Shown here: positions 1 through 64,000 of the stretch, one piece after another
Layout: every line of letters begins with the position of its first letter
How positions within the stretch are numbered: the first letter of the stretch is position 1
Assembly (NCBI GenBank): GCA_023230585.1
Contig: JALNXB010000001.1
Coordinates: forward strand, 69,847-133,846
Source: a bacterium
GTDB taxonomy: Bacteria > Ratteibacteria > UBA8468 > B48-G9 > JAFGKM01
Length of the DNA stretch: 64,000 nucleotides
Direction: 5' to 3'
Translations under genes and position numbers: made by a program
The notes under the pieces: generated by a model
The model's database searches: none
The model's input: the letters and a program-made list of their open reading frames with translations, nothing else
Told to the model about the DNA's origin: nothing

Positions 1-8
1 ATTAGACT

Positions 9-80
9 CCCCCTTATATGTCATTCCGGATTTATTCGGAATCTCGTTTTTATTACTTCATAGATAACAAAATGAGGCGT
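9..80. repeat. Partial copy of dispersed modular intergenic repeat (module 'tgtcattccggatttattcggaatc' hairpin + 'gataacaaaatgagg')
   Basis: Same motifs recur at ~10512, 17496, 56581, 43150(rc) in this window. Confidence 0.5.
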
Positions 81-90
81 TCAGGATGGA

Positions 91-1218
91 GTGGTGGGCA
101 AGGATAAAGCCATCAAGGATGAAGGTGTAAGAAAAAAATATTTGACAAGAAAATCAAATAGTTATAACCTTAAGATTGTGAAACAAATCACAATGATAAT
201 GGAAACCTTATATATTACCAAGCAAGACTGGGAAGGTTTTATTAAGGGCAAAACTGTCGATAAAACAATCTTTGCTCCTTTTGATGATAGGGGGTCCTTA
301 TTTTACAAGAGAGTTTTTGCTACTAATTGTCAGGATATTGTTTATAATAGAGCAAGACCTATTGAGCCCTTAAAACTATTTTTGTTACCTTTCAAAGAAA
401 GAGTTTTTCCTTCAATTGACGCCATATCCGAAATTATCGTTATGGGGGCTACCTCATGCGATATAAAGGGGTTACAAATTCTTGATAAAGTTTTTTTAGA
501 AGAAGATTATAAAGACCCTAACTACTCATACCGCCGTGATAATACTCTAATAATAAGTTTTGATTGCCTATCTCCGTACTCGTCCTGTTTTTGTGAACTT
601 GTAGGTGTACATCCCTACCCCGAGAATGGTTTTGATTTAAATCTTTCTCTTTGTCAGGATGGGTTTTTAATAGATGTAACTACAGATAAAGGGGCTGCGT
701 TTATTGGGAATGACCAGAAGTTTTTTCAATCTTCAGGTGAACAGGTAGGAATGAGGAAAGAGCAGAGAAAAAGAGTAACAGAACAACTTAAAGAAAGCAA
801 TAGAAGGTTCGATTTTTCAAAATTAGATAACCTGAAAGGTGCATATCAGAGCGAAATCTGGCAAACTCCTAAAGATGTTGAGAATTGTGTTCAATGCGGT
901 AGTTGTACCAACAATTGTCCAACCTGTGTATCTTTTTTGCTTGAAGATGTAGGTACCTCAGAAAATATAAAAAAAAATAAGGTTTGGGATAGTTGTCTTT
1001 TCCCCGGATACGCTAAAATGGCTGCAGGTGCTTCGCCTCGACCGTCTTTGTATGATAGGTATGCTAATAGATTGTTATGTAAATACTGGTATATGGTTGA
1101 AAATTTTGGGGTTAAGGGGTGCACTGGGTGTGGAAGATGTATATCAGGATGTATAGGGAAGATAGATAAAAGGTCGGTCATAACTGAGGTGTTAAGAAAC
1201 GAAAAGGTAAATATTTGA
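91..1218 (+). CDS. FeS subunit with two CxxCxxCxxxCP-type motifs, HydB/AsrA-like (sulfhydrogenase beta / anaerobic sulfite reductase A family); start codon uncertain (GTG 91 or ATG 196)
   Basis: Motifs CVQCGSCTNNCPTC and GCTGCGRCISGC in translation; positioned immediately upstream of FAD/NAD subunit as in hydBG/asrAB pairs. Confidence 0.5.
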   Translation: MVGKDKAIKDEGVRKKYLTRKSNSYNLKIVKQITMIMETLYITKQDWEGFIKGKTVDKTIFAPFDDRGSLFYKRVFATNCQDIVYNRARPIEPLKLFLLPFKERVFPSIDAISEIIVMGATSCDIKGLQILDKVFLEEDYKDPNYSYRRDNTLIISFDCLSPYSSCFCELVGVHPYPENGFDLNLSLCQDGFLIDVTTDKGAAFIGNDQKFFQSSGEQVGMRKEQRKRVTEQLKESNRRFDFSKLDNLKGAYQSEIWQTPKDVENCVQCGSCTNNCPTCVSFLLEDVGTSENIKKNKVWDSCLFPGYAKMAAGASPRPSLYDRYANRLLCKYWYMVENFGVKGCTGCGRCISGCIGKIDKRSVITEVLRNEKVNI

Positions 1219-2048
1219 TGAAAAAAAATATTTATGCGCCAATAAAATGTAATGTTATTGAAGTAGTGACTGAATCTCCTAACATTGTGACAGTTAAACT
1301 AAAACCCTTAGAAGAGTTTTCTTTTCTTGCAGGACAGTTTGCCTCTTTAACTGTTTTTGGAATTGGTGAAGCACCTTTTACTCCATCATCTTCTCCTTAT
1401 GATAAAGACAAAATAGAGTTTACTGTAATGAAAACAGGAAGAGTGACAGACGCAATACATAATCTGCAAGTAGGAGATATTGTCGGAGTGAGAGGTCCTT
1501 ATGGTAAACCTTACCCATTAGATTTTTACCAAGGTAAAGAGATTCTTCTTGTTGGAGGCGGTGTTGGGTTGGCACCTTTAAGGGCTCTCTTTTTTGCGTT
1601 AATGGAGACGGTTGACAACTATAAGAAGATTATCTTTTGTTGTGGTGCGAAGACTCCAGAGGACTATATTTATAAAGATAAAATTCTGGACGAGTGGCAC
1701 AATTTTTGTGATAGGTTTCCTTTAAGTTTCAGGATAACGGTTGATAGGAAATGCCCTGGTTGGAAGTATGGTGAAGGGGTGGTAACAGAAACTCTTGATG
1801 GGTTGGCTCTTGATATTTCTAACTCTGTTGCGGTTGTTTGTGGACCTCCTATAATGATGAAATTTACTACATTGAAACTTCTTGAGATAGGTTATACAGA
1901 TGCTCAGATATATCTTTCTATGGAAAGGAAGATGTATTGTGGGGTAGGTCAATGTCGACATTGCCTTATTGGTGACCTTTTTGTGTGTAAAGATGGACCG
2001 GTGTTTACTTATGCTCAGTTGAAAGATAAACCTAATATATGGGTCTAA
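1215..2048 (+). CDS. FAD/NAD(P)-binding oxidoreductase subunit with C-terminal 2Fe-2S motif (HydG/AsrB/PyrK-like electron transfer subunit)
   Basis: Gly-rich LLVGGGVGLAPL nucleotide-binding motif; C-terminal CGVGQCRHCLIGDLFVC cluster motif typical of PyrK/HydG family; 4-bp overlap with upstream gene. Confidence 0.65.
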   Translation: MMKKNIYAPIKCNVIEVVTESPNIVTVKLKPLEEFSFLAGQFASLTVFGIGEAPFTPSSSPYDKDKIEFTVMKTGRVTDAIHNLQVGDIVGVRGPYGKPYPLDFYQGKEILLVGGGVGLAPLRALFFALMETVDNYKKIIFCCGAKTPEDYIYKDKILDEWHNFCDRFPLSFRITVDRKCPGWKYGEGVVTETLDGLALDISNSVAVVCGPPIMMKFTTLKLLEIGYTDAQIYLSMERKMYCGVGQCRHCLIGDLFVCKDGPVFTYAQLKDKPNIWV

Positions 2049-2542
2049 AAAGAATGAAAAAACTTTATATAGATTATGATATATTGTTGCAAACAGAAGA
2101 GGTTTTCCAATGTAGTTATAAGTTACACCCTTATAACGATGGAATAACTACTTTAAGAGAAGAGATTGCTTTTATGTTTGCGTGCCGTAGATGTGAAGAT
2201 TATCCTTGTGTTAACTCTTGCCCTAACGGTGCCTTAAAAAGAGAGGCAGGACTAATTAAACGTTCAAATTTAGTATGTATAGCTTGTAAGACCTGTTCAA
2301 TTGCTTGTCCTTTTGGGACTATATTGGTAGAATTACTCCCTTACCTTGTGGGTAGATGTGATGAGTGTATTGGGCGCCTTAAAAAAGACGAGGTGCCTTT
2401 ATGTGTTGCCAGATGTGAAAGTGGAGCGATACAGTATCTAAAAGAAGATGATATTACCGACAAAACTAACCTTTATAAGATGGGAGAAAAGATTATTGTA
2501 AGAGTATTTAACTGGCTTAATTTTTATGGAATTAAAAAATGA
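2039..2542 (+). CDS. Cys-rich 4Fe-4S ferredoxin-type (polyferredoxin-like) protein
   Basis: Multiple CxxCxxCxxxCP-like motifs (CRRCEDYPCVNSCP, CIACKTCSIACP, CDECIG...CVARC). Confidence 0.55.
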   Translation: MGLKRMKKLYIDYDILLQTEEVFQCSYKLHPYNDGITTLREEIAFMFACRRCEDYPCVNSCPNGALKREAGLIKRSNLVCIACKTCSIACPFGTILVELLPYLVGRCDECIGRLKKDEVPLCVARCESGAIQYLKEDDITDKTNLYKMGEKIIVRVFNWLNFYGIKK

Positions 2543-3468
2543 GTATAGGTAACTATCTAATATTTATCATTAGAAGTTTCTTTCTTTTAAACGTATTAGG
2601 TCTGGTGGCTATGTGGATAGATAGAAAATTGACAGCGCGCCTACAATTTCGTGTGGGACCGCCGTGGTATCAGAATTTTGTAGATTTTTTTAAACTGGTA
2701 GGTAAGGAAGTACTAATTCCAGAGAAATCTAACGTTTTTATGTTTGTTTTTGCTCCACTGCTTGCTCTTCTCTCGGCATCAATGGCTGGAACGATAATGT
2801 TGTTTGCTATGAAGTTAGGCCTATCTTTTGCTGGGGATATAATTCTTATTGTATACCTGTTGACCATTCCTTCTTTCGCTATAATATTGGGCGGTAGCGC
2901 TTCTGGGAATGTTCTTGCAGCTGTTGGTATTAGTAGAGAAATAAAACTTCTTTTGGGGTATGAGTTACCTTTTGTTTGCGCTATTATTATCCCTGCCTTA
3001 AAGAGCGGCTCAACAACCTCTTTTTTTACAATTATCCAACACCAACAGACAAACGGTATGTTTATAGGTTCTATCTCTGGTATTATAGGGTTTGTTATAG
3101 GGTTACTTTCTTTACAAGGTAAACTTGGGCTTGTGCCGTTCGACCTTGCAGAAGCTGAAGGTGAACTTGCAGCTGGTGCTTTTATGGAATATTCTGGGAT
3201 TCTGTACGGTTTTTTTAAATTAACAAAAGCAGTTCTGTTTATATCAGGACCATTGTTTCTTGTATCTCTATATTTTGGAGGGGTATCTACCTCCTCGGTG
3301 GGTGGCACAATAACTGGTATTTTAAAGTACCTTTTAGTATTAGTTTTAATAACCCTTATTAGAAACACTAACCCAAGGTTAAGGATAGACCAAGCTTTAA
3401 AATTGTTTTGGGGTTGGCTAACTCTTTTAGGGTTGGTAGGTATACTTTTAGCATTTATGGGGAGATAA
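2539..3468 (+). CDS. Membrane subunit, NuoH/HyfC/MbhM-like, of group 4 hydrogenase
   Basis: Polytopic membrane protein ~309 aa, position in Nuo-like module before small subunit; overlapping start with upstream gene. Confidence 0.6.
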   Translation: MSIGNYLIFIIRSFFLLNVLGLVAMWIDRKLTARLQFRVGPPWYQNFVDFFKLVGKEVLIPEKSNVFMFVFAPLLALLSASMAGTIMLFAMKLGLSFAGDIILIVYLLTIPSFAIILGGSASGNVLAAVGISREIKLLLGYELPFVCAIIIPALKSGSTTSFFTIIQHQQTNGMFIGSISGIIGFVIGLLSLQGKLGLVPFDLAEAEGELAAGAFMEYSGILYGFFKLTKAVLFISGPLFLVSLYFGGVSTSSVGGTITGILKYLLVLVLITLIRNTNPRLRIDQALKLFWGWLTLLGLVGILLAFMGR

Positions 3469-3884
3469 TGAACTTAAAGTTAAAAGCATTAAAAAAATCT
3501 TTGTGGGTCTACCATTTATCGGGAGGTTCTTGTAATAACTGTGATATAGAGATACTTGATTGTCTTACACCAAGGTTTGATATTGAACGTTTTGGTATGG
3601 TGCTTGTTGGTAGCCCAAGACACGCTGATGCTCTTTTATGTACAGGTATTGTAAATAAAAAATGTGTAGAAAGGATAAAAGAGGTATACCATCAGACAGC
3701 TAAACCGTGTGTTGTTGTAGCGATAGGCGCCTGTGCTTGTTCAGGCGGAATTTTTAGGGACGGGTACCAGATGGGAGGACCGTTAAATCAAATTATACCG
3801 GTAGATATTTATATACCTGGCTGTCCACCTAAACCTGAAGCAATGATTGCTGGTATAGTTAAACTTCTGGAGAAACTCAAATGA
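3468..3884 (+). CDS. [NiFe]-hydrogenase small subunit, NuoB/MbhJ-like (start chosen at taATG overlap with upstream stop; ORF track starts at 3408)
   Basis: GGSCNNCDIE, GACACSGG and GCPPKPE motifs (NuoB/20 kDa family Fe-S ligands). Confidence 0.7.
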   Translation: MNLKLKALKKSLWVYHLSGGSCNNCDIEILDCLTPRFDIERFGMVLVGSPRHADALLCTGIVNKKCVERIKEVYHQTAKPCVVVAIGACACSGGIFRDGYQMGGPLNQIIPVDIYIPGCPPKPEAMIAGIVKLLEKLK

Positions 3885-4327
3885 AGTTATTGAAAACCTT
3901 AAAAGCAACACTTAAAAATTATATAAAAGATGTAAAAGTTCATAATGAACGAAGAATATATATAACAATTGATAGTAAATTTCTTAAAGAGTGCGTTAAT
4001 ATTCTTTTTCGCCAACTTAATGGAAGGTATATTATTATTTCCGGAGTTGACAATTTTGATTCTTTTGAATTGATATACCATTTTGGGTTTGACTTGTTTG
4101 GTGCAATAGTATCGTTACGGGTTTTTCTTGAACGTAACAATCCTGAAGTTGTATCTCTTGTAGACACTATTCCGGGCGTTTTTTATATTGAAAGAGAGAT
4201 TTGGGAACTTTTAGGGATAAATTTTGTAGGTCACCCTAACCTTAAACATTTCTTGTTAAGAGACGATTGGCCTAAAGAAGATTATCCTTTACGTAAAAAC
4301 AGTAACAATATAACTGGTGACAAATAA
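3881..4327 (+). CDS. NuoC/30 kDa-like subunit (MbhK-like)
   Basis: Size and position between small and large hydrogenase subunits; overlapping start/stop. Confidence 0.5.
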   Translation: MKLLKTLKATLKNYIKDVKVHNERRIYITIDSKFLKECVNILFRQLNGRYIIISGVDNFDSFELIYHFGFDLFGAIVSLRVFLERNNPEVVSLVDTIPGVFYIEREIWELLGINFVGHPNLKHFLLRDDWPKEDYPLRKNSNNITGDK

Positions 4328-4330
4328 ATA

Positions 4331-5530
4331 ATGAAAAACAAAAAGAAGAAAGTTGTTGTGCCAATAGGTCCTTACCACCCTCTACTTGAAGAACCAGAGT
4401 TTTTTGCTCTATATTGTGAAGGAGAAAAGGTTGTTGATGTGGAATGGCAAGCAGGTTACAACCATAGAGCAATAGAAAAGTTGTCTGAAGGTAAACATTG
4501 GGACCAGGTAACGTTTCTTGTGGAAAGGATATGTGGGATATGTTCTACCTCGCACCCTTTTGCGTATTGTAACGCTGTGGAAGACCTGTTGGGTATATCT
4601 ATACCAGACAAAGCCAAATATATTAGGTGCGTAATTGGAGAGATGGAGAGAATACATAGCCACCTTTTATGGGTAGGGCTTGCTGGTCATTTTCTTGGGT
4701 ATAACACAATTTTTATGTGGGCGTGGAAATATAGAGAATCTATTCTTGAGATGTTTGAGATAATAACAGGTAATAGAAACCATTATGCTATGTTTAAGAT
4801 AGGTGGTGTTAGACGAAATATTGAAGATGAAGATATCCCTACTTTAAGAAAAGTGTTGACCAACCTTGCCGGGAAACTTAAGATGCTTACTAATGCGGTT
4901 CTTGATGACCCTGTTTTAGGTGTTCGTTTGAAAGGTGTGGGTGTTTTAACAGAAGAGCATATTAAAGATTTTGGTGCGATAGGTCCTGTTGCAAGGGCAA
5001 GCGGTGTTTCAGTAGATGTAAGAAAAGATGACCCGTACTCTGCATACCCTTTTTTAGATTGGAAGGTTATAAAGACACAAAACGGGGATGTTTTTGATAA
5101 AGCTGTAGTAAGATTGCTTGAATGTATGGAGTCGGTACAAATTATTGAGCAAGCATTAAATTTTATTGAAGGCAACGATGGAGAAATACTAAATGAGGTT
5201 AGAGAAATACCTCCAGGCGAGGGGATAGGTCACCACGAAGCTCCTCGTGGCGAGTGTTTCCATTATGTAAAAAGCGATGGAGCCAACAGCCCAGTTAGAC
5301 ATAAAATACGGGCTCCCAGTTCTAACAATATACCTACCTTTAAAGCAAGTTGTATAGGACAAATGATATCAGATGTTGCAATTATCCTTGCCGCTGTTGA
5401 CCCGTGTTACTGTTGCACAGAAAGGGTTGCAGTATACGATATTGAAAAGAAGAATAAGAAGAGGTACGATTTTTCTGATTTGGTTGAACTCTCAAGAAAA
5501 AGAACTGAAGAATTGAGAAGAGAGGTATAA
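4331..5530 (+). CDS. Group 4 [NiFe]-hydrogenase large subunit (NuoD/EchE/MbhL-like)
   Basis: N-terminal RICGICSTSH (RxCGxCxxxH, L1) and C-terminal DPCYCCTER (DPCxxCxxR, L2) Ni-Fe ligand motifs both present. Confidence 0.8.
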   Translation: MKNKKKKVVVPIGPYHPLLEEPEFFALYCEGEKVVDVEWQAGYNHRAIEKLSEGKHWDQVTFLVERICGICSTSHPFAYCNAVEDLLGISIPDKAKYIRCVIGEMERIHSHLLWVGLAGHFLGYNTIFMWAWKYRESILEMFEIITGNRNHYAMFKIGGVRRNIEDEDIPTLRKVLTNLAGKLKMLTNAVLDDPVLGVRLKGVGVLTEEHIKDFGAIGPVARASGVSVDVRKDDPYSAYPFLDWKVIKTQNGDVFDKAVVRLLECMESVQIIEQALNFIEGNDGEILNEVREIPPGEGIGHHEAPRGECFHYVKSDGANSPVRHKIRAPSSNNIPTFKASCIGQMISDVAIILAAVDPCYCCTERVAVYDIEKKNKKRYDFSDLVELSRKRTEELRREV

Positions 5531-5537
5531 AAAAGGA

Positions 5538-6155
5538 ATGAGAAAACCTAAACTAAGGGAACTTAAAGAAGCTATATCAAGTATTTTTTCAAAACCTTTT
5601 ACAACAGAATTCCCTTTTAAAACTCATACTCCAGCAGAAAGGTTTAGAGGAAAACCTGAATATAATCAAGATACCTGTGTAGGTTGTGGGGCTTGTTTTC
5701 AAGTCTGTCCTTCTAACGCTATTGAGATGATAGATACAGTTGTTGAAGGTAAAGGCAAACGTGTACTTGTTCAACATCCTAAGGATTGCCTGTTTTGTGG
5801 AGAATGCGAAAGAAACTGTATCACTGAAACAGGTATACAGCTTACTAAAGTTTTTGATGTATCTTACTTTGACGAGAAAAAAGTTCAAAGTAGTATAGAG
5901 CATAACCTTGTTGTTTGTAAGCATTGTAAAGAGGTTATAGGGGCAGAAAAACATATCCTCTGGACCTTAAGGAAACTTGGTAACCTTGCATATTCTCAAC
6001 CTGTGATGATATCTGGATTGATGTCAGATTTGGAGCTAAAGGTTGAGGTAGAAGAGACCGTGGTAGCCCCTATACAGAGAACAGATATCCTTAAGGTTGT
6101 ATGCCCTAAATGTAGGCGTCTTGCTTTTATAACAGATGAGAAGAGGGAGAGGTAG
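5538..6155 (+). CDS. 2x[4Fe-4S] ferredoxin subunit (NuoI/MbhN-like) with extra C-terminal Cys pairs
   Basis: CVGCGACFQVCP and CLFCGECERNC motifs; further CKHC...CPKC pairs C-terminal. Confidence 0.6.
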   Translation: MRKPKLRELKEAISSIFSKPFTTEFPFKTHTPAERFRGKPEYNQDTCVGCGACFQVCPSNAIEMIDTVVEGKGKRVLVQHPKDCLFCGECERNCITETGIQLTKVFDVSYFDEKKVQSSIEHNLVVCKHCKEVIGAEKHILWTLRKLGNLAYSQPVMISGLMSDLELKVEVEETVVAPIQRTDILKVVCPKCRRLAFITDEKRER

Positions 6156-6161
6156 TCATAA

Positions 6162-7583
6162 ATGTATATTGACCAAAAAATGTTGATGTCAGTTTTGCTG
6201 TTGCCTTTTGCTGGCGCACTTATAGTACTGCTGTTACCAGCAAGGAGATCCATTATAACAGGTTTTTTCGTTCTTTTAACACAATTAGTTTGCTCTTTTC
6301 CTATTATTAACACTATGGTTGGGTGTGGTCCTGTACAAGTACAAGAGCGTTTTAGGGAAAACACAGTTGAGGTGAGTATTCTTAATGTCTTTTTTAGATG
6401 TACTTCATTAAGTTACATCTTTGCTTTGACTTCTATTTTTGTGGGAGTAGTTATATACCTCTTTTCTCTGGGTTATTTTAAGGAAGAGAAGGTTGAAGAA
6501 CAAAAGAAATTTTCTTTCTGGGGGTTGCTCTTTATAGGGAGTATGATGGGGGTGATATTTTCTGATAACCTTATCTCTCTATACCTTTTTTGGGAACTGG
6601 CAGGGTTATGTTCTTGGAAACTTATAGGTTTTTACAGAAAAGACGAGCACCTCTTAAAAGCAGATAAGGCCTTTCTTATTACTAGCGCTGGTGCCGGGTT
6701 GATGATGTTAAGTTTTGCGTGTATATATGCGCAGACGGGAACCTTAAGTTTATCTCAGTTATCTTGTCAGCAAGTATCTCCTTTGGTGTTTACTCTTTTT
6801 TTTATAGGGGTATTAACAAAGTCAGCCAGTTTCCCTTTTCATACGTGGTTACCCGACGCATCTGTTGCCCCTACTCCCGTAACGGCCTTTCTTCATGCTG
6901 CTGTCCTTGTGAAGATAGGTGTCTATGGGCTTTTTAAGATTTTTGTTAGAACACTTTTGGTTTCAGGGTGGACATTATGGGCGGGGTGGCTGGCTCTCTT
7001 TAGTAGTATTGTTGCTGGTATTATTGCTTTAAGAGAAGAAGATATAAAGAAGATACTTGCTTTTTCTACTGTTAGCCAACTTGGTTTAATGATAGCCGGG
7101 CTGATGGTATTTAATATGACGGCAGCTGAGGGTGTGTTAATATTTTATTTTGCTCACGCTCTGGGTAAAGGAGGGCTTTTTCTTTGTGCCGGTGTTATTG
7201 AGAGGGTATTTGGTACAAAAAATATTAAAGAGATGGGTGGTTTAATAAAAGAGATGCCAGCACTAACTTTTGCTTTTTTTATAGGGATGCTCTCTGTAAT
7301 AGGGATACCACCTTTACCGGGTTTTTTTGGTAAATTAGAGATTATAATAGGAATGGTTCAAAGTAAACAGATTATTTATGCTCTCTCTGCTATTCTTTCA
7401 TCGGTTTTAACTCTTTTATATATGTTCAGGTTTTTCTTTTATGTGTTTATGGGGGAAAAAAGAGAGGTTTTGAGAGAAAATAGAGTTGGGTTTAAACCTA
7501 TGCTTACTTCTGTCCTGTTACTTGCAATAGTTTCTCTTGTTTTGGTTATAATTATGACAGGGCACTATTTTAAATTTCTTTAG
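6162..7583 (+). CDS. MrpD/NuoM/N-like antiporter-type membrane subunit (MbhH-like)
   Basis: ~473 aa polytopic protein with HTWLPDA motif characteristic of NuoL/M/N-MrpA/D family. Confidence 0.65.
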   Translation: MYIDQKMLMSVLLLPFAGALIVLLLPARRSIITGFFVLLTQLVCSFPIINTMVGCGPVQVQERFRENTVEVSILNVFFRCTSLSYIFALTSIFVGVVIYLFSLGYFKEEKVEEQKKFSFWGLLFIGSMMGVIFSDNLISLYLFWELAGLCSWKLIGFYRKDEHLLKADKAFLITSAGAGLMMLSFACIYAQTGTLSLSQLSCQQVSPLVFTLFFIGVLTKSASFPFHTWLPDASVAPTPVTAFLHAAVLVKIGVYGLFKIFVRTLLVSGWTLWAGWLALFSSIVAGIIALREEDIKKILAFSTVSQLGLMIAGLMVFNMTAAEGVLIFYFAHALGKGGLFLCAGVIERVFGTKNIKEMGGLIKEMPALTFAFFIGMLSVIGIPPLPGFFGKLEIIIGMVQSKQIIYALSAILSSVLTLLYMFRFFFYVFMGEKREVLRENRVGFKPMLTSVLLLAIVSLVLVIIMTGHYFKFL

Positions 7584-7658
7584 TTTTTATGTAATTATGT
7601 TATATCAAACGGATATGATTAGTTGTAGAGAATTATATATACCAATGGAGGGAAAAAG

Positions 7659-9494
7659 TTGAATCTTAATGTGTGGTTTCTACCTGTAATAATAAGTTTT
7701 GGAATATCTTTACTTCATCTTGTTTCTCCCAGGATGGGCAGAAAGTATAGAAGATGGGTCTCGCTATTTGGAGGGTTCGCTATTCTTGTGAGTTGCTTAT
7801 ACTCTCTTTATATTAACAATGATTATCTTTACTCTTGGCAAAACTTTGGTCTTCTTTTTGGTATACTTATCTCAGCTATCTCTCTTTCAAGTATCTCTTT
7901 TTCTCAGTGGTACAATCCTGACGACGGTTACGCCTATGACTCCCTGCTCTTTCTATTTATTGGTGCAATGAACGGGGTGGTCTTATCTCACTCTTTTATT
8001 GCCCTATTCGTATATTGGGAAATAATGACCATTGCAAGTTTCTTTCTTGTTCTTTTTAATGATACCATCGAAGCAAGGCAGGCATCAGTTAAATACATAA
8101 TTATGACAGGAGCGGGGAGTATGATGCTTCTTTTTGGAATTATTGGTATCTTAGTTGGCACTACCATTATCGGTGACAATATTGTATGGGAACATATCTT
8201 TTTTGCTTCTATACTTATTGGCACAGGCATTAAAGCTGGCATTATTCCTTTACATACTTGGCTTCCTGATGCCCATCCTGCAGCTCCAACACCTGTCTCC
8301 TCTATGTTATCAGGGATAATGATTAAGACAGGTGTTTATGCTTTTATAAAACTATATTTTGGAATATTTAACCCTTCGTGGTCATTATCTTGGGATGTAA
8401 TCCTAACTATAATAGGTGTTTTGACTCTTGTAGGCGGGGTGTTCCTTGCTCTTATCCAGAGTGATATAAAAAGACTTCTTGCTTACCATAGTATCAGCCA
8501 GATAGGGTATATCTTTCTTGGTATATCTTGCGGTACAAGTATAGGTCTTGTTGGTGCTATCTACCACACAATTAACCACGCCATATTCAAAAGTTTACTC
8601 TTTCTTGGCGCAGGAGTCTTGATAAAAACAACAGGTTCTCGATACCTACAAGATTACGGAGGGCTTGCTAAAAAATTACCCTTCACTTTTGCTGTTATGA
8701 CTGTTGCTTCAATGTCTATATCAGGGATACCTCCGTTTAATGGTTTTATTTCAAAATGGATAATCTATCAAGCGCTCCTAACTAAAGGAAACAGTTTGTC
8801 TATTTTTGCTATGGTTGCTGCTCTATTGGGTAGCGTTTTAACACTTGCTTCTTTTATAAAAGTTTTGAACGATTCGTTTATGGGGGTAAGAGAGAAAGAA
8901 CTAAAAGGAGAAAGATTGGAAAGTTCTCCCTTTATGAATATACCTATGTTTATTTTAGCACTGGGCTGTTTTATTTTTGGAGTTTTTCCAGGGTTGGTAT
9001 TAGAGAGAATTGTTTTTCCCTCTATTGGAGAGTATGTGAACCTTAACATTTCGCATATAAAATTGGTTGGTATGTATGGGTGGTTGGTCATAGTTTTATT
9101 TATATTTGTACTTGTGTTTACCAAGTTTTTTAAAAAAGTAAGGATAGTGAAAAACTTTGTAGGTGGAGAACTTTTATCTTCTCAAGATACATCTTTTGAT
9201 GGTACCCATTTTTATGGCACAATAAAAGATATTCCTTTAATTAAGATATTCTATTTGGCAGAAGAGAGGGGTGCCCTTGATATTTACCAGAGAGCTCTAC
9301 AATCTCTTCCCAAAACAGGTAGATTCTTTAAAGTTATAGGGGTTAGAATGGTAGACAACGTGTACCATAGAGGAAACCATATCTTAAACAGGTGGGTATC
9401 TAAACTTAAAGTGATACAGAACGGGCTGCTTGCAAAGTATATTATATGGATTTTTGCAGGGATTATACTATTAATGGAGGTTATAAGAAGATGA
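7659..9494 (+). CDS. MrpA/NuoL-like antiporter subunit
   Basis: 611 aa polytopic protein with LHTWLPDAHPAAPTPVS motif. Confidence 0.65.
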   Translation: MNLNVWFLPVIISFGISLLHLVSPRMGRKYRRWVSLFGGFAILVSCLYSLYINNDYLYSWQNFGLLFGILISAISLSSISFSQWYNPDDGYAYDSLLFLFIGAMNGVVLSHSFIALFVYWEIMTIASFFLVLFNDTIEARQASVKYIIMTGAGSMMLLFGIIGILVGTTIIGDNIVWEHIFFASILIGTGIKAGIIPLHTWLPDAHPAAPTPVSSMLSGIMIKTGVYAFIKLYFGIFNPSWSLSWDVILTIIGVLTLVGGVFLALIQSDIKRLLAYHSISQIGYIFLGISCGTSIGLVGAIYHTINHAIFKSLLFLGAGVLIKTTGSRYLQDYGGLAKKLPFTFAVMTVASMSISGIPPFNGFISKWIIYQALLTKGNSLSIFAMVAALLGSVLTLASFIKVLNDSFMGVREKELKGERLESSPFMNIPMFILALGCFIFGVFPGLVLERIVFPSIGEYVNLNISHIKLVGMYGWLVIVLFIFVLVFTKFFKKVRIVKNFVGGELLSSQDTSFDGTHFYGTIKDIPLIKIFYLAEERGALDIYQRALQSLPKTGRFFKVIGVRMVDNVYHRGNHILNRWVSKLKVIQNGLLAKYIIWIFAGIILLMEVIRR

Positions 9495-10021
9495 TACTAA
9501 ATATACCTCTCTTATCTTCTCTGTTGGTTCTTATGGCTGTTGGTTCTGTTATTGCAATATCAGCAAAAAGTCTTACCTCTTCTGTTGTGGCAATGGGTAC
9601 AGCAGGCCTTATTCTGAGTATCCTCTTTCTTATTCTTGGAGCGCCTGATATTGCTATAGTACAGGTCTTTGTGGAGATTGTAGCGTTAATCGTTCTATTA
9701 TCAATTATTTCACGAGAATCTTCTGCGGATATGTCTTCGTCGGGTATGTACGCAGGGTTTGTGCTACTTATTTTTAGTATATTTCTTTTTACTTTTATGC
9801 TTAACTCTAAACTGTTTTTAAGACCTTTTGGGGAACCGCTTATGACTATGGGCTCGGGGTACCTAAAATCTTCGGTAGAAACATTAAAAGGAGCGGATGT
9901 TGTCAACTCTATAGTACTTGATTTAAGAGGTTATGATACACTTGGTGAAGCTACAATTATTTTTACTGCTATATTGGGGGTATTGGCGATGTTGCGGCTA
10001 AAAGGGAGGATTGATGGATAA
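9446..10021 (+). CDS. MrpA C-terminal-domain-like / MbhD-E-like small membrane subunit
   Basis: Hydrophobic 191 aa; follows MrpA-like gene; ends ...LKGRIDG immediately before repeat insertion. Confidence 0.4.
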   Translation: MDFCRDYTINGGYKKMILNIPLLSSLLVLMAVGSVIAISAKSLTSSVVAMGTAGLILSILFLILGAPDIAIVQVFVEIVALIVLLSIISRESSADMSSSGMYAGFVLLIFSIFLFTFMLNSKLFLRPFGEPLMTMGSGYLKSSVETLKGADVVNSIVLDLRGYDTLGEATIIFTAILGVLAMLRLKGRIDG

Positions 10022-10026
10022 AGGGA
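9999..10026. repeat. 28-bp direct repeat (left copy) 'taaaagggaggattgatggataaaggga'
   Basis: Perfect identity with 10785-10812 by eye. Confidence 0.8.
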
Positions 10027-10784
10027 CAAAAAAGTATGTGGTGTCTACTCACTCTGGAACTACGGTGCATACACCTTCTACACAACAATCGGGCACTCTG
10101 AGAACTTACCCTTCTGCATAAAAGGCATCTCCGAAGGGTTTAACAGGCTCAGTGTAGTAGAACAAAAGGCTTGAACCTTTTGTTAACAGCCCGATTCTTG
10201 CTTGAGTTGTAGTAGCACCTCGTAATTCGTTCATAGACACATACTTTTTTAACGAAAAGAAAAACAAAGGCAATGATAAAAGCATAAAAGAAAAGCGTAT
10301 GGGGTGTTTACTCACTCTGGTACTACGGTGCATACACCTTTCCTTTTTTGCCTTCTACCCTTAGGGGATGTTTGGGGTAGTAAGTCCCCAAGAGTTTGCA
10401 AAGAGGTTAATGGGATGAGGTTTATCCGCCGAAGCTTGCATTTTAGCGCAGGTGGAGGGGTAGTTAGCAACTTAACCAAAAACGAAAGACGTAATGATAA
10501 AAGATGAGATTGCCCCCTGCATGTCATTCCGGACTTGATCCGGAATCTCGTTTTTACCGCTTCTGTTAAGTGGGTTAGGTTAGAGATCCTGAAACAAGTT
10601 CAGGATAACAAAATGTGGGAGTAGGGGAACAAAAGGCTTGAACCTTTTGTTAACAGCCCCCCATTCCGCCTTTTGTAGTTAGTCTTGCGAGTTTTACCCG
10701 CCGAAGCCTTGGCGTAGGAGGGGCTTCGTAACGTGGCAATCTCGCCGAAGGCGGAAAAGGAATGGGAAGGAATAATAGTATGGT
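10027..10784. mobile_element. 758-bp composite block of dispersed repeat modules inserted between two operon genes (non-coding, MITE-like)
   Basis: Contains duplicated modules 'ggtgtttactcactctggtactacggtgcatacacc' (x2), hairpin 'caaaaggcttgaaccttttgttaacagc' (x2), 'gtcattccggacttgatccggaatctcgtttt', 'ccccattccgccttttgtagtt...', 'gcggaaaaggaatg'; all recur elsewhere in window; flanked by 28-bp direct repeats. Confidence 0.6.
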
Positions 10785-10812
10785 TAAAAGGGAGGATTGA
10801 TGGATAAAGGGA
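10785..10812. repeat. 28-bp direct repeat (right copy)
   Basis: Identical to 9999-10026. Confidence 0.8.
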
Positions 10813-11267
10813 TGAGCGAGATAGTTAAGGGTATTTCAAAAATAGTGTTCCCATTTATTATACTTTTTGGCATTGCTCTTGTTTTATATGGGCATATTAA
10901 TCCAGGGGGCGGATTTTCAGGTGGGGCTGTTTTGGCTGGAGGGTTTGTACTGCTTCTGCTTGCTTTTGGGAAAGATTATGTGTTTAAAGTTTTCCCTCCA
11001 AAAATTGCTCGGCTGATTGATAGTTTAGGGGCTTTAGGGTTTTTGTGTATTGCTGTTTTAGGGTTTACAGGAGGCCACTTCTTTTATAATTTCCTCAATA
11101 AAGGCCGGCTCTTCCATTTATGGAGTGGTGGTACGATGGTATTTGCTAATATTGCTATAGGTATGAAAATTTGTTCAGCTCTTTTTGTTGGCATTTCTGT
11201 TCTGTCTATGGCTCGCCTTGAAAAGAAAGAGAATGGGCCTATATATAGGCAGAGCGGGGAGGAATAA
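10800..11267 (+). CDS. MrpB-like antiporter subunit
   Basis: PGGGFSGGAVLAGG motif typical of MrpB/MnhB; ORF track starts at TTG 10797, ATG at 10800. Confidence 0.55.
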   Translation: MDKGMSEIVKGISKIVFPFIILFGIALVLYGHINPGGGFSGGAVLAGGFVLLLLAFGKDYVFKVFPPKIARLIDSLGALGFLCIAVLGFTGGHFFYNFLNKGRLFHLWSGGTMVFANIAIGMKICSALFVGISVLSMARLEKKENGPIYRQSGEE

Positions 11268-11617
11268 TGGTTATATATCTTCTGGTTGCTCTTATTTTCT
11301 TTATAGGGTTATATGGTATTGTTGCTAAAAAGAATATCATAAAAATTATTATAGGGGCTAACATTGTGGGTTATGCAGTTAATCTGTTGTTTATAGTGAT
11401 GGGGTATCAATGGGGCGGGATGGCTCCGGTGTTAACTGAAAAGACCAAACCAGATGAATTCTATAAGTTAGCCGTTGACCCTTTACCTCAGGCACTTGTT
11501 TTAACATCAATAGTTATTGACCTTGCTTTCCTTGCTTTTTTGTCTGCACTTGCTATCCGTCTTTATGAAAAGTATGAAACCTTTGATATAGAAAAGATGC
11601 GGAGGTTAAAAGGATGA
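11267..11617 (+). CDS. MrpC/NuoK-like subunit
   Basis: 116 aa, three predicted TM helices, taATG overlap, position in Mrp order. Confidence 0.55.
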   Translation: MVIYLLVALIFFIGLYGIVAKKNIIKIIIGANIVGYAVNLLFIVMGYQWGGMAPVLTEKTKPDEFYKLAVDPLPQALVLTSIVIDLAFLAFLSALAIRLYEKYETFDIEKMRRLKG

Positions 11618-13119
11618 ACCTTATTGTTATGCCGGTGGTTATTTATTTAGGTTCTGCTTTTGTTATACCGTTGTTATTTAGGAAGAACGAGGAGTTGGCA
11701 GGGAAATTTACCTGTATATGCACGTTTCTTGCGTTTGTTATATCTATCCTTATAGGAATCAATGTTTTTTCTCAAGGTAGATTTATATCTTTTGCAGGCG
11801 GTTGGGAAAATCCCGTAGGTATAGCTTTAATGGTTGACCCTTTATCTGCGTTATTTCTTATAGTATGCAATTTTATAACATTCTTCATACTACTATATTC
11901 AGATACCTATATGAAAAAATATACAGGTAGAATATATTTTAACTCTCTCTTTATGTTAATGCTTGCAGGTATGAACGGTGTACTTATAAGTATGGATATA
12001 TGGAACATTTTTGTCTTTTTTGAAATAGCTTCAATATCGTCTTTTATACTTGTTGCTTTTGGTTTGAAGGCAGAAGAGTTGGAAGCATCATTAAAATATA
12101 CTATTATGGGGTTCTTGGCATCAACTATGATACTTTTTGGCATGGCTATGATATACGGGCTTACTGGGACCTTAAACCTGCCTGATATTGCATTTGCTTT
12201 ATCTAAATTACCTCCTTCTCATTTATGGTTCACTGTTGCTCTGCTTTTGTCTGGGTATATATTAAAGATGGCTCTTGTACCTTTCCATACTTGGCTACCA
12301 GACGCTCATTCTATGGCACCTGCACCAGTGTCGGCTATATTGTCGAGCCTTTTTATAAAAATTATAGGGTTTTACCTTGTGATACGTGTTTCTTTGAACC
12401 TTTTTGGGGATATATACCAGATAAAGACAGCGCTTATTGTGTTGGGAGTGGTGTCTATGATACTTGGCGGTATTATGGCTTATGGACAACAAAATATCAA
12501 ACGGTTGTTTGCCTATTCTACTATCAGTCAGATAGGGTATTGTGCGATTGGAATAGGTATTGGAGGTTACTTGGGATACCTTGGGGCTATTATGCATTTT
12601 ATTGGGCACGCTTTTTCTAAATCACTACTATTTTTAGATATAGGCGCAATTGAATATATGACAGGCACCACTGATTCTAATGATTTGGAAGGAATCAATG
12701 AGCAGATGCCTTTTACAACCTTATTTTCAAATATGGGAATGTTCGGAATATCAGGTATTCCTCCTTTAGGTAATTTTTGGAGTAAACTGATTATTATACT
12801 TGCAGCTGTAAAAGCAGGATACTTTGGGGTTGCTCTTTTATCAGTTTTTGTTGCTGTCTTAACTCTCGGGTATTTTCTTAAACTATTAAGGAACGTCTAC
12901 TACAACAAACCTAAAACCAAAGAAGAAAAAAAAGAAGCTCCTTTGGGGTTGTTGGTGCCAATGGCAACCTTATCGTTTATGGTGCTATTTACAGGGGTTT
13001 TTCTGATACCTTCTATAAGAAAAACTGTTTTAGATAAAACCGTTGGAGTGATGGAAAACTTTTCGTATAAAAGTTTACATATTTCGGAAACCGATGAAAG
13101 TATATTGTTAGAAGAGTAA
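11614..13119 (+). CDS. MrpD/NuoN-like antiporter subunit
   Basis: 501 aa with FHTWLPDAHSMAPAPVS motif. Confidence 0.7.
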   Translation: MNLIVMPVVIYLGSAFVIPLLFRKNEELAGKFTCICTFLAFVISILIGINVFSQGRFISFAGGWENPVGIALMVDPLSALFLIVCNFITFFILLYSDTYMKKYTGRIYFNSLFMLMLAGMNGVLISMDIWNIFVFFEIASISSFILVAFGLKAEELEASLKYTIMGFLASTMILFGMAMIYGLTGTLNLPDIAFALSKLPPSHLWFTVALLLSGYILKMALVPFHTWLPDAHSMAPAPVSAILSSLFIKIIGFYLVIRVSLNLFGDIYQIKTALIVLGVVSMILGGIMAYGQQNIKRLFAYSTISQIGYCAIGIGIGGYLGYLGAIMHFIGHAFSKSLLFLDIGAIEYMTGTTDSNDLEGINEQMPFTTLFSNMGMFGISGIPPLGNFWSKLIIILAAVKAGYFGVALLSVFVAVLTLGYFLKLLRNVYYNKPKTKEEKKEAPLGLLVPMATLSFMVLFTGVFLIPSIRKTVLDKTVGVMENFSYKSLHISETDESILLEE

Positions 13120-13131
13120 AAGGAAAAAGAA

Positions 13132-13617
13132 ATGAGATACTTTTTTATGTTTATAGTTTTGTATATTATCTGGCTAATGGTAACTTGCAATATGGAGGTT
13201 GCCAATTTTTATGCTGGGGCAATCGTTGCTTTAATTGTTACAGCGTTATTTGGGAAAGAATTTCCTTACCACCCTAAACATACTTTTCAAATAAAGAGAT
13301 ACTTTGCATTTATTAAATTTTTAGGTGTCTTTTTTGTGCAGGTTGTACATGCTAACTTCATAATGGCTTATAGGGTTTTAAGTCCAAACTTACCAATTAA
13401 ACCGGGGATAGTAGAGATACCTCTCTATCTTAAATCCCCTCTGGGTAGAGTAATTCTTGCTAACGCTATCACTCTTGCGCCGGGCACTTTTACTATGGAC
13501 ATCACAAGTGATACACTTATATTACACTGGATATACGTACAGACAGAAGACCCACATAAAGCAGAAGAAATTATATGCGGTAGGTTACAAAGAATTCTTA
13601 AGGAGGTATTTGAATGA
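13132..13617 (+). CDS. MrpE-like subunit
   Basis: 161 aa, N-terminal hydrophobic; position in MrpA-G order. Confidence 0.45.
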   Translation: MRYFFMFIVLYIIWLMVTCNMEVANFYAGAIVALIVTALFGKEFPYHPKHTFQIKRYFAFIKFLGVFFVQVVHANFIMAYRVLSPNLPIKPGIVEIPLYLKSPLGRVILANAITLAPGTFTMDITSDTLILHWIYVQTEDPHKAEEIICGRLQRILKEVFE

Positions 13618-13868
13618 TTGCCTTATTAGTTTTTTTAACAGTGTGTGTTGCTTTGTGTGTCTACAGAATTTTTGTTGGACCTACTTCTGCAGACAGGATG
13701 GTAGGGATAGATATTCTTGGTATAATAGTTGTGATATTTTGTGTTCTATTGGCGTTATACACAGGTTTTGATTATTATATGAATATAGGTATCGCTTGGT
13801 CAATTATTGGTTTTGTTAGTACAATCACTTTTGCAAAGTTTCTTGAAGGGAGGCATTTAGATGAGTGA
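13614..13868 (+). CDS. MrpF-like subunit
   Basis: 84 aa hydrophobic, overlapping start/stop with neighbours. Confidence 0.45.
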   Translation: MIALLVFLTVCVALCVYRIFVGPTSADRMVGIDILGIIVVIFCVLLALYTGFDYYMNIGIAWSIIGFVSTITFAKFLEGRHLDE

Positions 13869-14181
13869 AGTTATTGGGCAAATATTTCTTGTTGTAGGGT
13901 TATGTTTTACATTTTTTGGATGTGTAGGGTTGGTAAGAATGCCTGACGTATACTGCAGGTTGCAGGCGGCAACAAAATGTGTTACTCTGGGAACAGGTAG
14001 TGTTTTGATAGGGGCTCTTATAATAACAGGGTTTACTGGTATAGGAATAAAATCTTTGGTATGTTTTATATTTCTTTTTTTAAACTCACCAACGGCTGCA
14101 CACGCTCTTGCTAAATCAGCTAAAGCTGCTGGAGTGCCTGTCTGGAAAAAAACTGAACCTGATAAAAACAAAAATCTCTAA
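13861..14181 (+). CDS. MrpG-like subunit
   Basis: 106 aa, N-terminal TM helices; end of Mrp module. Confidence 0.5.
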   Translation: MSEVIGQIFLVVGLCFTFFGCVGLVRMPDVYCRLQAATKCVTLGTGSVLIGALIITGFTGIGIKSLVCFIFLFLNSPTAAHALAKSAKAAGVPVWKKTEPDKNKNL

Positions 14182-14224
14182 CAACCTTTCTTAAAGGTCT
14201 TTAGCAACATTGTAAAAAAATAAA

Positions 14225-14494
14225 ATGCATGAACTTGTATTGATTTCAAATCTTTTAAAAATTCTTAACAAAATAAAAGAAGACGATAGGAATATATATT
14301 CTTTTCTGGCAATACATATTACTGTAAACCCATATAGTTGTATAGATGAGGAAAATCTTAATTTTATGTTTCGCTCTGTAGTCGGAAAAGAAGAGATATA
14401 TAAAGATGCTAAAATATGTGTAACAAGAGGGGCTAACCCTGCTGATAGAGAGTTTATACTTGATAATGTGGAGGTAGAGGTTTATGAAGAATAA
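14225..14494 (+). CDS. hypA: HypA-like hydrogenase nickel-insertion protein, N-terminal Ni-binding domain only (no Zn-finger CxxC...CxxC)
   Basis: Starts MHEL (conserved MHE Ni site) and resembles HypA N-domain; only two Cys in 89 aa; overlaps hypB start. Confidence 0.45.
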   Translation: MHELVLISNLLKILNKIKEDDRNIYSFLAIHITVNPYSCIDEENLNFMFRSVVGKEEIYKDAKICVTRGANPADREFILDNVEVEVYEE

Positions 14495-15602
14495 GGTTAA
14501 AACAATTAAGGTAGGAGCAAGCATATTGAAAGAAAATGATAAAATATCTGAAGAGAATAGGTTATTATTTGAAAAAAACAATGTGTGCTGTATAAATGTT
14601 ATGGGGTCTCCCGGTTCGGGTAAAACATCTCTACTTGAGAAGACAATACCTAAACTTAAATTAAAAAATATAAAACCTGGGGTTATAGAGGGAGATATAG
14701 AAGGAACGTTAGATGGTGAACGGCTTTTAAAATATGGTATACCTGTGGTGCAGATAAACACAGGGGGAGCGTGTCATCTGGATGCCAATATGGTAAAGAA
14801 AGGCCTTGAGAACCTCAATTTGAATGAGATAGATATCCTATTTATTGAAAATGTTGGCAATCTTGTATGCCCTGCTGCGTTTACTCTCGGCGAAAGTTAC
14901 AACGTTATTATTTCAAGTTGCCCAGAAGGAGAGGAAAAACCTTTAAAATATCCTTTGATGTTTAATATTTCTAATATATGCCTCCTTAATAAAATGGACT
15001 TGTCTGAACATTTGGATTTTAATACCAAACAATTTAAAGAGTACCTATTTAAGGTTGCGCCAGATACTAAACTTATACCGCTATCTTCAAAAACAGGAGA
15101 TGGTTTTGAAGAATGGTTAGATTTTCTTTACTTGTCTGCCCCTGAAAATAAAAAAGAACGTATAGTGGTGGTAGGTTTGGGGGATAGGATGAAAGGGGAC
15201 GATGCAGCAGGATGCGAAATAGCTGAACAACTTCATAAAGAGGATATCTCAGAGAATGTAAAAATAATTAATGCTGAAAACGCTATAGAAAACTATATTG
15301 GCGTGATAAAAGGATTTAAGCCAGATAGAATATATTTTGTTGACGCTGTTGACTTTAGTGGAACTCCAGGAGAAGTAAGACTTATGGAGGCAGGTTCTCT
15401 GGTAAGCAACACCTCTTCAACACATACTTTAGCTTTGCCGTTGATAATAGAAAATATTAAAGCAGAAACTTCTGCAAAATGTACTATCGTTGGAGTTCAA
15501 CCTAAAAAGATATTGTTTTCACAGAAGATTTCAAATGAGGTTAGGGAAGGTATTATGAATGCAGTTAAAATGTTGAGGGAAATATTATGGAAAAAGAGAT
15601 AG
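14484..15602 (+). CDS. hypB: Fusion of HypB nickel-GTPase and hydrogenase maturation endopeptidase (HycI/HybD-like)
   Basis: P-loop GSPGSGKTSLLEKT, CHLDANMV, ENVGNLVCPAAF (HypB) followed in same frame by VVVGLGDRMKGDDAAGCEIAEQL (HycI/HybD N-terminal signature). Confidence 0.75.
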   Translation: MKNKVKTIKVGASILKENDKISEENRLLFEKNNVCCINVMGSPGSGKTSLLEKTIPKLKLKNIKPGVIEGDIEGTLDGERLLKYGIPVVQINTGGACHLDANMVKKGLENLNLNEIDILFIENVGNLVCPAAFTLGESYNVIISSCPEGEEKPLKYPLMFNISNICLLNKMDLSEHLDFNTKQFKEYLFKVAPDTKLIPLSSKTGDGFEEWLDFLYLSAPENKKERIVVVGLGDRMKGDDAAGCEIAEQLHKEDISENVKIINAENAIENYIGVIKGFKPDRIYFVDAVDFSGTPGEVRLMEAGSLVSNTSSTHTLALPLIIENIKAETSAKCTIVGVQPKKILFSQKISNEVREGIMNAVKMLREILWKKR

Positions 15603-15952
15603 TTATGAAGTATGCAAATAAAGAAATCAAAATTTTAATGAAAGATAGCCGTTTAGCAAAAGCAATATGTGAGAAATTACCGTTTAAGGTGAATGTAAAT
15701 GTTTGGGGTAGAGAAATCTATTTTGAGATACCTGTAAAGTCCAGTATAACAGACTCTGTAATAGAACTTGAAGAAGGAGATGTGGCTTACTGGCCAGATG
15801 GAAGGTGTCTATGCTTTTTTTTCGGACCCACCCCAGCAAGCACAGGAACAAAACCAAAAGCTGCCGGTTATGTTGAGGTGGTTGGAAGGGTTACTTCTGA
15901 TTTGAAAGAACTTGAAAAGGTGAAATCAGGAGAAGAGGTGGTAATTGAATGA
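15587..15952 (+). CDS. Hypothetical protein, possibly cyclophilin-like (TM1367-type) fold
   Basis: Motif AYWPDGRCLCFFFGPTP recalled from cyclophilin-like DUF family; weak. Confidence 0.3.
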   Translation: MEKEIVMKYANKEIKILMKDSRLAKAICEKLPFKVNVNVWGREIYFEIPVKSSITDSVIELEEGDVAYWPDGRCLCFFFGPTPASTGTKPKAAGYVEVVGRVTSDLKELEKVKSGEEVVIE

Positions 15953-15965
15953 AGACGTAAAAAAC

Positions 15966-16145
15966 ATAAAAGACCCCCTCACCTTGCATCCTCTCCCCCA
16001 AAAGGAGAGGCAAATAAGGAAAGATTGTCATTCTGGGGTTTATCCCGAGTACCCTCGAGGGGCTTAACAGGCTCATAGTAGTAGAACAAAAGGCTTAAAC
16101 CTTTTGTTAACAGCCTCCCCATTCCGTCTTTTTTAGTTGACTTTC
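15966..16145. repeat. Dispersed modular intergenic repeat copy
   Basis: Modules 'gaccccctcaccttg...ctctccccc' (rc of module at 56497/17578), 'gtcattctggggtttatcccgagtaccctcgagggg', 'caaaaggcttaaaccttttgttaacagc', 'ccccattccgtctttt'. Confidence 0.6.
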
Positions 16146-16174
16146 TACTTATTTGGTAGTATAATACAAAAAAG

Positions 16175-17467
16175 TTGATACTTTTATGCAATATAATGGA
16201 AGAATATAAAATGATTAGAGATATTTTGATTATTCAAAAGCGAGAACTGGAACAAAAACAGAAAGAAAGGTTTATTGAGAGGCAGGTTGATTATACAACA
16301 CCTATGAAAAACGATTTAGTAAAGGTGATTATTGGTCCTCGCCGGGCGGGAAAATCTTCACTTGCTTTCAATATGCTTAAATCATTAAAAGAAAAATTTG
16401 GTTATGTCAATTTTGATGATGAAAGACTTGTTGGGATTAAAAATTATGATGATATCATTAATGCTATTGAGTCTGTTTACGACAACCCAAAATTTATTTT
16501 GTTTGATGAAATACAGAACCTTACCAAATGGGAACTGTTTGTAAACCGTTTACAAAGGCAAGGGTACAACCTTGTTATTACTGGTAGTAACTCAAATCTT
16601 TTAAGCAAAGAACTTGCTTCTCATCTTACCGGTAGACATATCTTGATAAATATTTTGCCTTTTTCGTTTGCGGAGTTTTTAACAGCAGGGGCAGAACATC
16701 TAATCCTAACAGAAAGCGAAAAGAGAGCAAAACTTTCAGACTATATTTACTGTGGTGGATACCCTGAACCTCTTTTTAAACAACTGGATGAAAAAGAATA
16801 TCTTGCTACTCTTTATAACTCAATTATTTATAAAGATATCATTAGCCGATTTAAAATTCGTATTGTGCCAGCAATAGAAAACCTTGCGGGATATCTTTTA
16901 TCTAATACAGGTAGAGAGTTTTCTTATAATACATTGTGTAAAATTTCTGGTTGTGGAAGTGTCCATACAGTAGACAAGTATCTACAATACCTTGAAGAGT
17001 CTTTTCTATTTTTTAAAATACATAGGTTCTCTCCTAACTTTGAAGGGCAACTAAGTTCTAATAAGAAAGTCTACTGTATTGATAATGGTTTTATTCAAAG
17101 CAGATCTTTTAAGACAGAAGACTATATTTCAACCCTATACGAAAATGTTGTAGCGGTTAAACTCAAGAAAGACGAGATGAACGGAGGGGCAAAGGTATTT
17201 TACTGGAAACACCCTCTTCAACAGGAGGTTGATTTTGTCCTTAAAGATGGTGTAGAAGTAAAGAAATTGATACAGGTATGTTGGAATATTGAAGATGTAC
17301 AAAAAAGAGAGAAAAAAGAAAAATCTTTGATGAAAGCAGGTAATCAAGTAAAATGCGATAACTTGTTTGTTCTTAATGATAATTATGAAGGGGAAGAAGA
17401 ATTTACATGGTTTGGGGTAACCAGAACAATTAAATATATTTCTTTATGGAAATGGTTACTTGAGTAA
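16175..17467 (+). CDS. AAA+ ATPase of the COG1373/DUF4143 type
   Basis: Walker A GPRRAGKSSLA, Walker B ILFDEIQ; C-terminal domain typical of DUF4143 proteins; start may be internal Met. Confidence 0.65.
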   Translation: MILLCNIMEEYKMIRDILIIQKRELEQKQKERFIERQVDYTTPMKNDLVKVIIGPRRAGKSSLAFNMLKSLKEKFGYVNFDDERLVGIKNYDDIINAIESVYDNPKFILFDEIQNLTKWELFVNRLQRQGYNLVITGSNSNLLSKELASHLTGRHILINILPFSFAEFLTAGAEHLILTESEKRAKLSDYIYCGGYPEPLFKQLDEKEYLATLYNSIIYKDIISRFKIRIVPAIENLAGYLLSNTGREFSYNTLCKISGCGSVHTVDKYLQYLEESFLFFKIHRFSPNFEGQLSSNKKVYCIDNGFIQSRSFKTEDYISTLYENVVAVKLKKDEMNGGAKVFYWKHPLQQEVDFVLKDGVEVKKLIQVCWNIEDVQKREKKEKSLMKAGNQVKCDNLFVLNDNYEGEEEFTWFGVTRTIKYISLWKWLLE

Positions 17468-17487
17468 AAATGTACCTCTTTTGTGAA

Positions 17488-17835
17488 GGGATTCCCCCTT
17501 ATATGTCATTCCGGATTTATCCCTCGGGGATACTTGGAACAAGCCGCCGAAAGCGGAAAAGGAATGTACCTTCTTTGCCCTCTAACCCTTGGGGGAGAGG
17601 GATCAAGGGTGAGGGGGTCTTTTGCTTTACGCTTTTGTTTTTATACGTTACTCCCCCCATTCCGTCTTTTGTAGTTAATCTTGCGAGTTTTACCCGCCGA
17701 AGGCGGAAAAGGAATGCACCTTCTCTTTGCCTTCTACCCTTGGAGTGTTTGGAGTAGTAGTCCCCAAAGGGTTGCAGAGAGTTTAATGGGATGAGGTTTA
17801 TCCCTCGAGGTACTCGGTAGACAAGCCTTTACAAT
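17488..17835. repeat. Dispersed modular intergenic repeat copy (composite)
   Basis: Modules 'ccccttatatgtcattccggatttatccc', 'gcggaaaaggaatg' (x2), 'ccctctaacccttgggggagagggatcaagggtgaggggg', 'ccccattccgtcttttgtagttaatcttgcgagttttacccgccgaagg', 'ttctacccttgg...gtttaatgggatgaggtttatccctcgagg'. Confidence 0.65.
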
Positions 17836-17865
17836 GACAAACAAGGCGCAAGGAATGAAACGTTA

Positions 17866-19944
17866 ATGATGAGAAAAAAACTGAAAATATGTAAAAACGG
17901 TCTTCCTAACAATACACCAAGCAAGATTAAACTGCCTCCAGACATCTCTATATGCAATGAGTGCCTTGAAGAACTCTTTTCACCACACAACAGAAGGTAT
18001 CTATACCCTTTTATAAATTGTTCTAACTGCGGACCTAAATTTTCTATCGTTAAAGATATCTCCTACAATAGAGATAAAACCTCTATGTATAAGTTTTCGA
18101 TGTGTCCTGATTGTTATAACGAATATACCAACCCATCAGATAGACGGTTTCACACACAATCTGTATGTTGTCCTGTATGTGGTCCAAAATATCTATTGTT
18201 TGATAAAAAAGGTACACAGGTAGGAACCTCCTTAGATGCAATAAAAAAAGCGGTCTCTTTTGTAGAAGAAGGGCATATAGTTGCAATGAAAGGGATAGGC
18301 GGGTACCACCTTGTTTGTGATGCTACAAAAGTGGAGACGGTAAAAACTCTTAGAGTAAGAAAAAAAAGAGGAGATAAACCGTTTGCGCTTATGTCAAAGG
18401 ATATAAATACAATAAAACAATATTGTATTGTAAATAAAGAAGAAAAAGAAACTCTTCTTTCAAAGAGAGCGCCTGTGGTTATTTTAAGGAGAAAAAAAAA
18501 TTGTTGTTTGCCCAGCGATATTGCTCCTAACAATAAATATTTAGGTTTTTTTCTACCATACACTCCTGCCCATTATATCTTATTCTATTTTGGTAGGTTT
18601 GACACAATCATTGCAACCAGTGCAAATATATCTGATGAACCTACTTTTTATCAAGATGCAGATGTTTGTGATAATCTTTCTGTTGTTGCAGACTACATTC
18701 TTACCAATAACAGAAAAATAGAGATAGGTTGTGATGATTCTGTTGTAAAAATTGAGAAATTTAACAAAAAAACACATATACTGAGAAGGTCTCGAGGGTT
18801 TGTACCAGAACCTATAAGAACACCTTTTTCTGTTTCGCAACCAGTCTTTGCAACAGGTGCTGATATGAAAAATACCTTTTCTTTTGGGGTAGGGAACAAT
18901 ATTTTTACAAGCCAACATATTGGAAATCTTGAAAACCTAAAATCTTTTTTATTCTATAAAAACAGTTACCAACATTGGAAAAAGATTACTGGGTTTACAC
19001 CAAAATTAGTGGCTTGCGACCTTCATCCTGATTATATGTCCAGTAGTTTTGCTAAAGAAGTGGCACAGAAAGAAGGTGTTCCTTATGTTGGAGTTCAGCA
19101 TCACCACTCCCATATTGCTGCTTGTATGCTTGAAAATATGCTTCCAAATAAAGACGTTATAGGTATTGCTTTAGACGGAACAGGGTTTGGAGAAGCAGAG
19201 GATATTAGGGGGTGTGAGGTTATGATTGCCTCTTATAGCGGATATAAAAGGTATGCTTGGCTCGATTACATAGGGTTACCTGGGGGGGACATCTCTGTTA
19301 AAGAAGTATGGAGAACAGGGTTGTCATATCTTTATAACTCTTTTGGTAAAGATGTTTCTGGTATGAATATATCTTTATTTAAAGATGTTCCTTTTAAAAA
19401 GATGTATGGGGTTTATGAGATGCTAAAAAAAGATATTAACTGTACTCTTGCCTCCAGTATGGGGCGGTTGTTTGACGGTGTTGCTTCAATAATAGGGTTA
19501 CAAAATGAGGTATCTTTTGATGCCCAAGCAGCCATTGCACTTGAAATGGTTGCAAATAAATCTTCTTCTACATTTTATTCGTTTGATATAAAACAAGCGA
19601 AAGACAAAGGTTCTTTTGTTATAGATTATACGCCTGTAATAAGAGATATTGTTAAAGATATCCTCAAAAATAAAGATGTTGGTCTTATCTCTTGCAAGTT
19701 TCACAAAGGAGTGGTTGAAATAATTACAGAAATATGTAAAGCCATAAAACAAGAAAAGAATATATCTGCAACAGTCCTTACTGGCGGGGTTTTCCAAAAC
19801 TCGTTTCTTATGAAAATGATGAGCGAAAAACTTACCAACGAAGGTTTTCAAGTATACACCCATAGTCTGTTACCTTCCAATGATGGCGGTATATCTGCAG
19901 GGCAAGTTGCTGTTGCTTCTTTTAGTCAGTTGGCTGAATTTTAA
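17866..19944 (+). CDS. hypF: HypF carbamoyltransferase lacking N-terminal acylphosphatase domain
   Basis: Two Zn-finger CxxC..CxxC pairs at N-terminus, YrdC-like VAMKGIGGYHLVCDA, C-terminal Kae1-like region; begins directly with Zn fingers. Confidence 0.8.
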   Translation: MMRKKLKICKNGLPNNTPSKIKLPPDISICNECLEELFSPHNRRYLYPFINCSNCGPKFSIVKDISYNRDKTSMYKFSMCPDCYNEYTNPSDRRFHTQSVCCPVCGPKYLLFDKKGTQVGTSLDAIKKAVSFVEEGHIVAMKGIGGYHLVCDATKVETVKTLRVRKKRGDKPFALMSKDINTIKQYCIVNKEEKETLLSKRAPVVILRRKKNCCLPSDIAPNNKYLGFFLPYTPAHYILFYFGRFDTIIATSANISDEPTFYQDADVCDNLSVVADYILTNNRKIEIGCDDSVVKIEKFNKKTHILRRSRGFVPEPIRTPFSVSQPVFATGADMKNTFSFGVGNNIFTSQHIGNLENLKSFLFYKNSYQHWKKITGFTPKLVACDLHPDYMSSSFAKEVAQKEGVPYVGVQHHHSHIAACMLENMLPNKDVIGIALDGTGFGEAEDIRGCEVMIASYSGYKRYAWLDYIGLPGGDISVKEVWRTGLSYLYNSFGKDVSGMNISLFKDVPFKKMYGVYEMLKKDINCTLASSMGRLFDGVASIIGLQNEVSFDAQAAIALEMVANKSSSTFYSFDIKQAKDKGSFVIDYTPVIRDIVKDILKNKDVGLISCKFHKGVVEIITEICKAIKQEKNISATVLTGGVFQNSFLMKMMSEKLTNEGFQVYTHSLLPSNDGGISAGQVAVASFSQLAEF

Positions 19945-21682
19945 ACTCAAACGCCTTGTGAATATCCTGCTCCAGTGCATCAAATTCTGTTAGACGTGTA
20001 GGTGGTATATATCTTGCTTTTACAATTGCTTCTCTTATATCCATTTTCATAATTTCGTCTAAATCTGCACCTTCTGAGATTTTTTTACTTGCCAGACGAT
20101 GAAAAAGTAGTATAGAGTTGAGCATTTTATACTGCTTTTGAAGTGTAGTATAAGAATCTCTTTCATCAAAAGCACTCTGGTGGAGAAAGTCTTCTCTAAT
20201 AGAGCGGGCTGTTTCCAGCACAAGTCTATCTTGTGCAGATAAAGTTTCCATTCCTACAAGACGGACAATCTCATTTAAGTCTGCCTCTTTTTCCAGTATA
20301 ACTATTGTATCATTCTTGTTTTTAATAAAATCTTCACCAACATCTTTAGTAAGAAAATCTTTGATATTGTCTTCATATAAAGAGTAACTTGTAAGCCAGT
20401 TTATGGCAGGGAAATGCCTCTGATAAGCAAGTTTATCGTCAAGACCCCAGAATACCTTGACAACTCTAAGAGTCATCTGTACAACAGGGTCTGTTAGGTC
20501 GCCACCGGGAGGGCTTACAGCGCCTATAACAGATAGAGAACCTGTCTTTTCTGCCTGTCCAAGGCAAGAGACTTTTCCTGCTCTTTCATAAAATGATGCT
20601 ACACTTGTTCCCAAGTAAGCAGGGTATCCTTCTTCGCCGGGCATTTCTTCCATTCTACCTGACATTTCTCTTAAAGCCTCTGCCCATCTACTGGTTGAAT
20701 CTGCCATTAATGCTACAGAATATCCCATATCTCTAAAATATTCTCCAAGAGTTATTCCAGTATAGATAGAAGCTTCCCTTGCAGCCACAGGCATATTAGA
20801 TGTATTGGCTATAAGAATGGTACGCTCCATCAAAGGTCTGTCAGAAGCAGGGTCTTTAAGTTCAGGGAACTCTATCAGAACATCAGCCATCTCATTGCCT
20901 CTCTCGCCACAACCTATATAAACTATTATTTGTGCGTCTGCCCATTTTGCTACCTGGTGCATAACTACTGTTTTTCCGCTACCAAACGGACCTGGAATAC
21001 AAGCAGTACCACCTTTCATAACAGGGAAAAGTGTATCTATAATTCGTTGCCCAGTAACAAGAGGTTGGTCGGGAGAGAGTTTGTTTTTTACAGGTCTTCT
21101 TTGGCGTACAGGCCATTTTTGCATAAGGTAGAAAGGTGTCTCACCTTTGTTTGTCTTGATTTTGCCTATAACATCTTCAACCGTAAAATCTCCTGCTTTT
21201 ATTTCTATTAATTCACCTTCCAAATAAGGTGGTAACATTATTTTATGCATAAGTAACGGGGTTTCCTGCACTTCGCCAACAATATCTCCGCCTTTAAGGT
21301 GGTCTCCTTTACTTACAAAAGGAGTAAATTTCCACTTCTTTTCCCTGTCTAACGGAGGCATTTCTAACCCTCTGAGTATAAAATCTCCTCCTGCTTCAAG
21401 TTTAGACAAAGGTCTTTGTATCCCGTCAAATATATTTGTTAGAAGTCCAGGACCAAGTTCTACTTCAAGAGGTACACCTGTTTCATAGACAGGGTCGCCG
21501 ACTTTAAGGCTTTCTGTCTCTTCATATACTTGAATAGAGGCGATATTATCTTCAATACGTATTACTTCTCCAACAAGCCGTACATCGCCAACCCTCACAA
21601 CATCATACATTTTTGCTCCGCTCATTCCTTCTGCTTGAACAAGAGGTCCGCTTACCTTAATTATTCTACCTTGTTGAGCCAT
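19922..21682 (-). CDS. atpA: V-type (A/V) ATP synthase catalytic subunit A
   Basis: Walker A GPFGSGKT, 586 aa, N-terminal beta-barrel region typical of V/A-type subunit A. Confidence 0.85.
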   Translation of the reverse strand: MAQQGRIIKVSGPLVQAEGMSGAKMYDVVRVGDVRLVGEVIRIEDNIASIQVYEETESLKVGDPVYETGVPLEVELGPGLLTNIFDGIQRPLSKLEAGGDFILRGLEMPPLDREKKWKFTPFVSKGDHLKGGDIVGEVQETPLLMHKIMLPPYLEGELIEIKAGDFTVEDVIGKIKTNKGETPFYLMQKWPVRQRRPVKNKLSPDQPLVTGQRIIDTLFPVMKGGTACIPGPFGSGKTVVMHQVAKWADAQIIVYIGCGERGNEMADVLIEFPELKDPASDRPLMERTILIANTSNMPVAAREASIYTGITLGEYFRDMGYSVALMADSTSRWAEALREMSGRMEEMPGEEGYPAYLGTSVASFYERAGKVSCLGQAEKTGSLSVIGAVSPPGGDLTDPVVQMTLRVVKVFWGLDDKLAYQRHFPAINWLTSYSLYEDNIKDFLTKDVGEDFIKNKNDTIVILEKEADLNEIVRLVGMETLSAQDRLVLETARSIREDFLHQSAFDERDSYTTLQKQYKMLNSILLFHRLASKKISEGADLDEIMKMDIREAIVKARYIPPTRLTEFDALEQDIHKAFEFKIQPTD

Positions 21683-21710
21683 TATGTGCTTCTCCTTAAC
21701 TATTATAAAA

Positions 21711-22013
21711 TTATTCTTTCATACCTGTTGCCGTTCTTATCAGGTCTTCTACTATCTGGTATCCTTTACCTATATTAGATGTAAGACTTGGTAAAGGAAG
21801 TAGTTGTTTACGCATAACATATTTAGAAAGAAGGTCTCTGTCAAAGACTTCTTCAGTTATAAAAATTATAGAATAGTCTGAAAAACTAATATTTTTAATA
21901 ATTTTGACAGCTTCTTCAACTGTTGTTGCAGGGAAAATTTCTGCACCAAAAATTTTAAAAAAACCTACCGATGTTTTATCGCCTATAAATCCTATTTTTT
22001 TATTTTCTTCCAT
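21711..22013 (-). CDS. atpF: V-type ATP synthase subunit F
   Basis: 100 aa, IGFIGDKTSVGFF...IIFITE pattern matching NtpG/F subunits; immediately upstream of atpA. Confidence 0.6.
   Translation of the reverse strand: MEENKKIGFIGDKTSVGFFKIFGAEIFPATTVEEAVKIIKNISFSDYSIIFITEEVFDRDLLSKYVMRKQLLPLPSLTSNIGKGYQIVEDLIRTATGMKE
21923..21961. repeat. 39-bp direct repeat copy A (inside atpF coding sequence)
   Basis: 'ttgttgcagggaaaatttctgcaccaaaaattttaaaaa' identical to 30243-30281. Confidence 0.8.
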
Positions 22014-22116
22014 TTTTTTCTAATTATAATGTAAATTGTTTATAAACTAAAATTTGATTGCAAAGATACGTTATTAAATATACAATAAAATCGAATAACT
22101 TACAAGGGGAAAAGCA

Positions 22117-22465
22117 GGTGGATATATATGTTGGTATAGATATTCTTGAATTTAATAGGTTTCAAAAGGTTCTTAAAAAACGTAGAGATAGGTTTTTAGA
22201 TAGGGTTTATACAGATAAAGAGGTTGCCAATACACCTAAACTAAAAGAAGAGTTATTTTTATGTTTTACTTTCTCTTTTAAGGAATCTATATGGAAAGCC
22301 TTACCAGATTATTTACAGAAAGAGGTTGGCTTTAAGGATATAGAAATTATATGGAGAAGAAGAAAACCTCAAATATTTATTAAGGGCAAGCACTATTTCA
22401 AAACAGTATCCCACTTTTTTGAAATGGATGGAAATGTTGTCACTCTGGTTATAATAACAGTATAA
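22117..22465 (+). CDS. acpS: Holo-[acyl-carrier-protein] synthase (4'-phosphopantetheinyl transferase); probable GTG start after GGGGA RBS (ORF track begins 22058)
   Basis: IYVGIDILEFNRF...RFLDRVYTDKE and FKDIEI motifs align with AcpS GxDxxE and downstream regions. Confidence 0.6.
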
Positions 22466-22499
22466 GGCTTTTTTAAAATCAGTTACTTTTTGGAAGGTC

Positions 22500-22640
22500 T
22501 GTTTACAACCCGTTCATCAGAGGTTCTCGGGATAAACCTTGCCGTTAGATGGGCAAAGAATTGGACAATACGCAGTTCCTTTAGATGAGTGGGCTTGAGG
22601 CAAACTTCTCTATAAAATGAACGGTGTTTACTAATGATTT
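22500..22640. repeat. Dispersed modular intergenic repeat copy
   Basis: 'ttctcgggataaacc' (rc of ggtttatcccgag module) and 'gaacggtgtttactaatgat' (cf. 'ggacggtgttcactgaagat' at 30385 and 'ggacggtgttcgctg' at 43232). Confidence 0.5.
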
Positions 22641-22714
22641 ATTGTAGAGAATAGGACATTAAAAGGCGAAAGGGAATAATTTGTTATAAATATTTATGAG
22701 ACGAAATACTTTCA

Positions 22715-23311
22715 TTAAAGAATATTCTTTCCGTTGTTTACTTTTGTATGACTTTCAGAGAATATTTTATAATTACGACGGTTGTAACCAAAAAGTTCTT
22801 GGTCTTGTAACCCCTTACGTTCTAATAACTTAGCCATACAATCGGGTTCAATAACTATAATATTAACATTAAATATAAGCCATCTGAAGTAACTGAAATC
22901 TTTATCGAAGATTTGTTGTATCGTAGAACCTTTATACTTGCCAAATTGTATTATTGTTGATTCATAATATATCTTTGTTTTCTTGGATACTCGCACTTTC
23001 TTCTTCATCATTTTATCTTTGACATATGTTCCGTTAACCAGTTTAACATTCACATGTTTCCAGCGATATACCCCAGCATTGTGGATAATACGTTCGGAGT
23101 TCCACTCTGGATAGTAGGTGTATATATCAGAAGGTGTTCCGTTGATTGTAGGATAACCACGTGCAACTCCATATGGCCAACGTCTGATTTTTATCTCTTC
23201 AACAATAGTATATCTATTTTCATTCCAACTATCCAACCATGCAGCAAGTGGCAATAATTCTCCATTATATTTCCAAATTTGAAAGAGGTTTAGTTTGTTG
23301 TGTATACACAT
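22715..23311 (-). CDS. Hypothetical protein; C-terminal FGKYKGSTIQQIFDKDFSYFRWL resembles DUF3820/ExoX C-terminal-like motif
   Basis: Motif recollection only; N-terminal region unrecognised. Confidence 0.3.
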   Translation of the reverse strand: MCIHNKLNLFQIWKYNGELLPLAAWLDSWNENRYTIVEEIKIRRWPYGVARGYPTINGTPSDIYTYYPEWNSERIIHNAGVYRWKHVNVKLVNGTYVKDKMMKKKVRVSKKTKIYYESTIIQFGKYKGSTIQQIFDKDFSYFRWLIFNVNIIVIEPDCMAKLLERKGLQDQELFGYNRRNYKIFSESHTKVNNGKNIL

Positions 23312-23329
23312 ACGATTTTTCCAATGTAA

Positions 23330-26300
23330 TTAATTCTCATAATAAGGAGATGGCACTGAAGGATAAGCTCGATATATATGATAGAAAACATCTTGTGCTT
23401 TTTTAACAACTTCAGTATGAGCATAACATTGCAGGGGTAATCCTGTTTTTTCATCCCATAAGAAATCTCTAATCAAGCTTCTTACTGCATCCCTTGTGGG
23501 TTCTCTGTTCTGCCAGTTATAGAGTCCTTGTAATTTTTCTTTTAGTTTTACCAGCAACGCTTCAGCAACTCTTTTTATTTTTTTAATCTCTGAAGGCGTT
23601 AATTGCGGTTTTGCAAGAAGGTCATATATTGCAAGCGTTTCTTCGTCCATACCCTCTTTCAATGCTCTTTTTTCTTCGTTATCCAAATCCTCATAAAATT
23701 TCAAAAGGGCTTCAAATGTAGCTTCAATACTTTTTCTGTCTTTTTCTTTGTTGTACTCATCAATGATTCTTTCATAATGTTCCTGGAAGTTTGTCCGAAG
23801 GGGATTCTTCATAATAAGCTGCTGCAATTTTTTCTCAATAACAGTTTTTAATTCTTGCACCACAGTATTTTTAGCTCTGGTTTTTTCAAATTCAGTTCGA
23901 AGTAGGTTAAAATCAATTTTACTTACATCATAAGGTGCGCTTTTGTCTTCTAAAGGTGTGCCTGTAACAACCGCTTCATCTACTATTTTATGCAACTTCT
24001 TGATAATATTGCTTATATCTGCAGATTCCCTGTCTTCCTGCAAGCTTTTATATATAATGTTGATAGCGCTGTAATAACCTCGGTATTCATTTACTTCCGG
24101 TATAGTGAGGCATGCCTTAAACTTAATAAAAACTTCTCTGCATATTACTTCAAATTTTTTTCTGGTTTCATCATTGACATTTACAGCTTCTTTGATCAGA
24201 ACAATATTGCTGTTTCTCTCAAATCCACTCGAATTTATGATGTCGGTCAGCGACACTTTTTCATCTGACAGAAATTCTTTCACCATCTTAATGGTTTCTC
24301 TCAATTCTCCCAGAAGTTGTTCTTTGGTTCTTGTGGGGTCTACCTTTTCCAATCCAGGGCTACCTTGCCTGCCTTTATCGGTTGTTCCAGCAAATGTGGC
24401 AAGTGCCTTTCTTAAATTCTTGAGGATGCCACAATAATCTATAATAAGCCCATTGTTTTTATCCTTGTTAACACGATTAGCTCTTGCTATCGCTTGCATT
24501 AGAGTGTGAGCTTTAAGTGGTTTATCAAGGTAAAGGTTTGCAAGGCTTGGCACATCAAAACCTGTAAGCCACATAGCACAAACAATGGCTATGCGGAAAG
24601 GATGCTCCTCTTTTTTGAATGCGGAATCAACATCAATCCGTGTTCCGTCTGAAAGTTCAAACCCGTTTTTCATCAATCTGCGGTGAGGAGTGATATCAAA
24701 CCCACATTTTCTAAACTTGTCTACTTCTCCCTGTTCTTCGCTGACAATTACTGCCATTTTTGTCTCTTGCATCCATTTAAGTTGATTTGATAGTTCTTCT
24801 CTGGTTTCATCTGAGGCAGACTTTAATAAGTTTGACAATTCTTCCTCTTTATTCTTCCAGTATAGATTTATGAGCTTGTGCATTTTGACACAAGTGAGTT
24901 TATCAATACATATAAACATCGCCTTGCCTGCTTCCCATGAAGTTGTGTAATGCTCGACAAAATCTTGGGCTATATCTTTAAGCCTTCTCTTTGCCGTGAT
25001 TATGTGATAATCTCTTCTGAGTTCTTTTTCAAGGCGTGCCCTCAAATTGATATCTTCTGTATCTACCTGCTCCAGTTTTTCTGCAAGCCGTTCATTAATA
25101 TCCGAAGTAGACACCCCGAGTGTATCGCCCCGGGAATCGTAATAAAGAGGAACCGTGGATTTGTCTTCCACTGCTCTTTGGAAATCGTATGTGGAAACAT
25201 AGTTACCGAAAACTTGTGAAGTGATTTCCTCATCTTTAAACAAAGGTGTGCCTGTAAATCCTATAAAGTTGGCGTTTGGCAGGGCTTTACGCATATTGAG
25301 TGCAAGATTGCCGTATTGCGTACGGTGTGCCTCGTCTGTAATAACAATTATATCGTCTCTCTTGGTATAACCCTCATCGGTGTTAACGTCTTGATTGAAT
25401 TTTTGAATTGTGGTAAATACATAAGCCTTGTGTTGCCTCATTAGTTTGGCAAGGTGCTTGCCGCTTTCGGGTCGACACGGATTTCTATCGTTATCCACTA
25501 TGCCACACCCTGCAAAAGTCTGGTAAATCTGTTTATCGAGGTCGTCGCGGTCAGTACATATAAGAAACGTATAGTTACCTGCTATCTTTCTATGTACCTT
25601 GGTGGTAAAAAATACCATAGAGTAACTTTTACCTGCACCCTGGGTATGCCAAAATACTCCAAGTTTGCCTTTTGCTCTGGAAGGATTTTTTAGGGCTTTG
25701 ATTACTTTGTTCACGCCAAGATACTGGTGGTTCTTTGCAAGTATCTTTATTCTTTTGCCTTTAGAATCGTCATAAAGAATAAAATTCTCAAAAATATCCA
25801 AGAAATTGTTTTTATCACAAACCCCTTTAAGAAGTGTTTCCATATCTATAATACCCGGGTCGGATTCAGATAATCGTTTCCAATCGTGGAAGTGTTCGTA
25901 ACCTGCGGTTATGCTTCCTATTTTTGCTTTTTCGCCGTTGGCAAGCATAATGATAGCGTTATGATGGAAAAAATGGGGGATAGTATCTTTGTAATCGGCA
26001 AGGTTTTTTCTGTATGCGTTTTCAAGGTTTCTATGGATATTTTTGCACTCTACAAATAAAAGGGGTATGCCGTTGACAAACCCTGCGATATCAACTCTCC
26101 TGCGATAAAGACTGCCCTGTACCCACAGTTCACGTACAGCCATAAAGTGATTATTTGTAGCATCATCAAAATCAAAGACCTTGAGCCGTTCTTTTTTTAT
26201 CTCCCCGTTGCTGCCCTGAAAAGAAACAAGCACGCCGTCTTTGAATAATTTGTATTTATCGAAATTGTTGGCAAGTAGTGATTGGCTCTGGGAATAGTCC

Positions 26301-26536
26301 ATAACCTGCCTCACCGCCTCTTCATATACGGTTTCAGGCAGTTGGGGATTAAGTTTTTCAAGTGCTTGTCGTAGATAACGTTTAAGTACAACCTCCCTGT
26401 CGGAATCTCTTCCCAGAAGCCCGTCAACGTCAAAAGTTTCACGATTATAAGCATAAACAGATTCCCATCCGAGATTATCTTTGAGGTAATCTACGGTTGG
26501 TTTCTGTACCAGAGTATCTTCGTTAAAGTTAGTCAT
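23330..26536 (-). CDS. hsdR: Type I restriction enzyme R subunit (HsdR)
   Basis: 1068 aa; helicase motifs incl. DEAH (VITDEAHRTQYG); adjacent hsdS/hsdM. Confidence 0.9.
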   Translation of the reverse strand: MTNFNEDTLVQKPTVDYLKDNLGWESVYAYNRETFDVDGLLGRDSDREVVLKRYLRQALEKLNPQLPETVYEEAVRQVMDYSQSQSLLANNFDKYKLFKDGVLVSFQGSNGEIKKERLKVFDFDDATNNHFMAVRELWVQGSLYRRRVDIAGFVNGIPLLFVECKNIHRNLENAYRKNLADYKDTIPHFFHHNAIIMLANGEKAKIGSITAGYEHFHDWKRLSESDPGIIDMETLLKGVCDKNNFLDIFENFILYDDSKGKRIKILAKNHQYLGVNKVIKALKNPSRAKGKLGVFWHTQGAGKSYSMVFFTTKVHRKIAGNYTFLICTDRDDLDKQIYQTFAGCGIVDNDRNPCRPESGKHLAKLMRQHKAYVFTTIQKFNQDVNTDEGYTKRDDIIVITDEAHRTQYGNLALNMRKALPNANFIGFTGTPLFKDEEITSQVFGNYVSTYDFQRAVEDKSTVPLYYDSRGDTLGVSTSDINERLAEKLEQVDTEDINLRARLEKELRRDYHIITAKRRLKDIAQDFVEHYTTSWEAGKAMFICIDKLTCVKMHKLINLYWKNKEEELSNLLKSASDETREELSNQLKWMQETKMAVIVSEEQGEVDKFRKCGFDITPHRRLMKNGFELSDGTRIDVDSAFKKEEHPFRIAIVCAMWLTGFDVPSLANLYLDKPLKAHTLMQAIARANRVNKDKNNGLIIDYCGILKNLRKALATFAGTTDKGRQGSPGLEKVDPTRTKEQLLGELRETIKMVKEFLSDEKVSLTDIINSSGFERNSNIVLIKEAVNVNDETRKKFEVICREVFIKFKACLTIPEVNEYRGYYSAINIIYKSLQEDRESADISNIIKKLHKIVDEAVVTGTPLEDKSAPYDVSKIDFNLLRTEFEKTRAKNTVVQELKTVIEKKLQQLIMKNPLRTNFQEHYERIIDEYNKEKDRKSIEATFEALLKFYEDLDNEEKRALKEGMDEETLAIYDLLAKPQLTPSEIKKIKRVAEALLVKLKEKLQGLYNWQNREPTRDAVRSLIRDFLWDEKTGLPLQCYAHTEVVKKAQDVFYHIYRAYPSVPSPYYEN

Positions 26537-26567
26537 GGTTTTTTCTTTGCGGATTTAAGAATTTTTT

Positions 26568-26867
26568 TTATATGTCTGTCAAAAGGTTATAGAATTTTGT
26601 CTGATAAGTTTTTCCGTCATTTGCAGTATGTGCAAATTTTGCACATACTGAATTTTCTTTTAACTCTCCGCTCTTAAAGATGTTTTTAAGATGTTTGGTA
26701 ATCACGCTTCTGTCAACCTTGAACAGTTCAGCAATTTTTGCCTGAGTCAACCATATTGTCTCGTTGCGTAAAAATATCTCCACCTTCACCTTGCCGCCAG
26801 GGGTAGTATAGAGCAGGAATTTCGTAAATTCGTTTTGCTGGATAATCTGCTTGTTTTTTTTAATCAT
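26568..26867 (-). CDS. RhuM-family protein, N-terminal fragment only (99 aa)
   Basis: Resembles N-terminus of RhuM-like proteins commonly found between hsdS and hsdR; remainder of family absent. Confidence 0.45.
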   Translation of the reverse strand: MIKKNKQIIQQNEFTKFLLYTTPGGKVKVEIFLRNETIWLTQAKIAELFKVDRSVITKHLKNIFKSGELKENSVCAKFAHTANDGKTYQTKFYNLLTDI

Positions 26868-28211
26868 TTATACCTCTATCTTACCGTTCATCAGACGAGG
26901 CAGAAGCAAATCTCTCGCCTGTGTGAGTTTCTGGTTTTGGTTTCTTAAATAAGAACATTGTTCCAAAAGTGAATTGACGATTTTTGAATATTGTTCAATT
27001 AAGTCTATTTTAGGTAAAAGCACTTTTATTTTTTTTAAGCTACTGTCGTTGAGAGATACCTGTGTTGCTCCAGTAGCATAATTATTCTTATATTGCACAA
27101 ACTCATAGGAAGTTAAAAGCCCAAACAAGAAGCCTAAATACTTTTCCTCTGTTGTGAAACCAACCATTCCTGTTGAAAGTATTATTTTGGAAAGTAAAAA
27201 AGAATTCCCTTTATTAAAATACAACACCTTTTCTGTATCTTTCATTTTGGCAAAATATATAGTATTAATTTTGGGCAGGACATCTGCTCGGCTCGGTCTA
27301 TTTTCATAATCTACTTCTTCTCCATATCCTGTTATATTTGTTCCGTCAATTTCTGAGGTCTGATAATATTGACGTATATCAGTAAAAACGGGCATTCCCA
27401 AAGGAGCCTTTTTAAATATTTTTATTTTTGTAATCGGTAAATAATCCCACTCGGCAGGCATCTTTTTGCCTTTACCATCAACTATTTTTATTTTTTCATA
27501 TCCTGGGAAACGAAAATATACAAACCATTCTCTGAAGAGAAGGCGTGCCGATTCTTCCAACAATTCTATCCGCCTTTGATTAGTTTCAATAAGGTCGTCA
27601 TAGGTAGAGAGTATATTTGCGATTTTTTTTTGATCTCCAATATGTGGAAGTAATAATGAAATATCTCCAAGCATGGCAAGATTAATGTTAGGTTGTGCTG
27701 CTTGGGCATTAATACTTTGCAAGTATTTAAATGTCAATGGGTTTTTAAACCAATAATAAATATATTGGCTATTGGCTAATTCTGGTTTGATTCGCACTAT
27801 ACCAACAGCTTGATTTGTATTTGCAGGCAAATGTTTTCGTTTTATAATTCCAACTTTGCCAATATTAATTCCTGCTATTGTAACTAAAATATCGTTTTCT
27901 TGAAGAATAGACCGCTTTAATTTATTTTGAGCAGATTCGTTTATATAAGCAAACCCTTGAGTATCGAGTTCGCTATCCCCATTTAAAGCTTCTGCTTTAA
28001 TAAAATTTATGCCAGAATCAGTAAAATCAAAACCAACTGTTGTTGGAGTTGTTCCCTTTGTTATCCTGTCAGTGATACATTTTAACTTAACGATTTGCTT
28101 CATATCCCAACCTCTTAAAGTTTTCGCTGATTTTCTTTGCAAGTTCGCCTGCTGTTTTATTAAGTTCATCCAATTCCGTGTGTATTGCAAGCATTGTTCC
28201 GCTAAAGTCAA
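26868..28211 (-). CDS. hsdS: Type I R-M specificity subunit (HsdS), two target-recognition domains; true start probably internal Met near 28103
   Basis: Size, two repeated TRD-like halves with conserved coiled-coil spacers (LIETNQRRIELLEE.., LTQARDLLLPRLMNGKIEV). Confidence 0.8.
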   Translation of the reverse strand: MTLAEQCLQYTRNWMNLIKQQANLQRKSAKTLRGWDMKQIVKLKCITDRITKGTTPTTVGFDFTDSGINFIKAEALNGDSELDTQGFAYINESAQNKLKRSILQENDILVTIAGINIGKVGIIKRKHLPANTNQAVGIVRIKPELANSQYIYYWFKNPLTFKYLQSINAQAAQPNINLAMLGDISLLLPHIGDQKKIANILSTYDDLIETNQRRIELLEESARLLFREWFVYFRFPGYEKIKIVDGKGKKMPAEWDYLPITKIKIFKKAPLGMPVFTDIRQYYQTSEIDGTNITGYGEEVDYENRPSRADVLPKINTIYFAKMKDTEKVLYFNKGNSFLLSKIILSTGMVGFTTEEKYLGFLFGLLTSYEFVQYKNNYATGATQVSLNDSSLKKIKVLLPKIDLIEQYSKIVNSLLEQCSYLRNQNQKLTQARDLLLPRLMNGKIEV

Positions 28212-30213
28212 AATCAGGGTCTTCTTCTTCAGGTGTTACACCTACATATCTTCCAGGAGTTAAACTCCAGTCATTTTCTTCAATCTCTTTTTTGTCAACC
28301 AGTTTAACAAGCCCTTCTACATCTCTTAGTTTTTCTTCGGGAAACCGTTCGAGAAGCCATTCTGCCTGATGAAAAAAATATCTAACAAGTTTTAACTGCT
28401 TAACCAATATATCCCGCGTTTCTTCTGCCTGCTTTTTAAGGTTGGTTATCTCGCGGTTATTTTCTTTGCTGTTTCCATTGTTGTTCGTATTAATAAAATC
28501 CTCTGTCAGCCGGTTTGCAAGCCGATACATAAGTTCTGCTTCTTTTATAAGTTTATTATTTTCTTCTGCTAGAGGTTTAAGTTTCTCCAAAATCTTTAGC
28601 GAATTCAACTTCTCTTTGTTTTTCCGCAAATGCATTTCCTCAGGCATTTCTGCAAGAATCTTTGTGTAGTTTTTGCTAATGTTTTTATAAGTTCTCGTGC
28701 TTACCGTAAGTTTACCGGCAATTTCGTATTGTTTACTGTTAACAGGAAGCTGCTCAATAAACGATTTAAGCTTTTTGTACAACTCTTCAAAATCTTGCTC
28801 GTATTGGCATGTGAGCAATTGTATATGTGCAGATTCATCAAGGAACCTTAACATATAATTTAGCACCAGTTTATGGAATCGGTCTGTTTCTCCCCTGTAT
28901 AGCCATACTATAGAGAGGATGTTTTGAAGTTGTTCTGGACTGAAATCATAAATTTTGCGGGTCACTTTTCTGTAGATGTTTCGCGCATCTATCATCAAGA
29001 CCTTATCTTTCTGCGCTTTAGATTTACCTTTGTTGAAAAACCAGAGTTCACAGGGAACAGTGCGGGTATAGAAGAAATTTGAGCGGATGGCTATCATAAC
29101 ATCAACATCACCTGTTTCTACAATTTTCTGTCTAACCTTTGATTCGCTCTTTCCTGCGCTTGATGCCTGCGAAGACATTACAAAACCTGCTCTGCCTTTT
29201 TCTGTAAGATAACTGTAAAAATAGCTTATCCAGATATAGTTGCCATTGCTTACCTTTCCTTTTTTATTGACACCCGGCAAACCGAAAGGTAATCGAGGAT
29301 CGTTTTTTATTTTATCTGCATCTATTTCATCCACATTAAAGGGAGGATTTGCCATAACAAAACCTGCCTTTTTATACAAGTCATGGGGGTCTTCATAGTA
29401 GGTAATCGCCTTTTTTATATCTCCTACCAGACCGTGCACAGCAAGGTTCATTTTAGCTAGATTGATGGTTGTTGCATTTTTTTCCAGACCATAAAAAGAT
29501 AAGGCGTCCGTAGGATTTTTATGAAGATTTTCCACAAAACGAGCGCTCTGAACAAACATCCCTCCGCTTCCGCAGGCAGGGTCAAGTACTGTACCTCTTT
29601 TGGGTTCAAGGACATTGGCAATAAGAGAGACAAGTGATACGGGCGTGAAAAATTCTCCCCCATCGTGAGCTTTTAAGTCGGCAAACTGAGTAAGAAAATA
29701 TTCGTAAATTCTGCCGAAGACGTCCCCGTCAACTTTTTTAAGTTCTTCCGGATTCAGTACTCGGAGCAGATGCCCGAGTATTTCATTGTCCAGTTCTCTG
29801 TATTCTCTTTTAGGTAGAACGCCACGCAAAGTTTCATAATCCGCTTCAATAGATTCCATAGCGTCAATAATAGCCTTTGCCCGGTCGTCGCTGTCTTTCA
29901 GTGTGACGAGATAGTCAAATTGGGCTTTCTGTTGCAAGAAAATAGCTGATTTTTTGCTGAAATCTTCTTTGGTTATAGGCCGTTTTATTCCGCCTCTCGT
30001 AGGAAGAGTCTCTTCAATCGTATCTTTTACCGCTAAATAACGGCTATAGGCATGCCGTAAAAAGACTAGCCCCATAACTGGCATAAAGTATTCGTTGCTG
30101 GCATAATTGGAATTGGCTCGTAGTGTGTCTGCCGCGCTCCAGAGCCTTTTTTCGATTGCTTCGATATTTGCAAGTTGTGCCATAATATACTCGTAGAGAA
30201 ATATCTGTTTCAA
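28087..30213 (-). CDS. hsdM: Type I R-M N6-adenine DNA methyltransferase (HsdM), long form with C-terminal coiled-coil extension
   Basis: AdoMet motif LDPACGSGGMF and catalytic NPPF (VMANPPFNVDE). Confidence 0.9.
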   Translation of the reverse strand: MKQIFLYEYIMAQLANIEAIEKRLWSAADTLRANSNYASNEYFMPVMGLVFLRHAYSRYLAVKDTIEETLPTRGGIKRPITKEDFSKKSAIFLQQKAQFDYLVTLKDSDDRAKAIIDAMESIEADYETLRGVLPKREYRELDNEILGHLLRVLNPEELKKVDGDVFGRIYEYFLTQFADLKAHDGGEFFTPVSLVSLIANVLEPKRGTVLDPACGSGGMFVQSARFVENLHKNPTDALSFYGLEKNATTINLAKMNLAVHGLVGDIKKAITYYEDPHDLYKKAGFVMANPPFNVDEIDADKIKNDPRLPFGLPGVNKKGKVSNGNYIWISYFYSYLTEKGRAGFVMSSQASSAGKSESKVRQKIVETGDVDVMIAIRSNFFYTRTVPCELWFFNKGKSKAQKDKVLMIDARNIYRKVTRKIYDFSPEQLQNILSIVWLYRGETDRFHKLVLNYMLRFLDESAHIQLLTCQYEQDFEELYKKLKSFIEQLPVNSKQYEIAGKLTVSTRTYKNISKNYTKILAEMPEEMHLRKNKEKLNSLKILEKLKPLAEENNKLIKEAELMYRLANRLTEDFINTNNNGNSKENNREITNLKKQAEETRDILVKQLKLVRYFFHQAEWLLERFPEEKLRDVEGLVKLVDKKEIEENDWSLTPGRYVGVTPEEEDPDFDFSGTMLAIHTELDELNKTAGELAKKISENFKRLGYEANR

Positions 30214-30242
30214 AACTGCTTTCTATAAGGATTTTACAGTTA

Positions 30243-30281
30243 TTGTTGCAGGGAAAATTTCTGCACCAAAAATTTTAAAAA
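30243..30281. repeat. 39-bp direct repeat copy B (non-coding fragment of atpF sequence)
   Basis: Identical to 21923-21961; flanking sequence does not maintain an ORF. Confidence 0.8.
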
Positions 30282-30294
30282 CTATCATGCTTCA

Positions 30295-30404
30295 TCACCC
30301 TACGCCAAGGTTTATCTGCCAAGTTTGTAGTTTAATGTAGGTTGGATTGGAGGAAAGTCGTGGAGGATTGCCCATTTCCCTACAAACTGGACGGTGTTCA
30401 CTGA
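30295..30404. repeat. Dispersed modular intergenic repeat copy
   Basis: 'caaggtttatctgccaag' and 'ctggacggtgttcactgaagat' modules. Confidence 0.45.
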
Positions 30405-30432
30405 AGATTTATCTTTTTTAAATAATATTTGG

Positions 30433-31227
30433 TTAAAAAAGTGGTGTGCCGATCTCCTGTTCAGCTTCTTGGATGAATTGATAATGAGAGTACCTCTTTA
30501 AACAAGAAGCCGCTTGGTGGTCTATAAGAATAGTAATTTTCGGGTGTAATTGCAGAATAGACGCTGGTACTATACTTGTTATTGGACCTTCAAGAGCCTT
30601 AGCAACAATTTCAGCTTTATTTTTACCTGTTGCAAGAAAGAGTATTTCTTTAGCTTCAAGAATCGTGCCTATACCCATTGAAATAGCAAACCTGGGAACC
30701 TCTTTTATATCAGTAAAAAACCTTGAATTATCTTGTATCGTCTGTTTATCGAGAGCAACAAGGCGTGTTCTTGATTTAAAAGAGGAACCCGGTTCATTAA
30801 AAGCAATATGTCCGTCGCCTCCTATACCGAGAATTTGTAAGTCTATACCACCTGCTTCAATGATTGTTTTCTCGTATAGTTGGCAGTATTGAGCCACTTC
30901 TTTGACGTTTAGGTCACCTTTTGGGATAAAGGTATTATTCTGGTTGATATCAATATGGTCAAAGAGGTTGGTCTTCATATAATATCTGTAACTTTGAGGA
31001 TGAGATGAATTGATACCATAATATTCATCAAGATTAAAGGTTTTCACATTACAAAAAGATATTTCTTTATCTTTATTTAACCTAACCAACTCTTTATATA
31101 GTTCGAGTGGAGTACTTCCTGTTGCCAGTCCAAGAGTGGTGTCAGATTTTTTGTTGACAAGATTTTTTATGATTCTGCTTGCTTCTTGTGAAATTTCTTT
31201 ATAATCTTTTTTAATTATCACTCTCAT
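30433..31227 (-). CDS. nagB: Glucosamine-6-phosphate deaminase (NagB/6-phosphogluconolactonase family)
   Basis: 264 aa, N-terminal and GIGxDGH-like (ILGIGGDGHIAFNEPGS) signature. Confidence 0.75.
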   Translation of the reverse strand: MRVIIKKDYKEISQEASRIIKNLVNKKSDTTLGLATGSTPLELYKELVRLNKDKEISFCNVKTFNLDEYYGINSSHPQSYRYYMKTNLFDHIDINQNNTFIPKGDLNVKEVAQYCQLYEKTIIEAGGIDLQILGIGGDGHIAFNEPGSSFKSRTRLVALDKQTIQDNSRFFTDIKEVPRFAISMGIGTILEAKEILFLATGKNKAEIVAKALEGPITSIVPASILQLHPKITILIDHQAASCLKRYSHYQFIQEAEQEIGTPLF

Positions 31228-32608
31228 TGCTATCTTCTGTCTCTGTATCTGGTTCAGTCTCTACGTTTTCGGTCTCTTCGTCATCGTCTTCTGGTATAGG
31301 AATATCCCCAAGTTGTTTCAATCCAAGTGAAATCCGTTTGTTGTCTGGGTCTATTTCAAGTATCATTACCTCAAGTTTTTGTCCTTTGTGTAAGACATCT
31401 GACGGGTGTTTAATCTGTTCAGTAGAGATGTTGGAGATATGTAAAAGTCCATCAATATCTTTTTCTATCTCTACAAACGCTCCGAAATCAGTTATATTGT
31501 AAACCTTCCCCTTTACAATGCTTCCTACAGGAAATTTTTCTGCGATTTCTGGCCAAGGGTTAGATTCGAGTTCTCTTAGACTGAAAGATATTTTCTGTTC
31601 AGCTTTTTTGATATCAATAACCTTAACTGTGACAGGGTCGCCCATAGCTACTATTTCTGAAGGTCTTCTAACTCTACCTGTCCAGGAAAGTTCTGATATA
31701 TGTAGCAGTCCTTCTACACCTTCTTCTATTTTGACAAACGCTCCGTAATCTGTGATGTTTACTATTTTACCTTCAATAGTAGAGCCAATGGGGTATTTTT
31801 CTTCAATGTTTTCCCATGGGTTAGGAGTTTTCTGTTTTAACCCAAAAGAAGCTATCTGTTTTTCAAGGTCAACATCAAGAATAACAACCTCAACTTTCTG
31901 TCCTAAACTTAGTAATTGAGACGGGTAACTTACCTTCCCCCAACTCATATCGTTAAGGTGGAGTAACCCAACAAGCCCGTATTCTATCTCTATGAACGCT
32001 CCATAATCAACAATGTTTCTAACGACTCCTGTAACAAGTTGATTTTTTTGGAGTTCTGAAAGATACTCTTTCTTCTGAACCGCCTGTTCTTCTTCAATAA
32101 ATTTTCTTCTTGATACAACAACATTTTTTCTTAAAGCATCAAGTTTAATAATCTTAAAAGTTGCTTGCGAGTTGATAAGTTTTGCAGGGTTAGAAAGAGG
32201 CGCTATATCTGCCTGTGATGTAGGTAGAAAAGCAAGAACCCCTATATCTACTCTAAAACCTCCCTTGATTGATTTAAAAATCGTGCCTTCTATTGGTGTA
32301 TCTGCTTCGTAAGCTTTTTCGATGTTTTCCCAATGTAATAATATGTCTGCTTTTTCTTTAGACAAAGGAATCAAACCAGTCTTGTCAGGGTCCAAAGATT
32401 CTACAATAACAGTAACTTCTGTTCCTTCAAGTTCTTCTCCAGAATCGTTTTTAAATTCTTCTCTTGGTGCTACCCCTTCAGACTTGTACTCGATGTCTAT
32501 TATTACGTCATCGTTGAGTACCCGTAAAATCTTCCCTTTAATTAGTGAACCAGGTTTAAAGCTTGCAATTTTTTCTTCCAGAAGTCTGCTTACTTCTTCT
32601 CTTGCCAT
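31211..32608 (-). CDS. rpsA: 30S ribosomal protein S1 (five S1 domains, acidic C-terminal tail)
   Basis: Repeated S1 motifs DYGAFVxIExGxxGLLHISE; start may be an internal Met given 53-nt overlap with ispH. Confidence 0.8.
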   Translation of the reverse strand: MAREEVSRLLEEKIASFKPGSLIKGKILRVLNDDVIIDIEYKSEGVAPREEFKNDSGEELEGTEVTVIVESLDPDKTGLIPLSKEKADILLHWENIEKAYEADTPIEGTIFKSIKGGFRVDIGVLAFLPTSQADIAPLSNPAKLINSQATFKIIKLDALRKNVVVSRRKFIEEEQAVQKKEYLSELQKNQLVTGVVRNIVDYGAFIEIEYGLVGLLHLNDMSWGKVSYPSQLLSLGQKVEVVILDVDLEKQIASFGLKQKTPNPWENIEEKYPIGSTIEGKIVNITDYGAFVKIEEGVEGLLHISELSWTGRVRRPSEIVAMGDPVTVKVIDIKKAEQKISFSLRELESNPWPEIAEKFPVGSIVKGKVYNITDFGAFVEIEKDIDGLLHISNISTEQIKHPSDVLHKGQKLEVMILEIDPDNKRISLGLKQLGDIPIPEDDDEETENVETEPDTETEDSNESDN

Positions 32609-33464
32609 GTATACCTACCTCCTTATATCCTTTATTTTTTAATTTTTCTTTAACCGCCAGTATGAAGTTTTCAGGAGTAGATGTTCCTGACACTAAGCCG
32701 ACGGAAGAAATTTCTTCTAATGATACTTCTTCTAACTCTTCAAGTTTTTCTACATAATGAACATTTGCGTTGAAACTTTTGCATGTCTGGTAAAGTTTGC
32801 CTGTATTGGAACTGGTTTTGCCGCCCAACACTATTACCATATCGCTCTTTTTACTTATAAGGACAGATTCTGCTTGACGTTCTTCTGTCACTTTACATAT
32901 TGTATTATAAATTATAACTTTTTTAAAACGGAGATTTTCAAGTATATAATTTGCTGTAGAAAGATAATCTTTAAAAGATAAGGTTGTCTGCCCTATCACA
33001 GCAAGTTGTTCAAACTGTCTTCTATTTTTAAACTCGCTTTTTTCTTGAACAACAAGTGTGTTCTTCCCGTAATCTCTTAACGCTTCAACTTCAGGGTGTT
33101 TTCTATTCCCTATTATTATAACAAAATATTTTTTATTGTCTAATTTTTTTATTAACGAGTGAAGTTTTTTTACCGATGGACACGTTGCGTCGTATATATC
33201 AACTTTCTGTTTTTTTAGTCTTTCAAGTTTAGGAAGCCCTATTCCGTGAGACCTGACAATAAAAGGGCAATTATGTATTTCATTTAAATTCTCTGTTACT
33301 TTTAACCCTTCTGATTTAAGTTGAGCCATAACAACAGGGTTATGAACTATATCTCCAATACTATATAGGGTTTTATGTTCTCGTAGAAGGTTTTCAGCCA
33401 TTTTAACAGTTCTGTTTACACCAAAACAGAAGCCGATGTTTTTTGCTACAATAAGTTTTTTCAT
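32556..33464 (-). CDS. ispH: 4-hydroxy-3-methylbut-2-enyl diphosphate reductase (IspH/LytB)
   Basis: 302 aa, conserved Cys/His pattern and GFCFGVNR N-terminus; classic ispH-rpsA linkage. Confidence 0.8.
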   Translation of the reverse strand: MKKLIVAKNIGFCFGVNRTVKMAENLLREHKTLYSIGDIVHNPVVMAQLKSEGLKVTENLNEIHNCPFIVRSHGIGLPKLERLKKQKVDIYDATCPSVKKLHSLIKKLDNKKYFVIIIGNRKHPEVEALRDYGKNTLVVQEKSEFKNRRQFEQLAVIGQTTLSFKDYLSTANYILENLRFKKVIIYNTICKVTEERQAESVLISKKSDMVIVLGGKTSSNTGKLYQTCKSFNANVHYVEKLEELEEVSLEEISSVGLVSGTSTPENFILAVKEKLKNKGYKEVGIHGKRRSKQTSGRKNCKL

Positions 33465-34057
33465 AGTGCCTCAAGTTTTGCTATCTCATCCATAGCCAGT
33501 TGTGAAATGGCCGCATAATCTGTTTCTTCAGTCTTTATGGGAGGTCCATAAATTACTGTAATTGTTGTGCTAGGTCTTATAAATCTTGCGCCAACAGGCA
33601 TTGCTTTGTTGGTACCTTTGATTAAAACGGGTATTAAAGGGGCTCCACTTTTTATATGCAGAAAACCTATACCTGGTTTTGGATCAAGCATCTTGCCTGT
33701 TTTGCTTCTTGTGCCCTCAGGGAAGACAACAAGTGCTCTCTTTTTTTTTAAAGCTTTTATTCCCGCTCTTAAAGATGTTGAAGAAGGTTTATCTCTTTCT
33801 AATGGGATAGCACCAAGGTACGCAAGTATGCGGGATATAATAAATATATGGAGAAGGTTATCTTTAGCGAAATAGTTGACAGGCATAGGTAATGAGTGGC
33901 CAACAACTATTGCGTCGAGAAAACTTATATGGTTTGCTACTATAATGCACGGACCTTCTTTAACTATATTTTCTCTGCCTTCCACCTTTATACGAAAAAC
34001 AAATTTAAATGTTATAAAAGCAAGAAATTTTGCAGAAAAGTAAAGAAATGTTTCCAT
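33461..34057 (-). CDS. plsC: 1-acyl-sn-glycerol-3-phosphate acyltransferase
   Basis: HxxxxD (VANHISFLDAIV) and FPEGTRS motifs. Confidence 0.7.
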   Translation of the reverse strand: METFLYFSAKFLAFITFKFVFRIKVEGRENIVKEGPCIIVANHISFLDAIVVGHSLPMPVNYFAKDNLLHIFIISRILAYLGAIPLERDKPSSTSLRAGIKALKKKRALVVFPEGTRSKTGKMLDPKPGIGFLHIKSGAPLIPVLIKGTNKAMPVGARFIRPSTTITVIYGPPIKTEETDYAAISQLAMDEIAKLEAL

Positions 34058-34329
34058 TATTTATCCAATATGTTTGACAGAAGAGTGATTCCAATAATTT
34101 TGTTTTTTAATATATCTACTTCTTTTCTATTGGGAGCGATACCATCTTGTTTGACTAAAATAGCGTATTCGTGTTTGCTAAGAGAAACTTCTGCGTGATC
34201 AAAAGCATCTACCTGTTTTAGGGTGATACATAAAGGGCTTTCTGTATCAAATGTTCCTATATATACCCACCTAGAATCTGTATCTATTATTACCTGTTTA
34301 CCTCTATATTTTTCATTGAATGAACACAT
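34057..34329 (-). CDS. Hypothetical small protein
   Basis: ORF only, in operon context between dtd and plsC. Confidence 0.3.
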   Translation of the reverse strand: MCSFNEKYRGKQVIIDTDSRWVYIGTFDTESPLCITLKQVDAFDHAEVSLSKHEYAILVKQDGIAPNRKEVDILKNKIIGITLLSNILDK

Positions 34330-34336
34330 TTTTAGT

Positions 34337-34780
34337 CTATTTTTTACTGTTGAGAAGTATTGTTACAGGACCATCGTTATGTATCTCAACAAGCATATAT
34401 TTACCGAATTCTCCTGAAACAACCTTTAAGCCAGAAAGGTTGAGCATTTCAAGAAAATTGTTGTATAAGAGAAGCGCTTTATTTGGGGGAGCAGCTTCTG
34501 TAAAGTCAGGGCGGTTACCTCTCTTGCAGTTACCACAGAGGGTAAACTGAGAGATTATCATCAGAGCTCCGTTTATATCAGAAACAGAGTTGTCCATTTT
34601 GCCGTGCAGGTTTTCAAATATTCTCATAGAAAGGATTTTTCCTACAAGGTATTCACAATCCTTTTCTGTATCGTCCTGTTCAACGGCAACAAGTACCACT
34701 AAACCAGTATCTATCTCGCCTCTTTTTTCGTTCTCTACATACAGAACACCTTTCTTAACTCGTTGAATAACTGTTTTCAT
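34337..34780 (-). CDS. dtd: D-aminoacyl-tRNA deacylase
   Basis: MKTVIQRV start, SQFTL motif, ~147 aa. Confidence 0.8.
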   Translation of the reverse strand: MKTVIQRVKKGVLYVENEKRGEIDTGLVVLVAVEQDDTEKDCEYLVGKILSMRIFENLHGKMDNSVSDINGALMIISQFTLCGNCKRGNRPDFTEAAPPNKALLLYNNFLEMLNLSGLKVVSGEFGKYMLVEIHNDGPVTILLNSKK

Positions 34781-34836
34781 AATTTAAGTTTACTCCTAAA
34801 CATATTTCCTTGCAAATTTGGGTACCAATCTGGTTA

Positions 34837-35628
34837 TTAAAACGGAAATGTTTCTGATTCAGGTGCTTTGGAGAGTTGTAAGAACAATTCTGACCACACC
34901 TTTACGCCTACCTGAAATATTTTATCTGCTTTGTCTGCTGAAGATTTACGAGCGTCGCCTCCAGCTGAAGTTGGAAGATGTAAATGCCATGGTTTAACAA
35001 AGTGGACATGACAATCTTCTAATATGCTCAGTTTTGGATCAACCATAGGGTTGACACCTATTTTATCTTTTTTTACAAGGTTAGGTTTTAGAAACAACAT
35101 ATTGGAAGTCTCCCATTCTCCTGCGTGCGGGCTGTAATGTTCTATTAAGTTTTCTACGTCAGCATAGTATTGAGGAAGTCCAGGACCGAGAGGTAGAAGT
35201 CCTACAAAAAGCCCTTTTATTCCAGCAACATCTCTTTGGACGGCTTTTAAAACATCAATGTTACCACCGTGCCCGTTGGTAATAATTATTCTGTTAATAT
35301 TTTCTCCCTTCAAAAAGAGTATCAAGTCTTTTACCATAGCCATAAACACTGGTACACTCATACGGCAAGCAAACGGTAATGCATAAAAATTATTGTTAAG
35401 AGAAATTTTTTGTACAGGTAAACATATAACTCTTGCGCCATTCTTGTTTGCCTGTCTGGTTGCTTCATAAGTTTTTGCTCCTACTGCAAAACTATCTGTT
35501 CCGTATGGTAGAGCAGGTCCGTGAGGTTCTGTTGAACCTATAGGTATAACTCCAACATTAGGGTTAAGTTCTTTAACATCTTCAGTTGTCATCTCTTCAA
35601 GAATACCTGAAAGGTTTAATTTACTCAT
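34837..35628 (-). CDS. Creatininase-family amidohydrolase
   Basis: GSTEPHG and NGHGGN motifs. Confidence 0.65.
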   Translation of the reverse strand: MSKLNLSGILEEMTTEDVKELNPNVGVIPIGSTEPHGPALPYGTDSFAVGAKTYEATRQANKNGARVICLPVQKISLNNNFYALPFACRMSVPVFMAMVKDLILFLKGENINRIIITNGHGGNIDVLKAVQRDVAGIKGLFVGLLPLGPGLPQYYADVENLIEHYSPHAGEWETSNMLFLKPNLVKKDKIGVNPMVDPKLSILEDCHVHFVKPWHLHLPTSAGGDARKSSADKADKIFQVGVKVWSELFLQLSKAPESETFPF

Positions 35629-35740
35629 ATTAAAAAACCTCCTTTTTGTGTTGATAATCCTTGTTTTTACTTAAATTAATTATACCATATATGGGGTATA
35701 TCGGCTAATTTGACAATAAACATCTTGAAGGCCTTTTTGT

Positions 35741-35769
35741 TTGACATAAACGGCTATTGTAGATATAAT
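35741..35769 (+). promoter_or_regulatory. Consensus sigma70-like promoter TTGACA-17-TATAAT
   Basis: ttgaca(35741)-17 nt-tataat(35764), ~45 nt upstream of ATG 35814 with GGGGGAG RBS. Confidence 0.45.
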
Positions 35770-35813
35770 GAAGGTTACCTGTTTTATTTTAAGGAACAAC
35801 CCAGGGGGAGAAA

Positions 35814-36914
35814 ATGGTTGAAGCTAAAGTGAAATATATTAATTTTAAAACAAAAACGCTTCCAGAATATAAGATGCCGTATTGGGATATAGATTCTGGG
35901 AAAGAAGGTCCGTGTTTTTTGGTAACAGCGGCGATTCACGGTAACGAAGTTCAAGGTAGCGAAGCTATCAGAAGGTTCTGCCCTATTGCAGAAAAGAGTC
36001 TTCTTAAAGGACGGATTGTTCTGGTTCCTTTTGTTAACCCTCTTGCTTTATGGAATCGACGACCTCATATTGTATCTACTTTAGGTGAACCTTTTGGAGT
36101 ATATGCAGGTAAACTGGAAAAAGATAACCTTAACCGTGCGTGGCCTGGCGACCCTGACGGTAACGAGAGTGACCAGGTCGCTTATATTTTCTTTAATGAT
36201 TTTTTCAAAAAAATTGCTCCAACCCATTATGTTGACCTACACTGTTATAACAGGTTTATCGCTGCCTGTTCTATAGCAGAGAAAGGTAACCCTAAAAGTA
36301 TAGAGTTTGCAAAACAATCTACTTTCCCGATATTTAGACTTTTTACATTTGGTTCCTTACTAAATACAGAAGATGTTCCTGAGGAACTGAAAAAAAGAGA
36401 ACGGTTTTCGCTTATGCAATGGGTTAGTAAAAACGGTGGGGCTGCTTTTGCAGTCGAATTTTCTGGTCAATACACCCTTATAGAGAAAGAGGTTGAAAGA
36501 GGTGTAAGAATGTTGAGTAATAGCGCAAAATATATAGGTGTTTTTGAAGGACAACTTGAAGGTATGGATGAACTTGTGATTCATAAGGAAGAAGAGAATG
36601 TGGAGATGGTTGCCGTAAGGGTGCCACACCAGGGGTTGTTTATAGAAAACGGGTTGTCTATTGGCGATTATGTAAAAAAAGGTGATGTTTTGGGACATCT
36701 TTTTAATGATGCTACATTAAAGACCATACCTATTGAAGCGCCTATCTCTGGTTACCTATATTATTACGGTAGTGCCAGGAGGCGGTGTGATGTGGATTTA
36801 GCTTCAATGCATCCTTTTGTAGATAAAGATGGAAATATAGCAACAATCATAAGAGAAAAACCAAGTTCTGAACAAGAAGAAGCAGAGCAAAGGGAGGGTA
36901 AAAACAATGGTTAA
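35814..36914 (+). CDS. Succinylglutamate desuccinylase/aspartoacylase (AstE/AspA) family zinc hydrolase, paralog 1
   Basis: HGNEVQGSE zinc-binding motif; 366 aa. Confidence 0.6.
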   Translation: MVEAKVKYINFKTKTLPEYKMPYWDIDSGKEGPCFLVTAAIHGNEVQGSEAIRRFCPIAEKSLLKGRIVLVPFVNPLALWNRRPHIVSTLGEPFGVYAGKLEKDNLNRAWPGDPDGNESDQVAYIFFNDFFKKIAPTHYVDLHCYNRFIAACSIAEKGNPKSIEFAKQSTFPIFRLFTFGSLLNTEDVPEELKKRERFSLMQWVSKNGGAAFAVEFSGQYTLIEKEVERGVRMLSNSAKYIGVFEGQLEGMDELVIHKEEENVEMVAVRVPHQGLFIENGLSIGDYVKKGDVLGHLFNDATLKTIPIEAPISGYLYYYGSARRRCDVDLASMHPFVDKDGNIATIIREKPSSEQEEAEQREGKNNG

Positions 36915-37938
36915 AGCTAAGGTAAGGCACCTACCTGTTAAGATTAAAGATAGACCAGAATTTAATTTGGCGTACTGGGAAATAGATTCAGGCAACGAAG
37001 GTCCTTGTCTTCTTGTAACAGCGGCTCTGCACGGTAACGAGGTCCAAGGAAGCGAAGTTATAAGAAGGTTCTGCCCTATTGCAGAAAAAGAGATTGTTAA
37101 AGGTAAGATGGTTCTTGTTCCTTTTGCTAACCCTCTTGCTGTGTGGAATAGACGACCTCACATTGTATCTACCCTTGCTGAACCTAAAGGAAGGATGGTC
37201 GAGAGAGTTATCGGCGAGAAAAAGATGGTTGTTCCTGATAGAAGAGATAATTTGAACTGTACTTGGCCCGGTAATCCAGAAGGAAATGAATCTGAACAGA
37301 TGTCTTATATTTTATTTAATGGGCTTGTTCAGCAGGCAACCCATAATATAGATTTACATTGTTGGAACAAGTTTTGGGCAACATCTGCTCTACCAATAAA
37401 GACAGAAGAGAGTTTAGAATTTGCAAAAGCAGGGGCTTACCCTTTTGTTATACCATCAGCGCCTCTACCTAAAGATTTTCAGGGTCCGTATACTCTTACC
37501 GGATGGTTCAATTCTCATGGGAGAGTTGCTTTTGCGGTTGAGTTTTCTGGTCAATATATTCTGTTTGAAAAAGAGATTAATATAGGGGTTAGGTCATTGG
37601 TGAATTGTTCAAAATATTTGAAAATGTTTAAGGGAGACCTGCAAGGGTTGGATGAAACACTTGTTGTTAAAGATGATTCTACCAAAGTGTTTAAAGTAAC
37701 GGCTCCTATTGAAGGGCTATTTATAGAGACAGATTTGAAGATTAGAGATTTTGTTAAACAAGGTACTCTGCTTGGGTATCTGTTTAGCGATAAAAACCTT
37801 GAAACAATAGAGATAAAAGCTCCTGCTGATGGGTATCTTTACTCTTACGGAAGCCATAGGGCTTTATGTGATGTTGACCTTGCAGGGATGCATCCTTACT
37901 CTGATAAAGGGGACACTCTTGCAATAATCAAGAGTTAA
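36907..37938 (+). CDS. AstE/AspA family zinc hydrolase, paralog 2 (tandem duplicate)
   Basis: N-terminal ~70 aa nearly identical to upstream paralog (…YWEIDSGNEGPCLLVTAALHGNEVQGSEVIRRFCPIAEK). Confidence 0.6.
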   Translation: MVKAKVRHLPVKIKDRPEFNLAYWEIDSGNEGPCLLVTAALHGNEVQGSEVIRRFCPIAEKEIVKGKMVLVPFANPLAVWNRRPHIVSTLAEPKGRMVERVIGEKKMVVPDRRDNLNCTWPGNPEGNESEQMSYILFNGLVQQATHNIDLHCWNKFWATSALPIKTEESLEFAKAGAYPFVIPSAPLPKDFQGPYTLTGWFNSHGRVAFAVEFSGQYILFEKEINIGVRSLVNCSKYLKMFKGDLQGLDETLVVKDDSTKVFKVTAPIEGLFIETDLKIRDFVKQGTLLGYLFSDKNLETIEIKAPADGYLYSYGSHRALCDVDLAGMHPYSDKGDTLAIIKS

Positions 37939-37977
37939 GAAGAAGTGTTTGACATATATAGATATAAGAGTTAAAAT

Positions 37978-38466
37978 ATGTTTGTTGTAAATCTAAACTA
38001 TATTATGAACAGAATAAATGTTTTTCTGGTTTCTACTATATTGGTTTTATTTAGTGGATGTGCTTGGTATAATAAGAAGGGTGTTTCCTCTGAAGTTTCA
38101 AAGATAGAAGAACAAGAGGTTGTTGTGCAACAACAAGTAGAAGGCAAAGATGTTATACCTCCTCCTGTATCTGAAAAAACTAATATTGATACAGTTAAAA
38201 CAGAAGAAACGCCTCAAACAACTGAAGATATTAAAGCAAAATTTTTGTCGGGAGAATCTTTAGCAGGTTTTAATAAAAAAGATGTTTTAAAGTTATTCGG
38301 AGAACCGTATACCGTCTATTTATCTGATACAGATACAATGGAAATATGGTTCTATAAAGACTTTTATGTAGGGTTTAATGTTAAAGATATTGCTGTAAAA
38401 GTTTCTTCAGATAAAAGAGAATATAGGCAAATACTTCAACAATATATTGACAAGCAAGAGACTTAA
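37978..38466 (+). CDS. Putative lipoprotein (signal peptide with LFSGC lipobox); start may be ATG 38008
   Basis: Hydrophobic N-terminus followed by LFSGC; Glu/Val/Gln-rich linker. Confidence 0.45.
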   Translation: MFVVNLNYIMNRINVFLVSTILVLFSGCAWYNKKGVSSEVSKIEEQEVVVQQQVEGKDVIPPPVSEKTNIDTVKTEETPQTTEDIKAKFLSGESLAGFNKKDVLKLFGEPYTVYLSDTDTMEIWFYKDFYVGFNVKDIAVKVSSDKREYRQILQQYIDKQET

Positions 38467-38503
38467 CGGGTAGAATTACTACTTCAAGACCGAAAATAAT
38501 TTA

Positions 38504-38577
38504 GGGGCGGTAGTTCAGTGGCCTAGAATGCCAGACTGTCGATCTGGATGTCGCGGGTTCAAATCCCGTCCGCCCCG
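38504..38577 (+). tRNA. tRNA-Asp (anticodon GTC); no encoded CCA
   Basis: Cloverleaf: acceptor ggggcgg/ccgcccc, anticodon stem ccaga/tctgg with loop ctGTCga, T-loop ttcaaat. Confidence 0.85.
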
Positions 38578-38664
38578 CTTATTCTTGGTTAAGGTTAGGT
38601 TGTCTTGCAGATTCATCAATCTGGTAAATAACCCACCTATGAAAATCTATAAGAGAAAATAAAA

Positions 38665-40386
38665 ATGGAACAAAAATTTGATAATAAAGAAGAATATTGG
38701 CATAGTTCTGCTCATATTCTTGCTCAGGCTGTTAAAAGACTTTTTCCTGAAGTAAAACTTGGAACTGGTCCGGCTATAGAGAATGGTTTTTATTATGATT
38801 TTTTTAGAGAAACACCGTTTACTCCTGAAGACCTTTCAATGGTTGAGGCTGAAATGAAAAAAATCATTAAAGAGAACCATAAAATTGAGAAGTTCTCTCT
38901 ATCAAGGGAAGAGTCTCAAAAATTGTTGGCACAGGAACCTTTTAAACTTGAGATACTTCAAGAGTTAAAAGATGAAGAGATTACTTTTTATAAGAACGGA
39001 GAATTTTCAGATTTATGTGAAGGTCCCCACCTTCTTTGTACGGGTGATATTAAGCATTTTAAACTGTTAAGTATAGCGGCTTCTTATTGGAGAGGTGACG
39101 AAAAAAGAGAAAATATGCAAAGAATTTATGGTATATCTTTTCCCAGTAAAAAGGAACTTGCTGAATACTTAACATTTTTAGAGGAAGCCAAAGCAAGAGA
39201 CCATAGAGTGCTTGGACCAAAACTTGACTTATTTAGCATACATCCTGAATTTGGTTCAGGTTTAATTTTTTGGCATCCAAAAGGTAGTTTGATAAGAAAA
39301 ATTATAGAAGATTTTTGGAAAGAGACTCATCTGAAGAGTGGTTATGAACTTGTTAACACTCCTCATATTGCTGATATTTCTCTTTGGCATAAGTCTGGAC
39401 ATACAGAATATTATAAAGAGAATATGTTTCCGCCGATGTTTTTTGAGTCGAGAGAAAAAGAATATCAGTTGAAACCAATGAACTGTCCGTTTCATATCTT
39501 GATATACAACAATAGGTTAAGAAGTTATAGAGAACTACCTATAAGATGGGCTGAACTTGGTACTGTGTATAGGTATGAGAAACAGGGTGTTTTGCACGGG
39601 CTTTTACGAGTGAGAGGGTTTACACAGGACGATGCGCACATCTTTTGTACTGAAGACCAGGTTGAAGAAGAGGTTAAAAAAGTAATAGAACTTACAGCAT
39701 TTTTTCTTGGAAGGTTTGGGTTTAAAGATTATAAGGTGTTCTTATCTACCCGTCCGGAAAAATATGTGGGGACTTCTGAGAATTGGGACAAGGCAACATC
39801 TGCTCTTAGTAATGCGTTAAAGAGCCAGAATATAGATTTCGAAACAGACCCAGGTGAAGGTGTTTTTTATGGACCTAAGATAGATATAAAGATTAGGGAC
39901 AGTTTGAATAGAGAATGGCAATGTACCACAATACAGGTAGATTTTAATAATCCTGAAAAGTTTAATGTTAAGTATATTGATAGGGAAGGTGATTTTAAAG
40001 TGCCAATTCTTATTCACAGAGCTATTTTTGGGTCTCTCGAAAGGTTTTTTGGAATATTGATAGAGCAGTATAAAGGTAATTTTCCTTTTTGGCTTGCACC
40101 TGAACAGATGAGAATTTTACCTATAGGCGATAGACATATAGAGTTTGCCAGAGAGGTAAAAGAGAAAATAGATAAGAAGTTTAGGGTGAATATTGATGAA
40201 AGGAATGAAAAAATCAATAAGAAGATAAGGGACGCTGAGGATGAAAAAATCCCTTATATGGCCATAGTCGGTGATAAAGAAATATCTACTGGACAGGTGG
40301 CTCTAAGGCAACACCAGAAGGGTATGTTAGGTAATTTTGATATTAAAGATTTAGAGAACCTTTTTAATGAAGAGCTCTTTAAATAG
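38665..40386 (+). CDS. thrS: Threonyl-tRNA synthetase lacking the N-terminal TGS domain
   Basis: 573 aa starting at the HSxAH-like second N-domain (WHSSAHILAQAV), class II catalytic core and anticodon-binding domain. Confidence 0.9.
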   Translation: MEQKFDNKEEYWHSSAHILAQAVKRLFPEVKLGTGPAIENGFYYDFFRETPFTPEDLSMVEAEMKKIIKENHKIEKFSLSREESQKLLAQEPFKLEILQELKDEEITFYKNGEFSDLCEGPHLLCTGDIKHFKLLSIAASYWRGDEKRENMQRIYGISFPSKKELAEYLTFLEEAKARDHRVLGPKLDLFSIHPEFGSGLIFWHPKGSLIRKIIEDFWKETHLKSGYELVNTPHIADISLWHKSGHTEYYKENMFPPMFFESREKEYQLKPMNCPFHILIYNNRLRSYRELPIRWAELGTVYRYEKQGVLHGLLRVRGFTQDDAHIFCTEDQVEEEVKKVIELTAFFLGRFGFKDYKVFLSTRPEKYVGTSENWDKATSALSNALKSQNIDFETDPGEGVFYGPKIDIKIRDSLNREWQCTTIQVDFNNPEKFNVKYIDREGDFKVPILIHRAIFGSLERFFGILIEQYKGNFPFWLAPEQMRILPIGDRHIEFAREVKEKIDKKFRVNIDERNEKINKKIRDAEDEKIPYMAIVGDKEISTGQVALRQHQKGMLGNFDIKDLENLFNEELFK

Positions 40387-40446
40387 TTGTATATAGACAA
40401 AGATAAAATAAAATGTTATAATCATTAATGAAAAAGGAGAGAAACT

Positions 40447-40986
40447 ATCGACAATCGAAACAGAGGTTTTAAAGGTGGAAGAAGCGTAAGGAATAGAATC
40501 AATTTTCAGATAAGGGTGCCTAATGTAAGATTAATAGGTGATGACGGAACCCAGTATGGTGTAGTAAATAAAAATGAAGCTTTACAGATGGCAAAAGATA
40601 AGGATTTGGACCTTGTAGAAATAGTTGCCACTTCTACCCCCCCTGTTTGTCGCATAATGGATTACAAGAAGTTTCTTTACGAACAGAAGAAGAAAGAGAA
40701 AGAAAGGAAGAAAAAACAGAAGATTTCTCAGATAAAAGAGATTAGGTTTACTCCAGAAACGAGTGAACACGATTATAAATTCAAAAAACAACATATAGAA
40801 GATTTTTTGAAAGCAGGATATAGAGTTAAAGTAACAATTTTCTACAAAGGTAGAGAAATATTGCACAAGGAAAGAGGTTACCAGATGCTTGAAAAACTTA
40901 CAAAAGAACTAGCAACTTATGGGAAGATAGAACTTCGACCTAAATTGGAAGGTCCTCGATTGACGGTAACGTTTATTCCTGTTTGA
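40447..40986 (+). CDS. infC: Translation initiation factor IF-3, probable non-AUG (ATC) start 6 nt after AAAAAGGAGAG RBS (ORF track begins at GTG 40516)
   Basis: In-frame upstream extension KGGRSVRNRINFQIRVPNVRLI matches IF3 N-terminus; frame open back to stop at 40429-40431. Confidence 0.7.
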   Translation: MDNRNRGFKGGRSVRNRINFQIRVPNVRLIGDDGTQYGVVNKNEALQMAKDKDLDLVEIVATSTPPVCRIMDYKKFLYEQKKKEKERKKKQKISQIKEIRFTPETSEHDYKFKKQHIEDFLKAGYRVKVTIFYKGREILHKERGYQMLEKLTKELATYGKIELRPKLEGPRLTVTFIPV

Positions 40987-40995
40987 GAGGGAAAA

Positions 40996-41196
40996 ATGCC
41001 TAAATTAAAGACAAATAAAGCTATTAAAAAAAGATTTAAAATTACGGGAACAGGTAAAGTACTCCGTTACGGTTCTGGCGGGGCTCATCTGCTTTCCAAA
41101 AAGAGCTCAAAACGAAAAAGACGCGCTAAGCAAGCTTCAAGTGTAACAACAAAGGGTGAAGTTAAGATGGTGAAGAACCTTTTACCCTATAAATAA
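40996..41196 (+). CDS. rpmI: 50S ribosomal protein L35
   Basis: MPKLKTNKAIKKRFKITGTGK signature. Confidence 0.85.
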   Translation: MPKLKTNKAIKKRFKITGTGKVLRYGSGGAHLLSKKSSKRKRRAKQASSVTTKGEVKMVKNLLPYK

Positions 41197-41212
41197 ATTC
41201 AGGAGATATATA

Positions 41213-41584
41213 ATGCCAAAAACAAGAAATGCGCCGGCTTCCAGACAGAGAAGAAAAAAAGTTCTGGAGAGAGCTAAGGGGTACCGCCAAGGGCGTTCTA
41301 AACTTTACAGGAAAGCAAGAGAGTTTGTTGAGAAAGGGATGACCTACGCTTATAGAGATAGAAGAAGTAAGAAGAGAGTTTTTAGAAAACTGTGGATAAC
41401 AAGGATTTCTGCAGCCTGTAAACTGAACGATATTTCTTATAGTGTTTTTATGAACGCTCTCAAAAAAAATAATATTAACATCAATAGAAAAATGCTTGCG
41501 GATATAGCTTTTAACGAGCCGGGTAAATTCTCCGAACTTGTGGATAAGGTAAAAGGGGAACAAGGCTTGAATGAGAAAATTTAG
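41213..41584 (+). CDS. rplT: 50S ribosomal protein L20
   Basis: MPKTRNAPASRQRRKKVLERAKGYRQGRSKLYR signature. Confidence 0.9.
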   Translation: MPKTRNAPASRQRRKKVLERAKGYRQGRSKLYRKAREFVEKGMTYAYRDRRSKKRVFRKLWITRISAACKLNDISYSVFMNALKKNNININRKMLADIAFNEPGKFSELVDKVKGEQGLNEKI

Positions 41585-42761
41585 AAACACTTTTTTTCTT
41601 TTAGTTATCGCATATATAGCTGTTCTAACAATTACTTTTTCTCGTGGCATACAGTTTAGCGTTAATCTCTATTTTTTTACTCTAACAACAGTATTATCTT
41701 CTATAATAGTTATTGAGATAATATATACATTTTATGTAACGGAAGATATTAGGCAATTTCAGAGAGAAAAAGAGAAGATGATGCTCAATATTCTTGATAA
41801 TGAGCAAGAAACGATGCTTCTCTCTACCTTGACCGATATTATTGAAACTTTTAATGAAGATATAACTCTTGATGAAATTCTTAATACAGTGAGTGAATCG
41901 CTCTATAATATTTTTAAAAAAGAGACTATCGTTTTACAACTTTTAGGTAATAACTTTAAAAAAACTCTTAAAGGTAAAAACATAGATTTCTCGGAAGATA
42001 TTCTTAGACAGGTTTCAGATAAAGCTTTCCCTATTTTAGTTAATAACACAAGGTCATTCGCTCAATATAGCGATTTAGTTAAACAAGGCGTAACCTCGTT
42101 TATTATCTCTCCTTTTCACCAAAAAAGAAATGTAATAGGAATTATAGGTATATTCTCTTTTGATAAGAAACAGTTTAGTATCAAAGAACTGAATCTTATG
42201 CGTAAAGTTTCAGCCCCTACTTCTTTGTTGATAGAGAACGCAATGCTGTTTGATAAAACAAAAATACTTTCCATAACCGATAGCCTTACCCTGCTTTACA
42301 ATAGACGACATTTTGAACAAAAACTTGAAGAAGTTATTGAAAATTCTGAAAGAAGAAAAACAGAGGTTTCATTATGTATCGCTGACGTTGATTTTTTTAA
42401 ACATTATAATGATGTGAACGGACACCAAGCAGGCGATTTTGCTTTGAAAAAGATTGCAGAAATCTTTAAAAGCGGGGTGAAAGGGTCAGATATTGTGGGG
42501 AGGTACGGCGGTGAGGAGTTTATAATTATTTTCCCTGATACAGACAAAGAGTCTGTAGTAAAGATTTGTGAAACAATGAGAAAGAAGATCAAGTCTTATG
42601 AATTTCCAAATGAACAGGCTCAACCTAACAAAGATTTGACTGTCAGTTTTGGTGTGGCAACCTACCCTGAAGACGCACAAACACCAGAAGAACTTATTAA
42701 AAAGGCAGATTTTGCTTTATATAGAGCAAAAGAAATGGGTAAAGATATGGTGGTCACTTAA
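41571..42761 (+). CDS. Diguanylate cyclase (GGDEF) with N-terminal TM helices and GAF-like sensor region
   Basis: RYGGEEF active-site motif, DxLT..NRR upstream. Confidence 0.75.
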   Translation: MRKFRNTFFLLVIAYIAVLTITFSRGIQFSVNLYFFTLTTVLSSIIVIEIIYTFYVTEDIRQFQREKEKMMLNILDNEQETMLLSTLTDIIETFNEDITLDEILNTVSESLYNIFKKETIVLQLLGNNFKKTLKGKNIDFSEDILRQVSDKAFPILVNNTRSFAQYSDLVKQGVTSFIISPFHQKRNVIGIIGIFSFDKKQFSIKELNLMRKVSAPTSLLIENAMLFDKTKILSITDSLTLLYNRRHFEQKLEEVIENSERRKTEVSLCIADVDFFKHYNDVNGHQAGDFALKKIAEIFKSGVKGSDIVGRYGGEEFIIIFPDTDKESVVKICETMRKKIKSYEFPNEQAQPNKDLTVSFGVATYPEDAQTPEELIKKADFALYRAKEMGKDMVVT

Positions 42762-43077
42762 AAAATTCTTCTTGAAGTTCCTTCCAGATGGTTTCAATAG
42801 AAACATTTTTCTTATCTTCAGTTCTTTTCTTGAATTTTTTTAGTTGTTCTTCGAATTCTGTCTGTATATTTGAAATTAATTTTGCTGTATCAGTTGTTTT
42901 AGTTTTTGAGTATTCAGTTATAGATTTTTTTAAAAAATCTTCCTGAAGTGTAATAAATTCTTCTAATTTTTCATTTAATGAGTTTGTAATAACTGAAGCT
43001 TTATTTTTTCCTTCTTGGATAATTTTTTCTGCCTGCTCTTCTACTTCTTTAATTATTTTGATCTGTTCTTTAAGCAT
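42754..43077 (-). CDS. Hypothetical coiled-coil protein; possibly a V/A-ATPase peripheral stalk-like (G/H-type) subunit
   Basis: 107 aa, EEQAEKIIQEGKNKA-type helical repeats reminiscent of AtpH/NtpF; weak. Confidence 0.2.
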   Translation of the reverse strand: MLKEQIKIIKEVEEQAEKIIQEGKNKASVITNSLNEKLEEFITLQEDFLKKSITEYSKTKTTDTAKLISNIQTEFEEQLKKFKKRTEDKKNVSIETIWKELQEEFFK

Positions 43078-43127
43078 CTTCTTCTCCTTCTTTTCGTATA
43101 CAGTATGTTGTAGTTAGTATTATGAAC

Positions 43128-43262
43128 TTACCCCGAATGCTTTCCGAGGGTATTAGGGATAAATCCAGAATGACATAAAAGGGGCAACCTCATCCCATTA
43201 ACCTCTCTCAAACCCGTAAAAGCAGATTACACGCCCTGGACGGTGTTCGCTGCGGGCTCACC
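43128..43262. repeat. Dispersed modular intergenic repeat copy (inverted orientation)
   Basis: rc of 'gtcattctggatttatccc...ccctcgg', rc of 'gggatgaggtt', plus 'ctggacggtgttcgctg'. Confidence 0.55.
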
Positions 43263-43317
43263 AATAATAATGGTTTTATATATTGTACCAGCCGATTGAA
43301 TGTTTTGAAACAGTTTT

Positions 43318-44685
43318 TTATTTTGACTGACCTTTTTTATAAATATCCCTATATACCTCTTTATCTCTAACAACACAGCCGGTTTTACCGCCATCTCTCA
43401 TAATTTGTGAGCAACAAGAACAAGCAATACATAATTGGTTACGTGTAAGTTGTTTATCTTTTAAAAATTCATTTGGAAGGTTGGGGTAAGCAAAAGCTAG
43501 TCTACCCAAACCGAAAGCGCCAACTTTTGCATCTTTTTTCATTTTTGCACCAACAAGGACAGAATATTGACGTAACCAAGAGAAACCTGTGTTGATTATA
43601 AAAAGGGAGGGAAATTTCTCTGAGAGTTGGTATGTTAAATCAATGATTCTGGAGATAGATATCAAAGGGTGCTCAGCCGGAATGTAACCACCTTTGACAG
43701 GAACATCGTAAGGTCTGCTTATATGAGGATTATAATACGGGTTGCCAGCAGTAAGATTTAACATATTAACCCCTAAATTTTGCAATTGTTCTACTAAGGC
43801 GATGGGTTCTGTCATATCGGGTAACAAAGTGTTGTCTTGTTTCATTCCCCAACCGTAAGGGTAGGGTGTGCCATCATAAAAACTTAACCTTGTGGTTACG
43901 TCAATGGAACAGATATGTTTTTTTATTTCTTGAATCGTCTCTCTTAAAAACCTTGTTCTATTTTCAAAAGAACCTCCATACCTACTATTTTCTCTTGTAT
44001 ATGCTGATAAAAGTTCATATAAGAGGTATCCGTGACAAGATTTTATGTCTATTGCGTCAACCCCACATTCTTGTGCCATTTGAGATGCTACAACAAATTT
44101 CTCTTTCAATTTATCCAGTTGGTTATCGGTAATAATTCTTGTAACACTATTTTCTTGATGTTTTAAAACAGGCGAGCGGTAAGCTATAATTGGAGTAGAA
44201 ACGCCTAACGGTTTACAATACCTTCCCGAATGAGTAAGTTGAAGGACTAAATAAGGTTTATGATTTTCTCCTTTATGGTTTAAGGCGTTCTCTTTAATAA
44301 TCTCTATAAGGTTTTTAAATTTTGGTAGAGAATCTTCGTTTATCCAAAATTGGCGTGGGTTAGCTCTACCTTCAGAGGTTACGGCTGTTGCTTCTATCCA
44401 GATGATACCAGCACCTCCTGCTGCAAAACGTTTATACCGCCTTATTGAGAGTTCCCCTGGACTTCCATTTTTTTCTCCATCGCAACCTTCCATAGGCTGA
44501 ATACAGAAAGAGTTTGGTACATCTCTTTTGTTAAAAAAAGATTTTTGAGCAAGTATTTTAGCGCTCTCCTCAAAAGTTTCTTCAATAGGAATATTGACTT
44601 TTAAGGAAGCAATTTCTCTTTTTAACTCTTTTAAATTAGGGTAATTAAAAGTTTTAAACGTTTTATCGGTATTTTTGCAAGGCAT
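43318..44685 (-). CDS. Old-yellow-enzyme-like NADH:flavin oxidoreductase with C-terminal Cys cluster
   Basis: N-terminal FMN-binding-like region, C-terminal CIACSCCSQ...GCV cluster; weak. Confidence 0.5.
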   Translation of the reverse strand: MPCKNTDKTFKTFNYPNLKELKREIASLKVNIPIEETFEESAKILAQKSFFNKRDVPNSFCIQPMEGCDGEKNGSPGELSIRRYKRFAAGGAGIIWIEATAVTSEGRANPRQFWINEDSLPKFKNLIEIIKENALNHKGENHKPYLVLQLTHSGRYCKPLGVSTPIIAYRSPVLKHQENSVTRIITDNQLDKLKEKFVVASQMAQECGVDAIDIKSCHGYLLYELLSAYTRENSRYGGSFENRTRFLRETIQEIKKHICSIDVTTRLSFYDGTPYPYGWGMKQDNTLLPDMTEPIALVEQLQNLGVNMLNLTAGNPYYNPHISRPYDVPVKGGYIPAEHPLISISRIIDLTYQLSEKFPSLFIINTGFSWLRQYSVLVGAKMKKDAKVGAFGLGRLAFAYPNLPNEFLKDKQLTRNQLCIACSCCSQIMRDGGKTGCVVRDKEVYRDIYKKGQSK

Positions 44686-44797
44686 TAAGGTCTCCTGTGC
44701 CCATTTTATTGTAAAATTTGAGTTTGTTTTTTATAGTGGGTTATACCGCTTTATTGTAACCAATAACCAGTTTTTAATCAAATCCTGTGTAGGATGG

Positions 44798-44826
44798 TTG
44801 GATATACAGGTATATTATAGTATAAT
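44798..44826 (+). promoter_or_regulatory. sigma70-like promoter TTGGAT-17-TATAAT placed for a leaderless transcript of the downstream MBL gene
   Basis: -10 hexamer ends 7 nt before ATG 44833; no room for an RBS. Confidence 0.35.
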
Positions 44827-44832
44827 ATATAG

Positions 44833-45438
44833 ATGGATATAAAAATTGAAAAGGTTGTTGTTGGAGAAATAGAGGCTAACTGTTATATTGTTACCTGTAA
44901 AAAGACCGGCCAACTTCTTGTGATAGACCCTGGTGATGATTATGAACAAATATCAAGAGTTCTTGCTGGTAGAAAACCAGAGTTTGTGCTTAATACTCAT
45001 GGACATATAGACCATATAAAAGAGGATGCACGGTTTGGGGTGGATGTATATATACATTCAAAAGATAAATCTTGTCTTATCGATCCAGAAAAAAATCTTT
45101 CATCTTTTTTAGGAACGCCTATAAGCATTGATGCCAATATAATAACTTTTGAAGATAACGAGGTAATTAAACTTGGAGAACTCGCTCTTAAGGTTGTCCA
45201 TACACCTGGTCATACACCAGGTAGCGTATGTTTTAAAGTGGGCAACATTCTTTTTTCTGGAGATACATTGTTTTGTGGTGGCTATGGTAGAACCGACCTG
45301 CCTGGCGGCTCTGAAAGCCAACTGTTTGTTTCTATTAAAGATGTGTTGTTTGCCCTGCCTGTAAACACTATAGTTTACCCAGGACACGGCCCAGAAACAA
45401 GCATTGCAACCGAACAGGCATACTGGAGCAACCCTTAA
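44833..45438 (+). CDS. MBL-fold metallo-hydrolase (glyoxalase II-like)
   Basis: HGHIDH motif (NTHGHIDHI), later H and D ligands. Confidence 0.7.
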   Translation: MDIKIEKVVVGEIEANCYIVTCKKTGQLLVIDPGDDYEQISRVLAGRKPEFVLNTHGHIDHIKEDARFGVDVYIHSKDKSCLIDPEKNLSSFLGTPISIDANIITFEDNEVIKLGELALKVVHTPGHTPGSVCFKVGNILFSGDTLFCGGYGRTDLPGGSESQLFVSIKDVLFALPVNTIVYPGHGPETSIATEQAYWSNP

Positions 45439-45458
45439 TTTTTTACAACAATATTAAA

Positions 45459-46229
45459 ATGGAATATATAAAGTTTCTTGGTACTGCTGGAGCTCGGTTT
45501 GTAATGATACGCCAACTGAGAGCGTCAGGAGGAATGTGGTTTTCTGTCTGCAATACAAATTTTATTGTTGACCCTGGACCAGGGTGTCTTGTAAATATTG
45601 TTAAAAGTAGACCGAAACTTGACCCTGCAAAACTCGATTTTATATTTCTTTCTCATAAACATCTTGACCATTCGTGTGATATAAATCTTATGATTGAAGC
45701 AATGAGTAATGGTGGATATAATAAGAGAGGCGTTGTTTTGGCTCCAGAAGACGCTTTAACTGTTGACCCAGTTATTTTTAAATATATTTTGAATTACCTT
45801 GAAAGAATAGAAACAATTGTTGCAGGTAACACCTACAAAATAGATAATATTAGATTGGAAATCCCTATCAAACTACGTCATAGTGTAGAGACTTATGGAT
45901 TTAAGATGAAATGTCAAGGGTTACCTGTTATCTCGTACCTACCTGATACAGGTTTTTTTGAAGAACTTATTGAAGCGTACGCTGGTAGCGATATTCTTAT
46001 AATCAATACTGTAATGTATGAAAGAAGATGTGGGGTGTCCCATTTGTCTCTCCCTGAAACTGAAGAGATAATTAAAGGTGTTAAACCCAAGAAAGCAATT
46101 TTGACACATTTTGGTATGCAGATGTTGCAAAACAAGATATGGCAGAAGGGTGCTGAAATCTCTGAAAGAACAGGGACTGAAGTTATTATTGCAGATGATG
46201 GTATGAGTATTGACCTTAAAGATATATAA
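45459..46229 (+). CDS. MBL-fold metallo-hydrolase (RNase Z/PhnP-like)
   Basis: SHKHLDHSCD motif. Confidence 0.6.
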   Translation: MEYIKFLGTAGARFVMIRQLRASGGMWFSVCNTNFIVDPGPGCLVNIVKSRPKLDPAKLDFIFLSHKHLDHSCDINLMIEAMSNGGYNKRGVVLAPEDALTVDPVIFKYILNYLERIETIVAGNTYKIDNIRLEIPIKLRHSVETYGFKMKCQGLPVISYLPDTGFFEELIEAYAGSDILIINTVMYERRCGVSHLSLPETEEIIKGVKPKKAILTHFGMQMLQNKIWQKGAEISERTGTEVIIADDGMSIDLKDI

Positions 46230-46317
46230 AATAAAATATTTTCAGGGTGTGCTTTTTTAAAGTTTCTCAACAAAACACACCCCGAAAAAGTGTTACCGTT
46301 TTAACCTGACAAAAGTG

Positions 46318-47058
46318 TTATCCTTTAAGAATTTTGCGAAGGTTCGCTAATATCATTTCTTTGGCATTATTCCCATACTCGAGCGAAGCGTTTTTTGCTT
46401 CTAAACTATACCAGTTTTTCTCAGAAAACTTGCTCATATCTACCCCTTCAGGGCAGAAAGCAAACATAAGAGAAGTCTCCTGAATACCTGCATGGTCTAC
46501 AGGGAATTTTTTCTGGGTTTCTGAGTCCATAAAAGGATGCACTTTTATCCAGTTAAAAGGATCTGAACCAGCATCGTGCATCTTGTAATAATCTTTCATT
46601 TCTTCATTGCCCCACCATCCTTCGCCTTTTTCTTTCTCAAGGTGTTCAAAAATTACTTCTCTTGCGCCCAACCTAAAAGCTAAATCTGTTGGCATGCCAG
46701 CAAAAAAGTTTTCACTCTGATGATGAATAAAGATATGTATATTTCTGAACCCTACCCTGAGCATACTTTTAAAAATATCTTTTGCAAGGAAATATAATGT
46801 TTGGCTAGATACTTGTATGGTTCCTTTGTTTTCTGGTCCTTCTACAGCGTAACTTGCTGCACCATAATAGAAGGACGGGAAGAGAACCAAAGGTATTTCG
46901 TTTTCAAGTATTCTGAAAGCCTCTTCTACCACAATTGTATCTACGCCAAATACAGAATGTTCCGAATGATACTCAAGAACTCCTACTGGCAGTACAACAG
47001 GGTAATTGTTTTTAATTGCCTGTTGTAACTGGTCAGGGAACATCTTTTCATATCTCAT
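46318..47058 (-). CDS. Creatininase-family amidohydrolase (second copy)
   Basis: LPVGVLEYHSEH and HAGIQETSLM motifs. Confidence 0.65.
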   Translation of the reverse strand: MRYEKMFPDQLQQAIKNNYPVVLPVGVLEYHSEHSVFGVDTIVVEEAFRILENEIPLVLFPSFYYGAASYAVEGPENKGTIQVSSQTLYFLAKDIFKSMLRVGFRNIHIFIHHQSENFFAGMPTDLAFRLGAREVIFEHLEKEKGEGWWGNEEMKDYYKMHDAGSDPFNWIKVHPFMDSETQKKFPVDHAGIQETSLMFAFCPEGVDMSKFSEKNWYSLEAKNASLEYGNNAKEMILANLRKILKG

Positions 47059-48227
47059 TATACCTCCAGTTCTATTATCTCATTCATAGTGCTTGAGAGA
47101 GGGATGGTTTCTGTTTTGCCTATAAGTACACCGTTTTCCCATCTTAAACCGTAATCTTCGCAATATAGGAAAGTATCTACCTGGAAAGTCATATTTTCTT
47201 CAAGCAGATATTCAGAACGAGATTCCATCCAGGGTTTTTCTACTTCAAGCATACCAAGTCCGTGACAAGGTCCATACAGGATGTTTTTGGTTACTCCCAA
47301 TTTTTCGCCGTACTCGTAGAATTTTCTTACAACTTCTTTAGCTTTTATTCCTGGTTTTATCCATTCTATAGTTTTTAAATGCATATCCAACCCTGCCTGT
47401 ACAAGTTTTTTTGCATCAGGAGTCATTGGTCCAATAGATACTGGTCTACCAACGCTTGATGAGTACCCTGCAACTCTGGCTCCAACATTAAGTTGTATAA
47501 GGTTGTTCGTACCAAGTTTTGCATATCCAGGTCTACCTATAGCGTGGTTTGAGTTCTTTCCAGCAAGAACGTACTGAGGATGCCCTTCATATTCTGCTCC
47601 TTCTGCGTAAAGTTCTTTCTGAATAAGCCCGACAACCTGCAATTCTGTCATTTCAGGTCTCATTTGAGGAAGAGTCCTTTCAAAAGCCACCTCAGAGATT
47701 CTGAAAGCTTCTTTAAGTATTTCTATCTCTACCTCACTCTTTATCATTCTTAAGTTGACCAGAATGTCGCCACTATTGGTTATTGTAGCGTTGGGTGCTG
47801 CTGCTTTGATGCTCTCGTATACGGGTAAGGGGAAAATCTGATACCCTGCTAAACCTATCTTCTGAGGGATACCTCCACATACTTCCTGAAAAACCTGTGG
47901 GAAGGTATCAACTTCTATATCTGGATATTCTGGTTCTGCACTTTCTCTATACTCTATCATCTTGTATATCTTTTTAATTTTGCTCTTATCTTCTGCATAA
48001 GTTCCGCTTTCAGGACCAATTAGAAGAACTGGTGCTCCTGTTTTAGGAATAACTACCCCAGCACACTCAAATAAAGGCCAATAGTTAGAAAGGTATCTGA
48101 CATGGGTAAAATCTGCTTCATTGGAATGTGCAATTAGTACATCCAGACCCGCTTTATTTACTCCTTCTTGTACAGCTTTCCACCGTTGTTCAAACTCTAT
48201 ATCAGGCACTTGAAACACTTTATTCAT
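47058..48227 (-). CDS. M24-family metallopeptidase of creatinase/Xaa-Pro aminopeptidase type
   Basis: Creatinase-like N-domain plus pita-bread C-domain with His/Glu/Asp ligand spacing; start/stop ATG overlap with creatininase gene. Confidence 0.6.
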   Translation of the reverse strand: MNKVFQVPDIEFEQRWKAVQEGVNKAGLDVLIAHSNEADFTHVRYLSNYWPLFECAGVVIPKTGAPVLLIGPESGTYAEDKSKIKKIYKMIEYRESAEPEYPDIEVDTFPQVFQEVCGGIPQKIGLAGYQIFPLPVYESIKAAAPNATITNSGDILVNLRMIKSEVEIEILKEAFRISEVAFERTLPQMRPEMTELQVVGLIQKELYAEGAEYEGHPQYVLAGKNSNHAIGRPGYAKLGTNNLIQLNVGARVAGYSSSVGRPVSIGPMTPDAKKLVQAGLDMHLKTIEWIKPGIKAKEVVRKFYEYGEKLGVTKNILYGPCHGLGMLEVEKPWMESRSEYLLEENMTFQVDTFLYCEDYGLRWENGVLIGKTETIPLSSTMNEIIELEV

Positions 48228-48299
48228 TACTACCTCCTTATTGTTGAGGAGAGGGTTTTAATATAAAACCTCTCCAAAATGAAAAGGTTAATCTTTCTT

Positions 48300-50261
48300 T
48301 CATTCAAAAATAGTTAAACTATACCCTTCTACTTCAGGTATCTTTATCCAAATATAGTCTTGGTCATCCTTAAAATCTATTGGCTTACGTGAAGGTGCTA
48401 AATATACTTGTTTTATATCTTTTCCGTCTTTACGCAAACCAAGTGTTAAGTTTTTTAAACATATAGGTTCTTCTATCATCTGAGTTGTTTCTCCACGTTT
48501 TTCTGGTAGATAAGACAATATATGTACTGCTTGGAATTTATCTTTTTTTGTTGCTGTAACTTGGGCGAATGAAGGGAGATTTTTTACTTTAATTAAAGGT
48601 TTAGGTAAGACCATCTTTATACAGTTGTCGAGCAGTTGTTTGTAAGCCACCACAGCGTGGTTGTTGTATGCAAAAAATATAGGAAAACTAAAATGGAATA
48701 TATTGCCACATCTAACAAGAGCTGGTCTTTTGGTATCTTTTTCTGGGGGAGTGTATCTATGCCAGTGTTTCATATCCCAAGAATCAACATTAAAATAAGG
48801 TTGGAACAATTTACAGAGAACCTCTGCACCTTTTTCTGCTTTTATAGCAACCCCTTTATCATATATTGTAATCAACATATCAGGTAGCCCGTGAGAAATT
48901 TTCTTTTCGGCCTTAAAGAAAGAAGGGTTATGTTCTTCTTCACCAAGGTAAGAGAGTTTATATTCTTCGAGAGCAAATTTTTCTCTGTTTTCATCTAACC
49001 CTCCTGAACCTGCGCTAATAATATAACCTCCTTGAGATAAATACTCCTTCAATTTTTTCTTTAAACTTTTATTGATTAGCACATCTTCAGGTATAAAAAT
49101 AATCTTATATTTTGAAGAGATTTTTGTCTCGTTATCAATAATATCAAACTGGTATTTTAATTCCATCAACATTCTTGTTGCTCCTGCAATTGATTTACGA
49201 GCATTAAAAGATAAGAATGCAGGGAATTGTTCTGCCTCAGGTAATAGGATTGCCATCTCAGAGGTAGGAGTAGCCCCGTATGTCCACGGTTCCAGTTCTT
49301 CTATTTTGGAATATACGTTACCTATAACCCGATATACTTCTGGGTCAAGTCTTCCTCTCGGGTGCATATGGTCGCCAATAGAACAGGTACCGCCGTTGGC
49401 TATAGCGTTATAACAGTCAAAAAGAAGAGACTCTTCTGGTCTTAACCCTCCAAAATCTCCCCAAGATTTATGGAACCTGCCTGTCATTTTAATAAAAGGT
49501 TTATTGAGGGTTCTGGCATACCTGCCTGCCCAAGGGAAATAGTCGTAACCCCAGGCAGGTGGCAGAACTTCTATCTCTGTGTGGGTGGGTTGACTGGAGT
49601 AAGGTAGCCCGTTAAAACAGAAGAATATGTCGCCCCTCTTTTTCTTTGCTAAAGATACAACTTCTTCTTGAAATTTCATAGTTTGCATAAAAGTATAGTC
49701 TGTTACTTGTGTTTCATCTGATATATCCATCCCCAGTTTTTCCATACTTTCAAGGCATTCTACACCATAACACGGAGCCTTTGAAAAACAGTCCAGAAAC
49801 AGTCCGTCTACGGGGTATTTAGTTAAAACCTCTTCTATCATTGAAAGAAGGTGTTGCCTGTATCCGGAATTAAGGCACATTCTCCTGAAAAAAGAACCGC
49901 CCAACTTTATATCATAAACTAAACCATCTTTGCTTACCTGGCACCATTCTCTATGCAATAAAGCGTGCTGATGGTCAAGCCCGGCGTTTATATAGGCAGC
50001 AACCTTAATACCTTCTTTATGGCAAGCTTTCACCATACCACCTAACATATCTTTTGTCTGCATACCTGGGTGAATAATACCAACTTTTGTGGGGTAATAA
50101 GTAAAACCAAGATTACAACGAGCAAAAACAGTTATATAATCAATATGTGCATTTTTGAGGGTTGTAGCAAATTCTTTTGGGTCAAATTCTGCTCCTACAT
50201 CATATATTTTAGGCATTGTGTGGAAATCAAGATGGATAGCTCTTTTAACAAAGTTTTTCAT
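48300..50261 (-). CDS. Putative TIM-barrel glycoside hydrolase (GHL6-like, 'LDFHT' family)
   Basis: N-terminal HLDFHTMP...ITVFARCNLGFTYYPTK resembles GHL6-type hypothetical glycosidases; weak. Confidence 0.4.
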   Translation of the reverse strand: MKNFVKRAIHLDFHTMPKIYDVGAEFDPKEFATTLKNAHIDYITVFARCNLGFTYYPTKVGIIHPGMQTKDMLGGMVKACHKEGIKVAAYINAGLDHQHALLHREWCQVSKDGLVYDIKLGGSFFRRMCLNSGYRQHLLSMIEEVLTKYPVDGLFLDCFSKAPCYGVECLESMEKLGMDISDETQVTDYTFMQTMKFQEEVVSLAKKKRGDIFFCFNGLPYSSQPTHTEIEVLPPAWGYDYFPWAGRYARTLNKPFIKMTGRFHKSWGDFGGLRPEESLLFDCYNAIANGGTCSIGDHMHPRGRLDPEVYRVIGNVYSKIEELEPWTYGATPTSEMAILLPEAEQFPAFLSFNARKSIAGATRMLMELKYQFDIIDNETKISSKYKIIFIPEDVLINKSLKKKLKEYLSQGGYIISAGSGGLDENREKFALEEYKLSYLGEEEHNPSFFKAEKKISHGLPDMLITIYDKGVAIKAEKGAEVLCKLFQPYFNVDSWDMKHWHRYTPPEKDTKRPALVRCGNIFHFSFPIFFAYNNHAVVAYKQLLDNCIKMVLPKPLIKVKNLPSFAQVTATKKDKFQAVHILSYLPEKRGETTQMIEEPICLKNLTLGLRKDGKDIKQVYLAPSRKPIDFKDDQDYIWIKIPEVEGYSLTIFE

Positions 50262-50417
50262 AATTCTCCCTATATTATAAGTGTAGAATTGTTTTATAAC
50301 ATTGTATTATATTGGTAGTTAAATTGCAAATAAAAAGGATAACGAGCCCTTACAAAAATAAGGTGTAACTAAAACAAGGTGTATATAACTACTTATTTAT
50401 TTTAGGGTACTTATTTG

Positions 50418-53400
50418 TTACTGTATAAGGACTGTAAGTTCAGGAGAATCAGAAGACCGATTGTCCCAATTATCAACAGCAACAACTCTGTAGTAGTAGG
50501 TATTGCCTGCCTCAAGCACAGAATCTAAAAATTCTTGTGTGGAGGTACTTCCAACAAGAGTTGCTGAAGTAGTTTTTAAATTAGGTGTTTTAGAACGGTA
50601 AACATTGTAGTACCTTACACCTTGCGGTACCTTTACTTCATTCCATACAAGTTTAACATAAGGTGGTCTTACTCTATACCCTCCTTGTTGTAATGGTTCT
50701 CCCTGCACAAGAGTTGTTACTGCTTTCAATCCTGACGGTGCCCCGTTGAGAAGTGAAGGTGAGTTGCTCTTGCTGGTTGGCGTAAATCTTAGGTCATTGG
50801 TGACCATTATGTTATCCAGGGCAATGCTTGAGTCTGACGTTTCAAAACTCACCTCATATTCACCTTTTGCAAGATTAATGTTACCAGTATCAATACCTAC
50901 CCACTTCCACCTAAATTCAGAAACATCTATTTTACCTACCTGTTTCCCGTTCACCTTAACTGTAAAACTTCCTTTGCCAATTTCCTCTTTTTCTGGCCAA
51001 CCTGTAGTAGAACTTTCACATTCAAACCTGCTCATACCTCGCACCCGTGCCATCAGTTTTGTAGCCCCTTTGTAAGGAATTTGTATTTTTAGAGATACGC
51101 TACCTTTTAACAACCTTTCGCTTAATCGTTCTTTATACAGTAGGCTTGGGTCTGTTATAGCAACTCCATAAGAATTGCTTGCTTCTTTAGGTTCAAAAAA
51201 AGGTACCATAGGTTTTACTATTTTACCGGTTTCTGCTTCATAAAAATGTCTGTAACGATTATTCTTTCCAAGTTGAACCTCATTAGAAAACATTCTGCTC
51301 TCCAAACCAGAGTATTCCACAGATGTCATCACATAAAACCCCTTCTTTGATAGATTGTAGTTGTTCTCAGTAATTATCTGGTTGTTAACTTTCTTGTAGT
51401 TTTTACCACTTTCATTTGAACGGTAAAGGTTATATCCTTCTATTTCTGCGTGAAAACGAGGTTGTTCCCATAAGAGTTTGCCTTTGACGATTTTAAGATT
51501 TGATGGTGGCATAGGGTATCTTACAACAGCTATATACGTGTCTCCTATTTCGTATTCTGGTCGTTCAGCGGTAAGCATAGAAGATGCGTACCCTACTTTT
51601 GTGTAATCAGGGCTTGGGTTTGGCATAGACCATATTGTTTTTGCTTGCAACCTGCTATCACCAGTAGGGGTTCCTGATTTGCGTAGATTGGCTGCTCTTT
51701 TTGCTCGTTCTTCGCGGTCATAGTAGTTTGACATTGCTACTGCCCAGAAAGTTTCGTGTTCAAGATCTATCATAACAATTGGGACTGTTGGAACATTTTT
51801 TGACCATATAAGAGCAAATTCTATATCTCTCCTAAATTCGTGAGGCCAAGATATGTGGTCAAGGCCAGGGTAGTTGCCAAGAAATTTTACTTCACCGTTA
51901 TAAGGGTTGTTTACAGTAATTGTGCCAAAAAAGTTGCTATGCATACCTAAAGCGTTCATATGTACCAGAGTGTTGTCTTCAAGCAGAAGAGGAGTATTAT
52001 CTCCTGAACGGGGAAGACCCCCTGCAAGGTTCCACCAGGTATCGCCTTTCCATATAGGTTTATCTCCTGTCAAGGGTATATGTGTAATATTAGGTGTGGG
52101 AATTACTTGTATAAGTCCTCGTTTATCAGTAAGAGAAAGAGGTAGAGCCCATACTTGATAAGGGTTATCGTCTGTAAGAAATTTGTTACGGTTAATCTCA
52201 AAAAGAAAGTATCTTATACCGTTTTTATCAACCGCATTTGCCCAGTTATTCCCTGATTTACCCCAAACGGAATTCATTGCTAAATAATCACGGTTTTTTT
52301 CTCCTGCCGGATAAACAATGTCTTGTTCAGGGTTTTTGGAGATACTTTTGACTTTGAAAGAACGGAAATTATTACCTTCAATATCAGATAAAGCAAACTC
52401 TTTTCTATCTTCTGATTGCCATACAAGAATTTCGTGCGTAATATATTTTAGACGAGGTCCTCTACCTCCGTCTTCTGAAGGTCGTTTGATAATTTGCCAA
52501 CCTTCTTTTTGGGGTAGATTTATAATATGGGTCTTGCCTGTCTCAAGGTTCAAAAATGTTTGAGTAGAAAAACTTCTTGATACATTTATCCATTCAGAAG
52601 GGTCGCTTCCTTCGGGAAGCCGTTTTTCTTCCCATGGAAATAGCCACGGAATCCTGTTTGCCCAACTTTTTGGTTTAGCAGACCTATGGCGGAAAGTGCC
52701 GTCGGTTCTTATGATATCGCCAGGGGTTCTTTTGCCTGCAAAAAAATATTTACCTTCATTACTGAAATCTTGAGAACCTGAGTATGAAAGATTGACTTCC
52801 CCACCTTGAGTCATAAGCCATAACTCTGTACCAATAAAAGAGTCTTTAAAAATAACCTTTCCAGGTCTATCTGGGTGGGATATTTTTTTTAGAGTATCAA
52901 GACCGTGGATTATGCTGGTTGATGTTTTTGAAGTCCAATCATCAGGTAACACAGTATTTCCGAGTCGTACTATTTCTATTTCTTTAACTTGAACTACAGC
53001 TCTATGTTTAGCAGGGTCTCCATAAGCCCGTGCAATACCTGTGTAATACTTTTTCTTCTCTGTTCCTTCTACATAAAAAGGAAGAATAATTTCTCGAAAT
53101 TCCTCAGATATCCCTATCGGCATAACAAATATATCACCAGTAGCAACAGGTTGTTTGTCTACAAAAAGTTTTGCGGAATGAGAATTTGTTTTTGCTACTG
53201 CTCGCAAAATGTAATGGCCGGGAGTTAGTTCTACCTGTTTTGTGATGCCTTGCCAACTACAAAGTAAAGCAAAAGATGCTATACCTGTCTGGTCGTTATA
53301 TGAAAAATCGGTATACACACCTCCTCTCGACCCTCCCCAACCGGTTTTGGATGTTATGTCAAACTTTATTCGAAATGCTTCATTCTTTCCGTTAGTTGAA

Positions 53401-53483
53401 CTGTCAGCAGAAAGGTTCTGACATAAAACACAGAAGATTGTAAATAAGGTTAGCATATAAATAAACTTGTGAAAAAGTCTCAT
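50418..53483 (-). CDS. Large secreted protein (signal peptide) with fibronectin type III-like domains
   Basis: N-terminal hydrophobic leader; Fn3-like repeats (…YNLYRS.., …YYNVYRS…TYYYRVVAVD). Confidence 0.45.
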   Translation of the reverse strand: MRLFHKFIYMLTLFTIFCVLCQNLSADSSTNGKNEAFRIKFDITSKTGWGGSRGGVYTDFSYNDQTGIASFALLCSWQGITKQVELTPGHYILRAVAKTNSHSAKLFVDKQPVATGDIFVMPIGISEEFREIILPFYVEGTEKKKYYTGIARAYGDPAKHRAVVQVKEIEIVRLGNTVLPDDWTSKTSTSIIHGLDTLKKISHPDRPGKVIFKDSFIGTELWLMTQGGEVNLSYSGSQDFSNEGKYFFAGKRTPGDIIRTDGTFRHRSAKPKSWANRIPWLFPWEEKRLPEGSDPSEWINVSRSFSTQTFLNLETGKTHIINLPQKEGWQIIKRPSEDGGRGPRLKYITHEILVWQSEDRKEFALSDIEGNNFRSFKVKSISKNPEQDIVYPAGEKNRDYLAMNSVWGKSGNNWANAVDKNGIRYFLFEINRNKFLTDDNPYQVWALPLSLTDKRGLIQVIPTPNITHIPLTGDKPIWKGDTWWNLAGGLPRSGDNTPLLLEDNTLVHMNALGMHSNFFGTITVNNPYNGEVKFLGNYPGLDHISWPHEFRRDIEFALIWSKNVPTVPIVMIDLEHETFWAVAMSNYYDREERAKRAANLRKSGTPTGDSRLQAKTIWSMPNPSPDYTKVGYASSMLTAERPEYEIGDTYIAVVRYPMPPSNLKIVKGKLLWEQPRFHAEIEGYNLYRSNESGKNYKKVNNQIITENNYNLSKKGFYVMTSVEYSGLESRMFSNEVQLGKNNRYRHFYEAETGKIVKPMVPFFEPKEASNSYGVAITDPSLLYKERLSERLLKGSVSLKIQIPYKGATKLMARVRGMSRFECESSTTGWPEKEEIGKGSFTVKVNGKQVGKIDVSEFRWKWVGIDTGNINLAKGEYEVSFETSDSSIALDNIMVTNDLRFTPTSKSNSPSLLNGAPSGLKAVTTLVQGEPLQQGGYRVRPPYVKLVWNEVKVPQGVRYYNVYRSKTPNLKTTSATLVGSTSTQEFLDSVLEAGNTYYYRVVAVDNWDNRSSDSPELTVLIQ

Positions 53484-53507
53484 ATTGTCCCCCTTTTTAG
53501 TAAAATA

Positions 53508-54602
53508 TTAAATAAACTCGCTAAGAACTCTGTTTGCCAGTAAAATTCCTTGAGAAGTTAATCTATACCTTGTGCCTGTCTCTTCTAAAAGATGGTTTTG
53601 AATAAGTTTATTCACCTGTTTTTCATATCCTATAAAATTTTTTTTATCAACCCCTTTTGACATACGAAGCCCTAAAAATATGGTCTCTTCTTTAATTGAA
53701 AGGGTAGAACCTTCTGTATATTCAACAATAGATTTTGAAGGGGTTGCAAGATAATCTTTAAGAGAAGTGGTGTTTGCCCATCTTTTACCGTTAAAATGGG
53801 AATGGGCAGCAACCCCTACACCTATATAGTTGCCGTTTTCCCAATAGTTTACATTATGTTTACATTCCATTCCTATGGTTGCGAAATTAGAAATTTCGTA
53901 TCTGTAAAACTTCTGTTTTAAGAGGAATTCAACTGCATAAATATACATATCAGCATCTTGGTCTTCTGAAGGTAGATTGAGGTTCCCTTTTTCTTTTTCT
54001 TCCCAGAATGGTGTTCCTTCTTCTATCTGTAAATTATAAATGGAATAATGCTGTAATTCCATAGATATGGCTTTCTGTAAATCTTGTTTCCATAACTCTA
54101 TTGTTTGTCCTGGTAGAGCAAACATAAGGTCTATACTGATATTTTTAAAGTCGGCTTGCCTACATTCTTTATAAGTTTTCAAGGTATCTTCACTTGAATG
54201 AATTCTTCCAAGTTTAGTTAAAATATTATTATTAAAAGTTTGAACTCCCAATGATATACGGTTTATACCCAACTGTTTGAAGTCTTTCAATTTTGTGATA
54301 TCTGCAGTTGCAGGGTTCACCTCTATACTTATTTCTATATTAGGTGAAAGTAGGGGGGATATTTTGTTTATAGATGAAAAAATTTTTTCAATATGTAAAG
54401 GAGAAAGTAGGCTTGGAGTGCCTCCACCGATGTATATGGTAGAAATACCTTTTGAAAGAATATCTTCTCTTATTTTTAGTTCTGTGCAGAGAGCCTCTGA
54501 GTATTGGTTAAAAACTTGGTTTTCATACCCCGTGTATGATACAAAATCGCAGTAGGCACACTTTTTTACACAAAAAGGTATGTGTATATAAAGGCCTGTC
54601 AT
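53508..54602 (-). CDS. hemW: Radical SAM heme chaperone HemW (oxygen-independent coproporphyrinogen-III oxidase-like)
   Basis: CVKKCAYCDF CxxxCxxC motif; downstream of lepA. Confidence 0.8.
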   Translation of the reverse strand: MTGLYIHIPFCVKKCAYCDFVSYTGYENQVFNQYSEALCTELKIREDILSKGISTIYIGGGTPSLLSPLHIEKIFSSINKISPLLSPNIEISIEVNPATADITKLKDFKQLGINRISLGVQTFNNNILTKLGRIHSSEDTLKTYKECRQADFKNISIDLMFALPGQTIELWKQDLQKAISMELQHYSIYNLQIEEGTPFWEEKEKGNLNLPSEDQDADMYIYAVEFLLKQKFYRYEISNFATIGMECKHNVNYWENGNYIGVGVAAHSHFNGKRWANTTSLKDYLATPSKSIVEYTEGSTLSIKEETIFLGLRMSKGVDKKNFIGYEKQVNKLIQNHLLEETGTRYRLTSQGILLANRVLSEFI

Positions 54603-54612
54603 AGTTTTTTTA

Positions 54613-56394
54613 TTATCTATTTATTTTAAGAACGGCAAGAAACACCTCTTGAGGAATATCTACGCTACCAATTCTTTTCATTCTGCTTTTACCTTCTTTT
54701 TGTCTTTCGAGCAGTTTTCTTTTTCTTGAAATGTCTCCACCATAACATTTTTGTAGAACATCTTTACGGACAGGCGGTATGGTTTCTCTTGCTACAACTT
54801 TACTTCCTATAACTGCTTGAATAGGGATTTCAAACTGGTGGCGCGGGATTAAAGTGCGTAGTTTGGCAGCAAGGGCTCGCCCTACATACTGGGCTTGCTC
54901 TCTTGATACAATAGAACTTAAAGCATCCACTTGCTCATAATTTAAAAGTATATCCATCCTAACAGCGTTAGATACTCTGTAACCTATAATTTCGTAATCC
55001 ATCGAAGCATAGCCTCTTGTGCAAGCTTTTAGCATATCGTGAAAATCAACAATAATTCGAGATAGAGCCATTTCAACAACAAGCATTACCCTTGTAGGGT
55101 CAAGATATTCTGTAGAAATAAAATCACCATTCTTCTCATTTACAAGTTGCATTATTGCTCCAGTATATTCGGATGGAGAAAGAATAGTTAAACGGCAGTA
55201 AGGTTCTTCAATGGTCTCTATTTCTGTTGTAGGAGGTAGCGATGATGGGTTATCAACCATTTTAATGCTCTTATTTTTTAATGTAACTCTGTATACCACA
55301 CTTGGAGCTGTGGCAATAATGTTTAGATTAAACTCTGTTTCCATCCGTTCTTGAACAATTTCAAGGTGTAAAAGTCCAAGAAAACCGCAACGGAAACCAA
55401 AACCAAGAGCAGAAGATGTTTCCTGTTCGTAGTGGAAAGAAGCGTCATTTAATTGTAATTTACCCATAGCGTCTTTAAGCATATCAAAGTCTTGCCCATC
55501 TATAGGGTAGAACCCACAAAACACCATAGGTTTCATACGTTTATATCCAGGCAAAGCTTCTTTTGCAGGGTGCACATCATCAGTAATAGTATCTCCCACC
55601 CTACAATCTCTAACATCTTTAATCCCTGCAATGACATACCCTACCTCTCCAGAAGATATTGTTTGGGAGGGGATAGGTCCTAACCTTAGATACCCTGCTT
55701 CTTGAACCTCAAATTTTCTACCTGTGCTCATCATCCTTATAAACATACCTTTCTTTATTTCCCCATTAAAAACTCTTACTCGAGCAATAACGCCTCTAAA
55801 AGAATCATAATGAGAATCAAAGATGAGGGCTTGCAAACAAGAATCTTTTTCTATGGTAGGAGATGGAACCCGATCTATGATAGCACTAAGAATCTCCTCC
55901 ACTCCTTCGCCTGTTTTAGCTGATACAAGCAGAACCTCTTCAGACGGTATCCCAAAAACCTTTTTGAACTCTTCTTTTATTCTATCTGGGTCGGCAGCTG
56001 GTAGGTCTATCTTGTTTATGACAGGAATAATAACAAGGTTGTTTTCTACTGCTAAATAAGCGTTAGCAAGCGTTTGAGCTTCGATACCTTGGGTTGCGTC
56101 CACAAGCAAAATTGCACCTTCACAGGCAGCAAGAGAACGAGAAACTTCGTAAGCAAAGTCAACATGACCAGGAGTATCTATAAGGTTTAGTATATAACCT
56201 TTATACTCCATCCTAACGGCTTGTGCCTTGATAGTGATACCTCTCTCTCTTTCAATATCCATTGTATCCAGAACCTGTTCTTTCATCTTCCTCTGCTCAA
56301 CGGTTCCGGTGTAGGTTAGAAGCCTATCTGCAAGTGTTGATTTGCCGTGGTCTATATGGGCTATAATAGAAAAATTTTTAATTTGTTTACTCAT
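54613..56394 (-). CDS. lepA: Elongation factor 4 (LepA)
   Basis: G1 [10 protein letters not shown]3 DTPGH, NKID G4 motifs; 593 aa. Confidence 0.9.
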
Positions 56395-56462
56395 AACTTA
56401 CTATTATACCATAAAAAGTAAGTATTCGGTAAATATAGTTATATTTTTACTTAGAATTAGTG

Positions 56463-56725
56463 TAAAAAAGTATGTGATGTCTATTCTCTCTCTTTGCCCT
56501 CTACCCATAGGGGAGAGGGACCAAGGGTGAGGGGGGCTTTTACGTTTTGTCTTTATTGTTCCGTCTCCCGTTTTTTGTTAGGGTGCCCCTTTTTGTCATT
56601 CCGGACTTGAGCCGGAATCTCGTTTTTACTACCGCTGTATAGAGGATGACAAAATGGGGCGTAAAGCAAAAGAACAGGTGAAGCAATTCCCTCGGAGGTA
56701 CTCGGGATAAACCTCCAATAAGAAC
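56463..56725. repeat. Dispersed modular intergenic repeat copy (composite)
   Basis: 'aaaaaagtatgtgatgtcta' (cf. 10030), 'ccctctacccataggggagagggaccaagggtgagggg', 'gtcattccggacttgagccggaatctcgtttt', 'gatgacaaaatgggg', rc 'ccctcggaggtactcgggataaacc'. Confidence 0.65.
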
Positions 56726-56808
56726 AATAAATAATACACATAAATTTGAAATAAAAGGGGAATGATTGTATCATAATTGAAATATTTATAAAAAAAGAGG
56801 AGAGCAAA

Positions 56809-57963
56809 ATGAGATGGACAGGGTACTTTATGCCAACATCAAAAGAAGCCCCAAAAGACGCTGAAACAATAAGCCATAAACTTATGTCGAGGGCAGGACT
56901 TATAGATAAAACATCGTCAGGGGTTTACTCGTATCTACCGGCAGGATATAAGGTGTTGAGGAATGTGGAAGGAATTGTAAGAAGAGAGATGAATAAAGCA
57001 GGAGCGGTGGAGTTGCTTATGCCAGCACTTCAACCAGCAACCCTTTGGAAAGAGAGCGGTAGGTTAGATTTGATGGGTGAAGAAATGATAAGGTTTACCG
57101 ATAGGCATAACAGGGTTATGCTTTTTGGACCTACCCACGAAGAGGTGATAACAGATATTGTTAGAAAAAACATCAAGTCTTGGAAACAGTTACCTGTCAC
57201 TTTATACCAAATACAAACAAAATTTCGTGATGAGATGCGACCTCGCTTTGGGATAGTTCGTTCAAGAGAGTTTTTGATGAAAGACGCTTATAGTTTTGAT
57301 ATAAATACTAATGGTTTAGATGAAACTTACTCTAAAATGAAAGTAGCTTACCAGAATATTTTTTCGGCATGCGGACTAAAGTTTACTATACAGCAAGCAG
57401 ATTCAGGTGTTATAGGTGGTAAGTTTTCAGAGGAATTTTTTGCACAAGGGGAATGTCCTGAACTTGAGGTAGGTCATATATTTAAACTTGGTACTCAGTA
57501 TAGTGAATCAATGAAAGCGTTTTTTGTTGATAAAGACGGGACCCAAAAACCTATGGTTATGGGATGTTATGGAATAGGGGTTAGTAGAATTGTTGCTGCA
57601 ACAATTGAGGGGAATTTTGATGAGAAAGGTATTGTCTGGCCCTTAAATATAGCTCCTTTTAAGGTTCTGGTGCTTCCTGTGAATGTGGAAAACACTGATA
57701 TAATGGAAATATCAGAGAATCTCTACTCTTCTTTAGTATCTGAAGGTATAGAGGTGCTTTTAGATGATAGAGCCGAGAGTACAGGTGCTAAATTTGCTGA
57801 TGCCGACCTTACTGGAATACCTTTATGGGTGGTTGTAGGTAAAAAGATTTCAGAAGGTAAGGTAGAAATTAAAATAAGGAGAGAAAATAGGTTGATACCA
57901 ATTGATGTCAACAATGTGTTACCCTGGGTTGTTGACTATATAAAACAGCAAGAAAATGGCTAA
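56809..57963 (+). CDS. proS: Prolyl-tRNA synthetase, bacterial type but lacking the INS editing domain
   Basis: Collinear with E. coli ProS N-terminal catalytic and C-terminal anticodon-binding domains; motif QADSGVIGG runs directly into GHIFKLGT with no insertion domain. Confidence 0.85.
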   Translation: MRWTGYFMPTSKEAPKDAETISHKLMSRAGLIDKTSSGVYSYLPAGYKVLRNVEGIVRREMNKAGAVELLMPALQPATLWKESGRLDLMGEEMIRFTDRHNRVMLFGPTHEEVITDIVRKNIKSWKQLPVTLYQIQTKFRDEMRPRFGIVRSREFLMKDAYSFDINTNGLDETYSKMKVAYQNIFSACGLKFTIQQADSGVIGGKFSEEFFAQGECPELEVGHIFKLGTQYSESMKAFFVDKDGTQKPMVMGCYGIGVSRIVAATIEGNFDEKGIVWPLNIAPFKVLVLPVNVENTDIMEISENLYSSLVSEGIEVLLDDRAESTGAKFADADLTGIPLWVVVGKKISEGKVEIKIRRENRLIPIDVNNVLPWVVDYIKQQENG

Positions 57964-58660
57964 TTGGTTAAGGTTGTTAAAAACAGGTTTTTTGGTTAGA
58001 AAAAATGAACTCCTGCTTGCGCTTATTGTTCTGCTTTATCTAATATTGTTTCGGTTTATCTTATCCATTCCACTTAGAGAAGAGCATATCTTTATTTTTC
58101 AGGTATTCTTTCTTTTTATGGAAAATTACATAACTATCTGCGCATATAATGGTTTGAAAGAATCTTTATTAAAGGGTACCTTAAATATTGGGCAGTTGTT
58201 TAAAAACAGTATACTTTTTTTTGGAAGGATGTTGCTCTACAAAATGTTTGTAGGTCTGGTTGCTATCATTATAATGAGTTTTGGATTTGGAATGATAGAG
58301 GTTGTAAAAAATGCGTCTCTTGTAAAATCTACTCTTGTTATGCTTATAACAATTGTATGGCTTTCATTTCCAGTATATCTTGTTCTATTAACTTTTCTTA
58401 CCCCTTTCGTAATAGTTGTTGATGATGTTCCAGTCTTGTCTGCTATGAAAAAAAGTGTCAAAGTTTTAAGAAAAAATCTTACCACATCTATTATACTGAT
58501 ATTTTCGGTATTACCTTTATGGGTATTTGCTTTTTTTCTACTTAAATTGTATAATGAGAAGGGGTTGTTATTTCAGTTGTTCTTGTTATGCCTGATTGCT
58601 ATATTGGAAATTATCACCATAAAAATCTGGATGCTTTTTTACCAGAAAACTTCTACCTAA
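57956..58660 (+). CDS. Hypothetical polytopic membrane protein
   Basis: Hydrophobic 234 aa ORF. Confidence 0.35.
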   Translation: MANWLRLLKTGFLVRKNELLLALIVLLYLILFRFILSIPLREEHIFIFQVFFLFMENYITICAYNGLKESLLKGTLNIGQLFKNSILFFGRMLLYKMFVGLVAIIIMSFGFGMIEVVKNASLVKSTLVMLITIVWLSFPVYLVLLTFLTPFVIVVDDVPVLSAMKKSVKVLRKNLTTSIILIFSVLPLWVFAFFLLKLYNEKGLLFQLFLLCLIAILEIITIKIWMLFYQKTST

Positions 58661-58726
58661 TCTTTATATAAACTACTAATTATTAGTTATTAACAAATAT
58701 TAACATAACACAGATGGAGAGATAAT

Positions 58727-59305
58727 ATGAAAGAAATGTTTGAGGTTAGATGGCATGGCAGAGGAGGGCAAGGAGCCAAAACAGCTGCTCTGTTGTTTGG
58801 AGATGCGGCTTTGTCCACAGGTAAATATATACAGGCATTCCCTGAATATGGACCTGAAAGAATGGGTGCTCCTGTTCAGTCTTTTAATAGAATTAGCGAA
58901 AAACCGATAAGAATACATTCTGGGATTGAAGAACCAGATGTGGTTCTTGTCCTTGATGTAACTCTGGTTGGGCAGGTTGATGTAACAAAGGGGCTTGACA
59001 AAGAAAAGGGGATACTTATTATTAACACTCCTTTATCTCCTGAAGAGATGAAAAAGAAGCTCGGTTATGAAGGGAAAGTATATACAGTAAACGCTTCTGT
59101 TATATCAACAGAAACCATAGGTAGAAACATCCCTAACACACCTATGATAGGCGCTCTTACAAAGATAACAGGTATGTTAGAGATAGGTGCCCTACTTGAA
59201 GATACAAAAAAGAAATTGTCAGCAAAGTTTAGAAACAGACCAGAGATTGTAGATGGTAATCTTAAAGCAATAGAAAGAGCTTATAACGAGGTTAAAGGAG
59301 CTTAA
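58727..59305 (+). CDS. porG: Pyruvate:ferredoxin oxidoreductase gamma subunit
   Basis: RWHGRGGQGAKTAA motif. Confidence 0.8.
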   Translation: MKEMFEVRWHGRGGQGAKTAALLFGDAALSTGKYIQAFPEYGPERMGAPVQSFNRISEKPIRIHSGIEEPDVVLVLDVTLVGQVDVTKGLDKEKGILIINTPLSPEEMKKKLGYEGKVYTVNASVISTETIGRNIPNTPMIGALTKITGMLEIGALLEDTKKKLSAKFRNRPEIVDGNLKAIERAYNEVKGA

Positions 59306-59306
59306 A

Positions 59307-59606
59307 ATGGAAGAAAAAAAAGCAACGTGGAAAGAACTTCCAGAAGGTGATGTACTTGAAGGAAGTTCATCATTAAAGTTTAAAACTGGTAATTGGAGAA
59401 CCCTTAAACCTATTCATATACCTGAAAAATGTATACATTGTCTTTTCTGTTGGGTTTCTTGCCCTGATGGAGCGGTTGTTGTTGATAAAGAGACAAGCAA
59501 ATTTGTAAGGTTTGATTATGATTACTGTAAAGGGTGCGGTATATGTGCTTATGAATGTCCTAAAGATGCAATAGATATGGTTGATGACCAGGGAGAAGAT
59601 AAATGA
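59307..59606 (+). CDS. porD: Pyruvate:ferredoxin oxidoreductase delta subunit (2x[4Fe-4S])
   Basis: CIHCLFCWVSCP and CKGCGICAYECP. Confidence 0.8.
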   Translation: MEEKKATWKELPEGDVLEGSSSLKFKTGNWRTLKPIHIPEKCIHCLFCWVSCPDGAVVVDKETSKFVRFDYDYCKGCGICAYECPKDAIDMVDDQGEDK

Positions 59607-59893
59607 AAAGTGCTGTTAAATGGATAGCTTTGGTTTTAATATTGTCAGGTTGGGTAGCGTTTATAGCTCGACACGCAACTGCTGGCAAAGAAAAAGCTCT
59701 ACTAAACAGTAAAATCTCTCAACTTGAATCAGAGTTGGATTCTTACCAGTTTCTTGTTAAGGATGTGGAGACAAGCGCAAAAAAAATAGATGATATGATA
59801 TCTATTCTTGAAAATCTTAAAACGAATTTAGATAAATTAAAATCAAAAATGGATAAGGGAGTGAAAAATGAAAGTAGCCAAAACGGGGAATGA
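59603..59893 (+). CDS. Small ORF, N-terminal TM helix + coiled coil, between porD and porA
   Basis: ATGA overlap with porD stop; 26-nt overlap with porA start; no homology recognised. Confidence 0.25.
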   Translation: MKSAVKWIALVLILSGWVAFIARHATAGKEKALLNSKISQLESELDSYQFLVKDVETSAKKIDDMISILENLKTNLDKLKSKMDKGVKNESSQNGE

Positions 59894-61052
59894 AGCTTTT
59901 GCAGAGGCTATGCGTCAGATAAACCCTGATGTAGTAGCAGCATATCCTATTACTCCGGCAACAGAAATAGTACAGATTTTTTCACAATTTGTTGCCGATG
60001 GATTGGTTAAGACAGAATTTGTAGCAGTAGAAAGTGAACATAGCGCTATGAGCGCTTGTATTGGAGCCAGTACTGCTGGTATAAGAACAATGACAGGCAC
60101 CTCTTCCCAGGGACTTGCTCTTATGTGGGAGATGTTATATATTGCTTCTGGATTACGGCTTCCAATAATTATGTCGGTTGTTAACAGGGCGTTATCTGCC
60201 CCTATCAATATACATTGTGACCATTCAGATGGTATGGGTGCAAGGGATAGCGGTTGGATACAACTTTTTTCTGAAAATGTACAGGAAGCTTATGACAACC
60301 TGATTCAAGCAGTAAGAATAGCAGAACATCCTGATGTTAAGTTACCAGTAATGGCAACCACCGATGGTTTTATATTAAGCCATTGTCTTGAAACTCTTGA
60401 GATGCTCTCTGATGAAGATGTTCAGAAATTTGTTAAAGAGCCACCAGAAAGAGAGAACCTTATAAAGAGTTTAAAAGAAAAAAAACCTATAACTATAGGG
60501 GCATTGGATTTGCAGGACTACTATTTTGAACATAAAAGACAGTCAGCTGAAGGGATGTTTAATGCTCTAAAAGTTATTCCAGAAATAGGAAAAGAATTTG
60601 GTCAAACTTTTGGTAGAGAGTACGGTTTTTTTGAAGAGTATAAACTTGATGATGCACAGGTCGCTATCCTGGTTCTTGGTTCAACGGCCGGAACAGCAAA
60701 AGAGGTTGTTGATAAACTTAGAGCTGAAGGGAAAAAAGTAGGACTATTAAAACTGAGAGTGTATAGACCTTTCCCAGCAGAACAGTTAGCTAAGGCTCTT
60801 TCAAAGGTGAAGGCTCTTGGAGTAATGGATAGGGCTGAAGGAATGAGCGGTGTTTCAGGTCCTTTATATCCAGAAGTGTGTGCAGCTCTTTATGATTCAG
60901 AAGAAAAACCTATAATAACAGACTATATTTATGGTCTTGGTGGAAGAGATATAACAATGGAAGATATTGAGTATATTTACACTGAACTTTTAAAAATAGC
61001 GGAAGCAGGTAAAAAAGAGTATACCCTTAAATATATTGGTTTAAGAGAATAG
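59868..61052 (+). CDS. porA: Pyruvate:ferredoxin oxidoreductase alpha subunit
   Basis: 394 aa, N-terminal MKVAKTGNEAFAEAMRQINPDVVAAYPITPATEI typical of PorA. Confidence 0.85.
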   Translation: MKVAKTGNEAFAEAMRQINPDVVAAYPITPATEIVQIFSQFVADGLVKTEFVAVESEHSAMSACIGASTAGIRTMTGTSSQGLALMWEMLYIASGLRLPIIMSVVNRALSAPINIHCDHSDGMGARDSGWIQLFSENVQEAYDNLIQAVRIAEHPDVKLPVMATTDGFILSHCLETLEMLSDEDVQKFVKEPPERENLIKSLKEKKPITIGALDLQDYYFEHKRQSAEGMFNALKVIPEIGKEFGQTFGREYGFFEEYKLDDAQVAILVLGSTAGTAKEVVDKLRAEGKKVGLLKLRVYRPFPAEQLAKALSKVKALGVMDRAEGMSGVSGPLYPEVCAALYDSEEKPIITDYIYGLGGRDITMEDIEYIYTELLKIAEAGKKEYTLKYIGLRE

Positions 61053-61074
61053 AAAAACTATATAGGAGAGAGAA

Positions 61075-61962
61075 ATGAAGGTTTTCATAATGACTGATTT
61101 GGAAGGAGTCGCAGGAGTGTTGGATTCAAACAACTGGTGTTTGCCTGGGGGTGCTCATTACCTTAAGGCAAGAGAACTTCTTACTATGGAAATCAACTCC
61201 GCTATAGAAGGGTTTCTTGAAGGAGGCGCTACTGAGATACTTGTTTCTGATGGGCACGGTGGCGGCGGAACAATTGATAGAAGTTTGTTACATCCTAAAG
61301 CAGAATTTTCCTGTTTTTGGCCTGAAGGGCGTAGAGGTACTTTTAGTATGGACGATAAAAAGTTTGATTATATGGCTTTTATAGGTCAACACCCTATGGC
61401 TGGTACTATCGGAGGGCATCTGTGCCATACAGGTAATATGGGGGTTGTGGTGCAGACGTTTAATGGTATTCCTGTAGGTGAATATGGAGACCTTGTTTTT
61501 ACTGCAAATGAACTTGGTATTAGGGTTATATTTGCATCAGGATGTAAAGCATTCTGTCTTGAAGCAGAAAACCTTGTGCCTGGTATAGAAACAGTAGCAG
61601 TTAAAAGAGGAACTCAGACTACCTCTGGTAATCATCTACCTGGTGATGTGTATAGGCAACATAATAAATCAGCAATACATTTACACCCACAAGAAGCCCG
61701 CAGAAGAATAAAAGAGGGAACTAAAAGAGCAATAGAGAGAGCTCAAAAAGAGGATTTTGGTTTTACAAAAGAAAAACTTACGCCTCCTTTTACCAGAATT
61801 AGGATACAGAGAGGAAATGGCGAGTTTCCTCCAAGAATATATAAGCAGACCCATCCGACAAGCTTGTTTGATATGCACTACGAGCAGTGGGAAGGCTATG
61901 AGTTAGAAATCAACCCAGCAGATTCTGAGTTACAGAAATTGTTAGGTAGACGGATTGTATAA
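61075..61962 (+). CDS. Peptidase M55 (DppA-type D-aminopeptidase)-like protein inserted between porA and porB
   Basis: MKVFIMTDLEGVAGV start and spaced His/Asp/Glu ligands (SDGHGG, GQHPMAGT..H) align with B. subtilis DppA. Confidence 0.55.
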   Translation: MKVFIMTDLEGVAGVLDSNNWCLPGGAHYLKARELLTMEINSAIEGFLEGGATEILVSDGHGGGGTIDRSLLHPKAEFSCFWPEGRRGTFSMDDKKFDYMAFIGQHPMAGTIGGHLCHTGNMGVVVQTFNGIPVGEYGDLVFTANELGIRVIFASGCKAFCLEAENLVPGIETVAVKRGTQTTSGNHLPGDVYRQHNKSAIHLHPQEARRRIKEGTKRAIERAQKEDFGFTKEKLTPPFTRIRIQRGNGEFPPRIYKQTHPTSLFDMHYEQWEGYELEINPADSELQKLLGRRIV

Positions 61963-62052
61963 AGAAACGGGAACAGGCAATATTTAATATTCCTGCCCTT
62001 AATATAAAGTTGAAAATTACTCCTTGTTGCTTAGGAGTAAAGGAGAAGAATA

Positions 62053-62970
62053 ATGCCAAGTATAAAAGAACTTGCTCAAAGAGAAGAAAAATTTGTTTCA
62101 GGTCATAGGTTATGTGCTGGTTGTGGTGAAGGGATAGTGGCAAGGTTGGTTACTCTTGCTATAGATAAACCTTTTATAGCTTGTAATGCTACTGGATGTA
62201 TGGAGGTAGCAAGTACAATTTTCCCTTACTCTTCATGGAATGTGCCTTGGGTACATTCAGCGTTTGAGAACGCTGCTGCTACAATTAGCGGAGTAGAGGC
62301 AGCTTACCAATCACTAAAAAAACAAGGCAAGATAGACGAAGATGTTGTTTTTCTTACTTTCGGTGGAGATGGCGGAACGTATGATATAGGGCTACAGGCA
62401 CTTTCAGGCGCAGCAGAAAGAGGTCATAAAGTGTTATATGTGTGTTGTAACAACCAAGCTTATATGAACACTGGTATACAACGTTCTTCTGCTACCCCTA
62501 AAGCTGCAAGCACAACAACTACTCCTTCTGGGAAAGTTATTCCTGGAAAGATACAGTTTCAGAAAGACCTTCCATCTATAATGGTGGCTCACAATATCCC
62601 TTACGTAGCAACTTCAATTCCTGGTAGATGGAGGGATTTAACAAATAAGGTTGAAAAAGCAATAACTTTTGATGGGTTTACCTATATAGATGTTCTAACA
62701 CCTTGTAGATTGGGCTGGCCTCATGACCCAGCGCTAACAATGGAAATATCAAGGTTGGCTGCTGAAACCTGTATATGGCCCCTATATGAAGTGGTAGAAG
62801 GAAAATATAAAATCAATTATAAACCAAGAGAAAAGAAACCCATTGCTGACTGGTTTAAACTCCAGAGAAGGTTTGACCATCTTTTGAAACCATCTAACGA
62901 ACAACTTCTTGCAGAACTACAGGCTGAAGTAGATAAACGTTGGGAGATTTTGCTTAATAAAGAAGGATAA
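62053..62970 (+). CDS. porB: Pyruvate:ferredoxin oxidoreductase beta subunit (TPP-binding)
   Basis: GDGGTYDIG...CCNNQAYMNTG TPP motif, CAGCGEG cluster motif. Confidence 0.85.
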   Translation: MPSIKELAQREEKFVSGHRLCAGCGEGIVARLVTLAIDKPFIACNATGCMEVASTIFPYSSWNVPWVHSAFENAAATISGVEAAYQSLKKQGKIDEDVVFLTFGGDGGTYDIGLQALSGAAERGHKVLYVCCNNQAYMNTGIQRSSATPKAASTTTTPSGKVIPGKIQFQKDLPSIMVAHNIPYVATSIPGRWRDLTNKVEKAITFDGFTYIDVLTPCRLGWPHDPALTMEISRLAAETCIWPLYEVVEGKYKINYKPREKKPIADWFKLQRRFDHLLKPSNEQLLAELQAEVDKRWEILLNKEG

Positions 62971-62978
62971 TAACAACT

Positions 62979-64000
62979 ATGAATTCCCTTTTTTTGGCGG
63001 GGTTTTCGCTTCTGTTTTTTCTGCTTTCGTACCGTTTTATGGGCAGAAAACTTGAACGGTTGTGGGATGTTTCACCTGAAAGAAAAACTCCCGCTATTGA
63101 ATGCCCTGATGGAGTTGACTGTGTTCCTGTTAAACACTGGTCAATCCTTTTCGGACACCATTTTGCTTCGATAGCAGGTGCAGGTCCAATACTGGGTCCT
63201 GTGATTGCCTGTATGTTATGGGGTTGGCTACCGGCTGCTCTGTGGCTATTACTTGGTTCAGTTTTTTTAGGGGGAGTTCACGATTTTTCTTCTCTTATTT
63301 TAAGTTTGAGACATAAAGGTGGGTCTTTTGGAGAGATAACTGAATCGGTGATGGGCAGAAAAAGTAAGATTATATTTCTTATCTTTCTCTGGTTGACTCT
63401 GGTGTTGGTAGTTGCGGTTTTTGCTTCTGTTACAGCCAATACTCTTGTAGAAGAACCGTCCATTGTTATACCAACCTTTGGGCTTATACTGATAGCAGTC
63501 ATCTTTGGAGTATTTGTATATAAATTCAAATATTCTTATATAAATGCAACAGTTTTGTCTGTACTGCTATTGTTAATTACCTTTGTGCTTGGGAGTAAAT
63601 TCCCTGTATCTATTCCGTTTTACTCCCCTGTCAAAACCTGGATACTTATACTTCTCTTATACTCTTTTGTTGCAAGTATTATTCCTGTAAATCTCCTTCT
63701 TCAACCGCGTGACTATCTGTCTTCCTTTATCCTTCTTTTTGGGCTATTGTTTGGATATGCGGGGCTACTTCTTTCTCGTCCCAATATAACAGCGCCAGCA
63801 TATATCTCTTTTTCTTCACCTAAAGACGGTTACCTATGGCCTATGATGTTTGTAATGATTGCTTGTGGCGCTATTAGCGGTTTCCACAGTCTTGTAGCAA
63901 GCGGAACTACATCAAAACAGATTACTAGCGAAACTGATGCAAAAAAAATAAGTTATGGAGGTATGCTAACGGAAGGATTTTTATCTATACTTGCTCTTTT
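62979..64000 (+). CDS. cstA: Carbon starvation protein A family transporter (5' portion; continues past window end)
   Basis: FGHHFASIAGAGPILGPV...GGVHDF CstA signature; no stop before 64000 (not in ORF track). Confidence 0.8.
   Translation, partial: MNSLFLAGFSLLFFLLSYRFMGRKLERLWDVSPERKTPAIECPDGVDCVPVKHWSILFGHHFASIAGAGPILGPVIACMLWGWLPAALWLLLGSVFLGGVHDFSSLILSLRHKGGSFGEITESVMGRKSKIIFLIFLWLTLVLVVAVFASVTANTLVEEPSIVIPTFGLILIAVIFGVFVYKFKYSYINATVLSVLLLLITFVLGSKFPVSIPFYSPVKTWILILLLYSFVASIIPVNLLLQPRDYLSSFILLFGLLFGYAGLLLSRPNITAPAYISFSSPKDGYLWPMMFVMIACGAISGFHSLVASGTTSKQITSETDAKKISYGGMLTEGFLSILAL

Follow-up and report, generated by a model that had tools for sequence, protein, structure and literature searches.

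A HypB nickel GTPase joined in one reading frame to a HycI-type hydrogenase maturation endopeptidase

The 64-kb stretch of DNA analysed here (the window), from an uncultivated anaerobic bacterium, carries a gene in which HypB and a HycI-type endopeptidase are joined in one reading frame, and this fusion is real. Judging from its sequence and its neighbours, the gene probably encodes a true bifunctional maturation factor, preserved by evolution, that serves the group 4 membrane-bound [NiFe]-hydrogenase next to it. It is a rare, undescribed variant made of two well-known parts; literature searches of the library consulted returned nothing relevant on a HypB–protease fusion. Canonically, HypA and HypB insert nickel last, and a protease senses the bound nickel and cuts the large subunit after an Arg or His three residues past its last cysteine. 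Nickel insertion and nickel-sensing cleavage are the final two steps in assembling a [NiFe]-hydrogenase and set the fidelity of the process, and the fusion places both on one protein. How is the hand-over between them timed? So far, the answer exists in outline only (PMC12134894). The features discussed below are collected in Table 1.

Table 1. Features of the fusion locus, in positions of the window
Feature	Positions	Strand	Basis and remarks
Hydrogenase operon (group 4 Mbh/Hyc-like membrane hydrogenase), before the fusion	91..14181	+	Pfam and NCBIfam scans
Group 4 [NiFe]-hydrogenase large subunit, 399 aa	4331..5530	+	RICGICSTSH and DPCYCCTER; Pfam NiFeSe_Hases and Complex1_49kDa
Large-subunit C-terminal assembly peptide (predicted), 34 aa, VAVYDIEKKNKKRYDFSDLVELSRKRTEELRREV	5426..5527	+	Alignment with the E. 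coli HycE tail
Short HypA, 89 aa, translationally coupled to the fusion	14225..14494	+	HypA profile matched at 1-65 of 112 only
hypB-hycI fusion gene	14484..15602	+	Single ATG-started ORF, 372 aa, both domains recognised
HypB G3E GTPase/nickel domain, residues 8-216	14505..15131	+	TIGR00073, structure alignments, Foldseek
Interdomain linker, residues 217-227 (LSAPENKKERI), ~11 aa	15132..15164	+	Alignment of fusions, comparison with L088/L090
HycI-type [NiFe]-hydrogenase maturation endopeptidase domain, residues 228-368	15165..15587	+	TIGR00072, alignments, Foldseek
Cyclophilin-like protein (PF04126, TM1367 family, function unknown)	15587..15952	+	Pfam 4e-33; PDB 2ka0/1zx8 TM1367
hypF carbamoyltransferase without N-terminal acylphosphatase domain	17866..19944	+	Pfam from zf-HYPF; TIGR00143 from profile position 89

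The fused frame and its two halves

A sequence-only reading of this DNA had proposed that one 372-residue ORF runs from HypB into a HycI/HybD-type protease without a stop, and the ORF list, the raw sequence (no stop inside the ORF) and profile scans all bear this out. Pfam recognises cobW/HypB at residues 37-197 (E 6.6e-20) and HycI at 245-364 (E 1.7e-14), and NCBIfam a full-length hypB at 8-216 followed by a full-length hydrogenase maturation protease at 228-367. Every motif quoted in that reading is present: GSPGSGKT at residues 41-48, C97-H98, ENVGNLVCP at 122-130 and VVVGLGDRMKGDDAAGCEIAEQL from residue 229. The gene shares its first 11 nt with the end of hypA, up to the hypA stop, and GGAGG/GAGG lies upstream of its start; at the junction between the halves the other two frames are rich in stops, so the region is not readable as two overlapping genes. 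An identical protein is deposited at NCBI as MCK9265341.1, annotated 'HypB' only. Fusion proteins are named there as 'HypB' and nothing more, an annotation blind spot through which metabolic reconstructions of these MAGs would wrongly call the maturation protease missing.

By sequence and modelled fold, the N-terminal half is a complete HypB G-domain. It scores 251.2 bits against the TIGR00073 equivalog cut-off of 121.2, with residues 8-216 spanning profile positions 4-211 of 217. Besides the Walker A motif, the GTPase signature includes ENVG at 122-125 (switch II ExxG) and NKMD at 169-172; the metal ligands are C97-H98 and the C129 of ENVGNLVCP, a dimer-interface G-domain site, and we take C97, H98 and C129 to be the counterparts, by alignment, of C95, H96 and C127 in Methanocaldococcus jannaschii HypB. 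All of these motifs are invariant across 25 fusions. The AF2 model of this half matches HypB 2hf8 at TM 0.93 (rmsd 1.3 Å over 206 columns; Foldseek), and stand-alone HypBs of known structure (M. jannaschii 2hf8/2hf9, Archaeoglobus fulgidus 2wsm and Helicobacter pylori 4lps) align over its full length at 38-42% identity, superpose on the model at TM 0.90-0.93 and share its P-loop, Cys-His pair, ENVGNLxCP metal ligands and NKxD. The HypB half lacks the high-affinity N-terminal region (CxxCGC or His-rich), as do the archaeal HypBs. Whereas known HypBs stop where the linker starts, the fusion adds about 155 C-terminal residues that make up a second enzyme.

That second enzyme is, on the same kinds of evidence, a complete HycI/HybD-family endopeptidase. 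The sequence-only reading had staked its case on the C-terminal part being recognisable as such, and so it proved: the superfamily cut-off is passed (TIGR00072, 92.9 bits against 47.45, residues 228-367 covering profile positions 1-144 of 145), Pfam HycI gives 54.2 bits against 23, three metal ligands are in place, and the AF2 model matches HycI 5zby at TM 0.83 (Foldseek). HycI is the top-scoring subtype (FrhD 48.9, HupD 42), at a TIGR00142 score of 101.1 bits that lies under the equivalog cut-off of 119.1, so we file the domain as HycI-like within the superfamily and not as a certified HycI orthologue. The proposed metal ligands, D240 (GDD), D287 (VDAVDF) and H314 (SSTHT), are invariant across the 25 fusions and, in alignment, fall on GDD, xDA and TH in the E. 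coli and Thermococcus kodakarensis HycI proteins; the conserved Asp/Glu, Asp and His residues of this cleft are proposed to bind the substrate nickel (PMC12134894). HycI endopeptidases (peptidase family A31; T. kodakarensis 5zby, E. coli 2e85/2i8l) align over the entire domain of about 145 residues, with the Asp/Asp/His cleft conserved and the alpha-beta-alpha fold matched at TM 0.76-0.83, and HybD (1cfz, 5ija) is a more distant relative. Like the fusion, they are tied to a group 4 hydrogenase with a HycE-like tail after DPCxxCxxR. The difference lies in packaging: characterised HycI-type proteases are all free proteins of about 16-18 kDa (the family's free-standing form has some 150-165 residues), but in the fusion the domain makes up the C-terminal half of a 372-residue chain that starts with HypB.

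Distribution and origin of the fusion

How widespread is this architecture? The sequence-only reading did not recall it as standard, and rightly so: searched exhaustively with profiles, 1.84 billion 50%-identity representatives yielded only the fusion cluster and one doubtful, divergent singleton, P0239, in which the HypB Cys-His motif is lost and the protease histidine is apparently missing. The databases also contain other one-off HypB chimeras, whose reality is doubtful; these carry methyltransferase, SLT, YchF_C or MnmE domains. Within the fusion family, 25 other protein clusters, 52-63% identical, have the same fused frame and both Pfam domains. Among GTDB species representatives there are 14 fused loci in about 13 genomes, and the 66 nearest relatives of the protease are stand-alone. 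The fusion is confined to one clade of uncultivated bacteria, its domains are well known and the mutation behind it is trivial; it refines a known maturation pathway and does not overturn it.

Closer to the window, an identical gene is found in an ENA MEGAHIT assembly and in a Logan assembly, with 100% identity over 4.5 kb, which makes the result independent of the assembler but does not represent independent populations. A further allele, 99% identical and of equal length, comes from a separate WGS project; it differs by five substitutions, two of which fall in the linker.

Both halves are better conserved than the stretch between them. Mean pairwise identity among the 25 fusions is 0.68 for HypB, 0.28 for the linker and 0.57 for HycI, indicating purifying selection on both domains, and the linker-equivalent region of the alignment ranges from 16 to 33 residues in length.

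The linker is the counterpart of the hypB/hycI overlap in an unfused sister lineage (P0029/P0035; loci L088-L090), whose layout is informative. There, a short hypA is followed by hypB (219-220 aa) and hycI (154-155 aa) as two polypeptides, with hycI starting about 43 nt before the hypB stop in another frame. This lineage shares the group 4 hydrogenase/Mrp operon, a Zn-less HypA of 85 residues and the gene order with the fused loci; its HypB averages 55-58% identity to the HypB domains of the fusions, and no unfused relative of the fused protease half scores higher than its HycI. What separates the two groups is that the sister lineage keeps the hypB stop codon, which the fused clade does not have. 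On a neighbour-joining tree of HypB domains (200 bootstraps), the fused domains are monophyletic in 142/200 replicates and group with the sister lineage in 193/200. Tree and gene order together indicate that the fusion arose once, within an operon in which adjacent hypB and hycI overlapped in different frames, and a one-base indel in such an overlap explains its origin. Programmed ribosomal frameshifting in the sister lineage was considered and dropped: by eye, the hypB stop of L088 (GAG AAA AAG TAG) loosely resembles a slippery A AAA AAG site, and the corresponding L090 sequence (GAG AAA AGG GAG TAG) does not.

Proposed function and competing readings

The gene is preceded by a membrane hydrogenase operon that encodes sulfhydrogenase beta/gamma-like NAD(P)H/FeS subunits, a HycB-like ferredoxin, a NuoH/B/C/D/I-like core and three antiporter-like subunits, together with an Mrp module (MbhD/E and MnhB, C, D, E, F and G); three related loci (L003, L004 and L005) have an identical gene order ahead of the fusion. 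The large subunit, whose best PDB relatives are MbhL (6cfw_L) and HycE (7z0s_E), is the presumed substrate of the protease half. Its tail, also conserved in L003, L004 and L005, is predicted to be cleaved after Arg365, the end of DPCYCCTER; in 6cfw, mature MbhL stops at the corresponding Arg, and the tail of E. coli HycE is cut off by HycI after Arg537 (PMC7654741).

Between operon and fusion lies the short HypA, which has the nickel-binding MHE N-terminus and lacks the CxxC zinc-finger domain. An HMM scan of the fetched loci found no HypA CxxC motifs at the window locus or at any fused or sister locus; a word-seeded homologue search with the 89-residue protein as query, with only 2 matches, was uninformative. 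The overlapping-pair origin, the predicted substrate tail on the large subunit and the zinc-finger-less HypA upstream had all gone unseen in the sequence-only reading.

By analogy with the canonical pathway, the HypB half and the short HypA would load nickel, in a GTP-dependent manner, into a large subunit already containing Fe(CN)2CO, and the tethered protease half would then cut the 34-residue tail after Arg365, locking the cofactor in. What might be gained by joining the two? The fusion would ensure 1:1 synthesis and hold the protease where nickel is inserted, and if HypB dimerises as usual there would be two protease domains per chaperone dimer. A kinetic or fidelity benefit is plausible; the fusion could also be selectively neutral, merely a substitute for translational coupling.

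A bolder version of this proposal, which we regard as unlikely, is an obligate single maturation machine. The protease would dock on a large subunit that is still immature and has yet to receive nickel, partly replacing docking by the missing HypA zinc finger, its release or activation would be gated by GTP hydrolysis in the HypB half, and insertion and cleavage would be mechanically coupled on a HypA-(HypB-HycI)2-large-subunit complex. Taken as a 'Rosetta-stone' fusion, the gene would moreover lead one to expect that HypB and the endopeptidase interact transiently in E. coli and other ordinary organisms; to our knowledge, no such interaction has been described. The AF2 model is confident for each domain, and its pTM of 0.62, with the relative domain arrangement not predicted, provides no specific interdomain interface in support of channelling.

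Does the protein work as one chain at all? The fused ORF might be real and its working species nevertheless separate, made by internal GTG initiation or by proteolysis of the linker, the fusion being a form of gene packing. The linker is variable and unconserved, E. coli HycI begins at a position equivalent to the start of the protease half, and in most members that half opens with in-frame GTG codons for conserved valines, preceded in a few by AAGGA-like sequences 5-8 nt upstream; in those few, the protease may also be translated on its own. No ATG or Shine–Dalgarno motif is conserved at this point across the members, however; the 66 nt leading up to the protease domain of the window gene contain no SD-like motif, and one member (L020) has no in-frame start codon at the opening of the protease half at all. 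Additionally, the ancestral two-gene layout already gave separate products, yet the fused frame has been kept clade-wide, down to about 52% identity. We therefore give separate products little chance, and the single bifunctional chain remains our preferred reading.

It is more doubtful still that one of the halves has lost its catalytic activity and acts only in docking or as a scaffold, for example a protease that merely binds the large subunit or a GTPase that merely dimerises. Degenerate versions can exist, as P0239 shows, and the protease half does score under the HycI equivalog cut-off, but the nucleotide-binding, metal-binding and catalytic residues of both halves are invariant in all 25 of 25 fusions, the large subunit retains its predicted cleavable tail, and no second hypB or hycI is found within the 64-kb window or in the flanking DNA retrieved for related loci (further hydrogenases or maturation genes may lie outside the 64 kb). 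Finally, a sequencing or assembly artefact, in which a one-base error in the A-rich hypB/hycI overlap merged two genes, has next to no probability: a single indel there would suffice, as the sister lineage shows, doubtful chimeras do exist in databases, and the three identical assemblies of the window locus possibly derive from the same reads, but four observations effectively rule this out. The 25 further clusters come from many projects and assemblers; about 13 GTDB species keep the frame although their linkers vary both in sequence and in length; the 99%-identical allele keeps it despite its linker substitutions and comes from a separate project; and the alternative frames of the window gene contain stops across the junction.

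Precedent, significance and neighbouring genes

A bifunctional HypB-HycI chain has a precedent in IcmF (isobutyryl-CoA mutase fused; PDB 8ssl), which is also among the Foldseek matches to the GTPase half. There, a MeaB-like G3E GTPase chaperone is likewise tethered to a partner from its own cofactor-loading pathway. The two are analogous, with homology confined to the G3E domain: IcmF joins the chaperone to its client enzyme, whereas HypB-HycI joins it to the next processing enzyme and not to the client hydrogenase. We see the tethered pair as comparative-genomic evidence that both activities act in close proximity on the same substrate, and as a stable, stoichiometric reagent with which to trap or image the intermediate of chaperone, large subunit and protease.

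Downstream of the fusion, the cyclophilin-like gene overlaps its 3' end by 16 nt and recurs near the fusion at L004/L013, L006, L007 and L008. No hypC, hypD or hypE was found among the window ORFs scanned in addition to hypF; the ORFs at 35814..37938 were considered as hypD/hypE and rejected as AstE/AspA-family enzymes. At Rfam gathering thresholds, the intergenic repeat regions gave no match, and the sole match is a tRNA at 38504-38577.

One reading frame with two maturation domains

The gene that the sequence-only reading had described as a HypB nickel GTPase joined in frame to a HycI-type maturation endopeptidase is one ORF (NCBI MCK9265341.1), with an ATG start, 372 codons and, in both the ORF listing and the raw sequence, zero internal stops; every motif quoted in that reading is found in it. 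Around the junction (~15130-15170) there are several stops in both other reading frames, which rules out a re-reading as two overlapping genes. Both anticipated domains were recognised by Pfam, as cobW/HypB (residues 37-197, E 6.6e-20) and HycI (residues 245-364, E 1.7e-14), and by NCBIfam, as full-length HypB (TIGR00073, residues 8-216; score 251.2 bits, curated cut-off 121.2) and full-length hydrogenase maturation protease (TIGR00072, residues 228-367; score 92.9 bits, cut-off 47.45). The best protease subtype is HycI (TIGR00142), which at 101.1 bits falls slightly under its cut-off of 119.1. The interdomain linker is ~11 residues long (LSAPENKKERI), and the N-terminus, like that of archaeal HypBs, is without a cysteine- or histidine-rich high-affinity site. 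Both domains belong to textbook families, and their covalent linkage is the unusual feature.

Structural comparisons treat the halves separately. By sequence, residues 7-221 match the HypBs of M. jannaschii (2hf8, E 4e-49), A. fulgidus (2wsm) and H. pylori (4lps), and residues 223-369 match HycI of T. kodakarensis (5zby, E 4e-21) and of E. coli (2e85, 2i8l); none of the solved chains matched by sequence spans both. In an AlphaFold2 model built from a 25-sequence alignment (mean pLDDT 86.3), Foldseek places the N-terminal half on 2hf8 with a TM-score of 0.93 and an rmsd of 1.3 Å, and the C-terminal half on 5zby with a TM-score of 0.83; the pTM of 0.62 leaves the mutual orientation of the two domains undefined in the model.

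Could the fused frame be a product of sequencing or assembly? The identical gene is present in an ENA MEGAHIT assembly and in a Logan assembly of an SRA run, and since both copies are 100% identical to the window across 4.5 kb, they make the result independent of the assembler, yet are not independent populations. WGS project LSQX01 holds an allele of equal length, 99% identical to the fusion; it has five substitutions, two of which fall within the linker (PENKKE to PEKKEE), and it argues independently for the fused frame. Weightier evidence comes from 25 additional clusters at 90% identity, drawn from many projects: their identity to the window protein is 52-63%, and every one of them has both Pfam domains. 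An artefact is rejected on this allele and these diverged clusters, and the frameshift-masked stop that had been feared is not the case. In the 25-fusion alignment, mean pairwise identity is 68% in the HypB half, 57% in the protease half and 28% in the linker, whose length is 16-33 residues, a profile consistent with two selected domains on a free tether. G41, K47, T48, C97, H98, E122, N126, C129, N169, K170 and D172 of the HypB half and D234, D239, D240, D287 and H314 of the protease half are invariant in 25/25 fusions. The protease half may be translated separately in some members, but no conserved internal start lies ahead of it.

Distribution and evolutionary origin

A GTDB scan with one genome per species, queried with a junction-plus-protease alignment and sorted with separate HMMs for each half, returned 80 loci: 66 stand-alone proteases and 14 fusions from ~13 genomes, labelled by NCBI as Candidatus Omnitrophota, Candidatus Ratteibacteria or plain 'bacterium'. 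The protease-half HMM gives the fused genes 199-244 bits and the stand-alone proteases at most 127. In MAG DAONKS01, two different contigs (loci L016 and L017) each hold a partial fusion copy with slightly unequal HMM scores, which suggests that the bin contains either heterogeneous strains or two copies of the locus.

When 1.84 billion representatives at 50% identity were searched exhaustively with a HMMER profile, one full-length fusion was retrieved (representative P0017, 679 bits); a plain HypB followed as the next full match, at 342 bits. The only other protein in that list with both domains, P0239 (410 aa; L087 631-1863), is only 34% identical to the window protein; its source is one Logan contig of 3.4 kb, on which hydrogenase genes are not seen. 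Its HypB half has lost the Cys-His motif (NTEREHLEAEM stands in its place), and its HybD-like protease half apparently lacks the conserved His; it may at best be an independent, possibly degenerate second fusion. Other long HypBs listed, such as P0144, P0210, P0147 and P0186, are singletons with unrelated domains after HypB, for example a SAM methyltransferase, an SLT transglycosylase, the YchF C-terminal domain (YchF_C) or an MnmE helical domain. These probably arose from chimeric assembly or faulty gene calling; as a negative control they show what unsupported fusions look like, database noise that the HypB-HycI clade does not resemble. The earlier impression that the architecture is not a standard one is right: among these representatives it is confined to one cluster and P0239.

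The nearest unfused HypBs, P0029 and P0035, have a mean identity of 55-58% in the HypB domain and belong to an operon of the same kind, in which a zinc-finger-less HypA of 85 aa precedes hypB (219-220 aa) and hycI (154-155 aa) as two distinct genes. The gene calls give these two an overlap of 43-46 nt, each in a frame of its own: hypB ends in ...EWIEYLKGLKREKK before its stop, which lies in an A-rich stretch 1-2 codons ahead of the protease's first beta-strand, and hycI starts at an ATG inside the EW codons and then reads MDRILERIKKGEKVAIIGIGNRLKGDD. The window junction, ...EEWLDFLYLSAPENKKERIVVVGLGDRMKGDD, is the counterpart of this overlap, so a one-base indel would be enough to create the fusion; it arose through a trivial mutation. 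In a neighbor-joining tree of 120 HypB domains, all 26 fused sequences form one clade (142/200 bootstraps) within a larger clade that adds 23 unfused ones, P0029 and P0035 included (193/200). The best unfused match of the fused-protease HMM is the sister-lineage HycI (160 and 143 bits), and thus both halves descend from neighbouring genes. The fusion happened once and has been kept since.

The hydrogenase operon and a proposed role

The fusion is the penultimate gene of a co-directional, tightly packed cluster, and neither hypB nor hycI occurs a second time in the 64-kb window. The subunits at the start of the cluster suggest an NAD(P)H-linked, Mrp-coupled, membrane-bound hydrogenase, and not a purely ferredoxin- or formate-linked one.

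Features of the hydrogenase cluster and its surroundings, in window coordinates
Feature	Position	Strand	Remarks
Sulfhydrogenase beta/gamma-like FeS and FAD/NAD subunits (ShyB/HydB-like FeS protein, ShyC/HydG-like FAD/NAD(P)-binding protein) and HycB-like ferredoxin	91-2542	+	cluster start, ferredoxin after the sulfhydrogenase-like subunits; Pfam and NCBIfam scans
NuoH-, NuoB-, NuoC-, NuoD-, NuoI-like subunits		+	after HycB-like ferredoxin
Large subunit	4331-5530	+	group 4 [NiFe]-hydrogenase
Three antiporter-like subunits		+	after Nuo-like subunits
Mrp module (MbhD/E, MnhB, C, D, E, F, G)		+	after antiporter-like subunits
Non-coding repeats	9996-10812		31-nt flanks 9996-10026 = 10782-10812
HypA	14225-14494	+	89 aa; stop overlaps fusion start by 11 nt
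HypB-HycI fusion	14484-15602	+	372 aa
Cyclophilin-like gene	15587-15952	+	PF04126; overlaps fusion 3' end by 16 nt
Non-coding repeats	15953-16174
Inverted repeat, 38 nt, imperfect	15968-16005 / 17586-17623		flanks ATPase gene
AAA_14/DUF4143 ATPase gene	16175-17467		between cyclophilin-like gene and hypF
Non-coding repeats	17468-17865
HypF	17866-19944	+	692 aa
V/A-type ATPase A subunit gene	19922-21682
Type I restriction-modification	23330-30213	-	hsdR 23330-26536, hsdM 28087-30213; downstream of V/A-type ATPase gene

The large subunit carries both NiFe cysteine motifs (RICGICSTSH and DPCYCCTER) and 34 residues beyond the Arg of the latter; among solved structures it is closest to P. furiosus MbhL (6cfw_L) and E. 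coli HycE (7z0s_E). Its tail aligns through that of HycE (DPCYSCTDR followed by MTVVDVRKKKSK... in HycE, DPCYCCTER followed by VAVYDIEKKNKK... in the window), and is conserved in the large subunits adjoining the fusions of loci L003, L004 and L005. HycI cuts E. coli HycE after Arg537, removing 32 residues (PMC7654741), and the mature P. furiosus MbhL chain ends at exactly the equivalent Arg.

In the canonical pathway, HypCDEF deliver Fe(CN)2CO, nickel is inserted by HypA/HypB as the last cofactor component, and the endopeptidase, which takes only the nickel-loaded precursor, removes the C-terminal peptide and so closes the site (PMC7654741, PMC12134894). This sequence of nickel insertion and then cleavage leads to our proposal that the fusion would perform both terminal maturation steps of the adjacent hydrogenase: the HypB half, together with the short HypA, would load nickel, and the tethered HycI half would then cut the large subunit after Arg365. 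The analysis itself shows what the two domains are, how well they are conserved, their genomic context, the substrate tail and the evolutionary origin, while we infer both activities, the sequence of steps and any gain in kinetics or fidelity that tethering may bring. In the searchable literature we found no paper naming or describing a HypB-protease fusion, the words 'fusion' and 'fused' are absent from a 2025 review of [NiFe]-cofactor assembly, and public records name the fusion proteins only 'HypB'. The nearest conceptual precedent is IcmF, in which a G3E chaperone is fused to another protein of its own pathway. The fusion is real and rare and, though mechanistically unsurprising, offers a useful way to study how nickel insertion hands over to proteolysis.

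Neighbouring genes and intergenic repeats

HypA beside the fusions is 84-91 aa long (the window; loci L003-L005, L007, L011-L013, L015, L018, L019); it keeps the MHE nickel-binding N-terminus and has zero CxxC motifs, lacking the whole zinc-finger domain of canonical HypA (~113 aa). HypA is likewise short and zinc-finger-less in the unfused sister lineage (L088-L090), and a more distant 80-aa HypA adjoins hydrogenases of other types in MAGs of Omnitrophota and WOR-1 (L031, L053, L055, L076, L085), so the trait extends beyond the fusion. We found no description of such a HypA. In L004, from a Zodletone Omnitrophota MAG, a two-gene insertion including an AbiEii toxin (8683-9941) separates the short hypA from the fusion, so tight coupling of the two is not obligatory.

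The cyclophilin-like gene is translationally coupled to the fusion through their overlap, and lies near or next to it in L004 (14426-14803), L006 (3403-3777), L007 (~7460-7861) and L008 (~5956-6363). Among solved structures, TM1367 (2ka0/1zx8), itself uncharacterised, comes closest. Because E. coli HypB works with an FKBP-type PPIase, SlyD, a part for this protein in hydrogenase maturation is, by analogy, conceivable. HypF of the window is missing its N-terminal acylphosphatase domain, with Pfam matches starting at zf-HYPF and TIGR00143 matched from profile position 89, whereas the 790-aa HypF of L004 has that domain. A homologue of the ATPase gene is also found downstream of the fusion in L004 (11343-12605).

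Short non-coding repeats of one family, with units of 60 nt and 50 nt at 86-96% identity, fill three intergenic gaps; Rfam gave no match in these regions. A directly duplicated stretch of 31 nt, which takes in the mnhB RBS and start codon, borders the 786-bp gap separating the mbhDE-like gene from the mnhB-like one, and in L003 the two genes abut; the content of the gap looks like a MITE-like insertion within the hydrogenase operon.

Follow-up and report, generated by a model that had tools for sequence, protein, structure and literature searches.

The 64-kb stretch of DNA analysed here (the window) places a Type I restriction-modification (R-M) cassette close to genes for two V/A-ATPase subunits, with one copy of a 39-bp direct repeat inside atpF and a second just upstream of hsdM, raising the question of how the cassette came to this locus and what the repeats record. 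A first-pass annotation of the DNA had proposed that the R-M genes form a defence island that split an ancestral V-ATPase operon, the repeats marking the recombination sites. Gene content was confirmed with Pfam, NCBIfam and PADLOC, and every gene call of that annotation held, the rhuM fragment included. The genes to the left of the island and at its right-hand flank are the following.

17866-19944, plus strand: hypF, convergent with atpA, an adjacency conserved in relatives
19922-21682, minus strand: atpA, V/A-ATPase catalytic subunit A, canonical, with the Walker A motif GPFGSGKT
21711-22013, minus strand: atpF, V/A-ATPase subunit F, intact
22118-22465, plus strand: acpS, holo-ACP synthase, native and divergent from atpF, as in relatives
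30433-31227, minus strand: pgl, 6-phosphogluconolactonase, the conserved right-hand flank, with pta next to it in relatives

Of the subunit genes that make up a complete V/A-type ATPase operon (A, B, D, E, C, F, I and K), the locus holds F and A only, as had been claimed: B, D, E, C, I and K have no match within the window, and the flanks 7.5 kb to its left and 9 kb to its right carry hydrogenase and central-metabolism genes instead of V-ATPase genes. The convergent overlap of hypF and atpA by 23 nt, also described earlier, follows from the ORF coordinates. Support was not found for the proposed "stalk-like" gene at 42754-43077, an ORF with no family match and no similarity to the E, C or K subunits of relatives.

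The isolation of F and A in the window, the foreign origin of the R-M genes and the existence of direct repeats, one of them within atpF, are what speak for an island that inserted into, or recombined with, a V-ATPase operon and thereby split it. Gene order in the relatives, which are Omnitrophota/Ratteibacteria-like MAGs, overturns this story. The order acpS<-atpF-atpA->hypF occurs without R-M genes in at least 10 of them (L007-L010, L012, L096-L098, L103, L104), so the F-A arrangement predates the island; at the level of genes this is the very observation that the first-pass annotation had named as contrary to its model. Neither atpB nor atpD stands next to atpA in about 30 relatives (AtpA identity >=68%), and therefore the island did not split the operon; in L024 the order is K-E-C-F-A and ends after A. 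In the window itself, atpF is intact and can be regarded as native because its N-terminus is conserved with relatives, the 5' end of atpF and acpS are native, and the genes replaced by the cassette are pta and ackA, not ATPase genes. A search with AtpB homologues for a stand-alone atpB-atpD pair in Omnitrophota returned mostly proteins of Firmicutes and Latescibacteria. The F-A-only arrangement is ancestral, clade-wide and unrelated to the cassette event, and we regard an operon split by the island as highly improbable.

The relatives carry other genes where the window carries the cassette. In L007/L097 the order is S1-pgl-pta-ackA-GGDEF-acpS<-atpF-atpA->hypF; pta-ackA, with or without the GGDEF gene, lies between pgl and acpS also in L103, L104, L106 and L012, ackA being adjacent to acpS in these last four, and a GGDEF gene adjoins acpS in L098. 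Neither pta nor ackA is present in the window. The pgl-acpS interval is variable in the lineage, with pta-ackA(-GGDEF) there in relatives, and in the window these genes have given way to a mosaic of about 7.5 kb of foreign DNA made up of an ExoX-like_C gene and the hsdM-hsdS-rhuM'-hsdR cassette. What happened between pgl and acpS was a substitution and not an insertion at an empty site, because the comparators carry pta-ackA-GGDEF there. The first-pass annotation is borne out in part: the R-M genes are foreign and horizontally mobile, and F and A do stand by themselves here, but the ATPase operon was not disrupted by the island.

No strain-level empty site is at hand, as the closest AtpF relative in a metagenome scan based on AtpF has 71% identity; exact-protein look-ups of AtpF, Pgl, HsdM and the ExoX-like protein returned the same strain and arrangement only. 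A caveat on the order of events is that the nearest comparators belong to different species, with AtpF at most 71% and AtpA at most 81% identical, and for this reason the order and number of events lie beyond reconstruction. GC content is 51% in L007 vs 37% here. Loss or relocation of pta-ackA could be independent of the arrival of the cassette. Our best explanation, held with modest confidence, is a cassette swap in the variable pgl-acpS interval, with the second copy of the 39-mer as its junction scar. The incoming genes are the following.

22715-23311, minus strand: gene for an ExoX-like_C protein of 198 aa, a separate foreign module
23330-26536, minus strand: hsdR, Type I restriction subunit, intact
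26568-26867, minus strand: rhuM remnant, the N-terminal 95 codons and then a frameshift
26868-28103, minus strand: hsdS, specificity subunit
28087-30183, minus strand: hsdM, methyltransferase subunit, intact, with nucleotide homology to the L090-type cassette from 28099 to 30207

HsdR, HsdM and HsdS occur together and with full-length domains, as a Type I R-M system requires: HsdR has HSDR_N, SWI2_SNF2/ResIII and a C-terminal domain (476 bits with TIGR00348, whose cutoff is 284), HsdM has HsdM_N and N6_Mtase (PADLOC MTase_I, 857 bits), and HsdS has two Methylase_S repeats. Since hsdR, hsdS and hsdM are all intact, the system is, judging from its sequence, probably still active in restricting and methylating DNA. 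The cassette is foreign and modular, in agreement with the earlier view of the R-M genes as a foreign mobile block: positions 23339-30207 share 82-92% nucleotide identity with loci L090-L093 from JGI metagenomes, where the cassette neighbours an HTH_17 gene, a Phage_integrase gene and tRNA-Leu, and HsdM homologues of 75-78% identity are spread over many phyla. Relative to L090-L093, gene order and sizes are identical and the nucleotide identity covers hsdM, the hsdS core, the 5' end of rhuM and hsdR; the window copy differs in lacking DUF5659, HTH_17, the integrase and the tRNA end, in the region upstream of hsdM, and in the ExoX-like_C gene that follows hsdR. It also differs in rhuM, where the frameshift follows an internal deletion of about 706 nt (relative to the L090 homologue), and in hsdS, whose DNA matches only in its conserved central part and at the 3' end, so that the target-recognition domains are different. 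A candidate upstream similarity between the window and L090 (AACAAT..CTGTAAAA) did not exceed shuffles and was rejected. A cassette that elsewhere stands beside a tyrosine integrase and tRNA-Leu is here without the integrase module and has a decayed rhuM.

For the ExoX-like_C protein three protein clusters are known, one of them beside an IS21 IstB gene. The compositional comparison of island and flanks that had been suggested yielded a mild deviation only: in the window GC3 is highest for hsdR and hsdM, and codon z ranges from -0.3 to -1.8, so that composition alone would not suffice to spot the island.

The repeat pair and the regions around it are laid out as follows.

21923-21961, plus strand: copy 1 of the 39-mer, inside atpF, at CDS nucleotides 53-91, encoding the conserved segment FKIFGAEIFPAT
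22466-22714: junction region A, where a module of the host's own mosaic intergenic repeats occupies 22516-22539 and one copy of an imperfect 37-nt direct repeat occupies 22606-22642
30208-30242: spacer, about 35-36 nt, from the end of cassette homology to copy 2
30243-30281, plus strand: copy 2 of the 39-mer, non-coding, 60-98 nt upstream of the hsdM ATG (30183)
30282-30432: junction region B, with a mosaic-repeat module (30307-30342, matching 10417-10453) and the imperfect 37-nt repeat (30376-30412)

Scanning the window with up to 3 mismatches allowed revealed these two exact copies only, 8320 nt apart from start to start with 8281 nt in between, while 0/100 shuffles produced even one match. 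Copy 1 corresponds to atpF codons 18-31; the first-pass annotation had rightly placed it inside atpF, though at codons ~15-29, and the non-coding copy that it reported at the second position is an exact match. To the left of copy 2, cassette homology ends at 30207; on the right, copy 2 abuts region B with its native-type mosaic repeat, and neither flank is related to atpF. Extension of the repeat past 39 nt is not significant on the right (p about 0.24) and marginal on the left (14/500 shuffles), where we treat it as chance because the match falls in cassette-derived sequence. The 39-mer is absent from 112 of the 118 fetched loci, the 6 with a copy being the same organism, and an exact scan of JGI metagenome_contigs gave 0 matches. 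The repeat is real and unique in the sequence available, so that in these data it is not the common genome-wide repeat that would have undone the earlier proposal.

A chimeric join at a common k-mer could create such a pair during assembly, and 39 is among the default k values of MEGAHIT. Yet the 39-mer is found in identical contexts in four further assemblies, copy 2 being spanned at 100% identity by contigs from ERZ27247346 (L004) and JGI 3300028603 (L006) and copy 1 by L002 and L003, so separate samples and different assemblers yield both contexts at 100% identity. In addition, the k=31 Logan contigs L087 and L089 end exactly 30 nt into each copy, as expected of a true two-context repeat, with the graph branching at both edges of both copies, and atpF runs unbroken across copy 1, collinear with its homologues. 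An assembly artefact is accordingly extremely improbable.

The repeats might instead be relics of a mobile-element insertion, either as att sites whose integrase was lost or as an "insertion with long target duplication". The nearest related cassette does adjoin a tyrosine integrase and an excisionase-like gene, an identical core with both arms different resembles an attB/attP pair, and the locus falls within the screen of Furuta et al. 2010 (PMC2853133), which asks for R and M inside, an insert of <20 kb and a direct repeat of >30 bp, the copies here being a perfect 39-bp repeat 8281 nt apart. However, a single-copy empty site, with nothing but the insert between the repeats, is not what is seen: the comparators show substitution, and the native 5' end of atpF and acpS lie between the copies, so that the repeats, described earlier as bracketing the island, do not bracket foreign DNA alone. 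No integrase, recombinase, transposase or tRNA occurs in 17-34 kb, no ORF there carrying a recombinase domain, and the related island adjoins tRNA-Leu, not atpF. The hybrid geometry of attL and attR is likewise missing, copy 1 having both atpF arms and copy 2 neither; because copy 2 is not followed on its right by the 5' end of atpF, neither the attL/attR nor the target-duplication geometry fits. Given the native DNA between the copies and the lack of integrase and tRNA, the 39-mers are not simple insertion or att sites, and a mobile-element relic is distinctly unlikely. We give a low probability, jointly, to two further readings: that the 39-mer pair is an active or recent recombination site, with an unrecombined attB-like site in atpF, an attP-like site by the R-M genes and the recombinase elsewhere, or that atpF-atpA, which stands alone throughout the clade and in about 30 genomes lacks a B or D gene for 10 kb around, is a self-contained A/F ATPase module rather than half of a dispersed V-ATPase operon.

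Copy 2 is most likely a scar of illegitimate recombination. It would be a short stretch from inside atpF that was copied ectopically, over a distance of 8.3 kb, to the hsdM-side junction of foreign and native DNA. There it would have served as filler or template-derived sequence while illegitimate recombination or break repair took place, and the same event would have installed the cassette and removed pta-ackA. It forms a clean 39-nt patch with abrupt ends and no similarity to atpF beyond either side, and its unrelated flanks, as of an inserted patch, support a scar. Neither edge of the patch shows microhomology, and extra filler fragments of >=15 nt are absent from both junctions. Templating of 39-nt patches over a distance of 8 kb is, to our knowledge, not well documented for recombination in bacteria.

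Alternatively, copy 2 could be the residue of a larger tandem or segmental duplication starting from 21923 that was later imprecisely deleted to 39 nt. The direct orientation would fit, as would the left edge of copy 2 (a 30242|21923-type junction), which resembles a tandem-duplication joint, and regions A and B share the older, imperfect 37-nt direct repeat (81% identity, z about 8.6) in the same order on both sides. Such a history, however, demands two imprecise events, with the second reversing the first almost exactly; 21962-22605 and 30282-30375 show no additional collinear similarity; and with 100% against 81% identity the 39-mer and the 37-mer are not of the same age. We consider this origin unlikely. 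A third copy of the 37-nt motif at 43236-43252 was rejected as being at chance level (E about 0.4).

The location of copy 2 in the 5' region of hsdM, oriented as it is within atpF, its perfect conservation and an in-frame ATG ahead of it could point to a function, as a promoter or operator, as a protein or RNA site coupling hsdM to atpF, or as a leader mini-ORF (MIVFKIFGAEIFPATITVKSL). Against this, the 39-mer contains no promoter-like site, the sole good match (TTGAAA-18-TATATT) lying downstream; the region upstream of hsdM differs in the related cassette; searches for RNA structure and Rfam families in the region gave nothing (z = 0.48 for structure); and a recent origin would explain the perfect identity equally well. 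A functional copy 2 is very improbable, and a recombination scar remains the reading that we favour. The genome is rich in modules of 25-60 nt that recur among its intergenic regions, so that copying of short segments appears to be common in this lineage.

Taken together, the locus offers, in an uncultured Omnitrophota/Ratteibacteria-like lineage, a clean case in which an incoming Type I R-M cassette was substituted for the genes at a conserved locus. The cassette has no mobility genes and displaced acetate-kinase pathway genes from the pgl-acpS position, and its junction is marked by an ectopic, perfect 39-nt duplicate of part of a nearby gene. As gene-swap sites go, the locus is rather ordinary, its one puzzling feature being the small scar. 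The ends of a defence island cannot be read off from a neighbouring gene-derived direct repeat alone; if such patches are recurrent junction scars, they could help to trace the installation of integrase-less defence cassettes.

Among known systems, the intergenic mosaic elements and "minimal mobile elements" of Neisseria provide a parallel, in that intergenic regions there consist of short shuffled modules and cassettes, R-M systems included, are exchanged between conserved flanking genes without mobility genes; the phylum is unrelated, however, and for this locus natural transformation, or a role of the modules as recombination targets, would be conjecture, so the resemblance serves as a lead only. 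R-M insertion with long target duplication was reportedly described by Nobusato et al. in 2000. The locus resembles that class (PMC2853133) in its direct repeat of >30 bp, unique in the available sequence, in having R and M inside within <20 kb, and in its lack of transposase or integrase. It differs in that the repeat of the class brackets inserted DNA only and is single-copy at the empty site, whereas here the repeats enclose 52 nt of atpF, its promoter region and acpS, and relatives carry genes at the site. Allelic substitution (Furuta, Abe & Kobayashi 2010, PMC2853133) differs in comparing strains, where different species are compared here, in the replacement of another R-M system, where housekeeping pta and ackA are replaced here, and in its repeats, one of which is here an internal fragment of a gene 8 kb off, with native genes in between. 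It is matched in the conserved flanks (pgl and acpS/atpF/atpA/hypF) around an interval with >1 kb of unrelated genes, in an R-M unit without a mobility gene of its own, and in repeats that flank the unit and for which the other genome offers no single target to align with.

Gene calls at the locus, checked with Pfam, NCBIfam and PADLOC, agreed with those of the first-pass annotation, including the convergence of hypF with atpA and their 23-nt overlap.

Genes of the locus and its flanks (window coordinates)
17866-19944, plus strand, hypF
19922-21682, minus strand, atpA
21711-22013, minus strand, atpF
22118-22465, plus strand, acpS
22715-23311, minus strand, ExoX-like_C protein, 198 aa
23330-26536, minus strand, hsdR
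26568-26867, minus strand, rhuM-type remnant, 99 aa
26868-28103, minus strand, hsdS
28087-30183, minus strand, hsdM
30433-31227, minus strand, pgl
left of 33464, minus strand, S1-domain protein and lytB

Judged on gene content, the R-M genes make up a genuine Type I system, as first annotated. Only V-ATPase subunits F and A occur in the window, again as described, and no other subunit was found there or in the flanks viewed (7.5 kb left, 9 kb right); the ORF at 42754-43077, once proposed to be stalk-like, matched no protein family and does not resemble subunits E, C or K, which leaves that proposal unsupported. AtpA scores 876 bits on PRK04192, has PDB 1vdz as its best solved match (775 bits), carries the Walker A motif GPFGSGKT, and looks fully catalytic. 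Beyond the locus, a 231-nt direct repeat (35862-36092 and 36955-37185, 82% identity) inside adjacent same-strand ORFs (35814-36914 and 36907-37938) suggests tandem paralogues.

When genome contigs were scanned with AtpA, the organism fell among Omnitrophota/Ratteibacteria-like MAGs. Its closest relatives keep the atpF-atpA pair convergent with hypF, and the order acpS<-atpF-atpA->hypF, or its core atpF-atpA->hypF, occurs without R-M genes in the relatives L007/L097, L008/L096, L009, L010, L012, L098, L103 and L104. Some 30 relatives with AtpA at least 68% identical have none of atpB, atpD, I, K, E and C less than 10 kb from atpA, the exception being L024, which reads K-E-C-F-A followed by an unrelated convergent gene; in more distant relatives (AtpA 65% or less identical), atpB directly follows atpA. 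The R-M-free relatives and the lack of other subunits nearby show that the stand-alone F-A pair is an old, clade-wide arrangement. A homologue search with AtpB returned mostly Firmicutes and Latescibacteria proteins. The synteny comparison suggested earlier thus returned, at the level of gene order, the F-A-only pattern without R-M genes that refutes the idea of an island having split a V-ATPase operon. The clade-wide pair is a more curious by-product of this analysis than the R-M locus itself. In two further relatives, L100 (1985-5296) and L105 (7979-11287), atpA is interrupted near the P-loop, between residues ~249 and ~250 of the window protein, by ~1.5 kb that looks like a VMA-type intein. 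In L007, the nearest relative at species level, with AtpA 81% identical and gene order shared across more than 15 kb, GC content is 51% versus 37% in the window, a large compositional shift between syntenic genomes.

The closest species (L007/L097) reads lytB-S1-pgl-pta-ackA-GGDEF-acpS<-atpF-atpA->hypF. In the window the ExoX-like_C gene and the R-M genes take the place of pta-ackA-GGDEF between the same flanks, pgl and the acpS side, and pta and ackA are absent from the whole 64 kb. Other relatives are consistent with that order, showing S1-pgl-pta-...-ackA-acpS (L103), ackA-acpS adjacency (L012, L104, L106) or GGDEF-acpS adjacency (L098). Among relatives, too, the pgl-acpS interval varies, as does the acpS-atpF gap. 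Given the conserved flanks, with pta, ackA and GGDEF in relatives versus foreign genes in the window, the R-M locus is a substitution in a variable interval.

The stretch 23339-30207 is 82-92% identical at the nucleotide level to an hsdM-hsdS-rhuM-hsdR cassette in four JGI contigs (L090-L093), where DUF5659, an HTH_17 gene, a tyrosine integrase and tRNA-Leu come after it; the window copy has none of that integrase end. In contrast to the 346-aa rhuM of L090, the window retains a 99-codon remnant, matching only the first ~85 positions of the PADLOC PDC-S05 profiles, produced by a ~706-nt out-of-frame internal deletion (junction 26583/26584, 2-nt microhomology). The hsdS match is limited to the conserved core and 3' end, indicating that the recognition domains differ, and sequence upstream of hsdM is unrelated past ~24 nt. 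HsdM homologues of 75-78% identity in Planctomycetota, Firmicutes, CPR, Chlamydiae, Atribacteria and one archaeon indicate a widely transferred family. In composition, GC3 is highest among window genes in hsdR (0.355) and hsdM (0.370) versus at most 0.336 in the others, but codon usage deviates only mildly. In L090 (18684-21945) and likewise L091-L093, a perfect 134-nt direct repeat (20080-20213 and 21812-21945) overlaps the tRNA 3' end and brackets a hicAB pair. The ExoX-like_C gene forms a module of its own; homology to its relatives (comparison loci L115-L118) is confined to 22709-23311, the very small family comprises just three protein clusters among 5.8 billion proteins, and one homologue (L115) adjoins an IS21 IstB gene and has UvrD-helicase, PDDEXK and NACHT genes in its vicinity.

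The 39-mer TTGTTGCAGGGAAAATTTCTGCACCAAAAATTTTAAAAA occurs at exactly two sites in the window, 21923-21961 and 30243-30281, both on the plus strand, one in atpF and one non-coding as originally noted, with no near-match at up to 3 mismatches and no match in 100 shuffles. Copy 1 was correctly placed in atpF, although it spans codons 18-31 (nt 53-91), not ~15-29, and encodes the conserved segment FKIFGAEIFPAT; copy 2 precedes the hsdM start (30183) by 60-98 nt. The window's contig was recovered by several assemblies (L001 is identical), copy 1 is spanned by L002 and L003, copy 2 is spanned at 100% identity by L004 (ERZ27247346) and L006 (JGI 3300028603), and the k=31 Logan contigs L087 and L089 break off precisely 30 nt into each copy, as predicted for a genuine two-context repeat; together the assemblies and Logan ends establish that the 39-mer is real. 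Nor is it a common repeat, since no further site was found in all sequence available or the JGI metagenome collection.

Copy 2 sits at the foreign/native junction, being at most 36 nt from where cassette homology ends and directly abutting native-type sequence. The regions bordering the foreign block, on the acpS side (22466-22714) and the pgl side (30282-30432), both hold modules belonging to the mosaic intergenic repeats of this genome: 22516-22539 matches 56691-56714 and 30307-30342 matches 10417-10453, each scoring above all 200 shuffles. This family (1-60, 10022-10796, 15953-16174, 17468-17865, 43078-43317, 56395-56808) builds intergenic regions from 25-60-nt modules in both orientations and varying order, e.g. 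GTCATTCCGGA..TCCGGAATCTCG hairpins and GGTTTATCCCGAG. Its 775-nt block at ~10.0-10.8 kb interrupts an Mbh/Mrp-type hydrogenase cluster, where an ENA assembly splits into two contigs. The large surrounding hydrogen-metabolism neighbourhood (window 1-16000 and L119, ~7.5 kb left of the window) comprises, immediately to the left of the window, an [FeFe]-hydrogenase plus HydE/F/G maturases, then a group-4 [NiFe] Mbh/Mrp-type membrane hydrogenase, hypA-like, hypB-hycI and hypF. An imperfect 37-nt direct repeat (22606-22642 and 30376-30412, 81% identity, z ~8.6), found in none of the other fetched loci, is likewise common to the two border regions and hugs the foreign block more tightly than the 39-mer pair on the acpS side.

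The first-pass annotation took the 39-bp repeats for recombination sites of the island. Under either an att-site or a long-target-duplication model, the DNA between the repeats would be foreign and the atpF 5' end would lie to the right of copy 2; here two native stretches, the atpF 5' end and acpS, fall inside the pair, and copy 1 has both atpF arms while copy 2 has neither, excluding both models in simple form. The most economical reading is that copy 2 would be a junction scar: the 39-nt segment may be a copy of sequence lying 8.3 kb away, made in the course of the illegitimate recombination or break repair that would have installed the cassette and removed pta-ackA-GGDEF. The lineage abounds in 25-60-nt modules copied from one intergenic site to another. 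The junction itself showed no other filler fragment and no microhomology. A relic or secondary att-like site is possible at lower probability, with no recombinase present at the locus, as is collapse of a larger duplication, similarity between the copies ending sharply at both edges. Functional co-option of copy 2 upstream of hsdM is likewise a less probable possibility; a promoter scan found none within the 39-mer, and neither RNA structure nor an Rfam family was found at the junction. For the junction scar, perfect identity of the copies suggests an event recent relative to the older 37-nt repeat.

Compared with known systems, the locus formally passes the published screen for "insertion with long target duplication" (PMC2853133) but lacks the single-target and empty-site geometry that defines this class, and the defining geometry of integrase islands was likewise not found, so it belongs to neither class. 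It behaves instead like the R-M polymorphisms classed as allelic substitution and is reminiscent of an exchange of cassettes between conserved flanks. The R-M locus joins a known kind, with the 39-nt patch as one unexplained small feature.
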